A stretch of DNA of 64,000 nt from Rebecca billardiae RCC1528 (Eukaryota > Protista > Haptophyta), in the NCBI GenBank assembly GCA_965240325.2, contig OZ251222.1, positions 4,836,001-4,900,000 on the forward strand, read 5' to 3'. The notes under the pieces are model-generated. The model ran no database searches and was not told the DNA's origin. It saw nothing but the letters and a program-made list of their open reading frames with translations. Made by a program: the position numbers and the translations under genes. Positions within the stretch are counted from its first letter, which is position 1. The number at the start of each line of letters is the position of its first letter. This document shows positions 1 through 64,000 of this stretch, one piece after another.

Positions 1-223
1 GCCGCCCTGCTGGAGAGCTGTGGAGTTCAGAGTCTGGCGGAGCGCTGCACAGCGGCAGCCGGACTGGAGTACTGGACAAGTTCAAAGTCCGGCGTCGCCC
101 GGACGCACGCATCCTCAGACTCGCCACGTGATGCACGCCCAGATGCGCTCTCGATCGGCAATTGAGCGCGTCTAATTTGCCGACCCCAGCCGGAAGCTTG
201 TCGCTCCTCGCCGCCGCATCACG

Positions 224-1007
224 ATGCTTGTCCAGTTCGCGCTCACGGCGATGCTCGCCTTCAGTGGCCCGGCGGTCCGCGCACCGGGCGCGTCGTCGGT
301 GAAGATGGCGACGGGTGACAAGTCGCAGGCCCTCCCGTGGGCGCCGCGGCCGGTCAACCTGGACGGCACGCTCGCCGGCGACGTTGGCTTTGATCCGCTG
401 GGCTTCTCGTCGAAGAGCGTGGAGGACCTCTACCGCTACCGCGAGGCGGAGCTCAAGCACGGCCGCGTGTGCATGCTCGCGGTGACGGGCATGCTCACCC
501 AGGAGCTGTACTCGTGGCCCGCGCCCGACGGCGTCTTCAAGGCGCCGACGCCGCTCGGCGCGCTCGCGACTGTGCCGGCGTTTGGGTGGATTCAGATCAT
601 CGCGGCGATTGGCTTTCTCGAGGTGGCGGCGGCAAAGTACCAGGAGGCGCGCGTGCCGGGCGACTACGGCTTCGACCCGGTTGGGCTGTCGAAGGACGGC
701 ATCAACCCGTGGTACGCGCAGGCCGAGCTCGAGCACGGCCGCCTCGCGATGTGGGCGACCGCCGCGTTCCTCGTGCAGTCGTCGATCACCAACGAGCCCG
801 TGCTCAAGACGACGCTCGACTGGGTGGCGTCGATCCCGGGCAACTCGCTGTGCGCGCGCGCGCGACGCGCGCCGGATCCGCCGCGCGCCACGCCGCCGCG
901 CGCCACCCCTGCGCACCCTCGCGCCTGGCCCGCGCTCGGCCCGCTCACCGGTGCCGCGCTCGCCTCGCCCGCCGCCCCTCGGCTGCGCGCTGGGCAGGTC
1001 CGCCTAA
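224..1007 (+). CDS. Light-harvesting chlorophyll a/c-binding protein (LHC, Lhcr-like), plastid-targeted; exons 224-849, 998-1007
   Basis: Motifs [35 protein letters not shown] and [12 protein letters not shown]; signal peptide ending ..AMLAF then a transit-like stretch; GT(850)-AG(997) intron gives ..GNSLSA* with TAA at 1005-1007. Confidence 0.93.
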
Positions 1008-1351
1008 ATCGGACGCGGAGTCACGCATGTCGACGCGTATGCGCGTCGCGTGTGAGGCTTGCTCCACCTCCACTCGGACTGCCACGCCTGGTGGGGCGAC
1101 TGCGAGCGGGCACGGGCCTCTTGAGTGCGCTTGTGCCCGCGAATGATGCTGACGACACGACGACTGCGAGTGCCCCGAGGCACTCGACTGTCTCCTGACT
1201 GCGACGCGATGATCTATTTAGCATATCGACGGCATCATCGACCGTAAAGCTTGGCGAGAAGCCGCCGTGTCGTCTCGGACAGCGCTAATAGCGCGTGACA
1301 CTTACAGGTACGGTGCCGATACTGATTCGGTGACGATCGGTATGGCTATAC

Positions 1352-1397
1352 TATTTATTATTATTATAAATAATAATAATATTAATTACTAATTTTA
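1352..1397. repeat. AT-rich (TTA)n/(TAA)n low-complexity island, self-complementary
   Basis: tatttattattattataaataataataatattaatt within GC-rich background. Confidence 0.8.
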
Positions 1398-2365
1398 TGT
1401 CTACAGCTTGATGACCCGGTTGCCGAACCGCCGTCCCGAGGGCCGCACTGCGCGTCTGCGGTCGTACCGCAGGCTGTATACTGCTGCTGGCGCCGGTCTC
1501 ACGTCAGACTCGTCATGTCATACTCATTCTATGATTTAACGACACAGGTCCAGACAGGTAGGACGACGCGGGTCTCCTGATTCGTCGGCGGCAGTGCCCG
1601 ATCGTCGACACGAAGTCGGCGTTGGTGGCAGAGCATAGCCTGCACCGCGATCGTAAAGCTTGAGCGCGGCCTTGAGCTGCTGGAGCGCGATCCACCTGCG
1701 CTGCGCGGCTCGCATGGCCCTGCTGTGCCCCGAGCGAGGGCGATGGTGCAGGTCCGGATGTCAGCTGGCAGTCTCAGCCGCTGGTAGCAGCTGGTCGAGC
1801 CTGCCCCGTGCTCCCCGAGCGGTCGCGTACGCGCCTGCCGCTCGAGCCAGCTGGCTGGCTGGCGGCGGCTGGCGCTGCGGCGTCGTCCAGGGTGCGCTTC
1901 GTCCGCTGCTGAGGCAGCTCCTCGTCGTGCAAGTCGTCGCCCGGGGGCGAGTCTCGGTCCTCGTGGAGCGGGGCAGCAGGGACTGGCGTGGGTGCAGCGG
2001 TCGGTGCCAGGCGCGCTGCCGCCTTGCGCGCCTGGCGTTCCTCAAGTGACGGCGCGGCGCGTCGAGGAGCGACGGCTCGACGGAGAACGAATCCGTCGGC
2101 CCTCGGCGTCGCGCCGTTGCCCGCGCTTCCCACGCCGACTGCTACTAGCTCACCAGTGTTGATATATTGAAAATGATTATAATAATGCAGGGCCGCAACT
2201 GATGCGGAGCCGTGAAGCCTACGGCCCGCGTGCGGGCGCCAGCGGACCACGCGGCACGCCTGCCGAGTGCTGTGGTGGGCGCCGGGCCTGAGGACGAATT
2301 TCCGCCCTGCCGCTGCGCATCCTCGCGCCCGTTCATCAGGGCTCAGCCGGGCTCGGGCTCGGCAC

Positions 2366-3574
2366 TTAGGCGCGGCGCGCGGCGCGCGCCGCGCCGACGG
2401 CGACGAGCGCGGCCGCGGCGAGCGCGGCCGCGGCGAGCGCGCGAGGCCGCGTCCACGCGAGCGAGCGCGCGCGGAAGAGCAGGCCGTCCGTCGGGTAGAC
2501 GATGCCCACCTGCATGCGCACGCTATCCGCCAGCTCGGCGATCGCGACCGAGTGCGCGTGCGGCATCTGCTCGCACTCGAGCCGCCCCGCGCGCACCGCT
2601 GCCTCGACGGCGTGCAGCTCATAGGCCAGGCCCTCGCTGTGCGGGAAGTGGAGGGACGGCGGGCGCGCGGCGCCGGCGGGGCCCGGCCAGCGCGGGGGGA
2701 GCGGGTACTCGTGCGTGCGCACCTCGAACTCGCCGCGCCCGCCCTTCGCCACGCGCACGCTCAGCCCGGTCGGGCAGTGCGCCGGACTGTGCAGCAGCAC
2801 AGAGCCGCGCGTGCACACCAGGACCGTCTGCTCCGCGCCCGCGCCCGTGTAGCCCCACGCGGCGCAGCCGAGCTGGGCGGGGCCGAAGGCGATGGCGGCG
2901 CTGACCTGCGCGTCGATCGTGCCGCTCTCGTTGCGGTGCTGCTGCCCCAGCGCGCGCACCGCGCTGTGCGCGCCGAACAAGTGCACGCACGCCGCGAGCG
3001 GGTACACGCCCAGCATCAGCGTCGCGCCGCCGCCGAGCGCGCGCGTGAACTCGGGGCGGCTGGAGCCGAGGTCGTCGACGTACGAGAAGTCGGAGAGGAC
3101 GGTGGTCAGCTCGCCGATCTCGCCGGAGCGCACCACGCGCGCGGCCTCCTCCACCGCGGGGAAGAAGCGCGTCCAGTGCGCCTCGAGCACGAAGCGGCGC
3201 CGCCGGCGCGCCTCAGCGACAATCCTGCGCGCGCCCGGCGCGTCGATGGCGAGCGGCTTCTCGACGAGGACGTGCTTGCCGGCGCGGAGGCAGAGGAGGG
3301 CGTGCTCCACGTGCTGCAGGTGGAACGTGGCGACGTAGACCACGTCCACGTCCGCCGCGTGCGCCACCTCCGCGTACGCCGCCCGCCCGTGCGCGCTCGA
3401 CGCGCGGCAGCCAAAGAGGGCGGCCATGCACTGCGCCTGCGAGCGCGAGCGGCCCGCGACGGCGACGAGCTCGTTGGTGGGCGAGGCCTTGAGCGCGCAG
3501 GCAAAGTCGTGCGCGATGCGCCCCGTGCCGATGATGCCCCAGCGCAGCGGCCGCTCCGCCGCCGCCGTCTGCAT
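2366..3574 (-). CDS. Gfo/Idh/MocA family NAD(P)-dependent oxidoreductase (dihydrodiol/xylose dehydrogenase-like)
   Basis: LRWGIIGTGRIA Rossmann motif, GKHVLVEKP, EAHWTRFFP, LGGGATLMLGVY; ATG at 3574 chosen just before the domain; hydrophobic C-terminal tail. Confidence 0.9.
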   Translation of the reverse strand: MQTAAAERPLRWGIIGTGRIAHDFACALKASPTNELVAVAGRSRSQAQCMAALFGCRASSAHGRAAYAEVAHAADVDVVYVATFHLQHVEHALLCLRAGKHVLVEKPLAIDAPGARRIVAEARRRRRFVLEAHWTRFFPAVEEAARVVRSGEIGELTTVLSDFSYVDDLGSSRPEFTRALGGGATLMLGVYPLAACVHLFGAHSAVRALGQQHRNESGTIDAQVSAAIAFGPAQLGCAAWGYTGAGAEQTVLVCTRGSVLLHSPAHCPTGLSVRVAKGGRGEFEVRTHEYPLPPRWPGPAGAARPPSLHFPHSEGLAYELHAVEAAVRAGRLECEQMPHAHSVAIAELADSVRMQVGIVYPTDGLLFRARSLAWTRPRALAAAALAAAALVAVGAARAARRA

Positions 3575-3996
3575 GGCGTCCAGCGAATCCAGGCAGCCGG
3601 CCGGTGCGCCGCCCACGAGCCGGCGGCCGCCGAGCGCGCAGCATTTTATCATTTTTATGATATGCCGGCGGCCACCTTCAAATGTCACATGCAATCTGAA
3701 TCGTGCGCTTTGCTGTGGTGAACTATGTCAGGCACAGACTGGCGTGACGCGGAAGCTGTCACGCGGCCTGGCAGCGGTGGCGCCGTCGGAGTCGTTGCGG
3801 TCCCAGTCCGTCAGGGCCATTCACCTGGGCAGCGGAGTGAGACAAGGGCGGTAGCTGATGCCAGCAGCCGTCAGTCGCAGTCTGTCAGGCCGGGCCGGTA
3901 GTGCCGGCCGGTACAGTACTGCGGCTCCGCACGGTGAGCGCGGGCCGGCCGCGCGGAACGGCATCAGTCCGCTTGGCCTTGCAGACCCCGCCATGG

Positions 3997-4512
3997 TCAT
4001 CGACGGTGATGGCCATCGTGGTGCCACACGATGCCTTGCGGCGACGGACGGCGCTTGCCGGCGTCGGGTGGCGGCTCCGGGAGCAATTCCGTCGCGTGCG
4101 TCACGCAGATGAGCCGCATGTTGTTGGGCGTGCGCGCCTCGCACCTGCTGATCGAGTCGATCTTGCGCTCGCACTGCTCGCGCGAGAGCCGCTTGCAGAA
4201 GGCCTCGAGGAAGTGCGGGCGCACGTTCAACGCCTGCCGCATCCAGCGGCGCAGGCAGTTGCACGCCTCGCTGCCGCGCTCGCACCCCGCCACGCCGCAG
4301 CTCTGCGCGTGTGCAAAGCAGTGCTTGTTCGGGACGCACGAGTGGAACGCGCCTTCGTCGCGGGTTGGAGCGCGAGGCGGCGTCGAGGAGGTGCGGGCGG
4401 GGGCGTAGAGCGAGCGGCGCGCCGTGGCGTTGTGTGCGCGCGCCGTGCCCGCCGCGCCCGACGCCGCAAGCGAGAAGAACGCTAGCGCCCGCCAACGGAG
4501 GCCACCCGCCAT
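3997..4512 (-). CDS. Putative secreted cysteine-rich protein (171 aa), unknown function
   Basis: Signal-peptide-like MAGGLRWRALAFFSLAASGAAG, 10 Cys within about 80 aa, GC3-rich codon usage. Confidence 0.6.
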   Translation of the reverse strand: MAGGLRWRALAFFSLAASGAAGTARAHNATARRSLYAPARTSSTPPRAPTRDEGAFHSCVPNKHCFAHAQSCGVAGCERGSEACNCLRRWMRQALNVRPHFLEAFCKRLSREQCERKIDSISRCEARTPNNMRLICVTHATELLPEPPPDAGKRRPSPQGIVWHHDGHHRR

Positions 4513-5035
4513 CGTGCCAGCAGGCTCAACGGCCGGCAGCCGAGGAAAGATCAGTCCGGTGTTCAGCTTCTTACAAACATCAGTCTGAGTTCTCAGACTG
4601 GCAGGTGCTCCAAGGACTGTGACGTTCGACAGAGTGCTTTCGCGCGACGATGATGAACAAAGTGGTTCGGAGGCCGAGGAATACCACTTTTCGCGGCGAG
4701 TCCCGCCGGGATCTCCCTTGGCCGGGTGACGAAGCGCAAGCTCCACAGCTAGCGCTGTGGGCCAGTCTGAAAGTCACGCGGCACATCACACCCGCGTCAG
4801 TTCTGTGTGGTGAACGGTGGGACCGGCAGACGGCAGCGGACTTTCACCGGCTGGGCTGCCCCTTTGTACGTGCTCGTAATGACAGCACGCCACACGTCGT
4901 TCGCCTCGAAACTCGTAACTCGTCGCCCGGCAGCACAGCCACTTGCTTGACCGGATACGCAGCAGCGGCGCTTTCGAGTGGGGCGACGCCGACGCCGACG
5001 CGCAGGCTCGGAGAGAGGGCCGAGTGGCGCGCGGC

Positions 5036-5877
5036 ATGGCGGCAGAGGAGGCGCACACGACGGGCCCTGTCGACGCCGCGCCGCTCGCGTGCGCTCACGA
5101 CGCGGCTGCGCCTGCCAAGCCGCAGTGCGAGGCCGCGCGCGCTGAGGCGCCGTCATCAGCGCCGCTGGGCGCAGGCGGCGCCACGCCGCCCCGGGCGGAG
5201 GCGGGCGCGCTGAGCGAGGCGCAGCCTCGCGAGCACCTTGTGGGTGCATCCCCGCCTGCCCACGCCGCGGGCGCCGCGCCGCGCGCGCCGGCGGCCGCCG
5301 CCGAGCCCGGCGGGCGCGGCGGCACGCCAGCGCGCGCGGCCGCCGTCTCCGCCGCCGCGATCGCCGCGGCGACGGCGGCGACGGAGGAGGCGGACATCCC
5401 GGAGGACGACGAGGAGTCGACGAGCGCCTCCGACCGCGCCTCCGACGCCTCCGCCTCCGACTCGGACGAGGCCGACGTCTTCACCGCCGAGCGCATCGAG
5501 GGGCGGCGCGTGGTCGGCCGCGGCAAGGCCGTGCAGTATCTTGTCAAGTGGCAGGGTTACGGCGCGGCGGAGAACACGTGGGAGCCGGAGGCGAACATCT
5601 TCGACCGCTCGCTCATCGTCGCCTTCGAGGCCGAGCGCCGCGCCGCCGCCGCCGCCGCCGCCGCCTCGACCAAGGCGGCCGCGGCCGCGGGCGCGCCGCC
5701 GCGCGCGCCGCGCGCAAAGCCGGCGGCCGGCGCCGCGCCGCGCGGCCGGCCGAAGGGCAAGGCGGCGGCGGCGGCGGCGGCGGCGGGCGACGGTGCGAAG
5801 CCCGGCTCGCCCGCGACGCCCGCCGCCGTGCCAGCCGTGCCGATCACGCCCGTCGTCGTCACGCCCGACGCGCCCCT

Positions 5878-5918
<41 letters not shown>

Positions 5919-6643
5919 GCGCGTCTGGCGCGCACGCGCTCTGGCTGTCGCTCTCGCCGCCGCCGTCTCCGCCGCCGTCGCCCGGCGCGGCGGGCCCGAG
6001 CGATGCGGAGGGCCCGGTGCCCTCCGCCGCGCCCGCCGCCGCCCTCGGCTCCCCCACCGCGCGCGCGCCGCGGTGCGCGCACTCGGCCGCGCGCCGCGCG
6101 GCCGAGGGCGCGGGCGCGGAGGCGGGCGCGGAGGCGGGCGCGGCGCCCGCGGCCGCGGCCGCGCACGCGCCCGGCGCGGAGGCGGAGGCGGAGATCGAGT
6201 GCATCCTGAAGTGCGCGCTGATCGAGGAGCACGCGATGTACCTCGTGCGCTGGGCGCCGCCCGACCGCGCCGAGGACTCCACCTGGGAGGAGGGCGCCAA
6301 CCTGCACGCCGACGCGGTGCGCGACTGGCGCTGGCAGCACGGCGCGCTGCCGTGTGCTCTGGCCGAGCTGCTGCAGCTGCTGCCGGAGGCGGGGGCGGGC
6401 GCGCTGCGCGAGCTGGGGCTGCTGCCCGCGGCGGCGGAGGGCGCGCCGCCCGAGGAGCGCAAGCGCCGCCGCCGCTCGCGCGCCGACGACGCCGCGCCCC
6501 TCGGCGGCGGCGCGCGCGAGCTCGAGCGCGCCGCTGCGCCGCCGCCCTTCGGCAGCGGCGCGGAGGGCCGGCTGCGCGCGCTGCTGCTGGCCGCGGCCCG
6601 TGCGCCGCGCGCGCCGGCGGCGGAGGAGCTCGCGCGCCTCGTC

Positions 6644-6679
<36 letters not shown>

Positions 6680-9600
6680 GCCGCGGCCGCGGCCGCCAGC
6701 GCCTCCGCGCTCGCCGCGCCCGCCGAGCCGGGCGGCGGCGGCGGCGGCGGCGGCGCTGGCGGCGGCGCGCACGCGCTCGGCGGCGCGTGGGCGCTCGGCG
6801 TGCCGCTGCGCACGGCGGGCGCTGCGGCGCACGGCGGCGCGCGCGCGGCGGCGGCGGAGGCGGCGTCGGCGGGCCCGCCGCCCGCGCACGCCGCGTCCGA
6901 GGTGGAGCTCGGCCTCTCGCAGCTGCAGGCGTGCGCCGCCCTCCTCGCGACGCGCGTGCCGTGGCGCGGCTGGCGCCGGCCGCGCGCGCACGCGGGCCTT
7001 GCGTGCGCCTCCAAGCTGGCCGCCAAGACGGACGTGCTGCTGCTGCCCGCGTGCATGGGGCAGGCGGCGGTGCGGGCGCACGTGGAGGGCGTGTGCGCGG
7101 AGGTGGAGGCGGAGGAGGCGCGCGAGCGCGCGCGCGCGCAGGCGGACGAGGACGCGGCCGCCGAGGCGGCGGAGGAGGCGGCGGCCGCCGCCGCGGCCGC
7201 CGCCGCGGCGCGGGCGCCGGCGGCGGCCGCGCCCGCGCCCGCCGCGCCCGCGGACGCGCCGGCCGCGGCGGCGGGCGCGGCGGGCGCGGCGGCCGCGCCC
7301 GCGGACGCCGCGCTTGCCGCGGCCGCGCCAGCCGCGGCCGCGCCAGCCGCGGCCGCGCCCGCCGCCGCGGGCTCGGCCGCCGCCGCGGCCGCGCCCGCCG
7401 CGCCCGCCGCGCCCGCCGCCGCGGCCGCGCCCGCCGCGCCCGCCGCGCCCGCCGCCGCCGCCGCGCCCGCCGCGCCCGCCGCGCCCGCCGCCGCCGCGCG
7501 CGTCGACCACGCGGCCGCGCGGCGCGGCAGCGCGCTGGTGGCGCGCTGGGCGCTGCCGCGCAAGGCGATCGCCGCCGCGGCGGGCGTGCCCGACGCGCAC
7601 ATCGGCATGTACCTGCGCAACCGGCTGGGCAGCGCGCGGCGCGAGGCGGTGGGCGGCGCGCTGCTGCGCTGGCTGGCGGACGAGGCGGAGGGCGGCGGCG
7701 CGGCCGTGCTCGCGCGCGCGCACGCGGCGAAGGCGGCGCACGAGGCGTCGGCGGCGGACGCGCGCCGCGCCGCCGCCGAGGGCGCGGCCGAGGGCGGCGG
7801 CTCGGCGTGCGACGCGAGCGTCGCCCTGCTCCGCCTCGCGGCGCGCGCGCGGCGCGGCGCGCCCGGCGCCGCGCCCGCCGCCGACGGCGCCGCGCCCGCC
7901 GCCGACGGCGCCGCGCGCGCCGCCGACGCGGCGGCGCCCGCCGACGGCGCCCCCGCTGCCGCCGCACCCCCCGTGCTCCCCCTGGCGGCGGCCGTGCTGC
8001 TGGCAGTGCCGCTGGAGGGCCACGAGCTCAGCGTCAGCAGCGCGGCGCTCGACGCGGCGCTGCTGCGCGGCGGCGGCGGCGGGGCGGCGGACGCGGGCGG
8101 CGGCGGCGACGGCGGCGGCGGCGGCGCGGGCGCGCAGAGCGCGCTGCTCTGCTTCGAGCTGCCCCCGCCGCCCGCGCGCGCGCAGCAGCAGCACCCGGCG
8201 CCGCCGCCCGCCGCGGTGCGCGTACTGCAGGCGCCGGGCGGCGCCGCGGCGCACGGCGGCGCCGACGCGGGCGGCGCGCTCGAGGCCGCGCGCGCGTGGT
8301 GCGCGGCGCTGCGCGATCTGGCGGGCGCGCTGGGCGCGGCGCGCGCGGCGGCGCGCGCGCCGCCGCACCCCGGCGCGCCGGCCGAGCCCCTGCGCGGCGT
8401 GCAGCTGTGCACCTCCGCCCGGCTCGACCTGGGCACGGCCGACGGCGCGGCCGCGCTCGAGGGCGCGCTGCTCGCGCTCGCCAGGCGCAACGACGCGCTG
8501 GCGGGCGGCCGCGCGGCGGCGCGCGGCGCGCCGGCGGACGCGCTGTGCCGCGCGCTGTGCGCGGCCGCGTGCGAGGCCGGCGGCGCCGGCGGCGCCGACG
8601 GGGCGGGCGGCGCCGCCGCCGCGCCCGCGCGCGCGCTCCTCCCCGCGCTGCGCGCGCGCGTGCTCGGCCGCGCGCCGCTGCCCGCGCCGCTCTGGCCGCG
8701 CCGCGCGCTCGAGGCGGGCGCGCCGCCGCTGCTGCGGCCGCGCGCCGTGGACCTGACGTACAACTCCGACGAGGAGCCGGACTCGAGCGCGGGGGAGGAG
8801 AGCGAGGAGGAGGCGCGGCCGCGCGGCAAGAAGCGCGGCGGCGCGCCCGCCTCGCCCCCCGCCGGCCGGCGCGGCGGCGCCGCCGCGCTCCCCGCCGACG
8901 CGCGCTTCATCGCGGTCGGCGCCGTGCGCGAGGCGCGCGGCGCCACGGTGCGCGTCGCGCTGGTGTGCCCCGCGTGCGTGGTGGCGGAGGTGGGCGCGTG
9001 GGGCGTGCGGCTCGCGGCGGACGCGGACTGGGCGGTGCGCGCGTTCGAGGCGCGCGACGTGCGCGTCCTCGCCGAGGGGCCCGAGCCGCTGCTGCAGGCC
9101 ACGCTCGCGCCGCTCGACGGAGGCGGCATGCCCTCGGCCGCGCGGCTGGCGCGCGCGACGGTGTGCACCACGCCGCTGTGCCCGCCGTCGGTGCAGGCGT
9201 CGGTGGAGCAGACGCGCGACGCGCACGGCGTGGGCCGCGCCAAGCCGTTCACGCTGCCCAAGGCCGAGCTCGGCCGCTGGTTCGAGCGCATCGAGCAGGC
9301 GCGGCGCGACGCGCGCGAGGCGGACGCGCGCGCCGCCGCGGCCGCGGAGGCGGCGGCCGCGCTCGCCGCCGCCGCCTCGCTCGGCGAGCTCGACACGTCG
9401 GCGATCCTGGCGCAGCGCGGCAAGCGCGGCGCGGCGGTGGAGGCGCACCGCGCCAACCTCGACGCGGCGCTCGACGCGTGGCTCGACGAGGAGTCCTCCG
9501 ACGACGAGTCGTGGGGCGCGCGCCCGGCCAAGCGCGCGCGCGCGCCCGGCGCGCCCGGCGCGGCCGACGGCGGCAGCGACGACGGCAGCGAGGGCGAGGG

Positions 9601-12600
9601 CGAGGGCGAGGGCGAGGAGAGCAGCAGCAGCAGCGAGGAGGACGGGGAGGACGAGGACGGCGAGGAGGGCAGCAGCGACGACGGCAACTCCGCCGAGCTC
9701 TCCGACGCCGCCGAGTGGCACGACGGCCAGCGCGTCTCGAAGCGCCGCTCAGCCGCGGAGGCGCGCGGCACGCTCGGTGCGCACACGGCGCGCACAGCGC
9801 GCGCGCACAGCGCGCGCGGCGGCGCGCGCGGCGCGCCCCCTGGCTCACGCGCGCGCGCGCGCGCCCGCCCCCGCCCCGCGTCTGCAGGCGCCGAGATCGC
9901 CGCGAGCGCCGCGGCCGGCCTCCTGCTCGACTCGTCGTCAGAGGACGAGGACTGGGCGGCGCCCGGGGGCGGAGGCGGCGCGGGCGCGGACGGCAGCGAC
10001 GGCAGCGCGTCCTCCTCCGAGGCGGAGGAGGCGGAGGCGGGCGAGGCGCCGGCCGGCGATGCCCCGCCGACGCGCAAGCGCAAGGCCGCCGCCTCGCGCG
10101 CGCCCAGGGCGCCCAGGGAGGCGGGCGCGGCGCGCGGCCGCGGGCGCGGCGGGCGCGGCGGCCGCGGCGCGCGCGGCCGCGGCGCGGCCGCCGCCGCGCC
10201 GGCCGCCGCCGCGCCGGCCGCGGCCGCGCCGAGCGCGGCCGCGCCCGCGGTGCCCGAGCCGCCCGCGCCGCTGCCGCCGCCCGCCACGCCGCCGAGCGCG
10301 CGGCACGGCCTCTCCGCGCCCGCGCCCGCGCCTGCCGCCGCCTCGCCCTCCGGTCGCCCGTCCGCCAAGCGGCAGCGCCGCCTCCCGGCCCGGCTGCGCG
10401 ATGGCACACAGCCGGGCAGCGCGCCGCGCACCCCGGCCGCGCGCGCGCCCGCGCAGGACGTGCCGCACCACGCGCCGCCGCCGACGGTGCGCGCGCGCGC
10501 GCGCGTGCGCGCACCGCCTCCCCGCGCGCGCCCCCGTCGAGTCGCGCGCGATGGCGCCCTCGGCTCACGCCCGCGCTCGCACGCCGCGCCGTGCGCCGTG
10601 CGCCGTGCGCTGTGCGCCGCAGGACGTGGCGCTGCCGCCCGCACCGCCGCACGAGGCGGCGGGCGCGCACGGCGGCGGCGGCGGCTCGCTCGGCGTGCGG
10701 CCCGTCGGTGCGGCGTGCACGGTCTCTGAGCTCAAGTGTGCGTGCGCACACACCCACGCACACCCGCCGCCCGCTGCGCCGGAGCACGCGGCGGCGCGCT
10801 GCGCGCCGGCCAATGGCGCCGCCAATGGCACCGCCCACGCCGCCAACGGCGCCGCCAGTGGCGCCGCCCACGCCGCCAACGGCGCCGCGGCCGTGGCGTC
10901 GGCGCCGCGGCCGCGCACCGCGCTCAGTGCCGCGCACGCGGGCGCGCCGCCTCCGGAGTGTGTGCTGCCTTTGCCTGATGCGGTCGCCCTGGGGCAGCAG
11001 GCGGCGGCGGCTGCCAAGCTGCTCGCTGCCGCCATGCCGCAGCTGCAGGCACAGGCGGTGCGCGCGGCGCCCGCGCACCCCCCAGCGCCGCATCCTGCGC
11101 AGCAGCCGCCGCAGCCGCCGCCGCAGCCGCCGCCCGCGCCACAGCAGCCGCCGCCGCTCCAGCATGCGCCGCAGCAGCAGCCGCAGCAGCAGCCGCAGCA
11201 GCCGCCTGCACCGCAGCCGGCACCGCAGCCGGCACCGCAGCCGGCGCCGCAGCCGGTGCCGCCGCAGCAGGCGCCGCAGCCGCAGCTGGCGCCGCAGCCG
11301 CAGCTGGCGCCGCAGCCGGCGCCGCAGCCGCAGCTGGCGCCGCAGCCGGCGCCGCAGCCGGCGCCGCAGCCGGCGCCGCAGCCGGCGCCGCCGTCGGCGC
11401 CGCAGCAGGCGCCGCAGTCGCAGCTGGCGCAGCCGCCGCCGCAGCAGCCGCTGCAGCCGCAGCTGGCGCCGCAGCAGCCGCCGCAGCAGCCGCCCGCACC
11501 ACAGCAGCCGCCTGCACTGCAGGAGGCACCGCTTCAGGCGCCGCAGCCGCAGCCAACGCAGCCGCAGCAGCCGCCGCAGCCGCACCCCCTGGCGGCGCCG
11601 CAGCCCGCCGCGGCGCCGCAGCCAGGCGTGGCGCATGCGGAGGCGGCGACGGCGCCGCACCCCGCCGCGGGCCCCGAGCCGCCGGGCCCGCCCCCCGGCG
11701 CGCCCACCGTCGAGGGCAGCGGCGCGCGGGGCCCCGCGCCCGCGCCGCCCCCGCCTTGCACCGCACTGTACACCCAGCCCGCGAGCTCGGACGAGGGCGC
11801 GCACCCGCACGCCTCCGCCAGCGCGGCGACGCGCGCGGCGGGCGCGGACGGGCCGGCGGGCGCGGACGGCGCGGCGAACGCGGCGACGGCGCCGACCACG
11901 GCGGCGACCTCGGACGTGGAGCCCTCGCACAGCGGCGCGGAGCACGGCGGCGGCGCGGCCGAGTGCGCGCACGCGCCGATGGACGTGTGCGCCGCGCTGG
12001 GCGCGGGCCCCGCACTGGGCACGGCGCTGCCGCGCGCGCTCGAGCTGCCGCCGATGCCGGCGCGCTCGAGCAGCGCGGCGGCCGCCGACGTTGGCGCGGC
12101 GGCGGGCGCGTCGCCGCCGCCGTCGCCGCGGCTGCCGCCCGCGGCGGCGGCGGCGGCCGCGGCGGCGGCGGCCGCGGCGGCGGCGGCCGCGCGCGAGCCC
12201 GCGGCCGCGGCGGCCGCGGCGGCCGCGGCGGCGCACGTGGGCGTGGCGGCGTGGGGCAGCTGCGCAGAGTGCGGCGGCGCGACGGCGTCGTGCCCCTCGC
12301 AGCTGCCCGCGAGCGACAGCGCGCCGCTCGAGATGCCGCTGCCGCTGCTGCCCACGCCCGCGCTCACGCCCGCCACGCCCGCGCTCGACGGCGCGGCCGC
12401 GGCGGCCGCGAGCGCCGCGGCGGCCGAGGGCGCGGGCGCGGGCGCGGACGTGGGCACGCGCGTGCGCACGCTGCACGACGTGGCGCCTCCGCTCTCGCCG
12501 CCCGCGCTGCCGCTGCACCTGCCGCTGCCGCCGCCCGCCGAGCAGCACGGCGCGGCCGCCGAGCGCGCGGGGTGCGCGCAGCAGCAGCCTCTCGGCCTCG

Positions 12601-14498
12601 ACGCTCTGCTCGACCTGGCGCCCACGAGCGCGCACCCGCACGCGCACGCGCACGCGCACCCGCACCCGCACGCGCACGCGCACGCGCACGCGCACGCGCA
12701 CGCGCCGCACGCGGCGGCCGCGGCCGCCGCGGGGTGCGTCGGCGCTGTGGGCAGCGCCGCGGACGCGGTCGCGCTCGCGGGCGGCGCGGCGCCGGCGGGC
12801 GGCGGCGGCGCGGCGGGCGGCGCCGCGCTGACCGGCTCGTCCGCGACCGGCGGCGGCGGCGGCGCGCCCGCCGCGCCGCCGCCGCGGCCGCCGAGCACGA
12901 CGGTGCGCACAAAGACGCGGCCGACCGACGTCGTGCCCGCGGGCACGCGCGTGCTGATCCGCGCGCAGAAGGAGGCGGGCAGGCTCGGCACGGTGCTCGG
13001 CACCTCGCACGGCTTCTACAAGGTGCGGCTCGAGGGCGACGAGGTCGAGGGGCGCACCCTCTCACTCTTCCGCAAGAAGTTCTTTGTGGTCGGGCCGGAC
13101 GGGCAGCCGCTGCCCGAGGAGCTGTGCCCCGCCGCCGCGTCCGCGCCGTCCAGCCTGGTGCAGCTGCCCAACATCGCGGCGGGCGACGCGGTGTGCGTGA
13201 CCGACGGGCAGCACCGCGGGCGCAGCGGCGTGGTGCTCGGCATGTCGCACGGGTACGTGCAGGTGCGCATGGACGACGAGCCGACCAAGGTGATCAACAC
13301 CTTCCGCAAGAAGCTCTCCCTGCTGCGCAAGGCGGAGGAGGAGGGCGCGGACGCGGGGCCGCCGCAGCCGCAGCAGACGCCGCCGCAGCCGCAGCAGCCG
13401 CACGCGCCCGCCGCCGTGGGCGCGGGTGCGGCGTGCGCGGCGCAGGGGCAGCACGGCGCGCACGCGAGCGCGCCCGCGCCCGGCTGCGGCTGCAGTAGCC
13501 CGGGCAGCGGCGCGGCCGCCGCCGCGGCCGCCGACGACGTGCTCGGCTTCAAGGCGGAGGACGCGACGGCGTCCGCCACCGCCGACGCGATCGCCGACGC
13601 CGCCGTCGCCGCCGCCGCCGCCGCCGAGGCCACCACCTCGCTCTCCGCCGCCGAGCTCGAGCTGCCGCTCGTCTTCAGCGCGGTGATCGACGCGGCCGCG
13701 CTCGAGGCGGAGGACGAGGGCGAGCACGCGATCGGCGCCTCGCTGCTGCGCGTGGAGCAGCAGTGCCTGGACGACGCGGCGGCGGCGGCGGTCGCGGCGG
13801 CGGGCGGCGCGCTGGTCGGCGGCGCCGAGCCGCCGCTCGCGCGCGCGCCGAGCGGCGGCAGCGGCGCGGGCCGGCGGCTCTCGCGCGGCTCGGAGGTGGT
13901 GGGCGCGGGCACGCGCGTGCTCGTGTGCGCGCCCAAGGACGCGGGCAAGCTCGGCACGGTGCTCGGCACGTCGCACGGCTTCTACAAGGTGCAGCTCGAC
14001 GGCGAGGACGGGCGCGTGCTCTCCCTCTTCCGGCGCAAGTTCTGGCTGCTCGGCGCCGACGGCAAGCCGCTCGCGGACGACCCGGCGCACTCGGCGGCGG
14101 GCGCGCCCGCCGCGCAGCTGCCGCTGATCACGAGCGGCGACTCGGTCGTGGTGACGGGCGGGCAGTGCCAGGGGCGCAGCGGCGTGGTGCTCGGCATGTC
14201 GCACGGGTACGTGCAGGTGCGGATGGACGACGAGCCGACCAAGGTGATCAACACCTTCCGCAAGAAGCTCTCCCTGCTGCGCAAGGGGCAGGACGAGGGC
14301 GGCGGCGGCGGCCGGCATCCGCGCGGCGGCGGCGGCCGCGGCGGGTGCGGCGGGTGCGGCGCGCGCGGCGGGTGCGGGTGCGGCGGCTCGCTACTCTCGC
14401 TCTCCGCGCTGGGCGAGGCGGAGGGCGGCGGGCCGGGGATGGCGGGCGCGCCGCTCGGCGCCTTCGCGTACGGCGCGGACGACATGGGCGCGCACGCG

Positions 14499-14529
<31 letters not shown>

Positions 14530-15416
14530 CGTGCGGGCGGCGCGGCGTCGTGCGGCGCATCGACGGCACGGCGGTCGGGCTCGACGGCCGGCCGCTCGAC
14601 CCGCTGGACGCGCTGGGCGCGGCGTGCCCGAGCGTGCACCTCCCGTTCGGCACCGCCGTGCGCATCCGCGGCGGCATGCACCGCGGCTCGCCCGGCGTCG
14701 TCGTCGGCTCGTGCGCGGGCGGCTGCTACCGCGTGCGCGTGGAGGAGCGCGTGGGGGAGGAGCAGCACGCGTGCGAGGGGCTGCTGCTCACGCTGCACCG
14801 GCGCCAGCTCGAGCCCGAGGGCGAGCTCGGCTTCGAGGGGGCGGCGTGCGCGCACGAGGAGATGCCGGGGCACGGGCTGGGCATCGGCATGGGCCCCGCG
14901 CTGCTGCCGCACGCCGGCGGCGCGCACGGCGCCGCCCACGACGCCGCCGACGCCTCCGAGCTGATCGGCGCCCCGCTCGACACGTACGCGGCGCCGGCCG
15001 CGCGGCACGGCGCCGGCTGCGGCGACGGCGCCGACCACCACGGGCACGCGCACCCCCACGCGGGGCTTGGCGCGCTGGAGCACCTGGGGCACCACGGGCT
15101 GGGCGAGGCGCACCCGCCGCTCTCGCACGCGCTCGGCGCGCTCGACGGCGTCGGCAGCGCGGCCGACGTGTCCGTGCCGCCGCTCGACGCGCTGCCCGCG
15201 CCCGCGGGCGGCTGCTCGCACCTCGGCGCGCGCGCCCACCACCACCACGGGCTCGGCCCGCCTGGGCCGATCGCCGCCTCGCCCTCGACCGACTTTCTGG
15301 CGGTCGCGCCGCTCACGCTCTCGCACGTGCCGCTCGGGCTGGGCGACGAGGCCCTCGACGTCGTGCAGTCGCCGCAGCCCAACGCGGAGGACGCGGCCGC
15401 GGCGATGCTCGCCTGA
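5036..15416 (+). CDS. Large chromatin protein (~3,377 aa): two chromodomains, AT-hook-like motif, HTH, five KOW/SH3-like barrels; exons 5036-9776, 9888-10486, 10623-15416
   Basis: VFTAERIEGRR..QYLVKWQGYGAAENTWEPEANI; second chromo YLVRW..DSTWEEGANL; PRGRPK; introns 9777-9887 and 10487-10622 (GTGCGC..GGCTCAC..CAG), the second joining ORFs 4943-10729 and 9777-15416 in phase 0. Confidence 0.8.
11090..11630 (+). repeat. Coding minisatellite (PQPA/PQLA repeats)
   Basis: Tandem gccgcagccggc / gccgcagctggc units. Confidence 0.8.
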
Positions 15417-15799
15417 GCAGCAAAGCACGCGCCGAGCGAGCGCGGGCGCACGCAGGCCGACTCGCTCCGTGATCACCGACCTTGTGCGCAACCCCACCTC
15501 AACACCGGCCTCTCCCGCCCGCTCGCAGCTGCGGGTGCCCGCCCCGACTGCCAGCCGTCATCACCCGAGCAGGTCTACTCGCTTCATCCCGCCTGCTCTT
15601 CCGTCTATCTAGATCTGACCTCGTCGGCGTCGTCAGGCGCCGCCGATCGATATCCCGCGTGCTGTCTGCTGCATGACGCGCTGCAGATGACCCGCGCAGA
15701 TGCCAGTCGCGCATCACACGGGCGCGCGCAGCATGACGTCATAATCACTGCATGTCAGCTAAGTATAGCTAGATAGCTAGAGTCTGACGATACGTACGT

Positions 15800-15857
15800 T
15801 ATTATATATTATCGATATACATATATATATCTATCTATCTATCTATCTATCTATCTA
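15800..15857. repeat. (TA)n/(TATC)n microsatellite island
   Basis: Direct reading. Confidence 0.9.
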
Positions 15858-16216
15858 CTACTGCTGCCAAGCAGCGCGCATAACCCATTCACCCAGCAGG
15901 GCAGACGAGGTCCTCAGATGCCGAACAGCTAGCGCGGCCATGTTGCACCCCGGCCAATGCACCCCGCGCCGCCCGCGTGGACTGAGACTACACCGATTAC
16001 ACCGAACTCGAAGCGGCGAAGGCGGCGCCGCGGGCTGAAGCCGCCGCAGCAACAAAATGTAGTCCGCACCGTGCGGCTGCAATTGCGGGCGGAGAGCGCG
16101 GGGAGTGGACTCGGCGTCGGTTTCTGAGCTCGCGTTCGATGCTCGCGTATTCTCGGAGGAGGAGGAGATGCAACCTCACGAGCTCAGGCCTCCGATCCTC
16201 CCGCGGCTGACATCGG

Positions 16217-16396
16217 TCACATCGCAACCTCCTCCTCCTCTTCCTCCGCAGCCGGCTGCTTCTCCGACTTGTTCCAGCCCTCATCCCACGCCTGGGCGGG
16301 GCCGGGTGCCTTGATGTGCACCATGGCCTTCTCGATGTCGCACCCGAGGTCCTCCGTGAACTCGAGGGGCGTGAGCTGGAAAAGGTCCATCGTCAT
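16217..16396 (-). CDS. Putative 59-aa acidic micropeptide (below the ORF-track cutoff)
   Basis: MTMDLFQLTPLEFTEDLGCDIEKAMVHIKAPGPAQAWDEGWNKSEKQPAAEEEEEEVAM*; strong C/G third-position bias like neighbouring genes. Confidence 0.5.
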   Translation of the reverse strand: MTMDLFQLTPLEFTEDLGCDIEKAMVHIKAPGPAQAWDEGWNKSEKQPAAEEEEEEVAM

Positions 16397-16894
16397 CGTC
16401 GCGCGGCTTGCTTGTCGCTTGAACCGCGACGAAGGGGGAAGGATGGGTACTGTCCGTCCGCGGTATTCGCGGGGGAATCGGTGATTTTCCGCGCCCTTAA
16501 CAGTTTGCTAAGAATAAGAGACGCACACAGCTCAGGCAGGCGAGATACAGTATCATAGATTAGGCGGTAGCGGGCGAAGGTTCGTCGATGAATCTCGGGA
16601 CGAATCGCCGGCCGGCCCGGCCACTCACGCCTGCTCAGTGGTGAGCAGTGCGATCACACCCCGTAGCTGAGCCACCGCCCGCCATCCGAGTCGCGGCAGA
16701 GTCATCGTCATCATTGTCAGGCCTGGCCCTGGCGCGGCTCCTGCGCGCGCGCACTGACGAGTGCCGAGCGCATTCGCGTGGCGTGGTCTGCGGCGCCGCG
16801 TCGGCGCGCGCGCGCCCGTGCGCCCGCGCCCGCATGATCGCGCCGCTTCCCCCCGCGCGCGTGCGCGCGTGCACCGGGTGCGTCGGCGGCCGCA

Positions 16895-19509
16895 TCAGAT
16901 GCGGTGCAGGTACTCCATGCCGAGCAGCTCGAAGCAGGTGCGCATCACGTTGAGGCCCGCGCAGCACAGCATCAGCCGGCTCGGCGTCTGCGGCACGCCG
17001 ATCACGCGGCACTCGCGCACGAACACGTTCAGCTTGGCGCTCATGTCGTACAGGTACTCGCACAGCACGCTGGGGCACAGCTCACGCAGCACGTCCTCCA
17101 CGCGGTCGGGGAAGCGCACGACCGCAGCGCCGAAGGCGAGCTCGGCGGGGTGGGTCAGCGCGATGGGCGTGCGCGCTGCGACCAGCGCGTCCACGTCCAC
17201 GCCCGCCTTGGCGACGATCGAGCACACGCGCGCGTGCGCGTAGATGAGGTACACGGCCGTGTTGCCCGTGAGCGCGAGCATCCGCTCGTACGAGAACGTG
17301 TAGTTGGAGATGCGGTTCGACTTGAGGTCGGCGTACTTGACGGCGGAGTAGCCGAGCACCTCGGCGGCGCGCTCGAGCTCCGCCTCGGACGCGGACGTGA
17401 GGAAGGACGTGTTGCCGCCGATCTCGGACGCGTCCGCGGGCTCGGCCTCGGCGCCGGGCGCGCCGCCCGCCGCGCGCGCGTCCTTGGCGCGCGCCTCGGC
17501 CACGCGCTCCTTGAAGGAGGCGAGCGTGCGCTGCTTCGCCTCGTCCAGCAGGTCGACGAGGCGCACGACCTCGCCGGAGCGCGTCTTGAAGCGCTTGCCG
17601 TCCTCGCCGCACACCAGCCCAAACTGCACGTGCTGCAGCCGCGTGTGCGGGCTGGGGGCAGGGCGGGGGCGAGGGGGAGGGCGGGGGCGAGGGCTGAGCG
17701 CGCGAGACGGGCGGCCTCTGGCCTCTGCCCCTGCCCCTGCCCCTGCGCGCACCGCGCACCGCGCACCCCGGCGCCACGCGCGTGCGTGCGCGCTGCGCGC
17801 GGCGCGGGCTTCGACTCACCGCGTCCACCCCGCGTTCCGTGCCGCGTCGAAGATGAGGTCAAAGTGCGGCCCCTGCCCCGCGTCCACCACGTAGATGAGC
17901 CAGTCCGCGCGCCGCTCGCACAGCCGGTACCACGCGGCGGCGAGGTCGGTCGAGTCGTAGTTGAAGCCGCCGTCCGACTTGACGACGATGAGCGGGATCG
18001 GGTGCTTGGACTGCGGCGGGAAGATCACCTGCGCGCCGCCCTCGGCCACGACCTGCCCCGCGCGCTGCAGCGACGCCACCACCGCGGGTATGTACCGGTT
18101 GTAGAAGGACTCGCCCACCTCTGTGAGCGTGATGCCCAGCCGGCGATACACCTTGGAGAACTCGGCGCGCGACGCGTCGCAGATCGCCTCCCAAGCGCGC
18201 CTCGACGTCGGCTCGCCCGCCTGCAGCCGCACGACGCTCGCCTGCGCCTCCGCCTTGAAGTCCTCCTCCGCGTCGAAGCGCAGCTTGGCCGCCTTGTAGA
18301 ACGCCTGCAGGTCGGCGATGGGCGGCGGGGGCGCGCCCTCCTCGGAGAAGAAGGCCGGGTGCTCCCGCTTCATGTGCGCGATCAGCATGCCAAACTGCGT
18401 GCCCCAGTCGCCCACGTGGTTGACCCGCTCCACCTCGTGCCCCGTGAACTCGAGCACGCGGCAGATCGTCTCGCCGATGATGGTGGAGCGCAGGTGGCCC
18501 ACGTGCATCTCCTTGGCCACGTTGGGCGAGGAGAAGTCCACCACCGCCTGCGCGTACGCGGCACGCGGGCGCCAACCCGGCCGTGTGGCCGGCCGAGTGG
18601 GCGCGCGCGCGCGTGAGGCGCCGCGGGGAGCGCGGCCGCACGCCGTGGCGCGTGCGGCGTGTGCGGCGCGTGCTTGCGTGCTTGCGTGCTTGCGTGCTTG
18701 CGTGCTTGCGTGCGTGCGTGCTTGCGTGCGCGCACCCTGCACGGCGTGAGCACAGGCGGCAGCGCGCCCTCGCACGCGAGCGCGAGCACGCGCGCCTCAA
18801 CCCACTCGCGGCGCAGGAAGATGTTGATGAAGCCGGGGCCGGCGATCTCGAGCTTGCTGATCATCCGCTCGCCCGCCGCGTCCTCCGCCGCCATCCGCTC
18901 CTTGAGCGCCTCCGCGACCGCGCGCGGCGAGGGCGGCGCGCCCGGCCGCCCCTTGAGACTCGCGTAGAGCGGAAGCGCGCCGTTGTTCTGGTACTCGCCG
19001 TGCTCGGGCTTGGTGGTCTCGGCGATGGGCACGCCCTTCGGCGGCTCGGACCCCGGGAACGCCGCCTGCTGCGCGCGCGCGCACATGGCCGAGAGCTGCC
19101 GCGCGAGCGCGCGCGCGCCGCACGCGCGCGAGCGAGAGTCAGCGCGCGCTCCGGCGCGGCGCATGCATGCGCCCGCGCGCGCGCCGCGCGCGCCGCAGCC
19201 GCGCGTCGAAGCAGGCCGCGCCGCGCGCAGCTCGCCCGGCCGGCACGTGAGGAGCGCGACGCGTCGCGCGCGCACCAGCGCCATGACGCCTGCTTGCTGC
19301 TTCGGCTTCGGGGGCGGCGCGGCCGCGCCGCCCGCGCCCGCGCCGCTCGCGCCCGCGCCGCCGGCGAGATAGCCCGCCATGAAGGCGGCGGCGTCGCTCG
19401 GGCGCTCGCGCGCGAGCGCGTTGAGCATCTCGCTCAGCCGAGGCTCGAGCTGGTGCTCCTCCACGTACTTGGCCACCTCCTCGCGCGTCGCCCCGTGCGT
19501 CGACGACAT
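16895..19509 (-). CDS. RARS1: Arginyl-tRNA synthetase (692 aa) with N-terminal Dpy-30/RIIa-like domain; exons 19509-19276, 19095-18736, 18547-17820, 17651-16895
   Basis: VVDFSSPNVAKEMHVGHLRS (HIGH), NHVGDWGTQFG, GKRFKTRSGE (KMSKS equivalent), GNTAVYLIYAHAR, AGPGFINI; three GT-AG introns restore one frame. Confidence 0.95.
18668..18730. repeat. Intronic 8-bp tandem repeat (GCTTGCGT)n
   Basis: Direct reading, in ArgRS intron 2. Confidence 0.85.
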
Positions 19510-19701
19510 GTCGTCCGCGGGACTGGCACGATGGCGACGACTGCGTCCGCGTGGCCGCGACCCCAGCTTTCCCTTGTCCCAGCTCTTTTTATTTCGCAGC
19601 AGGCCGGTTCCGCGCGTCCTGCGCCCGGACCGCCCGTCCCGGACCCGGACCGGGCGTCAAGGTTGCAGCAGCATCAGCCAACGACGCGGACTGGAGCAGC
19701 G

Positions 19702-21170
19702 ATGCCGCTCCTCTCCAACGATGAGGCGCGCGCGCCGAGCGCGCCGCGCTCGCGCACTGCCCCCCCGCCCGTCGCCCCGCCCACACGCCTCGCCCCGTGC
19801 ACGCGCGCCGTGCCCACCAGCTCGCGTCGGTGTACGGCAGCACACTGGGCGCGCTGCGCGCGGCCGGGCCGTCGGCGTCCGTCGCCACGGCGCCGTTCGA
19901 CGGCCCGCTGGTGAACGAGGAGTCGTTCTGGGAGCTCGAGGCGGAGGCGCCGGTGCTGCGCCGTAACGACGACCTGCTCAAGTCCCCGGCGCGCGGCGGC
20001 TCCGAGGCGGCCCTCGCGCGCGCCGCCCGCTGGGTGGAGATGACGGGCGCGGCCGAGGAGGCGCCGCCCGCTGGCGGCTGCTCCGACCCGGCGGCGCTGC
20101 GCATCTTCGAGCGCGACGCGGAGCGCACGTTCATGACGAACGGACATCGCGCCGGCATGATCGGCACGCTCAAGCTCGTGTGGCCCGACAACAAGGACTA
20201 CCACCAGGTGCGCACGCGCGCTTGCGGCCACGCGCGGCGGCAGCGGCCACGGGCTGCGGCCGCGGCGCCGCCGCCGCCGCCGCGCTCGCAGCGAGCGCGA
20301 GCGCGGCGGCCGGGCTCACGCACGCGCGGCGCGGCGCGCGCGGTGCGTCCGCGGGGCAGGGCCTGGGCTACGTGTACTCCTTCCTGCGCCTGCTGCTGCC
20401 CGAGCCCGCGGTCGTGCAGCTGCTGCTGCGGCTCAACCGCTCGGAGCGGTACCTCAAGGGGTACTGGTGAGGAGCTGAGAAGCGCGCGCACGCCAGCGGC
20501 GCGGAGCGCGCGCTGGCGCGCGGCACGGCGCGGCGCGCGCAGCCGACGCGCACGCCGCCGTGCCGGCCCCCGCCGCGCGCGCGCGCCGCCGCCCAGGTTC
20601 GCCGCGCCGCAGCCGTACGTGCGCGACGCGATGGTGTTCAGCCGTCTGCTCGCGCTGCACTTCCCCGAGGTGGCCTCGCTGCTCGAGAAAGCGGGGATGG
20701 CGGCGGAGGCGTTCGCGTCCAAGTGGCTGGTGGGGCTGTGCCTGCACGTGCTGCCCTTCCGCGCGCTGCTCGAGTTCTACGACGGCTTCTTCGCCGAGGG
20801 CGCGGCGTTCCTCTTCAAGTTTGCGCTCTCGCTGGTGGGCGTGGTGCAGGGCAGGCTGCTCGCGTGCGCGCCCACCGACGCGTCGACCATCTTTGCGCTG
20901 CTGCGGCTCGACCCCGCGCACCTGCCGGACGGCGACGGCGCGCACGACGACATCGTCGCGGGCGCCAAGGCGTGGGACATCAGCGCGGAGACCATCGCCT
21001 CGCTGCGCGCGGAGGAGCAGGCCAAGCTCGACGCGAAGATGGCCAAGGTGCGCGCGGCAGAGGCCTCGATGGCCGCGCAGGACGAGTCGGACGACGAGAT
21101 CGTCTTCTCGGACGAGGAGGAGGACGAGGACCCGGAGGAGCGACTGCGCAAGCTGGCAGAGGCCAACTAG
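19702..21170 (+). CDS. TBC-domain Rab GTPase-activating protein; exons 19702-19725, 19821-20207, 20360-20466, 20597-21170
   Basis: IFERDAERTF (Arg finger), spliced YHQ|GLGY (Gln finger), FASKWLVGL; first intron inferred as GC-AG (less certain). Confidence 0.85.
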
Positions 21171-21602
21171 GCCACAGAGAGGCGGCGGGCCGAGCGCGGC
21201 CGCATGGTGCCTCGGATAGTTGCGGCGGCCGGTCGCGATGCTGCAGAATCTGAGCGGCATCATCACGCATCATCAGCGCCGCGATGAGCGTGCCGCGCGC
21301 GTGCGGCCGCACTGACTGCGTGACCCCACCGGGGCCAGGTCATTTCAGGCGATCGAATATTGACATCCCGAAGTTTGACGGAGCCTCACTCTCAAGACGA
21401 CATCATAAAGAAATAATAATATATTTATAATAATATAATTATTGGATTTTGGGCCGGACTCCCGAGAGGGCGGCACTCACTCGGACCACTACACAGTACA
21501 CTCTCCGCCGCGGGCTTGACGGGCCACACGCCCACCCGCGGGTGGAGCAGTGACTAGGAGCAGTCCGTGACGGGGCTGACGACGGCCCTACTCTATATAT
21601 AT

Positions 21603-23647
21603 CACAGTGAACAAAAACGGGATTATCGTTACCGTAACCCGTCCGACACGAGCCGATTTTCGGGGAATTTCTCGCGCGGGCCGCACGAGCGCACAGACGG
21701 CGCTACGGTGGTCGCGCAGGCGCCTGGCGAGTGCCCCGGGCATGGGACTGCAACATCCCACCCAGCCTCCCCACCCCTCCGCCCCTCTCTGCCTCGCCGG
21801 GTTGCACGCGGCTGGCCGGTCACGTAGCTCGTGGTGAACCATTCGTGAGCGTGGAGCCCTGCTGCTCAGTGCGGCGATGCAGCGAGGCGAAGCGGCGCGT
21901 AAGATGGCGCATCTTACTCCGAATGCAGTCTGCTACCAGCACAGCCGCCCTCGCCGGAGTGCCTGGTCGTCACCTTCGTCGTGTGCACGTGTCGCGCGCT
22001 GCCCATCAACGAGCGATCGTAAGCCTTCTCCGGAGCCATTCAAACACGCTCGTCCTCGACGATGCGTGCGCGAGGCACCGCGCGAGCGCGGGAGCGGCCC
22101 TTCCTAGCGTAGACCTGCACGGCCATCCACCTCGCCACAGCCTGCCATGTCACACTCCTCCCCACACACACTGCTCGCGTGCCGCGTGCCGGCCGGTCGA
22201 CTAGCCAGACAGAAGGGTGCACAGATATTTTCGACTGCGAGGAGACGGCGGCGAGCACAGGCGCGCAGCGCCGTCCCGCGCTTCATTGAGATGTTCTAGA
22301 CCAGTCGCGCGCCCGCGGCACCGCACCCGCCCTCTCCGCGTCGCGTGCCACTCCACACCGCGCGCGTGGCTCTCGACGTGTACGTCGAGGCCATCTTGCG
22401 GCCGATTCGTACCCGCATGTATTCAACAAATACGACAAATCGCCGAGCGCTGAACGCACCTCGTCGCGCGATGGCATGGTCGCGCTGTTGGACGTCGCTC
22501 GCCGCAGGAAAATCGGTACGCGACGAGAGCACGGCGCACGCGCACGGCGCGGCGTGGGAGGCGGGGCGGTGGTGTCCTCGAGCCATCCCGCCCACGCCGC
22601 GGTGCGCCAGCCGCCACCTCGCCGCGCCGTGGCCCATGCCGCGCGGCAGATGTCGACCAGACCGACCTTGCCGCCCAAAAGAGGGCCGCACCGGAAATTC
22701 TGTATTTGTTGAATACGGACTTACCCATGTGCCCGCGGTGCGGCGGCGCCCGCGGCGGCGGCATGGCGCGGCGGCGGCGGCGCGGGCAGCCTGACGGGCC
22801 AGATAGGGCGCGCCAGGTCGGGGCGATCGTGATGGGATGGTTCCATACGCATCAGTGCGTGCTCCTGTGCATCTCAAGAGCGCGCTGGGCGCCCTCTCTC
22901 GCGCCTATGCCCATCCCACGCGGTCTGAGAAGCCTCCCGGTTTGGCCATTGTCGTGCCGTGCTCGGTCGTGGCTGCCCGGCGGGTCGGAGAGGTCGAGGC
23001 GAGCCGGATCGTTCGCGACGGACGATGCCTATGGGTCATGGCGAGTGCCAGCACGCAGCTCGGGCGCGCGCCCGGCGCCTCCTCGCCGCGCTACATCCAC
23101 ACCAAGATCTGGCCCAAAACCAGGCTTCAAGAGCGAAACTCAGTCTGGGAGCTCCTCAGGCCGCTGTGTGCGGTTTGAAGGCGCGCAAACTTGTGGAGCG
23201 GGTGCCCACATGGGTTGAGCACAATGCGACGTTGCGTTTTTCCGCGACACACCACTTCCTCGCCTCTCCGCGCGCGTGCCGTGCGGCTCCCGTGAACTCA
23301 TCTTAACAGGTCACGTGTGGCCGCCCGTGGGGCGAGGGTGGGCGAGGAGGGGCGGGCGAGGGTGACGCCGCCCCGAGGAACCGCCTTGGCAAGCCGGCCG
23401 ACGCCTCGCAGCCCCCCTCGCGGCAGTCATGCGCGCACGCCCGCCGCTCGGAGCGCGCCATCGATTCGAATGGGCGTGCGCACGACCGACCATGCTCAAA
23501 CGGCTTCCGGCCCGATCTTTCTCCACTGTGCGCGGCGCGAAGTGCCGCGAAGTCGCGAACGGGGCATGAAAAAAATTCCAGCGCATCCCCACTGGGCGGA
23601 AGTGCGGACGGGTTACGGTAACGCCGAAAATCGATTTCTTTACTGTG
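21603..23647. mobile_element. Non-autonomous CAC..GTG DNA transposon (2,045 bp) inserted in (TA)n
   Basis: Termini CACAGT/ACTGTG; perfect 19-bp inverted repeat CGTTACCGTAACCCGTCCG at 21627-21645 and 23605-23623, each exactly 24 nt from its end; ATAT on both flanks; no convincing ORF. Confidence 0.8.
22419..22716. repeat. Nested 15-bp perfect inverted repeat (possible 298-bp MITE)
   Basis: GTATTCAACAAATAC at 22419-22433 and GTATTTGTTGAATAC at 22702-22716; no TSD seen. Confidence 0.55.
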
Positions 23648-23688
23648 ATATATATATATATAGCAGGGCTCTACATCAGCCGGCCGAT

Positions 23689-23756
23689 AGAGAGAGAGAG
23701 AGACAGAGAGAGACAGAGTGAGAGACAGAGAGAGCAGAGTCAGAGAGAGAGAGACT

Positions 23757-23794
<38 letters not shown>

Positions 23795-23805
23795 AGAGAG
23801 AGAGA
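23689..23805. repeat. Imperfect (GA)n microsatellite
   Basis: Direct reading. Confidence 0.9.
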
Positions 23806-24288
23806 ATGCAGTCGTCCGATCATCGCGCGTGTAATCGTCACTGAGCACTGCTGCATGATGCCGCCGCAGAAGTTCACTCACACAGACATGAGACAGCGCG
23901 CGCGCGGCGGTGGCGGCCGCCGCCGCGGCTGTAGCCTGTCGCGCCACCGGCGCGCGACGTTTCGCGCTGGCTTGAGGCTTCGTCGTCTGGAACTGACCAT
24001 CAGGCCGCCTGCTGGACATCTTGATGATCTTCGTCGTCGGTAATTGTAGCTGCGCTCCGCGTCCGCGCCGCGACTGTTTTGATCGCCGGCGGCGCCCTCT
24101 GACGAAACAGAGCTGCTAAAACTTAAAAGGCTGGCGGGATGCACCGAGTGAACGCGGGCCAACCGTCGCGGAGCGGAGGAGCGGCTCATGTCGCGATCAC
24201 GCCGCACGCGCACGGCGTCGTGCGCCCGGCCGTGCGAGCCGCGTGAGGGCGCGGTGCGTCAGACGCAGTGTCGCGAGGGAGCGCGACG

Positions 24289-25403
24289 CTACGCCAGGCC
24301 GATGCGCTGCATCGCGTGCAGGCTGAGGCCGACGCTCGTCGCGAGCAGCTCGTTGATCGCCTCGCCCGTCGCGCCGCCCTGCGAGAGCAGCTTGTCGAAG
24401 AGGAAGGGCAGCAGCACGATGAGCGCGAGCAGGATGGGCTCCTCCAGCCCGAGCGTCTGCACCTCCGAGAAGGCCCAGCCGAAGAGCAGGAAGCGCGTCT
24501 GCTGCGGGCCGAAGAGCAGCGCGTACGAGGTGGAGAGCAGCGCGAGCGCCGTGAAGATGGCCCACTGCAGCAGCCACGCGACGCCCAGCCGCACGCGCGG
24601 CGGCAGCGTCAGCGCGCGCTTGAGCGCGTGCAGCTTGCCCCGCCAGCCGAGCCTGCTGCGCGCCTCGTTCGCCGCCTCCTCCCGCACCATGCGGTCGTAC
24701 CAGTGCACGAGCTCGGCGAAGGAGATGGTGCCGTCGTGGTCGGAGTCGATCTCAGCCGCGAGCAGCTGCACGCGCCGCCGGCGCAGCCGGAAGCCGAGCG
24801 CGTCGATCAGCACGCCGAACTCGGCGTGGTCGATCGCGCCGTTGCCGTCCGCGTCGTGCGCGCTGAACTTTGCGCGCAGCAGCGAGAGCGTGCGCGCGTC
24901 CAGACCGTGGCCGCCCGGGTCGGCCAGCGGCTCCAGCGGCTCCAGCGGCTCGGCGGGGGCCGAGGGCGTGCCGCCGCCGGACGCGCGCGCGAGGTCGGAG
25001 ACGCGGGCGAAGCGCGTGGAGCGCGGCGCGCTCGGGCTGGGCGGCGAGGGCGGCGGCGAGTAGGCCGTGCTCGGCGGCTCGCTCCCGCCGCCGCCGCTGC
25101 TCGCCCGCCGGCTCGGGTCGGGCGGGGAGAGCGCGGGCGGGGAGCGCACGCGCGCGCGCGCGCCGCCGGCCGCGCCGTCGGCGGCCGCCTCGGCCGCCGC
25201 TGCGGGGAGGTTGCGCGGCCGCTCGGCGCGGTGGGCGGGCGAGGCGCTCGGCGAGAGCAGCGTGGGCGGCGCGCGCGTGGGCCTGGTGGTGCCGCTGCCT
25301 CTGCGCGAGCACGCTGCGCCCGAGCTGCGCACACTGCCGCCGCCGCCGCCGGGCTCGGGCGCGCGCTCGGGCGCGCGGTCGGGCACCGAGTCGGGCGAGG
25401 CGC

Positions 25404-25456
<53 letters not shown>

Positions 25457-28400
25457 TCGGCGCGCGGCGAGAGGTCCTTGGCGCGCTGCGCGCTCTCGTC
25501 GAGCCACGCGCCGAGTGCGCTGCCCGCGCTGCCGCTGCCGCTGGCCCGCGCGCGTGTGTGCGTGCGGACACCCGGTGTGGCGCTGGGCGGCGCGCTGCCT
25601 TCAGGGCGCCCGGCTGGGGCGGAGGCGCCGCCCTCGGCAGCGCGGCCCTTGGCGCCGCCCTCCTTGCGCCGCCGCCTCGAGCCCGCCGAGCCCGCGCCCC
25701 TCGACTTTGGCCTGCGCAGCGCCACCTCCGGCCCCTGTGCCACGAAGCTGCTGCCCGGCTCAAACGCGGGGCGGCGCGATCCGCCAGCGTCTGTCTCCGC
25801 AAAGGAGGAGACGGAGGCGCTGCCCTCCGCCTCGCCGAGGGAGCCGCCCGCGCTGGCGAGGACGCGCGCGCCGGGCGAGGCGACCGGCCGGAGGCCCTCG
25901 CGGTAGTCGCCCGCGAGCTCGAGCACGCCCCGACGCGGCTCGGCGCCGCGGCCGTCCGCGTCGTGCGCGGCGGCGCCGGCGGCGGGCCAAGGGTCGGCTT
26001 GGCTCGCGCCGCGCGGGATGGCGGGCAGCGGCCTGGGCGGCGGCCTCGTCGGGAAGAGCTCCGAGATGGAGCGCATCTCCGCGCGGTCCACGCCGCCGCC
26101 GCCCGCCTCGCTCAGCTCGAGCAGCCGCGAGAGCGCCGCCAGCTGCTCCGACCGCGCCTCAGCCGCGGCCGCGGCCGCCGGGTCGGCCGCGGCCGACGCG
26201 GCCGCGGCCGCGCTGCCGGACGAGGTGCGGTCGACCGGGCCGGGCTCGGCGTCGGGGTGGAGCCGCGAGCGCTCGACGCGGCTGAGCGCGCGCGACGGCG
26301 GGCGGACGGGCGGCAGCGGCGAGCACGACGCGCCGGCGGCGTCGGCGTCGGCGTCGGTGGCGTCGGCGCCCGGCGGCGGCGGCGGCCGCGCGCGTCCGCG
26401 CGCGCTCGCGCCGCCGCCGCCGCCCTCGCCCGCGCCCTCGCCGCGCGCGGACGGGTGCGGCGTGTCGGTCGAGGAGTGGGTGCCGCCCATGTCGAAGGCC
26501 GTGCGCGGCGAGGGCGCGGAGCAGCTCTCCGCCGGCGGCGCGCCCGGCCTCGCCCCGCCCCTCGCCCCGGCCGAGTGCTCCGGAGCGAGCGGGACGGTCG
26601 GCCTGAGGGACGCGCCGCCCCCGACGAGGCGGAGCGCCGCGGCCGCGCGCACCGGCGCCCACGCGCTGCGCGCGCGCGGCGAGGCGAGCGCGGGCGCGGC
26701 GGCGGCGGCGTGCTGCTGCTGCTGCTGCTGCTGCGCCAGCGCCGCGCCCAGCTGCCGCTTCACCGACGAGGCGAACAGCGTCTTCTGCGCGCCTCGCTGC
26801 TGCAGCTCCGCGCGCAGAAAGGCCGCGTGCACGCGCGTCGAGAGGGGCGCCGCGCGCCGCCCGTACCCCCAGCGGAAGAGGAGCCGGAGGAGGGCGAGCG
26901 CGGGCGCGGTGAGCGCGGCGGTGAGCAGCGCGGTCATGATCGCGTGGATCAGGTTGACCGACGCCGGCGCCCCCTCGGGCGGCGCGGACGTGGAGTGCAG
27001 CATGCACGAGAGCAGCAGCCCGAGCATCGCCACGCTCCAGAAGATCTGCGCCAGCTCGGCGCGCTTCGAGTCCTCCGCGTCGGCAAACCAGATGCCGAGG
27101 AGGGAGTGGTCGGTCTGCAGCTTGAGCAGCACGCGGCGCAGCAGCGCCGTGAGCACGTGGTCGCCCGGCCGGTCCTTCTTCCCCTCCTTCTTCGCGAGCA
27201 CGTCGGAGAAGACCTCGGTGTACGCCGCGCGCGCGCTGCGGCCGCGCGCGTACTTCTGCACGGTGAGCGCCGCGCGCCGCTTCGTCTCGTCCATCAGCTC
27301 GTCGAGCGCGTCGAGCCGCTCCTCCAGCCGGTCGGCGAGGTCCTTGGTCGCCTCGGCGTTCAGGTTGTTCGACGCGCGCGCCACGCGCGCGCTCGCCGCG
27401 TCCCTGCCGCCCCACGCGGGCGAGCCCGGCGCGGCCGGCTTGGGGTGCTTGGGCTGGTTGGCAGCGGGGTGCGTGGGGTGCGGCGGCTTGGGCGCGCACC
27501 CGGGCCGCGCGCCGCCGGGCGGGCCAAGGGCGGGCAGGCGAGCGCCGCCCGCCAGCCCGGCGAGCAAGAAGGCGGGCGGCTGCGGCGCGGCTGCGGCGCC
27601 CGCGGCGCCGAGCGCGCCGCCCCCCTTCGCGCTGCCCGCCGCGCCCCGCCCCTCGAGCAGCGCCCTGCGCCTCGCCTCCCTCCGGCGGCTGTCCAGCCAG
27701 TCCCTGCCGCCCAGCAGCAGCAGCGAGAGCGCGCACCCGCCCGCCATGCTCAGGATGGTGACGAAGATGTACGGGCTGGACGCGAAGGTGATGGGCGCGG
27801 CGAGGGAGGCGGCGGCCTCCTCGGCGCTCAGCGTGTTCACGTTGAAGCTCTGCACGTCCGCCGCCGCCTGCTCCGGCGTGGCAGGCACGGACACGCCCGC
27901 AAAGTCGGTCAGGTGGTCGCACGCGCAGTAGTGCAGCGAAGGGTCGGGGCCGGGCACGGGCGCGCAGCCGTCGTCCGCCCACGCGCGCGCGGCCTCGTCC
28001 CAGAAGATGCACGAGAGGACCTCGCCCGGCGCCGCCGGCTGCGCCACCGGTATCTGCAGCACCACCGCCTCCTCCAGCCCGGCCACGCGCAGCGCGCCGC
28101 CCCCCGCCGCCGCGTACAAGCTGGCGGAGAAGACGGGCGTGGACAGCCCGCGCGCCACGGACGCGGTGGCGGCGCCGCTCGAGTTGGCGCCGTGCACGTT
28201 GCGCGAGATCGCCCAGAGCACGACGTCGACGCCGCCGGCGAGGTCGGCGGCGGCGTGCGCGTCGAACACGCCCGCGGGCACGCCCACGCCGCCCACGCCG
28301 CCCGGCCCGGGCAGCGTCGCGTTGCGCAGCGCGCCCGGCTCTGCTCTACTGGCGCTCACGTTGAGCGCGCCGCCGCTCAGCTGCGCGCCGCCCTCGCCCG

Positions 28401-31400
28401 CCACCGCGCCGACGAGGAGCGCGGCGCCGAGCGAGCTGGCCGCGCTCGCCGCCGCCGCGCCCACCGCCTCCTCCGCGCCCGGCTCGGCCGGCTCGCCCGC
28501 CGAGAGCGCCGCGTCCATCGCGGCGAGGAGCGCGGCCGCCGTGCCGTCGGCCAGGCCGCCGGCGGCGGCCGCGCCCGCCGCGAGCGACCCCGCCTGCGCG
28601 AGCGCGCTGGCCTGCGCGCCGCCGCCGAGCGCGCCGGCGGGCGCGGCGCGGAGCACGGTGGCGAGCGCGCTCGCGCTCTGCGCGCGCGCCTCCGCCGTCG
28701 ACGCGCCCGCCGCCGCCGCCGCCGCGCTGAGCTCGAGCAGCGCCTCGAGCGCGCCGCGCGCGGCCGCCTCGGTCGCGTTGGCGGGCGGCGGCGCCCCGTC
28801 CGGCGCGCGCGCCACGAGCGCGGACGCGGGCAGGAGCGCGCCGAGCACGCTGACGAGCTGCGTCGCGGCGGACGCCTGGCCCGCCGCGACCGCGGCGCGC
28901 GCGCGCGTCAGCGCGCCCTCCAGCTCCGCGCCGCTGATCGGCGGCGGCGCGCCCACGCCGACGGGCGCGGCCGCGCTCGCCTCCGCGCCCCACGCGTCCC
29001 GCACGCGCACGGCGCAGCTGCGGTTGCCCGCGGGCAGCAGCGCGTCCGCGAAGGGCGCGCTGCCCGCCGCGCCGAGCGAGGCGGCCGCGCTCGCTCCCGC
29101 GCCGCCGCCCGCCTCCGCCAGCGCCTCCGCGTGCGCGAACGCGTAGCTGAGCGGCAGGTCCTCCGCGTCGTCCGCCCAGCCGGACGCCTGCAGCCGGAAG
29201 CGCGTCTGCAGCGCCACGCCCGACGGCGGCGAGACGCTCAGCGCGCCGCCCCACGGCGGGCGGTTGATCGTGACGAGCACCTGGCCGTACGCGCTGGCAC
29301 CCGGCGCGTACGCCGGGCCCGACGGCGTGACCGTCAGCCGGAACGCGTACGTCGCGCCCGGCGTGAGCGCGCCCGGCCGCAGCGCGAGGTTAGGACTTGC
29401 CGCGCCCGTGCTGCTGACCGCGCCCGTGTCGTGCAGCGCGAGGCCGGCGGGCCGCGCGGCGCCGTCGGCGTCGAGCAGCGCGGCGGACCACGCGTACGCG
29501 AACGAGGCGGCGCCCGCGTCGGCGAGCGCCTGCGACGCGCCGTCCAGCCGCGCCCGCAGCGCCAGCCGCGCCGAGGGCAGCGCCCAGCTCGGGTTGTACT
29601 TGGGCCTGCTCAGCGGCTCAAACAGCAGCCGCGGCAGATGGCCGCCCACCACCTCGACGGAGGCGGTGGCGGTGGCGGGGGAGAAGGTGGGCTTGGAGAC
29701 GGTGAGCGTGAGCGCGTACGTGCCCACGCCGAGCGCGCCCGCGGGCAGCTCGAGCACCGCCGCCGACGCGTTCGCGCCCAGCTCGACGCGCGCGCCGTCG
29801 TGCGCGCGCGCCATCGCCCACCGCCACGCGAGACCGCCGCCGCCAACGCCGCCGCCGCCGCCCTCGTTCGGGTCGAGCGAGGCGCTGCCGTCGACGCGCA
29901 GCGCCGAGCCGGCAGAGACGCGCCGGTCGCCGCCTGCGAGCACCGCGCGCAGCGCCTCGCGCACCACCACCACGCGCACGCGCGCCGCCGCCGCCTGCGA
30001 GGGCGCGGCGGCCATGCTGGCGCGCAGCTCAAACGTGTATGTGTGCCGAGCGCTCAGCGAGTGCGGCGGCAGCTGCAGCGAGGCGGAGGTGGCGGCGGAG
30101 AGGTCGGGCACGAGCGCGGCGGACGCGTCGGCGGACGGCTCGGCCGTCACCTCCACGCGCACCACCCGCCACGCGAACGCCATCGCCGGCTCGAACGCCG
30201 CGGGCCAGCACGGCGCGCGCGCCGCGTCGCCCTGCAGCAGCAGCGGCAGCGCCGCGCGCGCACGCACCTTCCCCGGCCCCGCGATCGCGAGGCTCGGGCT
30301 CGCGCCGCCCGCGCGCGCGACGGCGATCTCGGCGGGCGCGGAGACGACACCGAGGAACGAGGTGACGCGCAGCACGAACACAAACTCGCCGCTCACGCCG
30401 ATCTCGTCGGCGCCCAGCGCCAGCACCGACGTGTCGGCCGGCAGCGCGCTCAGCCGCGCGTTGAGCGACGCCGCGCGCGCCGAGCGGCTCGGGTCGACGC
30501 GCCACTCAAAGGCGGCGGGGCCGATGCCGCCGGCCGACGAGGCGGAGGCGTCGAGCTGCAGCGAAGCGCCCGGGCAGCTCGAGACGCTCGACGGGCCCGA
30601 CACCGCCGCCTCGGGCGCCGGGCACGGCACGCCCTCGCCGCACGGCGCGTCCGCGTCAACCGCCGCGCCGCCGGCCGCGTACAGCTGCTCGCGCTCGGCG
30701 CAGCCGTCCGCGCACGCGCGGGGCAGCAGCGCGCGCGCGCGCAGCGCGAGCGCGCTGCCCGGCCGCACGGCGGTGCGCGCGTCGAGCTGCGCCACCAGCG
30801 TGCTGCCGTCCGCCCAGTAGCACAGCGGCGCCGCGGCGCCGCGCCCGCGCAGCAGGTCGACGCTGGCGTCGTCGAGCACGACGCTGCACGGCTGCGCGCC
30901 CGACATGCCCGCGCGGTCGGTCGGCTGACCGTCGAAGCGCAGCAGCAGCGACGTCGCCTCGGCGCTGAAGGCCGCCGAGAGCAGCTGCGGCGCGTGCAGC
31001 CCGACAAACTCGAAGAACACGCCGCCCTCCGCCTCCGCCTCGTCGGGCGTGAACTGCTGCCCGTTGAGCGCCACGCGCACGGCCGCGCGCCCCGCGCCGC
31101 CGTACCGCGTGACCACGCCCACGTGCGTGCCGTTGGCGCGCGTCGGCGCGGAGGCGAGCGCGGCGCCAAAGGCCACGCGCAGCAGGGACAGCTCGCCGAG
31201 CGCGTCGAGCCCCTCGCCGAGCACCTCCACGCTCGTGCCGCCCATCGCGTCGCCCGCCGCCGGGTGCACGCGCAGCAGCGTCGGCTCGTCGTAGTAGGCG
31301 TAGCGCGCGCCGCCGCCAGCCGTGGTCGAGTGCGCGCTGCCGTTGCCCAGCGAGATCTCGAGGGCGTACGACGCGGGCGCGGCGGAGGGCGCGGGCGGGA

Positions 31401-32140
31401 GCGTGCAGCGCGCGCGGCTCGAGCCGTCCGCCGCGGGGGCGAGCAGCGTCGCCGGCGCCGCGCAGCCGCCGCCGCCGGGCGCGCCGGCCAGCACGCAGCA
31501 CAGCAGCCCGGGCCCGTACTCGGCAAAGCCCGCGCCCACCACCGTCACCACCGTGCCGCCGCGCACGGGGCCGCCGGGCGGGTGCACCGACGCGACCGAG
31601 ACGGCGCTCAGCTCGTACAGCTCGAAGGTGATGGCGCCGAACAGCGGCTCCAGCCGCGCCTCCCCGCCGGGCAGCGCGAGGCTCACGTGGTACACGCCCG
31701 CGCTGCCGCCCGCGCTGCCGCCCGCGCTGCCGCCCGCGCTGCCGCCCGCGCTGCCGCCCGCGCTGCCGCCCGCGCTGCCGCCCGCGCTGCCGCCCGCGCT
31801 GCCGCCCGCGCCGGACGAGGGCGCGGCGCACACGGCGGTCGAGTCTGAGAGGCGCGTGGCGGCCGAGAGCAGGAGGGGCGCCGCGCCGTCCGGGGAGCCG
31901 TCCGCGCGCACGCGCGAGAAGGCGCACTGCGCGCCGCCCAGCGAGTCGAAGCCCGAGCCGGAGAGTGTGAGCGCGCTGCCGCCGCCGCCGAGCGGCGCGC
32001 CGCGCGGCTGCGCGGAGGCGAGCAGCGCGCGCACGGCGGGAGGCGGCGGGGGCGGCGGCGAGGGCGGCGGCGGCGAGGGCGGCGGCGAGGGCGGCGAGGG
32101 CGGCGGGAGCGGCAGCGTGCGCGGCGGCGGCGGGCGCGCG

Positions 32141-32172
<32 letters not shown>

Positions 32173-35100
32173 CGGCGAGGGCGGCGCCCCGGGCGGAGGC
32201 GCAGGAGGCACGCTCGGCGGCGGCGCCGGCCGCGGGCTCGGTGGCGCACCCGGCGGCAAGGAGGGCGGCGACGTCGGTGGCGATGACGGCGGCGGGCTCG
32301 GCGGCGCCGGCGGCGGGAACGGCTGCGTACGCGGCGGCGGCGGCAGGTGCGGCGGCGGGCTCGGCGGCGGCGGGCTCGGCGGTGGCGAGGGCGGCGGCGA
32401 GGGCGGCGGCTGCAGCGGCGACGGCGGCAATGGCGGCGGCGAGGGTGGCGGCGCGCTCGGTGGCGAGTGCGGCGGCGGGTGCGGCGGCGGGCTGGGAGGC
32501 GACGACGGTGGCGGGCTCGGCGGTGGGCTCGGCGGCGGGCTCGGCGGCGCCGGCGGCGGGAACGGCTGCGTGCGCGGCGGCGGCGGCAGGTGCGGCGGCG
32601 GGCTCGGCGGCGGCCGGCTCGGCGGCGAGTGGGGTGGCGGCGAGGGCGGCGGCTGCAGCGGCGGCGGCGGCAATGGCGGCGGCGAGCGGGGCGGCGCGCT
32701 CGGTGGCGAATGCGGCGGCGGGTGCGGCGGCGGGCTGGGAGGCGACGACGGTGGCGGGCTCGGCGGCGGGCTCGGCGGCGGGCTCGGCGGCGCCGGCGGC
32801 GGGAACGGCTGCGTGCGCGGCGGCGGCGGCAGGTGCGGCGGCGGGCTCGGCGGCGGCGGGCTCGGCGGTGGCGAGGGCGGCGGCGAGGGCGGCGGCTGCA
32901 GCGGCGACGGCGGCAATGGCGGCGGCGAGGGGGGCGGCGCGCTCGGTGGCGAGTGCGGCGGCGGGTGCGGCGGCGGGCTGGGAGGCGACGACGGTGGCGG
33001 GCTCGGCGGCGGGCTCGGCGGTGGGCTCGGCGGCGCGGGCGGCGGGAACGGCTCGGCGCGTGGCGGCGGCGGCGGACGCGGCGGCGGGCGCGGCGGCGGC
33101 GAGCTTGGCGGCGGCCCGGGTGGCGGCGAGGGCGGCGGCTGCAGCGGCGGCAGTGGCGATGGCGGCGGCGAGGGGGGCGGCGCGCTCGGTGGCGAGTGCG
33201 GCGGCGGCGAGTGCGGCGGCGGGCTCGGAGGCGGCGGTGGCGGCGATGACGGCGGCGGGCTCGGCGGTGGGCTCGGCGGCGCCGGCGGCGGGAACGGCTG
33301 GGTGCGCGGCGGCGGCGGCAGGTGCGGCGGCGGGCTCGGCGGCGGCGGGCTCGGCGGTGGCGAGGGCGGCGGCGAGGGCGGCGGCTGCAGCGGCGACGGC
33401 GGCAATGGCGGCGGCGAGCGGGGCGGCGCGCTCGGTGGCGAATGCGGCGGCGGGTGCGGCGGCGGGCTGGGAGGCGACGACGGTGGCGGGCTCGGCGGCG
33501 GGCTCGGCGGCGGGCTCGGCGGCGCCGGCGGCGGGAACGGCTGCGTGCGCGGCGGCGGCGGCAGGTGCGGCGGCGGGCTCGGCGGCGGCCGGCTCGGCGG
33601 CGAGTGGGGTGGCGGCGAGGGCGGCGGCTGCAGCGGCGGCGGCGGCAATGGCGGCGGCGAGCGGGGCGGCGCGCTCGGTGGCGAATGCGGCGGCGGGTGC
33701 GGCGGCGGGCTGGGAGGCGACGACGGTGGCGGGCTCGGCGGCGGGCTCGGCGGCGGGCTCGGCGGCGCCGGCGGCGGGAACGGCTGCGTGCGCGGCGGCG
33801 GCGGCAGGTGCGGCGGCGGGCTCGGCGGCGGCGGGCTCGGCGGTGGCGAGGGCGGCGGCGAGGGCGGCGGCTGCAGCGGCGACGGCGGCAATGGCGGCGG
33901 CGAGGGGGGCGGCGCGCTCGGTGGCGAGTGCGGCGGCGGGTGCGGCGGCGGGCTGGGAGGCGACGACGGTGGCGGGCTCGGCGGCGGGCTCGGCGGTGGG
34001 CTCGGCGGCGCGGGCGGCGGGAACGGCTCGGCGCGTGGCGGCGGCGGCGGACGCGGCGGCGGGCGCGGCGGCGGCGAGCTTGGCGGCGGCCCGGGTGGCG
34101 GCGAGGGCGGCGGCTGCAGCGGCGGCAGTGGCGATGGCGGCGGCGAGGGGGGCGGCGCGCTCGGTGGCGAGTGCGGCGGCGGCGAGTGCGGCGGCGGGCT
34201 CGGAGGCGGCGGTGGCGGCGATGACGGCGGCGGGCTCGGCGGTGGGCTCGGCGGCGCCGGCGGCGGGAACGGCTGGGTGCGCGGCGGCGGCGGCAGGTGC
34301 GGCGGCGGGCTCGGCGGCGGCGGGCTCGGCGGTGGCGAGGGCGGCGCCGAGGGCGGCGGCTGCAGCGGCGGCGGCAGCGACGGTGTCGGCGAGGGTGGCG
34401 GCGCGCTCGGCGGCGCGAGCGGCGGTGAGTGCGGCGGTGCGCTCGGAGGCGCAAGCGGCGGCGCCGACGGCGGTGGCGACGGCGGCGGGCTCGGCGGTGG
34501 GCTCGGTGGCGCCGGCGGAGGGAACGGGTCGGTGCGCGGCGGCGGTGGTAGACGCGGCGGCGGGCTCGGCGGCGGCGGCGCTGGCGGTTGGCCGGGCGGC
34601 GGGCTGGGCGGCAGGCTGGGCGGTGGGCTGGGCGGCGGGATCGGTGGCGGCGAGGGCGGCGGGCTTGGCGGCGGCACTGACGGTGGCATTGGTGGCGGGC
34701 TCGATGGCGGAAATGGCGGCGGCAGAGCCGGCGGCGGCGAGGGCGGCGGCAAAGGCGGCGGCGAGGGCGGCGGCGCAGGCTGCGGCGGGCTCGGCGGTGG
34801 GCTCGGCGGCGGGCTCGGCGGTGGCGATGGCGGCGGCAACGGCGGTGGGGATGGCGGCGGGCTCGGTGGCGGCAAAGGCGGCGGCGCGGACGGTGGCGGC
34901 GAGGGTGGCGCCGAGGGCGGCGGCGAAGGCGGCGGGCCGGGCGGCGGCGGGCTGGGCGGTGGGGCTGGCGGCGGGCTGGGTGGGGGCGAGGGCGGCGGAG
35001 TGGGCGGCCGCGATGGCGGCGGGCTCGGCGGCGGCGACGGGGGTGGCGGGCTCGGCGGCGGGCTTGGCGGCAGCAGAGGAGGCGGGCTCGGCGGCGGGCT

Positions 35101-38100
35101 CGGCGGCGAGATGGGCGGCGGCGAGGGCGGCGGGCTTGGCGGCGGCGAAGGCGGCGGCGGGCTTGGCGGCGGCAACGGTGGTGGGCTCGGCGGCGGGCTC
35201 GGCGGCGGCGATGGCGGCGGCGGGCTCGGCGGCGGCGACGGTGGCGGCGATGGCGGCGGCGATGGCGGCGGGAGCGGTGGTGGTGGGCTCGGCGGCGGGC
35301 TCGGCGGCGGGCGCGGTGGTGGCGACGGTGGTGGGCTCGGCGGCGGTGGGCTCGGCGGCGGACGTGGGGGCGGCGTCGGCGGCGGGCTCGGTGGCGGCGA
35401 TGGTGGCGGTGGGCTCGGCGGTGGGCGTGGCGGTGGCGATGGCGGCGGGCTGGGCGGCGGCGAAGGCGGCGGCGGGCTCGGCGGCGGAGACGGCGGTGGG
35501 GTGGGCGGTGGGCTCGGCGGCGGCGACGGGGGCGGCGGGCTCGGCGGCGGGCTCGGCGGCGGCAGAGGCGGCGGGCTCGGCGGCGGGCTCGGCGGCGAGA
35601 TGGGCGGCGGCGAGGGCGGCGGGCTCGGCGGTGGCGACGGCGGCGGCGGGCTTGGCGGTGGCGATGGTGGAGGGCTCGGAGGCGGGCTCGGCGGCGGAGA
35701 CGGTGGCGGCGGCGAAGGCGGTGGCAGCGGGGGCGGCGATGGGGGCGGCGACGGCGGCGGGCTCGGCGGTGGCGGGCTCGGCGGTGGGCTCGGCGGGGGG
35801 TTCGGTGGCGGGGACGGCGGTGGACTGGGCGGCGGTGGGCTCGGCGGCGGACTTGGTGGCGGCGTCGGCGGCGGGCTCGGCGGGGGCGAGGGAGGTGGCG
35901 GGCTCGGCGGCGGGCTTGGCGGCGGGCTTGGCGGCGGGCTTGGCGGAGGCGAAGGCGGCGGTGGGCTCGGCGGCGGCAATGGCGGCGGGCTGGGCGGCGG
36001 GCTGGGCGGCGGCGACGGTGGAGGCGGTGAGGGCGGCGGCAACGGTGGCGGAGATGGCGGCGGTGAGGGGGGCGGGCTCGGTGGTGGCGGGCTCGGCGGC
36101 GGGCTCGGCGGCGGGCTCGGCGGCGGGCTTGGCGGCGGGCTCGGCGGTGGCGGGCTCGGCGGCGGGCTGGGAGGTGGCGAGGGTGGCGGGCTCGGCGGCG
36201 GAGACGGTGGTGGCGGGCTCGGCGGCGGGCTCGGCGGCGGCGAGGGCGGCGGGCTTGGAGGCGGTGAAGGCGGTGGGGGGCTCGGCGGAGGCGAGGGCGG
36301 CGGGCTCGGCGGTGGACTCGGCGGCGGCGACGGTGGCGGCGGTGACGGCGGCGGCGATGGTGGCGGCGACGGTGGCGGCGACGGTGGCGGGCTCGGCGGT
36401 GGCGGCGACGGCGGTGGGCTGGGGGGCGGGCTGGGCGGTGGCGATGGCGGTGGGCTCGGCGGCGGCGAGGGCGGCGGGCTGGGCGGTGGACTCGGCGGCG
36501 GCAACGGTGGCGGCGGTGACGGCGGCGGCGACGGTGGCGGCGACGGTGGCGGCGACGGTGGTGGGCTCGGCGGTGGCGGCGAGGGCGGCGGGCTTGGCGG
36601 TGGGCTGGGTGGAGGCGATGGCGGCGGGCTCGGCGGTGGGGGGCTCGGCGGCGGGCTCGGTGGCGGGCTCGGCGGCGGGCTCGGTGGTGGCGACGGCGGC
36701 GGCGGGCTGGGCGGTGGGCTCGGCGGCGGCGATGGTGGCGGGCTCGGCGGCGGCGACGGTGGCGGCGACGGTGGCGGTGACGGCGGTGGACTCGGGGGCG
36801 GCGACGGTGGCGGAGGGCTCGGCGGCGGCGAGGGCGGTGGGCTGGGCGGTGGGCTGGGCGGCGGCGACGGTGGCGGCGGTGACGGAGGAGGTGACGGTGG
36901 CGGCGACGGCGGCGGTGATGGCGGCGGGCTCGGCGGTGGCGGGCTCGGCGGCGGGCTCGGCGGCGGGCTGGGCGGCGGTGACGGCGGCGGGCTGGGCGGT
37001 GGCGGGCTCGGTGGCGGGCTGGGCGGTGGCGATGGCGGCGGGCTCGGCGGCGGCGACGGTGGCGGCGGGCTCGGCGGAGGGCTCGGCGGCGGGCTCGGCG
37101 GCGGTGACGGCGGTGGGCTCGGCGGTGGCGATGGCGGTGGTGATGGCGGTGGGCTCGGGGGCGGGCTCGGCGGCGGTGGGCTCGGCGGAGGCGAGGGCGG
37201 CGGGCTCGGCGGTGGGCTCGGCGGCGGTGACGGTGGCGGCGGCGACGGCGGCGGTGATGGCGGCGGTGATGGTGGCGGGCTCGGCGGCGGGCTCGGAGGC
37301 GGCGGGCTCGGCGGCGGCGATGGTGGCGGGCTGGGCGGCGGCGATGGCGGTGGGCTCGGTGGCGGTGGGCTCGGTGGCGGGCTCGGTGGCGGGCTCGGCG
37401 GCGGGCTCGGCGGTGGCGATGGCGGCGGCGGGCTCGGCGGTGGCGACGGCGGTGGTGATGGCGGCGGACTTGGCGGTGGGCTCGGCGGCGGCGGGCTCGG
37501 CGGCGGCGAGGGCGGCGGGCTGGGCGGTGGACTGGGCGGCGGCGACGGTGGCGGCGGTGACGGCGGAGGCGATGGTGGCGGCGACGGTGGCGGTGATGGC
37601 GGTGGGTTGGGAGGTGGCGGGCTCGGCGGCGGGCTCGGTGGCGGGCTGGGCGGAGGCGACGGCGGCGGGCTCGGCGGTGGCGGGCTCGGTGGCGGGCTGG
37701 GCGGTGGCGATGGGGGCGGGCTTGGCGGTGGCAATGGTGGCGGCGGGCTCGGCGGAGGGCTCGGCGGCGGGCTCGGTGGCGGTGACGGCGGTGGGCTCGG
37801 CGGTGGCGACGGCGGTGGTGATGGCGGTGGGCTCGGGGGCGGGCTCGGCGGCGGCGGGCTCGGCGGCGGCGAGGGCGGCGGGCTGGGCGGTGGACTGGGC
37901 GGCGGCGACGGTGGCGGCGGTGACGGAGGAGGTGACGGTGGCGGCGACGGCGGCGGTGATGGTGGCGGGCTCGGCGGTGGCGGGCTCGGCGGCGGGCTCG
38001 GTGGCGGGCTGGGCGGCGGTGACGGCGGCGGGCTGGGCGGTGGCGGGCTCGGTGGCGGGCTGGGCGGTGGCGATGGCGGCGGGCTTGGCGGTGGCAATGG

Positions 38101-41100
38101 TGGCGGCGGGCTCGGCGGAGGGCTCGGCGGCGGGCTCGGTGGCGGTGACGGCGGTGGGCTCGGCGGTGGCGACGGCGGTGGTGAGGGCGGTGGGCTCGGG
38201 GGCGGGCTCGGCGGCGGCGGGCTCGGCGGCGGCGAGGGCGGCGGGCTGGGCGGTGGACTGGGCGGCGGCGACGGTGGCGGCGGTGACGGAGGAGGTGACG
38301 GTGGCGGCGACGGCGGCGGTGATGGTGGCGGGCTCGGCGGTGGCGGGCTCGGCGGCGGGCTCGGTGGCGGGCTGGGCGGCGGTGACGGCGGCGGGCTGGG
38401 CGGTGGCGGGCTCGGTGGCGGGCTGGGCGGTGGCGATGGCGGCGGGCTTGGCGGTGGCAATGGTGGCGGCGGGCTCGGCGGAGGGCTCGGCGGCGGGCTC
38501 GGTGGCGGTGACGGCGGTGGGCTCGGCGGCGGCGACGGCGGTGGTGATGGCGGTGGGCTCGGGGGCGGGCTCGGCGGCGGCGGGCTCGGCGGCGGCGAGG
38601 GCGGCGGGCTGGGCGGTGGACTGGGCGGCGGCGACGGTGGCGGCGGTGACGGAGGAGGTGACGGTGGCGGAGACGGCGGCGGTGATGGTGGCGGGCTCGG
38701 CGGTGGCGGGCTCGGCGGCGGGCTCGGTGGCGGGCTGGGCGGCGGTGACGGCGGCGGGCTGGGCGGTGGCGGGCTCGGTGGCGGGCTGGGCGGTGGCGAT
38801 GGGGGCGGGCTTGGCGGTGGCAATGGTGGCGGCGGGCTCGGCGGAGGGCTCGGCGGCGGGCTCGGTGGCGGTGACGGCGGTGGGCTCGGCGGTGGCGACG
38901 GCGGTGGTGATGGCGGTGGGCTCGGGGGCGGGCTCGGCGGCGGCGGGCTCGGCGGCGGCGAGGGCGGCGGGCTGGGCGGTGGACTGGGCGGCGGCGACGG
39001 TGGCGGCGGTGACGGAGGAGGTGACGGTGGCGGCGACGGCGGCGGTGATGGTGGCGGGCTCGGCGGTGGCGGGCTCGGCGGCGGGCTCGGTGGCGGGCTG
39101 GGCGGCGGTGACGGCGGCGGGCTCGGTGGTGGCGGGCTCGGTGGCGGGCTGGGCGGTGGCGATGGCGGCGGGCTCGGCGGCGGCGACGGTGGCGGCGGGC
39201 TCGGAGGAGGGCTAGGCGGTGGCGACGGAGGCGGAGTCGGCGGTGGGCTCGGCGGTGGCGACGGCGGTGGCGATGGCGGCGGGCTCGGCGGTGGGCTCGG
39301 TGGCGGCGGGCTCGGCGGCGGCGAGGGCGGCGGGATCGGCGGTGGGCTCGGCGGCGGTGACGGTGGCGGCGGCGACGGCGGCGGTGATGGCGGCGGTGAT
39401 GGTGGCGGCGATGGCGGCGGGCTCGGTGGCGGCGGGCTGGGCGGTGGCGAGGGCGGCGGGCGGGGCGGCGGGCTGGGCGGCGGGCTCGGGGGAGGCGGGC
39501 TCGGCGGAGGGCTGGGCGGTGGTGAGGGCGGTGGGCTTGGTGGTGGTGACGGTGGCGGTGGGCTCGGAGGCGGGCTCGGTGGCGGTGAGGGCGGCGGGCT
39601 CGGCGGCGGGCTCGGTGGCGGCGGGCTTGGCGGCGGGCTCGGCGGCGGGCTCGGCGGCGGGCTCGGTGGTGGCGACGGCGGCGGCGGGCTGGGCGGCGGG
39701 CTTGGCGGTGGCGATGGTGGCGGGCTCGGCGGCGGGCTGGGCGGCGGGCTGGGCGGCGGCGAGGGTGGCGGGCTTGGAGGCGGTGATGGCGGCGGCGGGC
39801 TCGGCGGCGGCGAGGGCGGCGGGCTGGGCGGTGGGCTAGGCGGCGGTAACGGTGGTGGCGGTGACGGAGGAGGTGACGGTGGCGGCGATGGCGGCGGTGA
39901 TGGCGGCGGGCTCGGCGGTGGCGGGCTCGGCGGCGGGCTTGGTGGCGGGCTGGGCGGCGGTGACGGTGGCGGGCTCGGCGGCGGCGGGCTCGGCGGCGGC
40001 GAGGGCGGTGGCGATGGCGGCGGGCTCGGCGGCGGCGACGGTGGCGGCGGGCTCGGCGGAGGGCTCGGCGGCGGGCTCGGTGGCGGTGACGGTGGTGGGC
40101 TCGGTGGTGGTGACGGCGGTGGCGATGGCGGCGGGCTCGGGGGCGGGCTCGGCGGCGGCGGGCTCGGCGGCGGCGAGGGCGGCGGGCTCGGCGGTGGGCT
40201 AGGCGGCGGTGACGGTGGCGGCGGCGACGGCGGCGGTGATGGCGGCGGTGATGGTGGCGGGCTCGGCGGCGGGCTCGGAGGCGGCGGGCTCGGCGGCGGG
40301 CTTGGCGGAGGGCTGGGTGGCGGGATCGGCGGCGGGCTCGGGGGCGGTGGGCTTGGCGGAGGGCTGGGCGGTGGTGAGGGCGGTGGGCTTGGCGGCGGTG
40401 ACGGTGGCGGTGGGCTCGGAGGCGGGCTGGGCGGCGGTGAGGGTGGCGGGCTCGGCGGCGGGCTCGGTGGCGGCGGACTCGGCGGCGGGCTCGGCGGCGG
40501 GCTCGGCGGCGGGCTCGGCGGCGGCGACGGTGGCGGCGGGCTCGGCGGTGGGCTCGGCGGCGGCGAAGGTGGCGGGCTGGGCGGCGGGCTCGGCGGCGGC
40601 GACGGCGGCGGTGACGGCGGCGGGCTCGGCGGCGGCGACGGCGGCGGCGGGCTCGGCGGTGGCGACGGCGGTGGACTGGGCGGTGGGCTTGGCGGCGGCG
40701 ATGGCGGCGGCGGGGACGGCGGCGGCGATGGTGGCGGCGACGGTGGTGGAGATGGCGGCGGGGACGGCGGCGGCGATGGTGGCGGCGACGGTGGTGGAGA
40801 TGGCGGCGGGCTCGGCGGCGGCGGGCTCGGCGGCGGGCTCGGCGGCGGGCTTGGAGGTGGCGACGGCGGCGGGCTCGGTGGTGGTGGGCTTGGCGGTGGC
40901 GATGGCGGCGGGCTCGGCGGCGGGCTTGGTGGCGGCGATGGCGGCGGTGGGCTCGGCGGAGGCGATGGTGGCGGTGACGGCGGTGGGCTGGGCGGCGGGC
41001 TGGGCGGCGGGCTGGGCGGCGGCGATGGCGGTGGGCTCGGCGGTGGGCTGGGCGGCGGGCTCGGCGGCAGCAAGGGTGGCGGGCTCGGTGGGGGCGACGG

Positions 41101-41739
41101 CGGCGGCGAGGGTGGAGGGAGCGGTAGTGTGCTCACGCTGAATGCGCTCGAGTCGAACGTGTAGCGCGACGACGACGTCGTCCAGCTCGCCGCGTTCCCG
41201 ATCGCAGCCAGCAGCGCGCCCACCGTGCCGTTGCGAGCGCCCACGTACTCGGCGTTATCAATAGACGTGGAGGCGCCGCCCAGCGCCACGGCCGAGGTGC
41301 CGAGGGTGAGGGTGGAAGGCAGCGCACCCGTGCTCGCGGACGTCGAGTCCGCGTCGAACGCGTCCCTCGCGGTCGAGACGGCGTAGAGGAAGTTGGGGTC
41401 CGCCTCGGTGTTCGTGTACGCGTACACCACGTCGCCCGACGCCGCGAGCAGCGGGCCCGAGAGCGTGATGGTCACGACGGTGCCCGTGGAGACGGTGGAG
41501 CCAAGCGTCCATGTATGCGTCCCCTCGCCCGTGCGCCACGTGTTGTCCGCCTTCCACCCGTTGTCTGTGAAGTAGACCACGGTGCCGGAAGCGATGTCCG
41601 TGAGCGCGACGACCACAATCTCGTCCGGGTTGACGGTGTTCACGCCGACGATGGCGAGGTCGCCGGGGTTGAGCGCGCGCACGCTCCGCCCACCAAGCAG
41701 GCACGCGACCAGCACCACGCAGCCTGCCGCGCGCATCAT
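24289..41739 (-). CDS. Giant polycystin-1/PKDREJ-like membrane receptor (5,816 aa): signal peptide, beta-rich head, ~3,000-aa Ser-Pro3/4 stalk, IPT/TIG repeats, REJ, GAIN/GPS, about 5 TM, IQ motif, EF-hand pair
   Basis: Single 17.45-kb ORF; GPS CIFWDEAARAWADDGC..CACDHLTDFA; REJ signature NRPPWGGALSVSP..TRFRLQASGWADD..LPLSYAF; IPT VHPPGGPVRGGTVVTVVG; EF loops DADGNGAIDHAE and DSDHDGTISFAE. Confidence 0.85.
31696..31810. repeat. Perfect 12-bp tandem repeat (about 9.5 copies) encoding (GGSA)n
   Basis: gcccgcgctgcc repeated. Confidence 0.9.
32040..41125 (-). repeat. Coding SPPP/SPPPP repeat array with higher-order units (243, 363 and 975 bp)
   Basis: Marker gcaatgg at 37731, 38094, 38457 and 38820 (363-bp period); near-identical alternative-frame ORFs 32347-33249 and 33322-34224 offset by 975 bp. 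Confidence 0.9.
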
Positions 41740-42316
41740 GCCGGGTAGCGCGCGCCAACTGCTAGCGTCACGGGACTAACCGAGCGTGCGGTGGGTATCA
41801 ACCAGGCAAGCGGTGTTCCCGTATTCGCTGAGCCAGTGAAGGGTAAGCGGTATGGGTAATGCGGTATGACGTGCCTTGTATCGCTGGATGGGTAGCTTTG
41901 ATGATCAGGGTGTGGGCATCCCAAAATGGAAGCTGGCCCGCTCAGATCGTATCTGAAGTGGTTGAGACGCTGTGTGCCGGACTGGCGGCGGATGTGATTA
42001 ATATTCGTCGTCATCAGCACAACGTCAACACGACGACCTATTAACCACGTCCCTGGGGATCCAGAGCTGGTGGGACCTGAGCTGCTTTGTACCGTTTCGT
42101 AGTTATTAGCTACAGATATGATTTGCGCCAACCAACTCACCTTCCCGGCGGCTGCGCGGACGGTGGGCGGGAGCCACGGGCCCCGCGGGAGGCCTGGAGG
42201 GAGCATCGCTGATCATGGGGACAAGCCGTCAAGCGAAGCGGACGTCCCTCACTGCCGCCAATACTGCTACTATTATAACTCGATCAGAAGCTCGCCGGCG
42301 TGGGGCCGCCCGCGCG

Positions 42317-43604
42317 TCAGTCCTCCTCCTCCTCCTCCTCCTCGTACATGGACGGATGCGGCTCGGGGTAGCCCCAGCGCGTGCGCAGCGCCGCGTCCGA
42401 CTCGAGCCCGTCGCCCGGCGCCACGTTCTGGTGCACGTACCGGTTGGACTCGGGCCACACCGCGCCGTCCGCGATGAGGAGCATGTCCACGCCGTGCGGC
42501 GCGAGCGCCTTCGCGAACGCCTCGCGCGCCGCCGGGTACTCGGCGATGTTCTTAATCGCCGCGATCGTCGCGCGCGCGGTGAAGGCGTCGGTGCCCGCGC
42601 CCACGAGCACGCGGGTGAGCGGCGGCACCGCCGCGCCCGCCGCCTGCATCTTGCCCTCCTTGGCGATGGAGATGGCCATGATGCAGCCGACGGCGAGGCG
42701 CTGCACGTCGTTGTCGATGCCCTCGCCCGCCGTCGCGTCCGTGTTCGCCCCGCCGCCGCCGCTCCAGCCGTGCCGCCCGCCGGTCGACGCCTCGGCCACG
42801 AGCGCGGCCAGCGTGGGCACGAGCTCGGCGTTGATGGCGGCGAGCTTGCCGTCCTGCGACTGGCTCAGGTTGAAGAGGGTGTGCAGGGCGGCGAGGAGGA
42901 GGGCGCGGTGGCCCTCCGCGCCCAGCTTGATACACCGCTGCAGCTTCGCGATCACGTCCGCCTTGAGCGCCACGCCCACGCCCACGTCGAGCCGCGCCAG
43001 GCTGGTGAGCGCGCCGAGCGCGTGCGCCAGCGTGCCCTCCTCGTCCACGTCGAGCGCGCGCACGAGCGAGCCGACGATGCGCCCGTCGGAGATGAGCGCC
43101 ACGCCTGGGGAGCGGGCGGGGGCGGTGCGCGCGCCCGACGCGGCGGCGGGTCGGGCTCGGCCGCGGCTCGGCGCGCGCGCGACGGCGGGTGGGCGCGGGG
43201 CGCGCGCGCGCACCGTCGCGCGAGGACGCCAGCGCCTCAAACGCGCCCGCCGCGGCGGTGCGGCACGAGGGGAACTCGTCGCGCAGCAGCACGGTGAGCC
43301 CGGGGACGATGCCGTGGTCGCTGATCGCGATGCGCCCCTGGATCACCGTCGCGAGGCTCGCGATGCACTGCGCGGAGAGCTGGCGCACCGTCTCGTCCTC
43401 CCAGCCCAGCAGCGCGTTCAGCCGCGCGACGATGGACGGCGTGGCGTTGACGGCGACGGTCTTCTCCTCCTGCGAGGAGAGGATGTTGCGCAGCGAGGTG
43501 AGCGTCTGCACGCGCCGCTCGTCGGACAGGGCCTTGTCGCTCAGCACCTCCGCCAGCTTGGGCACGGCGCGCTGGCCGTACGCGTACGAGAAGAGGGTCG
43601 ACAT
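42317..43604 (-). CDS. RSPH14: Armadillo-repeat flagellar radial spoke protein (RSPH14/RTDR1-like); exons 43604-43214, 43104-42317
   Basis: N-terminal AYGQRAVPKL motif typical of RSPH14, ARM-like repeats, phase-1 GT-AG intron 43105-43213. Confidence 0.75.
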
Positions 43605-43681
43605 GCTGAAAGCAGCGCGTAAGTAACCGCAAACGTCAACGACTCAACGACACCACCTCCCGACCGCTGAACGCCTGAACG

Positions 43682-44203
43682 ATGCCGGACGAGGCCAGCG
43701 ATCTCGCTTTCATCACCGTCGGCACGACGCGCTTTGACGAGCTCATCGAGGCGGTGACGCACACGCGCGCGCTCGACGCGTTCCATCGCGCTGGATTCCG
43801 ACGCCTGCGCATCCAGTACGGCCGCGGGGCGCCGCCCGCCGCCGCCACCGCTCCGCCAGCGGGCTGCGCAGTGCGCGTCGAGGCGTTCGCTTTCAAGCCC
43901 TCGCTGGCGGCGGACATGGACGAGGCCGCGCTCGTGATCAGCCACGCGGGCTCGGGCTCGATCCTGGAGGCGCTCGAGCGCGGCAAGACGCTCGTCGTCG
44001 TCGTGAACGAGCGTTTGATGGACAACCACCAGGCGGAGCTCGCTGACGAGCTGCATGCACGCCGCCACCTGCTCGCCTGCCGCGTGCGCGGCCTGCACGA
44101 GGTGCTCGATGCGCTGGCCGAGCGGCCCGCGCTCGAGCCTTTCCCCTCGCCATCTGCCGACGCATTCGGGCGTTACGTCGACGAGCTGATGGGGGTTCGG
44201 TGA
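43682..44203 (+). CDS. ALG13: UDP-GlcNAc transferase catalytic subunit (GT28 C-terminal domain)
   Basis: FITVGTTRFDELI, LVISHAGSGSILEAL, VVVNERLMDNHQAELA. Confidence 0.95.
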   Translation: MPDEASDLAFITVGTTRFDELIEAVTHTRALDAFHRAGFRRLRIQYGRGAPPAAATAPPAGCAVRVEAFAFKPSLAADMDEAALVISHAGSGSILEALERGKTLVVVVNERLMDNHQAELADELHARRHLLACRVRGLHEVLDALAERPALEPFPSPSADAFGRYVDELMGVR

Positions 44204-44500
44204 ACGCAAGTGACGCGTTGCCACCTGCCGGCACGCAGCCGGCCCGTGACCCCGACTCGGCGGTGTGGGAGCAACTCGCGTTGGGTTCGGGCTTCGGCAC
44301 TTGTGTCGCGATCGGACTGTGTCGCGATCCGTCACCGCTGGTGCCAGCCCTGTCCTCCAGAGTGCATAGGTATATAAACATGATACGTATCATGGCGGAC
44401 GAAAGTGTCAGCTCAGAGCCTATTTCCTCCTGCTCGCGCGCCAGCGGCAGCGGCAGCAGCGGTAGCGCCGCCATCGCCGAGAGAGTGGCGGAGAGACCTA

Positions 44501-45112
44501 TGGAGCGCTCGTTGGAACTTGGCGGGGCTTGGAACTTGACACCGCATTTCCCAGCGAAGTGCCCCATCTGGCATCTCGGCGGGGCTGGCACGGTCGGCAC
44601 ACGCTCCTGAGCGCTCGCTTTGCGGTGCGGCAGGCCTTGGGCAGCCCAGACAGACATGCCGCGACCGAATTACCGGGCCATGCGCGCACCACACCCGCGC
44701 TACATGGCCTACGCGCTGGACGACTGAGAGGCAACGCCGAACCACTGCATTCCACTGCCCGGCATGCACCCCGAGTCACCTTCAGAGGGCGTCGACGAGC
44801 GCAGAGCGGGTGCGTGGGAGTTCGACCAACTCGTGTACCTTCTTGCAAGCACCAGCGGCGAGGTTGCAAGCCGAACCTTGACCAGCCGTGGAACTTGAGC
44901 TGGTCGGCAGCAAAACCACCGTTCAACCCGGATCAAGTTAGCAGCGTGCGAGGAGGAGGCGCGGTGCGCGTCCGCGGCTGGCGAGAGGCGTCCGGACCGT
45001 GCCGTTCTCGGCCGCGCCCGCGCGCTTCCCGCCGCCGCGGGCCCCGTGTACGCCCGTCGTCGCCCTCGCCGCGCGGGCGCCAAACCGGCGTCAAGTTCCA
45101 ACGAGCGCTCCA
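44501..45112. mobile_element. MITE (612 bp) with perfect 21-bp TIRs and TA flanks
   Basis: TGGAGCGCTCGTTGGAACTTG (44501-44521) and its reverse complement (45092-45112), TA on both sides; internal TGGAACTTGA copies near 44530 and 44890. Confidence 0.85.
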
Positions 45113-45192
45113 TACATGATGATTCTGACCGCGCGGGAGTTCCGCGCCTCCGCGGCGGAAATCGAAAATGAAGTCATCTCGCATCACGAACG

Positions 45193-45894
45193 ATGGCGCC
45201 GGCGGCGAGCGATGACGACGATGAGAGCGTGAGGGAGGTGGCCAGGCTGGTGCCCCCGGAGTGGTTTGCCGAGGTGCCACCGACGCCAGCCGTGCGCGCT
45301 AGGCAGGAGGCTCTACCGACCCCAGCCGCGTCCCCCTCCTCGTACGCCGCTTTCGCCGCCCTCGTCGGTGGCGCGGCCATCAGTCTAGGGGTGGGCGTCA
45401 TGCACGGCATGCGCTCGGCGCCGGCCGACGGCGATGGCGGCGATGGGCGAGCCGGGCTGCAGAGCGGCGCGCGGCAGCCGTCGCCCATGCCGTTGGAGGA
45501 GAAGTTCGGCGTGCGCCGGACCGTGCGCGCCCTGGGCTACGCGACCGCTCTCGTCGGCGCGAGTGGGGCTGCCGGCGTGTTCGCCCTCTGCTCCGCGCTC
45601 GACGTCTGGTCAGCGGCCGAGTTCGGGGCGGCCATGCACGCGCGGCTGGGCGGCGTGCGCGAGCAGCTCGAGGGCACGCTGCGCCCCGCGCGCGAGGGCC
45701 TTGGCTCCGCCTTCGCCGCCGTCACGCACCTCGACTTCGACGCACTCGTGCTCGGGCTGCAGGCGAGGCTGGGGGCGGCGCAGCCGGAGCCGCGCCCACC
45801 GGAGCCCGCACCCGAGCGTCCGGCTGCCGGTGCGGCAGGGGCGGTGGTGGATGGCGGGGGCACGCGCGGGGAAGGCGCCGGGGGTGCTACGTGA
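45193..45894 (+). CDS. TMEM242/AIM11-like two-TM membrane protein (DUF1358-like)
   Basis: Two hydrophobic segments; RALGYATALV..VFALCSALDVWSAAEF resembles the family signature. Confidence 0.6.
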   Translation: MAPAASDDDDESVREVARLVPPEWFAEVPPTPAVRARQEALPTPAASPSSYAAFAALVGGAAISLGVGVMHGMRSAPADGDGGDGRAGLQSGARQPSPMPLEEKFGVRRTVRALGYATALVGASGAAGVFALCSALDVWSAAEFGAAMHARLGGVREQLEGTLRPAREGLGSAFAAVTHLDFDALVLGLQARLGAAQPEPRPPEPAPERPAAGAAGAVVDGGGTRGEGAGGAT

Positions 45895-47505
45895 GCGCGG
45901 CCCCTTCAGGCGGGCGGACTCCCTCACCAGTGCACAGCGCAGTGGCTCTGATCGGGCGAGCCGCACCACTCACCAGCTTAGTGGGAAGTGCTTTGAGGTG
46001 CCGTGCGCCAGGCACCAGCAGAGTGGACCAGCTCATCACGCCGATGCTGATGCAGTGATGAATGCTGGCGGATTATCAGGTCGCGTCGTCATAGATGGCA
46101 TCAGCGCGCGCGATGAGCGAGCAGCGGATATCCGAGATGGCCTGTTTTATTTCTACCAGAGCCCAACGGCGACATTCGCCAACGCGGTACAATGGCGGCT
46201 TGCCCGCTGGTGGGTACCGGCGCGATTGCGGAGTAGTGATGGCACGTCGTTGGCGCATGTTCGTACTAGGGCGCTGAGCTGTAGCGAAAGATCATGCCAA
46301 TGCTTGCTGCTAAGCCTTGCCATGGTGCTTCGGCATGACACAGACGGGTCACTCGCAGCGCACGGCAGTGTGACGATCGCCGCGCCGCGGCGGCAAACCG
46401 CGGTTGCGGGCGCGTTGCAAGCTGCAAGCACTCTGCCTTGGCTGCGTCGCGCCCGTGTCAGTTGGTGAACCCGGATTGTAGAACGACAGATGGACTGCAA
46501 ACGATACTAGCTCTACTCGCTCCGCCGCCACTTCCTTGTCGAGCGTGAGATGTTTGCGCATGCAGCTTGCCTCCTGCATTTGAACGTTGTCACGGCAGGT
46601 TGGTGGGCCGGTTGTTCAGGCCTCCTCGGCGTAGATGACGACAAGGTGCGTGCCGCGCGCACCCATGGCGCGCGGAAAGGCGTGCACACGCGTCATCGCG
46701 CATCTGGCAGGCTGCAGTCTTGGCCAAGATGATGCCAGAACAAGCCTGCCAGTGCCTCAACACGCGGGCGCGAGCGCGCAGAGAGATCTGGCTTCTGACC
46801 CGTGCTCTTCAGTGTACCTCGTGTGCGACGACGACGAGGCGGACGAGCGCCGCAACTGGATTCGTGCACTCACCGGTCACCGAGGAGTGCACGAATCGCA
46901 TTCCTCACGCACGTGGGGGCCGCCATCGGCCGTGAGAGGTACACTGAACGGGGCGTGACACCGATTCCCACTGGCGGGCACGGGTTTGTCGCCGTGACAT
47001 AGTAAATGGAATCTGGTAGAAATAAAACAGGCCAGATATACGCGGACTGATCCGACGCCGCAGTCCGAGACCGAGTGCGCTGATGTAGCGCTAAGTCGCG
47101 CGTCGCGAGTTATTTTCGGTGCGCGTGAGTCGTCAGTGCTGCATGATGCCACTGGCACTGATGGACATCAGAGCAGTCATCAGACTCAGTGAGTCAGTGT
47201 GATTGACGATGCTGGTGCCGCGACGATGATGATCGGACGATGATGATGGTGCTGCTGCCTGCTGGCGCACAGCCGCCGACTTGTGCCGTGTGCGTCACAG
47301 GCTCCCCGATCGACGTCGTCGTCGGCCATTGCACTCCTCGTCTGATCCGCCTCCGCAGTGCGCATGCCAGGCATGCCGCGCACGCGCGGCCGAGGCGGCG
47401 CGTGTTGCGTCTGGCTGGTCGGAGTGGACGCCGCCGGGTGCAACGCCGCGCGCCACGCCGCGCGGCGGTGCGCGCGCGCCGCGCCGGGCGGCCGCGCGCG
47501 CGCGC

Positions 47506-49261
47506 TCATGCTTTGCGCTTGCGCTTGGGCGGCTCTGTGACGCCCGCCTCCACGAGCGAGGCGGAGACCTCCTGCAGCAGCTTGAGGTCGGAGGGCGGCG
47601 GCGAGACGGGCCGCAGCGGGGGCGGCAGCAGCGCGTTGAGGCCGGCTGCGCGCCCGTCCTCGCGCAGAAAGTCCCACGCGCGCAGGTACTGGCGCGGCGT
47701 CGCGTCGATCGGCGCGTTGAGGTGCGCCGGGATGATGCGCGTGAACGGCCACTTGGCGACGGTGCGCGCCCACTGCAGCACCGGCGCCGGCTGCCGGTCG
47801 AGGATGAGCTCGGTGAGCACAGGCGGCACAAACGGCCGCCCCTCGATGGCGGAGAGGGAGGCGTCCGCAGCAGCCGCGTCCCAGTCCCAGGGGTAGAGGC
47901 CGCCCCAGCCCAGCCGCTTGAGCGACGGCGGCGTCTTCGCCGCGTCCGCCAGCGCCTGCCCCAGCGACTTGACGCTGATGCCTGATGCGCCGCGCAGCAG
48001 CCGCGCGCGCGCGCGACGCGCGCGCGCCCGCGCCGCGGTGAGCGCGCGCGCGCGCGCGCGCGGGGCGCGCGCGCGCCGCGCGGCGGCCGCGCGCGGTGGT
48101 GCCGCGCGCGCGCGCACCGCCCGGGTTGAAGTACAGCGCGAAAAGCGCGATCCGCGCCCAGCCGGTCCGGCGCGCCTGCTCACTGTCCGCCACCTCGTCC
48201 TCGCCCCTGTCGCGCGCGTGGAACAGCAGCGCGTCCACGTCCGCATCCATGATCTCGGGCGGCGTGCGGCGCACGCACACGATCGAGTCGACGAGGAGGA
48301 GGGTGCGCGAGGCGCGGTGGAAGAAGGCGGCCTCGCCGAACGCGCCGTCGCGCGAGCGCAGCGTGCCGAGGCACGCGTGCTCCACCTCCGACGCCCACGG
48401 GCACGGCTCCGCGCCCGGCCAGTCCGAGGGCGCGCTCGAGGGCGGCAGCGTGCGCACGCCCGTGCCCGCAAAGCCCACCCAGTCCAACGGCAGGTCGAGC
48501 GGGAACGAGTACTGGCCGGGCAGGCTCCACAGCTGCGCGCCGCGGAAGGCGCGCGCGAACGGCCCGGCGAACACCTTGTGCTCGATGCCGAGCGTCGGCA
48601 GCACGATGTGCCGCACCTGGTGCGCGGCGCAGTGCGCGGCGCAGCGCGGGGCGCGGCAGCGCGCGGGGCGCGGGGCGCGGCAGCGCGGCCAGCAGCGGGG
48701 CACGGCGGCGCGGCGCCGGGCGGGGCGGGCTAGTGAGGGCGGGGCGGGCGCGGCGCGCGGCGCGCGGCGCGCGGCGCGCGGCGCGCGGCGCGCGGCGGCC
48801 GCGCGCACCGGCCCGTGCTCCGCCTCGAGCGCGCGCAGCTCGCGCACGCACTCGCGCGTGGGCGCGACGGGCGAGTAGACGAGCAGCCCGCCCTTCAGCT
48901 TGAGCACGGTCATGCGCACGGGGACGTGGACGAAGAGGGTGCCCTGCAGCTGGTCGAAGGTCCACACCTGCCCCGGCACCACCTCGCGCACGCTCGTCAC
49001 GCGCGTGCCGAACGGGAAGATGGGCAGCGCGAACCAGAGGCCCCACGCCGTGTCCGCCGCCGGCCGCGGCTCGGAGGCCGGCCGGCGCAGGCCCGACGTG
49101 GCCGCGAGGGCCGGGCTCGCGCGGGCGAGTCTGGCGCGGGGGGGCGAGGGCGCCGCGACCCGAGCACTCGCGCCGCCGCGCACGCCGGCCTGCCCCCACG
49201 CCGCGCCGCCGGCCGGCAGCGCCAGCAGCAGCAGCGGCACGTCTCGAAGGCGCCCCATCAT
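47506..49261 (-). CDS. DUF4336 family protein, probably plastid-targeted; exons 49261-48809, 48616-48118, 47981-47506
   Basis: LPIFPFGTR..EVVPGQVWTFDQLQG..VPVRMTVLKL..GGLLVYSPVAPTREC, GIEHKVFAGPFARAF, RIIPAHL; signal peptide plus transit-like leader; two GTGCGC..AG introns. Confidence 0.85.
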
Positions 49262-49558
49262 CGCCGATGATGCGCGCGGCCACCCCGACGCCCGAACCTC
49301 GAAAGCGATCTCGCGCGGCGAGATGACGAGATCTGATCCGCGGGCAATCATTCGACGCGAAAAGAAATGCGCCGCCGTGCGCGTCAACTTGGCACCTTGG
49401 TCCTTGCAAAGGACCATCCTTTGGTCCTTGCACCCGGAGCGGCCGCGCCCGCGCTGACAATGCCAGTCGGGGGCCGCGCCGCGTCGTGAGCTCGCTCGCA
49501 CCAGCCGCCGCACGCGAGGCGCCGCGCCGCGCCGCGCCCGCGCCACCGGCTGCCGAGC

Positions 49559-51133
49559 ATGCACGCGCTCGCCGCGCGCGCGGGCGACGCGTACGCGCTC
49601 TGCAGCCGCGCGGCCGGCCTGCCGCCCGACGCGCGTGAGTGCCGCGGCCAGCTGGTGCACGTCTTCCTGCTGATGCTCTGCTGGTACTGCATCAGCATCG
49701 GGATCATCTTCTACAACAAGTGGCTGATGCGGCGCATCCATTTTGGCTTCCCGCTCGTCGTGACGACCATCTACATGGCCGTCAAGATCCCGCTCGGCTG
49801 GCTCGCCGTGCGGTGCACCGGCCGCGCCGGCCTCGCGACCGGCTGGCGGCTCGCGCTCACGCGCATCGTGCCGCTCGCGCTGCTCACGTCGGTGGACATC
49901 TCGCTGAGCATGTCGAGCTACCTGTTCGTCTCGACCACGCTGATCACCACCGTCAAGAGCTCGGCGCCGCTGTGGCAGCTGCTCTGGGGGCTGCTGCTGC
50001 GCACGGAGGTGCTCACGCCGCAGCTCGTGGGCGTGGTGGCGCTGGCGTCCGGCGGGCTGCTGCTCGCCACGTACTCGGGCGGCGTGAGCAAGAACCCGTT
50101 CCGCGCGGAGGGCCTCGCGCTGATCGTCAGCGCGACGTGCCTCGCCGGGCTGCGCGGCTGCCTCATGCAGCTCACCCTCCAGCCGCGCAGGCGTGAGCTG
50201 CTGCTCGAGCGGCAGCGCCGAGGCGCGTACGGCGCGCTCGCGTACGGCGCGCTCGGCGCGCTCGGCGGGCCCGGGCAGGGGGCGGACGAGGCGGGGCAGC
50301 GCGAGGGGACGCCGCTCCTGGCCGCGGAGGCGGGCGCGGAGGCGGGCGCGGACGGCGCGCTCGTGCACGACGCGCCCGCGCGTGCCGCGCCCGCCCTCCT
50401 CAAGCGCACCTCGCGCTCGCCGCCGCTCGGCCGACCGCCCGGCGACGGCGGGAGCGGCGGCGGCGCCGCCGCCGACGGCCCGCCGCCGACCCTCGCGCCG
50501 CTGCCGCCGCCGCCGCCGGGCGCCCGCGGCGACGCCGGCGCGCGCGGCGAGCAGAGCCCGCCCGCCTCCTCCGCCGCGCGCCCCGCGTCGCTCGCCTCCG
50601 AGCGCGAGTGCGGCCGCGTGGACGGCAGCGTGAGCGTGGACGGCAGCGTGGACGCGGTGCGGCTCACCTACCTGCTGGCGCCGTGGACGACCGCCTTCTC
50701 GGCCGCGCTGATGGCGGCCCTCGAGTGGCGCCGCTTCGCGGAGTCGGACTTTGTGGCGCACGCGCCGCCGCGGCAGCGGTACGAGACGCTGTGCATGCTG
50801 CTCGGCGCGGGCAGCCTGGTCTTCGTGCTCGTGCTCGTCGAGCTCAAGATCGTCGAGCTCACGTCCGCGCTCACGCTCAGCGTGGCGGGCGCGCTCAAGG
50901 AGTGCATCACGATCGGCGGCGCGCACTTTGTGCTGCACGACCGCCCGCTCTCGGCGCTCAACGTGGGCGGGCTCGCGTGCTCGCTCGTCGGCATCCACCT
51001 GTACCAGCGCTCGCGCCTGGCCGCGCCGCCGCCGCTGCCGCCCGCGGCGATGGAAGACAGCGCCGCGCTGAGCAGGCGGGGCACCAGCGGCAGCCGCAGG
51101 CGGCGCCGTGAGGCGGAGGCAGGTGACGACTGA
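49559..51133 (+). CDS. Nucleotide-sugar/triose-phosphate transporter family protein (SLC35C2-like)
   Basis: WYCISIGIIFYNKWL..FGFPLVVT, DISLSM.S, VKSSAPLW, TSALTLSVAGALKE; about 10 TM with a large Pro/Gly-rich central loop. Confidence 0.85.
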   Translation: MHALAARAGDAYALCSRAAGLPPDARECRGQLVHVFLLMLCWYCISIGIIFYNKWLMRRIHFGFPLVVTTIYMAVKIPLGWLAVRCTGRAGLATGWRLALTRIVPLALLTSVDISLSMSSYLFVSTTLITTVKSSAPLWQLLWGLLLRTEVLTPQLVGVVALASGGLLLATYSGGVSKNPFRAEGLALIVSATCLAGLRGCLMQLTLQPRRRELLLERQRRGAYGALAYGALGALGGPGQGADEAGQREGTPLLAAEAGAEAGADGALVHDAPARAAPALLKRTSRSPPLGRPPGDGGSGGGAAADGPPPTLAPLPPPPPGARGDAGARGEQSPPASSAARPASLASERECGRVDGSVSVDGSVDAVRLTYLLAPWTTAFSAALMAALEWRRFAESDFVAHAPPRQRYETLCMLLGAGSLVFVLVLVELKIVELTSALTLSVAGALKECITIGGAHFVLHDRPLSALNVGGLACSLVGIHLYQRSRLAAPPPLPPAAMEDSAALSRRGTSGSRRRRREAEAGDD

Positions 51134-51230
51134 CGCCGAGTATTAGTTACTCGCCGCCGCTGACTACAACACTTTATTAACGCAGCTCGCATACAGGCGG
51201 CGACTGCGGCGAGTTCGTTTGAATTGGATA

Positions 51231-51418
<188 letters not shown>

Positions 51419-51437
51419 CAATATGATCAGGGCTCCG

Positions 51438-54400
51438 CACCTCAAAGATGTGCGGGTGCCGTTTCTGGACGCTTCTAGCCTTGATCTCCTGAACATTTGT
51501 AGGGGAGATGAGTTTAGTCAGTCGACTGACTAAACTTTTTCTTCAATCAAGGCTCCTCACGACTAGGCGCCGTCTTGCACGAAATCCCTATCCTCTCGTC
51601 TGGCCACGGCCCTTGGTCTGGCGGTCTTGCATCAAATCCTGGACTCGCGAGGGCAAGGGGTGGGCCCTCTACCTACGGCCGCCAAACCGGTAATACGCGT
51701 TCTGAGCCCGGTCTGGTTGCGGGCGGCCCGGGGCCGCCGCGCCCCGGCTGCCGGGGCGGCGACTCGGGGAGGCGAGCGTTGGCGCGCGCCCGCCGTGGCC
51801 GCGGCGGCAGCGGGGTCGTTGGGCCATCCCAGGGGTATCTGAGCCTCTCGACAAGGGGCCGTGGCTGCGCCTCGCGTGGGCTGTACTGCACGCGGGCAGC
51901 CGACACGAATGCGATGCGCCATCCAAGCGCGAGCCCGAGAGCTTTCGCGACACGGGTGCTGCGCGAGCACGTCTGAAGGAGCGGGCAAGGTCTCGAGAGG
52001 AAGCAGGGAGACCACAGAAGTGCTAGCTCGCAACGACAGTCAGGGAGCGCGAGCCGCCCCGCTGCGCTGCCTGAGCCGGTCGCCCCACGGGCACGGCCAC
52101 GGGCCACGCGTGGCGGGCAAACGTGACTGCCGCGCGGCAAGGCTTGGTGAGTGTGTACATGCTTCAAGTGGCTGGTCGCTGGTAGAGCTGCTGCATCCCA
52201 ATCGCGAGCAGCCAGTAACAGCGACTCGGCCGCGCCGCCGCGGCCGTGCTCCGCAGTTCTGGTGCCCGCGCGGAACTGACGGTCACGGTTGCGCACCCGC
52301 GGGCGGCGAGACCAGTCAGTGGGCCGGCTCTGCCGCCGTCCCTGAGCGTGACCCGCAGTGGCGTCGCCGGGCTTGCAGGGGGGTCTAAGCCGGCCGCCCG
52401 CCCGAACCGGAGCCTGGCACGACCGTATCCGGCCCGCGCCGCCGCGCGCTGCCACAGTGGCCGGTGGCGGTGGCACGCGTCGGGCCCGCGCAGCCCGCGC
52501 GGCCCGCGCCGCCGCGCGGCCCGCGAGCGCGGGCCTCATCCGACGAATAAGACTGACGAGTATCACGAACGAATATGGCGCCAATGCGGGATAGTGCGAC
52601 TGGAGTGCTGAGCCGTGGCTGACTACGTCATGCCTACCAGCCGTACGTACATCCCCGCCCACTATTCGGATGGTAGCCCGCGGTCGGCGGCGGCGAGCCG
52701 CCGATGATTGTCCCGCCGGTCGCTGTGACATCCTTCCACTTACGCCAGGTGAAGCGCAGGCCGATGACCGACTGGAAGTCGGTGAACAGGACGAGCTGGT
52801 GCGGGCTCTCGGCGAGCGTCGTGGCGGGAGAGAAGATCTCGGCGTAGTTGTCCGACGCGTTGCCGTTCAGCGGAGCGATCGAGAAGAAGGGCCAGCCGGG
52901 GGCGAGCGGCAAGCTCGCGTGAGATGCGAGCTCGAGCTCGTACCGGCCGCGCAGCCAGCGGCCCAGGCGGTCCTCGGCGAAGAGGTCGATGACGGCAGCA
53001 TCGTACGCGGTGGCATCGACCTGGACCGATGCGCGCTCGGCTGCGTGCAAGCCTCGGCAGTGCGCGACGACGCGCGTGAGCAGCCGATCGAAGATCGCCG
53101 CCTGCTGCTGCTGGCGGACGCGAATGTGCATCGGCTCCCGCCACAGGAACTCACGGTACCGCGCGACGAGGTTGTGCACAGCCTCCGCCGGCGGGCGGTA
53201 CAGCTTCGCGCCGTGCTCGATGGCGACGATGGTGACGTGGCGATACACCTTACTGCTGGCGAGGCAGCCCGCGACACGGCGCTCGGACTCGACGCACGCC
53301 GCAACCAGATCGGCGTCCGCGGCGATGCCAATCTCATCGCGCCCTGCGCGGCGCGCGCGGGCACGCGCGCAGGACGCGCGTCAACACGGGCGGCGGGGGG
53401 GAGCGGGCACGGCGCGCGCGCAGCGGGATCCGATCGTACCGAGATCGAGCACGTGCTCGTCCGCCTCCCCGAGCAAGCACGGCCGCAGCGGGTAGCCGCG
53501 CTGCTGCCCGTCCTCCGCAGCCCCTGTCGTCGTCGGCAGCACGATGCCGCCGTCCGGCTGCTTCCAGGCCTTCAGGCCGACACCGAACTCGAATGGCATG
53601 CGGGCGGTCGGGAGCTGCGCGATGACCTCCTCGGGTGGCTCGGTCAGATTCATGTTCGCCACATGCAGCACGTTGCGCTTGGCCTTGAACGGCTGCGGCT
53701 CGGACTCGCCCTGCCTGGCATCACAGACGACGGGGCGGACGACGACACGCGGTGTTGGCGCGCCGCGGGTATGCGCGCGCAGGGAGGGATCGCGGGCGGG
53801 GCGGCGCACCTCGGGCGCTTGAACGCGGTCCATGCATTCACGAAGAAGTCCAGTGCGCCCCCGCGCGCGATGAACTCCGCAAGGTTCTTCCACACCATCA
53901 CCTTGCCATGCACCGTCTCGACCTCGATCTCCTCCTCCTTCCAGTTGCCGACGTGCTCGTAGACCTCCGCAGGGTGGTAGTCTGCGGTGCGCGTCTTGCC
54001 AGGCAAGTCCTCCACGAAGTAGAACCACTTTACCATGAGGGTCACTGACCCCGCGACGACTTCTTGACGACGCGGCGCACCTGCGCGAGCCCGGCGCGCT
54101 CCGAAGGCCTGCCGTTCTTCTGCAGCCACTGCACGACGACATGGTCTCCGATTCCGATATTGATGCCGCGCCAGATGACGCCGACATTCCGCAATCGTCC
54201 TCCCCGCGTGGCGGCGGTGACGAGCTCCGGCGCGGTGGCCGGCGGGAGCTCCCCGCTCCGTCCATGACTTCGACAAACCGCGAGGGGCCGTTCGACCGGC
54301 GCTCAGCCGGAACGGAGCGACTCAACCAGGCTCGGCGGTTGCTCAAAAACCTATTCATGCCCTCCACCGCCCCTGGTGCAGGCCGGGCGTTGATTGGCCG

Positions 54401-54473
54401 TCGGTTGCTAGTGCAGTTTTAAGAAAATCTCGTGGAACGTGGCCGGAAAAGGCACCCGCACATCTTTGAGGTG
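51438..54473. mobile_element. CAC..GTG TIR element (3,036 bp) carrying a spliced gene
   Basis: Perfect 23-bp TIR CACCTCAAAGATGTGCGGGTGCC (51438-51460 and 54451-54473) with imperfect extension; CG on both flanks. Confidence 0.85.
52634..54036 (-). CDS. Orphan 403-aa protein inside the TIR element; exons 54036-53810, 53714-53440, 53343-52634
   Basis: Two GT-AG introns (95 and 96 nt, phases 2 and 1) join three ORF-track fragments into one stop-free frame with globular composition and GC3 bias. Confidence 0.7.
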
Positions 54474-54631
54474 CGCCGCGCCCGGCTCAAAGTCAAGCGC
54501 GCTCGCCCTCGGCGAGCGGCCAGGGCCTGCCGGCGGCGCGGACGGACTACCGTCCTGCCGACTCTCCCGCCAGTCGGATCCAGTGGACCAGTGATGATAT
54601 CGACGATAGTCGTAGGCATATATATATATAT

Positions 54632-56766
<2,135 letters not shown>

Positions 56767-56770
56767 GTGA

Positions 56771-57826
56771 TACTGCAGTCATGTTGTAACCCGGCCACTG
56801 TGTCCTTCTGTAGGCCCTTCTGGGTGTGAGCAGGTTCGGCACCAACCCCCTCCTGAGCGTCTCGCCGCCCCGAGGCGGTAGCACCCCCCCCCCCGCACCG
56901 GAAGTCCGGGGGCGCCAGCCCCCGGGCCCGGACCCACAGCGGCCGGCCCGAGGCGAAGAAATTTTTTGGCCCTTTTTGGCGCGCTGTCCTACCGGAGCAG
57001 AACAGCATCGCCGAAGGCGCGCGCCCAAGACGATGGCGGCGCTGGATTCCGCCCCGCGGCCCCCGGCCGCCCGGCCAAGTCGTGCGTTGTGCGCGTACGT
57101 GCAACAGAGAGCGCTGGTGGGCTGGCAGCGCGCTGGCACGCCATGTGTCTTCGTGCTACGGTCCGTGCTCAATCCAACCGCGACGGCAGGCAGACGCGGT
57201 GGCGCGGCGTCCGCGCCGCTCCCGGCCGTTGCGGGCTTGGTCAGCCCAGAGCGCACCGGTTGCGCTCGCCACGCGGTGGCATGGCAGTGGCCGAGCTTGG
57301 GCCGGGCTGGGGCGTCTGCTTGGGTGGGCACTTTGCGAGCAGCGACGCGCCGACCACCCTAGGCAGGGTGCCGCTCATGAATACCGAGTCGGCGGCCGAG
57401 TCCCTGGCAGGGGCGACGATTGCGGTCGCCAGTCCGCGGACGGCACGGTGGGCCGCGCCGACACGAGGCAGGTGCGGTGGCCCCTGGGCAGGCGCATATC
57501 GTGAGGTGGTGGATACGTGATGAAGACTACTATGATATGAAGGTCACTCCCTGCGCCGCAGGCGCGCTCTCCAGAGTTCTGGTACCACTTGCTACACTGT
57601 GACAGCCACGGCCCGGGCCCGCGGCGCGCGCCTGCGCGAAGCACCCAACCATGGGCCTGCTGAAGTCGGGGTGCCTGCACCCCGCCCCCTGTGGCTGCAG
57701 CCTGCCAGCCTAGAGCTTGAGCAGGTTGCACCCCCCCCCCCTGCAGCCCATCAGCCCTTCGAGCAGGGTGCACCTACCCCCTACAGAAGGACATGGGGGG
57801 GGGGGGGCTTCAACATGACCGCAGTA
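56771..57826. mobile_element. Non-autonomous DNA transposon (1,056 bp), TACTG..CAGTA ends, 3-bp TSD TGA
   Basis: Imperfect ~45-bp TIRs TACTGCRGTCATGTTGWARCCC..TGTCCTTCTGTAGG; TGA at 56768-56770 and 57827-57829. Confidence 0.85.
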
Positions 57827-58002
57827 TGAGTCTCTGAGTCAGTAATTAATAACATATATATATGTCTAGCCACTCCGCCATGCCCGGCTCGTACAAGGCG
57901 TCGGGTACGAATGGACTCTGGAGCTGGATGGTCGCGGCGCGCGGCGTCGTGGAGTAGACAGACCACAATGATCAATCATGGAACGATCAGGTTAGCTATG
58001 TT

Positions 58003-58168
58003 GGGATTTGAGCAACGAACGACAGCGGGCGCTGGCAGCGGCGTGGCGGTTGAGCTGCTGCCCGAGGTCGAGAGGGCGCCCGCGAGGGATTTGAGCAACG
58101 AACGACAGCGGGCGCTGGCAGCGGCGTGGCGGTTGAGCTGCTGCCCGAGGTCGAGAGGGCGCCCGCGA
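58003..58168. repeat. 83-bp tandem duplication, in copy 1 of the dimer only
   Basis: gggatttgagcaacg..gcccgcga at 58003 and 58086. Confidence 0.9.
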
Positions 58169-58715
58169 GTCGTCAGTCACTGAGCAAGGTCGGCAGATTA
58201 AGGCTGATGGCTCGCTGACACTGCAGTGCTTCCATATCCGCCAGAGGCCGAGGGTGGGCGGGCGGGCAAACGATGAAGCGTGCGGGTTGACGCGACAGCG
58301 GCGAGAGCAAGAGACCATTGCATGAGGGGCGACGCGGCGAAGACAGATGATGACGTCGCGCCGCCGAACGATCAGGCGGGGAGCCGGGCCACACAGACAG
58401 CCAGCGACCTTACCGAGCAGAGGGGCTGCGGCGACTGCGGTGCACCTCCTGCAGCGGAGCGTGCACCCGGCAGTGCCCGATGCAGGCGATTCCCTTGCCC
58501 AGCTCGGCGCCTTCGTCGTGAGCAGCCCCATGGCGCCCCCGAGAGTGAAGCCTGATCGATCCGATGTGAGCGGTAACCAACCGAGTCCTGCAGGTGCGCC
58601 GCTGTGGGCCAGATTGGCAGCGCACCAGGACTCCGCCTGCGCGCGGCGGTGCGCACAGGACAACGCAGGAATGCCGTGCGAGCCGGATTCTTGGCGTCGC
58701 TCATAGACACTCAGT

Positions 58716-60650
58716 AGCCTGGTCCAAACGCACTGGAGCACTTTCGGGGATTTTATCGCCAAATGAACGCGGGCCCCTAGGCACGCGCTCACACCCGGAA
58801 ACAGCGTAACAAATGGGCCCAGCCCGGGCGCAGCAAAAGTTTCGGCCTAAAAATCGCATCCGCGGCCCGTCGTGAGCGTGCGCGCGCGCGCCGCGGACAA
58901 CTACGGACACATAGAGAATCGTGAGTCCGAATGTGGGTAAGTACTTAGCCGAAATGAGCCCAAACGCACGAACCTACTTATTGGCGTACGTCGAGGCGAG
59001 CATGAACCCTGGTACAGGCCATTAGGATGGGCTGTGGTCTGTGCGCAAGTGGCCGTACTCAACTACTGCAAGATCGACTATGTTACCCATTTATACCCGC
59101 ATATTATGGGCAATGTACCCGCATAAGTATGAGTTCTGGACCTGTATAATTAAAATGCCACTATGTCGTTACATATTCGCCATAGGTGGGTAGCTGTCCC
59201 AGGCTGCACGATTAGTGCGGCGCTCGGGGTGCAGTGGTCGGACGAGGCTCCGCCTGGCCTTCCGCGCACTCCTGCAGACAAGAAGAGGGCCGGACTCCCA
59301 CCCGGCCAGGCGTGCGGCAGTCGGTCAGGTGCTGGACCTGGTCTGGAGACCATCTCCTGCGTGGCAACTGGCCGATCTGCGGCACAACGCGCGCCGCCGT
59401 GAGCCACACGGCAGGTTCGCAATGGCCTCCGGATCGCGTGTCCATGGCGGCGTGCATCGAGTCATTCAAGCTGTCAAGTCGCGTGCCACGCCCGCCCTTT
59501 CACTTGGGGCATCAGTACTGCCTACAACGACGACATGTGCGTCCTTAGATGAGGCATAATCGCGATTCTAGCTGCCCGTCCAAGGGTCAGATCGCACGTC
59601 TTTGCTCGCCCGACAGCCTCAACGGCGGACTGATGTGATCCGCGGGTGACGATGCGACCGCTTCGAGTGCGCCTACGGCCACCACCGGGGTGGGGATCGT
59701 TCATGGGCACCCTCTGCGTGCCATGACATGCTCTGGCCGTGCGTGGTGACTTGGCCCACCGCGCGTAAACGGGAAAGACACCCGAGCACGTGCTTCCGAG
59801 CCACCCGAATGGCACAATGTGCCACCCATGGACACCAAACACGTGCCAGAGCACGAGCCTTGCGTGCTGGAGTAGCCGCACGACACCAAGGAAGACGTAT
59901 GCGCGCTCTCAACCATCTTCAAGCGACGACTCCGTCGACTCTGCCTCGCAGACCGCGGTACGATCTTCGACCTTGTGCTCGCAGCAAAGGCCATGACGGT
60001 AAAGCAGCACCCAGGCGATGGGAGTCAGCCGGCAGCCACTACACTGCGACTGTACACACCCAGCACCGCAAGGCGAGCCATCCTGCTCGCCACCAGCCCG
60101 TCATACAGCTCCACGAGGAGCACAAATCGACAGCCGCCGCTCAGGACGACCCATGCGCAAACGTGACGGGACTGGCCGGATGAAGCGTTGGCGATGCGCA
60201 GCGCGCCCAACGCTGGTGGTGGCATCGAGTACATGCTAGGGGTAGGCGGTGGCCCACACGAGCCGTCGCGTGGCCCGCATATTACCCGAGGTGGCCCGTC
60301 TCGAAGGCGCCGCGCAACCCAGCAGGTGAGCGTTCGACGCGCGCCGTCAGGCGAGAAGTCGACCTGGCGACGGACCGCGGGCGGCGGAAGCAACGCAGAC
60401 ATGTCGCTCAAGGTGTGCACGCACACCACCGGGGCACCCGAACGATGTGTCCAGCACTACACCTGACATGAGGCGGCGCAGTCGTCCAGTCGAGGCTCTC
60501 GAGCCCCTTCCCGACCTTCGTCGCGGCGAGCCGTCGGACGGCCGGTGGCGATTTTTGACGAGCGCGACGAGCGACGAGAAATCGGGAGAAATCAGGCGCC
60601 CAACATCCGAAAAGGCTTTTTTACTGGCGAAAATCGGGATGGACCAGGCT
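58716..60650. mobile_element. Nested non-autonomous DNA transposon (1,935 bp), 11-bp TIR, 9-bp TSD
   Basis: AGCCTGGTCCA / TGGACCAGGCT; ACACTCAGT at 58707-58715 and 60651-60659; the empty site is visible in copy 2 (61527-61535). Confidence 0.88.
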
Positions 60651-61999
60651 ACACTCAGTTATAGGTTCCCTATAACGCCACGTCTAGCCACTCCGCCATG
60701 CCAGGCTCGTACAAGGCGTCGGGTACGAATGGACTCTGGAGCTGGATGGTCGCGGCGCGCGGCGTCGTGGAGTAGACAGACCACAATGATCAATCATGGA
60801 ACGATCAGGTTAGCTATGTTGGGATTTGAGCAACGAACGACAGCGGGCGCTGGCAGCGGCGTGGCGGTTGAGCTGCTGCCCGAGGTCGAGAGGGCGCCCG
60901 CGAGTCCCGTTTATAAGTTGGAGCGGGCGTCCAAGTAGTCGTTGATGAATCCCGTTTAGAAATAGAAGAGACGAGGACTGCGCGGCCGCGCGCGCACGAT
61001 CGATCGCGACGCGCGGCGAGCAGACACGCGTCAGAGTGCGCCGCACCCGCGCGACGCACGGGCGCGAGGCGAGCGCGTATCTCAAACGATGAAGCGTGCG
61101 GGTTGACGCGACAGCGGCGAGAGCAAGAGACCATTGCATGAGGGGCGACGCGGCGAAGACAGATGATGACGTCGCGCCGCCGAACGATCAGGCGGGGAGC
61201 CGGGCCACACAGACAGCCAGCGACCTTACCGAGCAGAGGGGCTGCGGCGACTGCGGTGCACCTCCTGCAGCGGAGCGTGCACCCGGCAGTGCCCGATGCA
61301 GGCGATTCCCTTGCCCAGCTCGGCGCCTTCGTCGTGAGCAGCCCCATGGCGCCCCCGAGAGTGAAGCCTGATCGATCCGATGTGAGCGGTATTACCAACC
61401 GAGTCCCGTGCAGGTGCGCCGCTGTGGGCCAGATTGGCAGCGCACCAGGACTCCGCCTGCGCGCGGCGGTGCGCACAGGACAACGCAGGAATGCCGTGCG
61501 AGCCGGATTCTTGGCGTCGCTCATAGACACTCAGTTATAGGTTCCCTATAACGCCACATATATATATTTCGTCATTGATGCCGCGGGCCGCGGACGCTGA
61601 CGCACGCCGTGCCGACTGATGTGGCCATGTGGATGCACACTACGCGGTGCCAAAGCCTGCTGCTGCTGCGTGCGCCGTCGAGACTCGAGTCCGCCCCCCT
61701 CCGGCCCGAGGATACGAGATCATCGCAGCAGGCAGATGCTGAGACTGCTGATCAGCCAGACCGATGGGCAGGCTACAGATCGCACCTCCGTACTGTCGCC
61801 GGGCTGGCCGTCGTCCAACGAAGGCTTGATGGCGCTCGCGGGACGCCATCGTCACCACTGCAGCCGCTCGCGGCTTGATGCGCGCGCCAGCGGGGCGACC
61901 ACAGCTCGTCGCAGCGCGCGCGCGATGCCGCCGCCACAGCATCGCGCGCGCGCGGCCCTCTGCACTCGCGGAAGGTCGAAGCGCCGCGTGCGCGCGCGC

Positions 62000-62725
62000 T
62001 CAGGCGGCGGCGCGGTGCCCCTCGATCATCGCGTTGTACTTGGGCAGCGCGGCCTGGTCGATGACGCAGATGTGGTCCATGTCTCGGAAGAACTCCTCGT
62101 AGTCGAGGCAGTACCCCACGACGAAGTGGTTGGGGATCGAGAAGCCGAGGTAGTCGACGACAAAGTGCGACGGGTGGGGCACGCGCTTCTGCAGCAGCGA
62201 GCACACGCGGATGGAGGCGGGGGCGTACTGCCGGAGGTGCGGGATGGTGGCGGCCATCGTCTTGCCCGTGTCCACGATGTCCTCGACGAGCAGCACGTGC
62301 CGCCCCTTGATCACGTCGAAGTCCATCCCGGTCGCATGCACGCGCACCTCGCCGGTCGACTCTGTGCCCTTGTACGAGGAGACGCGGATGAAGTCGAAGG
62401 TGAAGGGGACGGTGGGCGTGCGCCGCGAGTAGCAGCGCTTGAGGTAGGTGAGCAGGTCCGAGAAGAACTGCGCGCCGCCCTTCAGGCAGCACAGCATGTG
62501 TATCATGCAGCCGCCGTAGTCGTTGAAGATGTCCTCGGCGAGCTTCTCCGCGCGCGACTGGATGAGGCCCGAGGGGATGAGCACGTTCTGGAGGTCGGAT
62601 GCGTAGTGCATCGGGATCGAGAACATCTCGAGCCCGTATGCCGGCACCTCCTCCACGTCGGCGATCCGGATGCACGGCCGAGGGCCGCTCGCCGGGAACT
62701 GCGGCTCGCTGCGTTCGAGCTCCAT
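62000..62725 (-). CDS. HPRT1: Hypoxanthine-guanine phosphoribosyltransferase
   Basis: LCCLKGGAQFFSDL, DFIRVSSY, VLLVEDIVDTGKT (PRPP loop), FVVGYCLDY; start could lie upstream near 62839. Confidence 0.95.
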   Translation of the reverse strand: MELERSEPQFPASGPRPCIRIADVEEVPAYGLEMFSIPMHYASDLQNVLIPSGLIQSRAEKLAEDIFNDYGGCMIHMLCCLKGGAQFFSDLLTYLKRCYSRRTPTVPFTFDFIRVSSYKGTESTGEVRVHATGMDFDVIKGRHVLLVEDIVDTGKTMAATIPHLRQYAPASIRVCSLLQKRVPHPSHFVVDYLGFSIPNHFVVGYCLDYEEFFRDMDHICVIDQAALPKYNAMIEGHRAAA

Positions 62726-62959
62726 GCCGATCAACGATGACAGGCTCGCCTTGCCGGGCACGGGACCGCTTCTTGCCTTCTTCCTGCTTCCCGCTTCATT
62801 TTTGCGGCCGGCCGTGAGAAGGTCCGGCCCGGGCGGCATCGTGCGCTGAACTGTCGGGCTCGCTTGGCCTGCCGCACTCAAGGGTGAGCTCGGTGGAAAA
62901 AGAGTCCGGGCCAGACGGCTGCGTGCCGCGTGCCAAGCCGGCTCATTACGAGCGCAGCA

Positions 62960-64000
62960 ATGGCCGATCGACGCAGCCGCGTGGCGATGGCCACGGCGGT
63001 GGCGGTCGCCGCGGCGGCGCTCGTGCCGTGCGCGCTGGCGAAGCGCGAGCCGTTCCAGATGATCGACGCGAAGGCGTCCGTCGTGGGCGGCACCGCCGAC
63101 TACGTCGCCGACGCCATGTCCAAGCTGAGCGACGGGCGGCAGGTGGCGGTGGTCGCGGCGCTCGGCCCGCGGCGCGTGGGCAAGGCGGCGCTGCTCAGCC
63201 AGCTGTTCGGCACAAAGTTCGACGACGCGTCGACGGAGGGCGTGTGGATCGCGCCCGCCTCGACCAACAAGGACGTCCTCGTCCTCAACCCCGTCCCCGC
63301 CGACGCGCCCGACTCGGAGCTGACGCCGAAGCGGCTCGCGACGCTGTGCGCGTCGCTCGCGGACGTGCTGATCGTGAACGCGTGGCACACGAGCAGCAGG
63401 CGGCCGACGAGCGCGACAGTGGACACGCTGGCGGGCCTCTTCACAGAGGCGCTCCGCCAGGCCGCCGACGGCGGCGGCGCGCAGCGCACGCGCGTGCTGA
63501 TCGCGCTGCACGGCGGGCCCGCGGACGCGGACAGCGGCGCCGCCGAGGGTGCGCTGCAGCGGCAGGTCGGCGCGATCTGGGCGAGCGTGCCCAAGCCGCC
63601 CGCGCTCGAGGGCGCGCAGCTCTCGTCGCTCTTCGACGTCGAGTACGCCTACCTCCCGCACTACCGCGCGGCCTCGGCGCAGTTCAAGGAGGCGGTGCGC
63701 GCGCCGCGCGCGCCGCGCGCGCCGCGCGCGCGCCGTCGCGCGCGCTGAGCGCCGCGCGCCGCGCGCCGCCACTCGCAGGCGTCCAAGCTGAAGGCGCGCT
63801 TCGCCCCCGACGCGGCCGAGACGGACGGCGCGCTGCTCCGCGCCGAGTACTCCAAGGCGATCGACGCGGACAACCTGTGCGTGCTCGCCGAGCAGCTGTG
63901 GGCGGACGCGTGCGCGGACGCGGACGACGACGGCGTGGGCGTCACGCGCGAGCAGCTGGGCGCGTGCTACGCGGCGAGCGCCGCGCTGTTCGAGGGGACG
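62960..64000 (+). CDS. SEY1/RHD3-like GTPase-fold protein with signal peptide and degenerate G motifs (3' partial); exon 1 62960-63694, exon 2 from 63779
   Basis: VAVVAALGPRRVGKAALLSQLFGTKF, TEGVW, ADVLIVNAW, IWASVPKP, FDVEYAYLPHY; intron 63695-63778. Confidence 0.75.

Follow-up and report, generated by a model that had tools for sequence, protein, structure and literature searches.

Which protein moves a transposon that has perfect terminal inverted repeats (TIRs) and carries a gene devoid of any recognizable transposase signature? The question is raised by a young DNA transposon bounded by TIRs, denoted family A, a copy of which occupies positions 51438-54473 of the window, the 64,000-nt stretch of the Rebecca billardiae RCC1528 genome analysed here. 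The features of this copy, in window coordinates, are the following:

51438..54473, no strand: family A element, whole; 3,036 bp, ends 5'-CACC...GGTG-3', 19 genomic copies
51438..51460, plus strand: left TIR, 23-bp perfect core (core-pattern search of the genome)
51461..52633, no strand: non-coding interior of ~1.17 kb, three-base GC periodicity absent
51511..51536, no strand: palindrome of 26 nt, perfect, located on the 3' side of the gene at 74-99 nt from the left end
52634..53343, minus strand: exon 3, with the stop at 52636-52634; conserved C-terminal domain of no known fold; GC3 0.87; 10 homologues
53344..53439, minus strand: intron 2, 96 nt, GT..AG, containing an in-frame stop; intron-less homologues align across it
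53440..53714, minus strand: exon 2, middle region; GC3 0.91; homologous to the N-terminal parts of P0012 and P0003
53715..53809, minus strand: intron 1, 95 nt, GT..AG, frame-shifting; borders read in the sequence, with the codon-phase switch exactly there
53810..54036, minus strand: exon 1, second half of the BAH-like domain; ATG 54036 lies mid-domain; GC3 0.88
54045..54302, minus strand: ancestral 5' coding remnant, first half of the BAH-like domain; codon-like GC periodicity, no ATG
54451..54473, minus strand: right TIR, 23-bp perfect core (core-pattern search of the genome)

The perfect 23-bp TIRs reported in the initial annotation are present at both ends, where the termini read CACCTCA...TGAGGTG; with the core included, the inverted repeat reaches a total of 33 nt at 94%, and the genome contains 37 matches to the core versus none to the reversed control pattern. 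The proposal that the locus is a mobile unit spreading an uncharacterized gene is equally well supported. We identified 19 copies of family A on 16 contigs of the 72-Mb genome, 13 of them full length and 99.87-100% identical, with no more than 4 pairwise differences per 3,036 bp; position 52618 is the only one that separates the window copy from the other near-identical copies. The older copy L049, of ~3.1 kb, carries the BAH-like gene as its sole gene, and the 26-nt palindrome is identical in it. The non-coding DNA between the stop codon and the left TIR, previously put at ~1.2 kb, spans ~1.17 kb without codon periodicity and is confined to the 19 family A copies in a genome search; its ORFs have no Pfam match, and an Rfam search of this interior was also blank. 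GC periodicity, the genome search and the Pfam scan of ORFs revealed no further coding capacity in the rest of the element.

The initial annotation had assigned the element to the CMC group (EnSpm/CACTA, Mirage, Chapaev), taking the CG dinucleotides on both flanks as a 2-bp target site duplication (TSD). CMC elements have 2-4-bp TSDs and a CMC-type DDE transposase. Family A resembles them in its CAC-starting inverted termini (CAC...GTG), and CMC, too, comprises multi-kb TIR elements able to carry extra ORFs. However, comparison of 17 family A flank pairs revealed no repeat, and CG is found on both sides in only two of the 17 copies, so that its presence on both flanks of the window copy is a matter of chance. 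More directly, the family A copy at C25:1399023-1402059 is inserted in a repeated host element, and each of the five empty paralogous sites checked is identical, base for base, to the filled site with the element removed. Similarly, a family B copy (see below) resides inside a 222-bp tandem array, the neighbouring units of which are continuous across its junction. Among 25 compared insertions of the related families, there is no consistent flanking repeat and no orientation-specific target di- or tetranucleotide; the flanks are GC-rich and variable, with a weak G preference at two outward positions being the sole signal. As a positive control for the method, foreign elements nested in family C show duplications of 2 bp and 7-8 bp. 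In the window copy, the right flank occurs nowhere else in the genome and hence provides no empty site for comparison. Family A thus inserts exactly, with a 0-bp TSD and no target loss. Both ends are joined to one target position, with the target neither duplicated nor shortened. Given the 0-bp TSD and the lack of target loss at the paralogous empty sites, family A is not a CMC/CACTA family, and the CMC-type DDE transposase is absent from it as well. The flank survey and the empty sites refute the CMC reading, the probability of which is negligible.

The three-exon gene itself is real, with codon-position GC backing all exons, and the exon and intron coordinates and phases proposed initially hold: the borders are GT..AG, the phases are consistent and the frame of 403 codons runs uninterrupted from ATG 54036 to the stop. 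The predicted intron 2 is confirmed by the intron-less P0012 and P0003, which align up to the final exon 2 codon and onwards into exon 3 (E 3e-10 and 9e-6, respectively, for exon 2 versus the N-terminal parts of these homologues). Intron 1 is predicted from sequence alone, and no homologue spans its junction. The queries for all searches and fold predictions were individual exons, the 5' frame of L049, which is contiguous by nature, and proteins from databases.

Describing this gene as intact was, however, misleading. In L049, the ancestral frame begins 81 codons upstream of ATG 54036 and encodes the BAH-like domain; an extra 40 bp at 54252/54253 supply the ATG and the 2 bp of 54052-54053 are absent, resulting in one continuous frame. 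In all 17 young family A copies, including that in the window, a 40-bp deletion has removed the start codon, and the BAH region is disrupted by a 2-bp frameshift. The 5' remnant of the window copy does not share the reading frame of exon 1 and is followed by a stop at 54044-54042; upstream of ATG 54036 there are four ATGs in other frames (54358, 54265, 54187 and 54142). By comparison with L049, the window-copy gene is a 5'-crippled derivative that would encode, at best, an N-terminally truncated protein. L049 carries a TAG in exon 3, and the assembly contains no intact full-length gene. A dN/dS comparison among copies had been suggested as a check on the gene; the window copy and L049 differ by 6 synonymous and 14 non-synonymous changes (pN/pS 0.75), and within-genome constraint is not seen. 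The young copies all multiplied after the BAH region had been crippled. A four-copy subfamily multiplied even with exon 3 frameshifted by 8 bp, so that trans-mobilization certainly occurs in family A. The window copy was probably moved by the truncated protein or in trans.

BAH domains normally occur in host chromatin proteins, and several lines of comparison link the N-terminus of the element-encoded protein to them. In the ESM Atlas, 25 of the 30 matches to the N-terminal piece are BAH domains (best score 0.94); hhalign against the three host BAH domains yields P = 0.0019; a hidden Markov model (HMM) built from these domains scores 16.5 bits as compared to a maximum of 8.7 in 2,000 shuffles; and the BAH motifs GDxVxV, WFYxxED and FF align in order. 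PF01426 does not match L049:563-1030 at E up to 1 and, genome-wide, matches three host genes, with the element unmatched. A word-index protein search with the L049 N-terminal piece was blank, and the AF2 model of the N-terminus, computed from a single sequence without an alignment, has a mean pLDDT of 37. The N-terminus appears to be BAH-like and is a probable chromatin-reader module. A weak 'RNase-H-like' Terminase_6C match on exon 1 (E 0.057, 0.013) had prompted the idea of an N-terminal RuvC or DEDD (IS110-like) domain, which was dropped, as the matched strand is the WFYxxED strand of the BAH-like domain.

By contrast with the 'orphan' status originally given to the gene, its product has, at profile sensitivity, 10 unnamed environmental homologues of the C-terminal ~200 residues (E down to 3e-34), in addition to the BAH-like N-terminus. 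The combination of AlphaFold and Foldseek recommended at the outset gave a confident AF2 model of the homologue P0003 (pLDDT 85-96 over the C-terminal domain) but no match among solved structures: Foldseek and VIA-align searches of the PDB recovered TBP-like and other generic alpha/beta structures at best (Z = 3.2), and nothing RNase-H-like. Searches of PDB sequences, a profile search among them, returned nothing real; the polyubiquitin rows obtained are an artefact of nine summed matches of ~2 bits each. The absence of DDE transposase, tyrosine recombinase, RuvC and zinc-finger motifs noted earlier is borne out by Pfam, in which no transposase, recombinase, RuvC or zinc-finger match was found for the exons, the non-coding ORFs or the homologues, and no Rep match either. 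NCBIfam and PHROGs were blank, as was the word-index protein search for exon 3 and profile A2; the ESM Atlas gave no usable match with exon 3, and two metagenome-contig scans yielded no homologue DNA. Neither an HUH or tyrosine-recombinase motif nor a CxxC pair is present in the conserved columns, and neither a catalytic motif nor a transposase fold of known type was recognized in the encoded protein. The invariant residues include the Asp of a TDF motif and the Arg of an RRKW motif. Conserved E, D, R and K residues on three neighbouring strands had suggested TnpB/Fanzor, tyrosine-recombinase or PD-(D/E)xK candidates, for which the fold search provided no support. TnpB/Fanzor-carrying elements are characterized by a protein with RuvC and zinc-ribbon parts and by a guide RNA specified at the element end; family A differs in lacking an OrfB/RuvC Pfam match, the CxxC pair and an Rfam match.

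Two sister families, B (2.4 kb) and C (1.46 kb), share the CACC...GGTG ends and 0-bp TSDs of family A. The TIR sequence of family B is unrelated to that of A, with the TIRs of both B and C having only CACC in common with it. Both families are also young, and neither holds an intact gene: family C has none, whereas family B retains a stop-riddled fragment of the BAH-like gene with 50% amino-acid and 74-75% DNA identity. The families further have a palindrome ~75-107 nt from one end, documented for A and C; that of C is 22 nt long and located at 86-107 nt. The genome search proposed to establish whether homologues are always TIR-flanked placed 35 of 35 matches to the gene within elements of family A or B, whole or fragmentary, with no free host gene. 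Because the otherwise unrelated family B shares the gene at such low DNA identity, the association between gene and element is old. We consider it probable that the gene, which consists of the BAH-like module, the middle region and the ~200-residue domain without a known fold, belongs to the transposon lineage rather than being recent cargo.

What, then, moves these elements? The chances appear about even that they form a TSD-less TIR transposon lineage in which the gene they carry encodes the only candidate transposition protein. Somewhat short of that, it is possible that family A relies for its transposition on its own BAH-like protein, which would be either an undescribed type of transposase or a subunit bringing the ends to chromatin. 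More tentatively, the C-terminal domain might serve as catalytic core in a eukaryotic transposase of a hitherto unknown kind, with A, B and C constituting a new DNA transposon superfamily. Such a core would attach the TIR ends at one and the same position of the two target strands, leaving no duplication, and the BAH-like module may originally have tethered the protein to marked nucleosomes. It is comparably doubtful that none of A, B and C is autonomous and that an unlinked enzyme of another transposon or of the host moves them all, with the BAH-like gene playing an accessory role, for example, as a chromatin-targeting or anti-silencing factor left over from a former two-gene autonomous element. 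That transposition continued in copies whose BAH region is crippled, and even in some whose exon 3 is frameshifted, would fit this scenario, as would the young age of B and C in the absence of an intact gene, and the lack of a nuclease or recombinase signature in the encoded protein. Nevertheless, the genome contains no larger element with the family A TIR (searched as a 23-mer allowing 3 mismatches and as a 14-mer allowing 1) or with the 1.17-kb interior; in every larger copy of B or C that was inspected, the extra length is explained by nested foreign elements; and L049, although older, is of similar size and has the BAH-like gene alone.

Other routes appear far less probable than an enzyme encoded by the lineage itself. 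Helitrons, Replitrons and IS200/IS605 elements also leave the target unduplicated and have a palindrome close to an end, but they are devoid of long TIRs, integrate at a short target motif in one orientation only and code for a Rep/HUH protein. Movement as single-stranded DNA in this HUH/rolling-circle-like fashion, or by a site-specific recombinase as in Cryptons, is improbable: it would account for the 0-bp duplication and for the palindrome near one end, the position of which is conserved in A and C, and Replitrons do occur in algae, mostly without duplications (PMC10288648), but the TIRs of family A are long, perfect and exactly terminal, whereas the terminal repeats of Replitrons are direct (PMC10288648). 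Moreover, the flanks contain no orientation-specific target motif, and the protein has neither HUH or tyrosine-recombinase motifs in its conserved columns nor a Rep or recombinase match. Pack-type transduplication, whereby a non-autonomous TIR element would have recently captured a host chromatin gene, is quite improbable as well. The usual residence of BAH domains in host chromatin proteins and the presence of three host BAH genes in this genome are compatible with such an origin, and captured cargo had been among the options considered initially. However, the C-terminal domain has no host paralogue in the genome, where the gene is found only within these elements; family B, otherwise unrelated, keeps a decayed and divergent piece of the same gene; and the introns and codon usage are typical of a long-resident gene.

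Among known systems, the closest parallel to the insertion mode is offered by Spy, a group of the PHIS superfamily described in invertebrates, in which TIR elements insert precisely, without a TSD and leaving the target unchanged, and which is presented in the abstract of the report as the first eukaryotic cut-and-paste group without a TSD (Han et al., 2014; PMC4122938). Spy elements are described as encoding a PIF/IS5-like DDE transposase and inserting between AAA and TTT (PMC4122938). Family A shares with Spy the TIRs and the precise TSD-free insertion but has no detectable DDE transposase of the DDE_Tnp_4 type, as judged from the blank Pfam search and the AF2 model without an RNase-H-like PDB match; furthermore, its flanks show neither AAATTT nor any other consensus, and its host is a GC-rich alga. 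With regard to the BAH-like module, family A is reminiscent of chromoviruses and of Chromo and PHD fusions, which also are mobile elements equipped with a reader of histones or nucleosomes, through which integration could be tethered to a particular chromatin state. Chromatin-reader fusions in transposons are described as mostly involving Chromo and PHD domains joined to recognizable transposases or integrases (bioRxiv 10.1101/2021.11.30.470311), whereas the reader of family A is BAH-like and its partner domain has no known fold. The portions of the literature on chromatin-reader transposons covered by our search describe no BAH-carrying transposon.

The three families in this single alga, backed by the empty sites, represent a second TSD-free lineage, unrelated to Spy. 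Should the BAH-like protein turn out to be the enzyme, a new class of transposase would be established, along with a new mode of target choice; otherwise, the elements would point to a separate, bluntly integrating enzyme. Because family A is young and nearly uniform, either outcome is directly testable.

The 23-bp terminal inverted repeat (TIR) core occurs 37 times in the 72-Mb genome of its own host, compared with zero occurrences of a reversed control, and nearly all matches fall into inverted pairs spaced 3,013 bp start to start. The repeats are thus real and far above chance, as proposed in the initial annotation, and the suspected mobile unit belongs to a young, mobile TIR transposon lineage: full-length comparison within the genome yielded 19 copies of the 3,036-bp element (family A) on 16 contigs. 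The window copy is organized as follows:

51436-51468 and 54443-54475, inverted repeat arms, 94% complementary over 33 nt; the perfect 23-bp core begins with CACC at 51438 and at 54473
53810-54036, minus strand, exon 1
53715-53809, minus strand, intron 1
53440-53714, minus strand, exon 2
53344-53439, minus strand, intron 2
52634-53343, minus strand, exon 3

Thirteen of the 19 copies are 99.87-100% identical, four form a subfamily at ~98.7% identity, and a single older copy, L049, stands at ~96%; a single non-coding base (52618) sets the window copy apart from the others. No larger element with family-A ends or with the 1.17-kb interior was found in the genome, and this interior has no coding signal and no Pfam or Rfam match. 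The copy L043 (G000:C35:499063-501952) is a deletion derivative missing 147 bp of exon 1. Host DNA on its two sides forms a direct repeat (~68-70 bp, 94% identity), which is either a tandem repeat already present before insertion or a duplication of unusual length. Two subfamily copies, L045 and L047 (G000:C29:1145169-1148197 and C34:355065-358093), one of which has a mutated first base (TACC), share an identical right flank over 321 bp but differ in their left flanks, a pattern more suggestive of recombination through the element, or of a segmental duplication, than of two separate insertions.

Matches to exon 3 in the genome are confined to elements of family A and of a sister family, B, or to their fragments. 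Family B elements (2,426 bp; ~13 copies at 99.7-100% identity) have a 16-bp TIR starting CACCACG and carry a stop-riddled gene remnant with 50% identity to exon 3 residues 24-159; the family was active very recently, yet no copy of it with an intact gene is known. Family C elements (1,458 bp) lack a gene, but their terminal 38-100 nt resemble the ends of family B. In families A and C, a perfect palindrome is located 74-107 nt inside one end (in family C, 22 nt long, at 86-107 nt), and family B has an apparent degenerate one, judged by eye. Representative copies are:

L054:664-3088 (G000:C10), family B; more copies at L051-L060
L082:426-1883 (G000:C18:1393225-1394682), family C; at least eight more pairs

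The CG on both flanks of the window copy, noted initially, is attributable to chance: among 17 family-A insertions, the flanks are CG/CG in two and GGCC/GGCC in one, and have nothing in common in the rest. Empty sites are available for one family-A copy (C25:1399023-1402059), located within a repeated host element, of which five of five paralogous copies checked correspond exactly to the filled site minus the transposon, with zero bases duplicated and zero lost. This host element (L065-L070; e.g. G000:C1:1289420-1289597) has at least 17 copies that are 99-100% identical, plus many more at ~80%. Similarly, a family-B copy resides within a 222-bp tandem array, the adjacent units of which continue straight across the junction; family B shows no target duplication, and duplications are absent from the three family-C flanks checked. 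As a positive control, the same reasoning recovered ordinary duplications for two foreign elements lying within copies of family C. One, at L080 ~1900-4561 (G000:C16 ~57899-60560), is 2.66 kb long with CACAGTG...CACTGTG ends and a clean 2-bp GT duplication; its ends are the V(D)J heptamer, and the element appears RSS-like. The other, at L081 ~516-2305 (G000:C36), has TAGGGGGTCC...GGACCCCCTA ends and a hAT-like 7-8-bp duplication (TTCCAAA). The lineage therefore integrates with a 0-bp duplication, and the empty sites refute the earlier assignment to the CMC group. Across 50 outward half-sites, there is no target motif but a weak preference for G at positions 1-2.

The borders of all three exons hold as first drawn. 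GC content by codon position is strongly periodic in each exon (GC3 0.87-0.91 versus 0.97 for the adjacent host gene), the codon phase changes at intron 1, and periodicity collapses within intron 2. Searches and folds were run on single exons, the contiguous 5' frame of L049 or database proteins rather than on the joined three-exon protein. A word-index protein search matched only the protein itself; however, an exhaustive HMMER search with exon 3 retrieved ten unnamed homologues, so that the gene is no orphan. These homologues, from short metagenome and read-archive contigs, are 30-40% identical to the exon 3 product (E down to 3e-34) and share with it the C-terminal motifs GWxFF, YAEIV, LFTDF, GLRFxRRKW and GPxxPxxGY; therefore, the frame is coding to its end. 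Two homologues, both intron-less, also match exon 2 (P0012 residues 4-65, E 3e-10; P0003 residues 22-86, E 9e-6), with the alignments stopping at its last codon and exon 3 homology beginning directly after, which independently confirms the predicted intron 2. Intron 1 is predicted solely from its GT..AG borders and the phase switch. An AF2 model of P0003, built from an 11-row alignment, reached pLDDT 85-96 over residues 140-310 but matched no fold in Foldseek searches (PDB, viral models) or all-against-representatives VIA-align comparison, the best Z of 3.2 being far below the usual chance level for such models. A PDB sequence profile search, Pfam, NCBIfam and PHROGs were likewise blank, in line with the earlier failure to recognize a transposase.

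Contrary to the initial description of the gene as intact, comparison with L049 shows loss of the start codon and a frameshift within the BAH region. In the window, the 260 bp upstream of the annotated ATG (54302-54045) have codon-like periodicity in a different frame without an ATG. In L049, 40 extra bases at 54252/54253 supply an ATG and two bases at 54052-54053 are absent, giving a frame that is continuous into exon 1 and 81 codons longer. The resulting contiguous 156-residue N-terminal piece is probably BAH-like: BAH families account for 25 of its 30 ESM Atlas neighbours (best score 0.94), its GDxVxV, WFYxxED and FF motifs each align with those of the three host BAH domains in the genome (hhalign P = 0.0019), and an HMM built from these scores 16.5 bits on it versus a maximum of 8.7 in 2,000 shuffles. 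We use only the label BAH-like because Pfam's own BAH model does not match the piece and its single-sequence AF2 model has a pLDDT of 37. The upstream frame encodes the first half of the domain, which makes the arrangement of L049 the ancestral one; all 17 young copies, including the window copy, derive from one master with the lost start codon and mid-domain frameshift. The annotated ATG falls on the WFYxxED strand of the domain; four out-of-frame ATGs (54358, 54265, 54187, 54142) lie upstream, and their ORF overlaps the annotated ATG.

Because the gene is absent elsewhere in the genome and common to two otherwise unalignable families, we consider it, with fair confidence, native to the transposon lineage; host-gene capture carries a smaller weight. 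Tentatively, the product could be the family's own transposition protein, being the sole coding capacity of the sole gene-bearing family. Against this stand the lack of a known catalytic fold, the multiplication of young copies after the BAH lesion and of the four-copy subfamily even though its exon 3 carries an 8-bp frameshift, the activity of families B and C with different TIRs, and a pN/pS of 0.75 relative to L049. That the gene is accessory, with the enzyme encoded elsewhere, appears somewhat less likely. The closest known behaviour is that of Spy elements, which combine TIRs with no duplication, as does family A (PMC4122938); the PIF-like DDE transposase and AAA|TTT target of Spy were not found in family A. 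Replitrons also lack duplications but differ in their direct terminal repeats and HUH Rep protein (PMC10288648); an HUH- or recombinase-type mechanism for the present lineage is likewise given a smaller weight. As for the BAH-like domain of the ancestral protein, chromatin readers in transposons are mainly Chromo and PHD in surveys (bioRxiv 10.1101/2021.11.30.470311).

In the window, an intron-less 524-codon ORF (49559-51133, plus strand), by eye presumably a transporter, is left uninterrupted by the element and ends ~300 bp before it, with a compound (TATC)n(TA)n(ATG)n microsatellite (51216-51418) in between. Further away, positions 32001-41000 have an extreme composition (GC 0.84-0.87, GC skew up to +0.45). 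Tracts of (TA)n at least 16 nt long occur within 300 bp of seven of 17 family-A copies (the window copy and those at L032, L034, L038, L039, L042 and L046) and four of eight family-B copies, whereas only 2.2% of this window is equally close (rough binomial P = 4e-8). Given that copies with the crippled BAH-like domain also show this bias, it may stem not from BAH targeting but from fragile DNA or safe havens.
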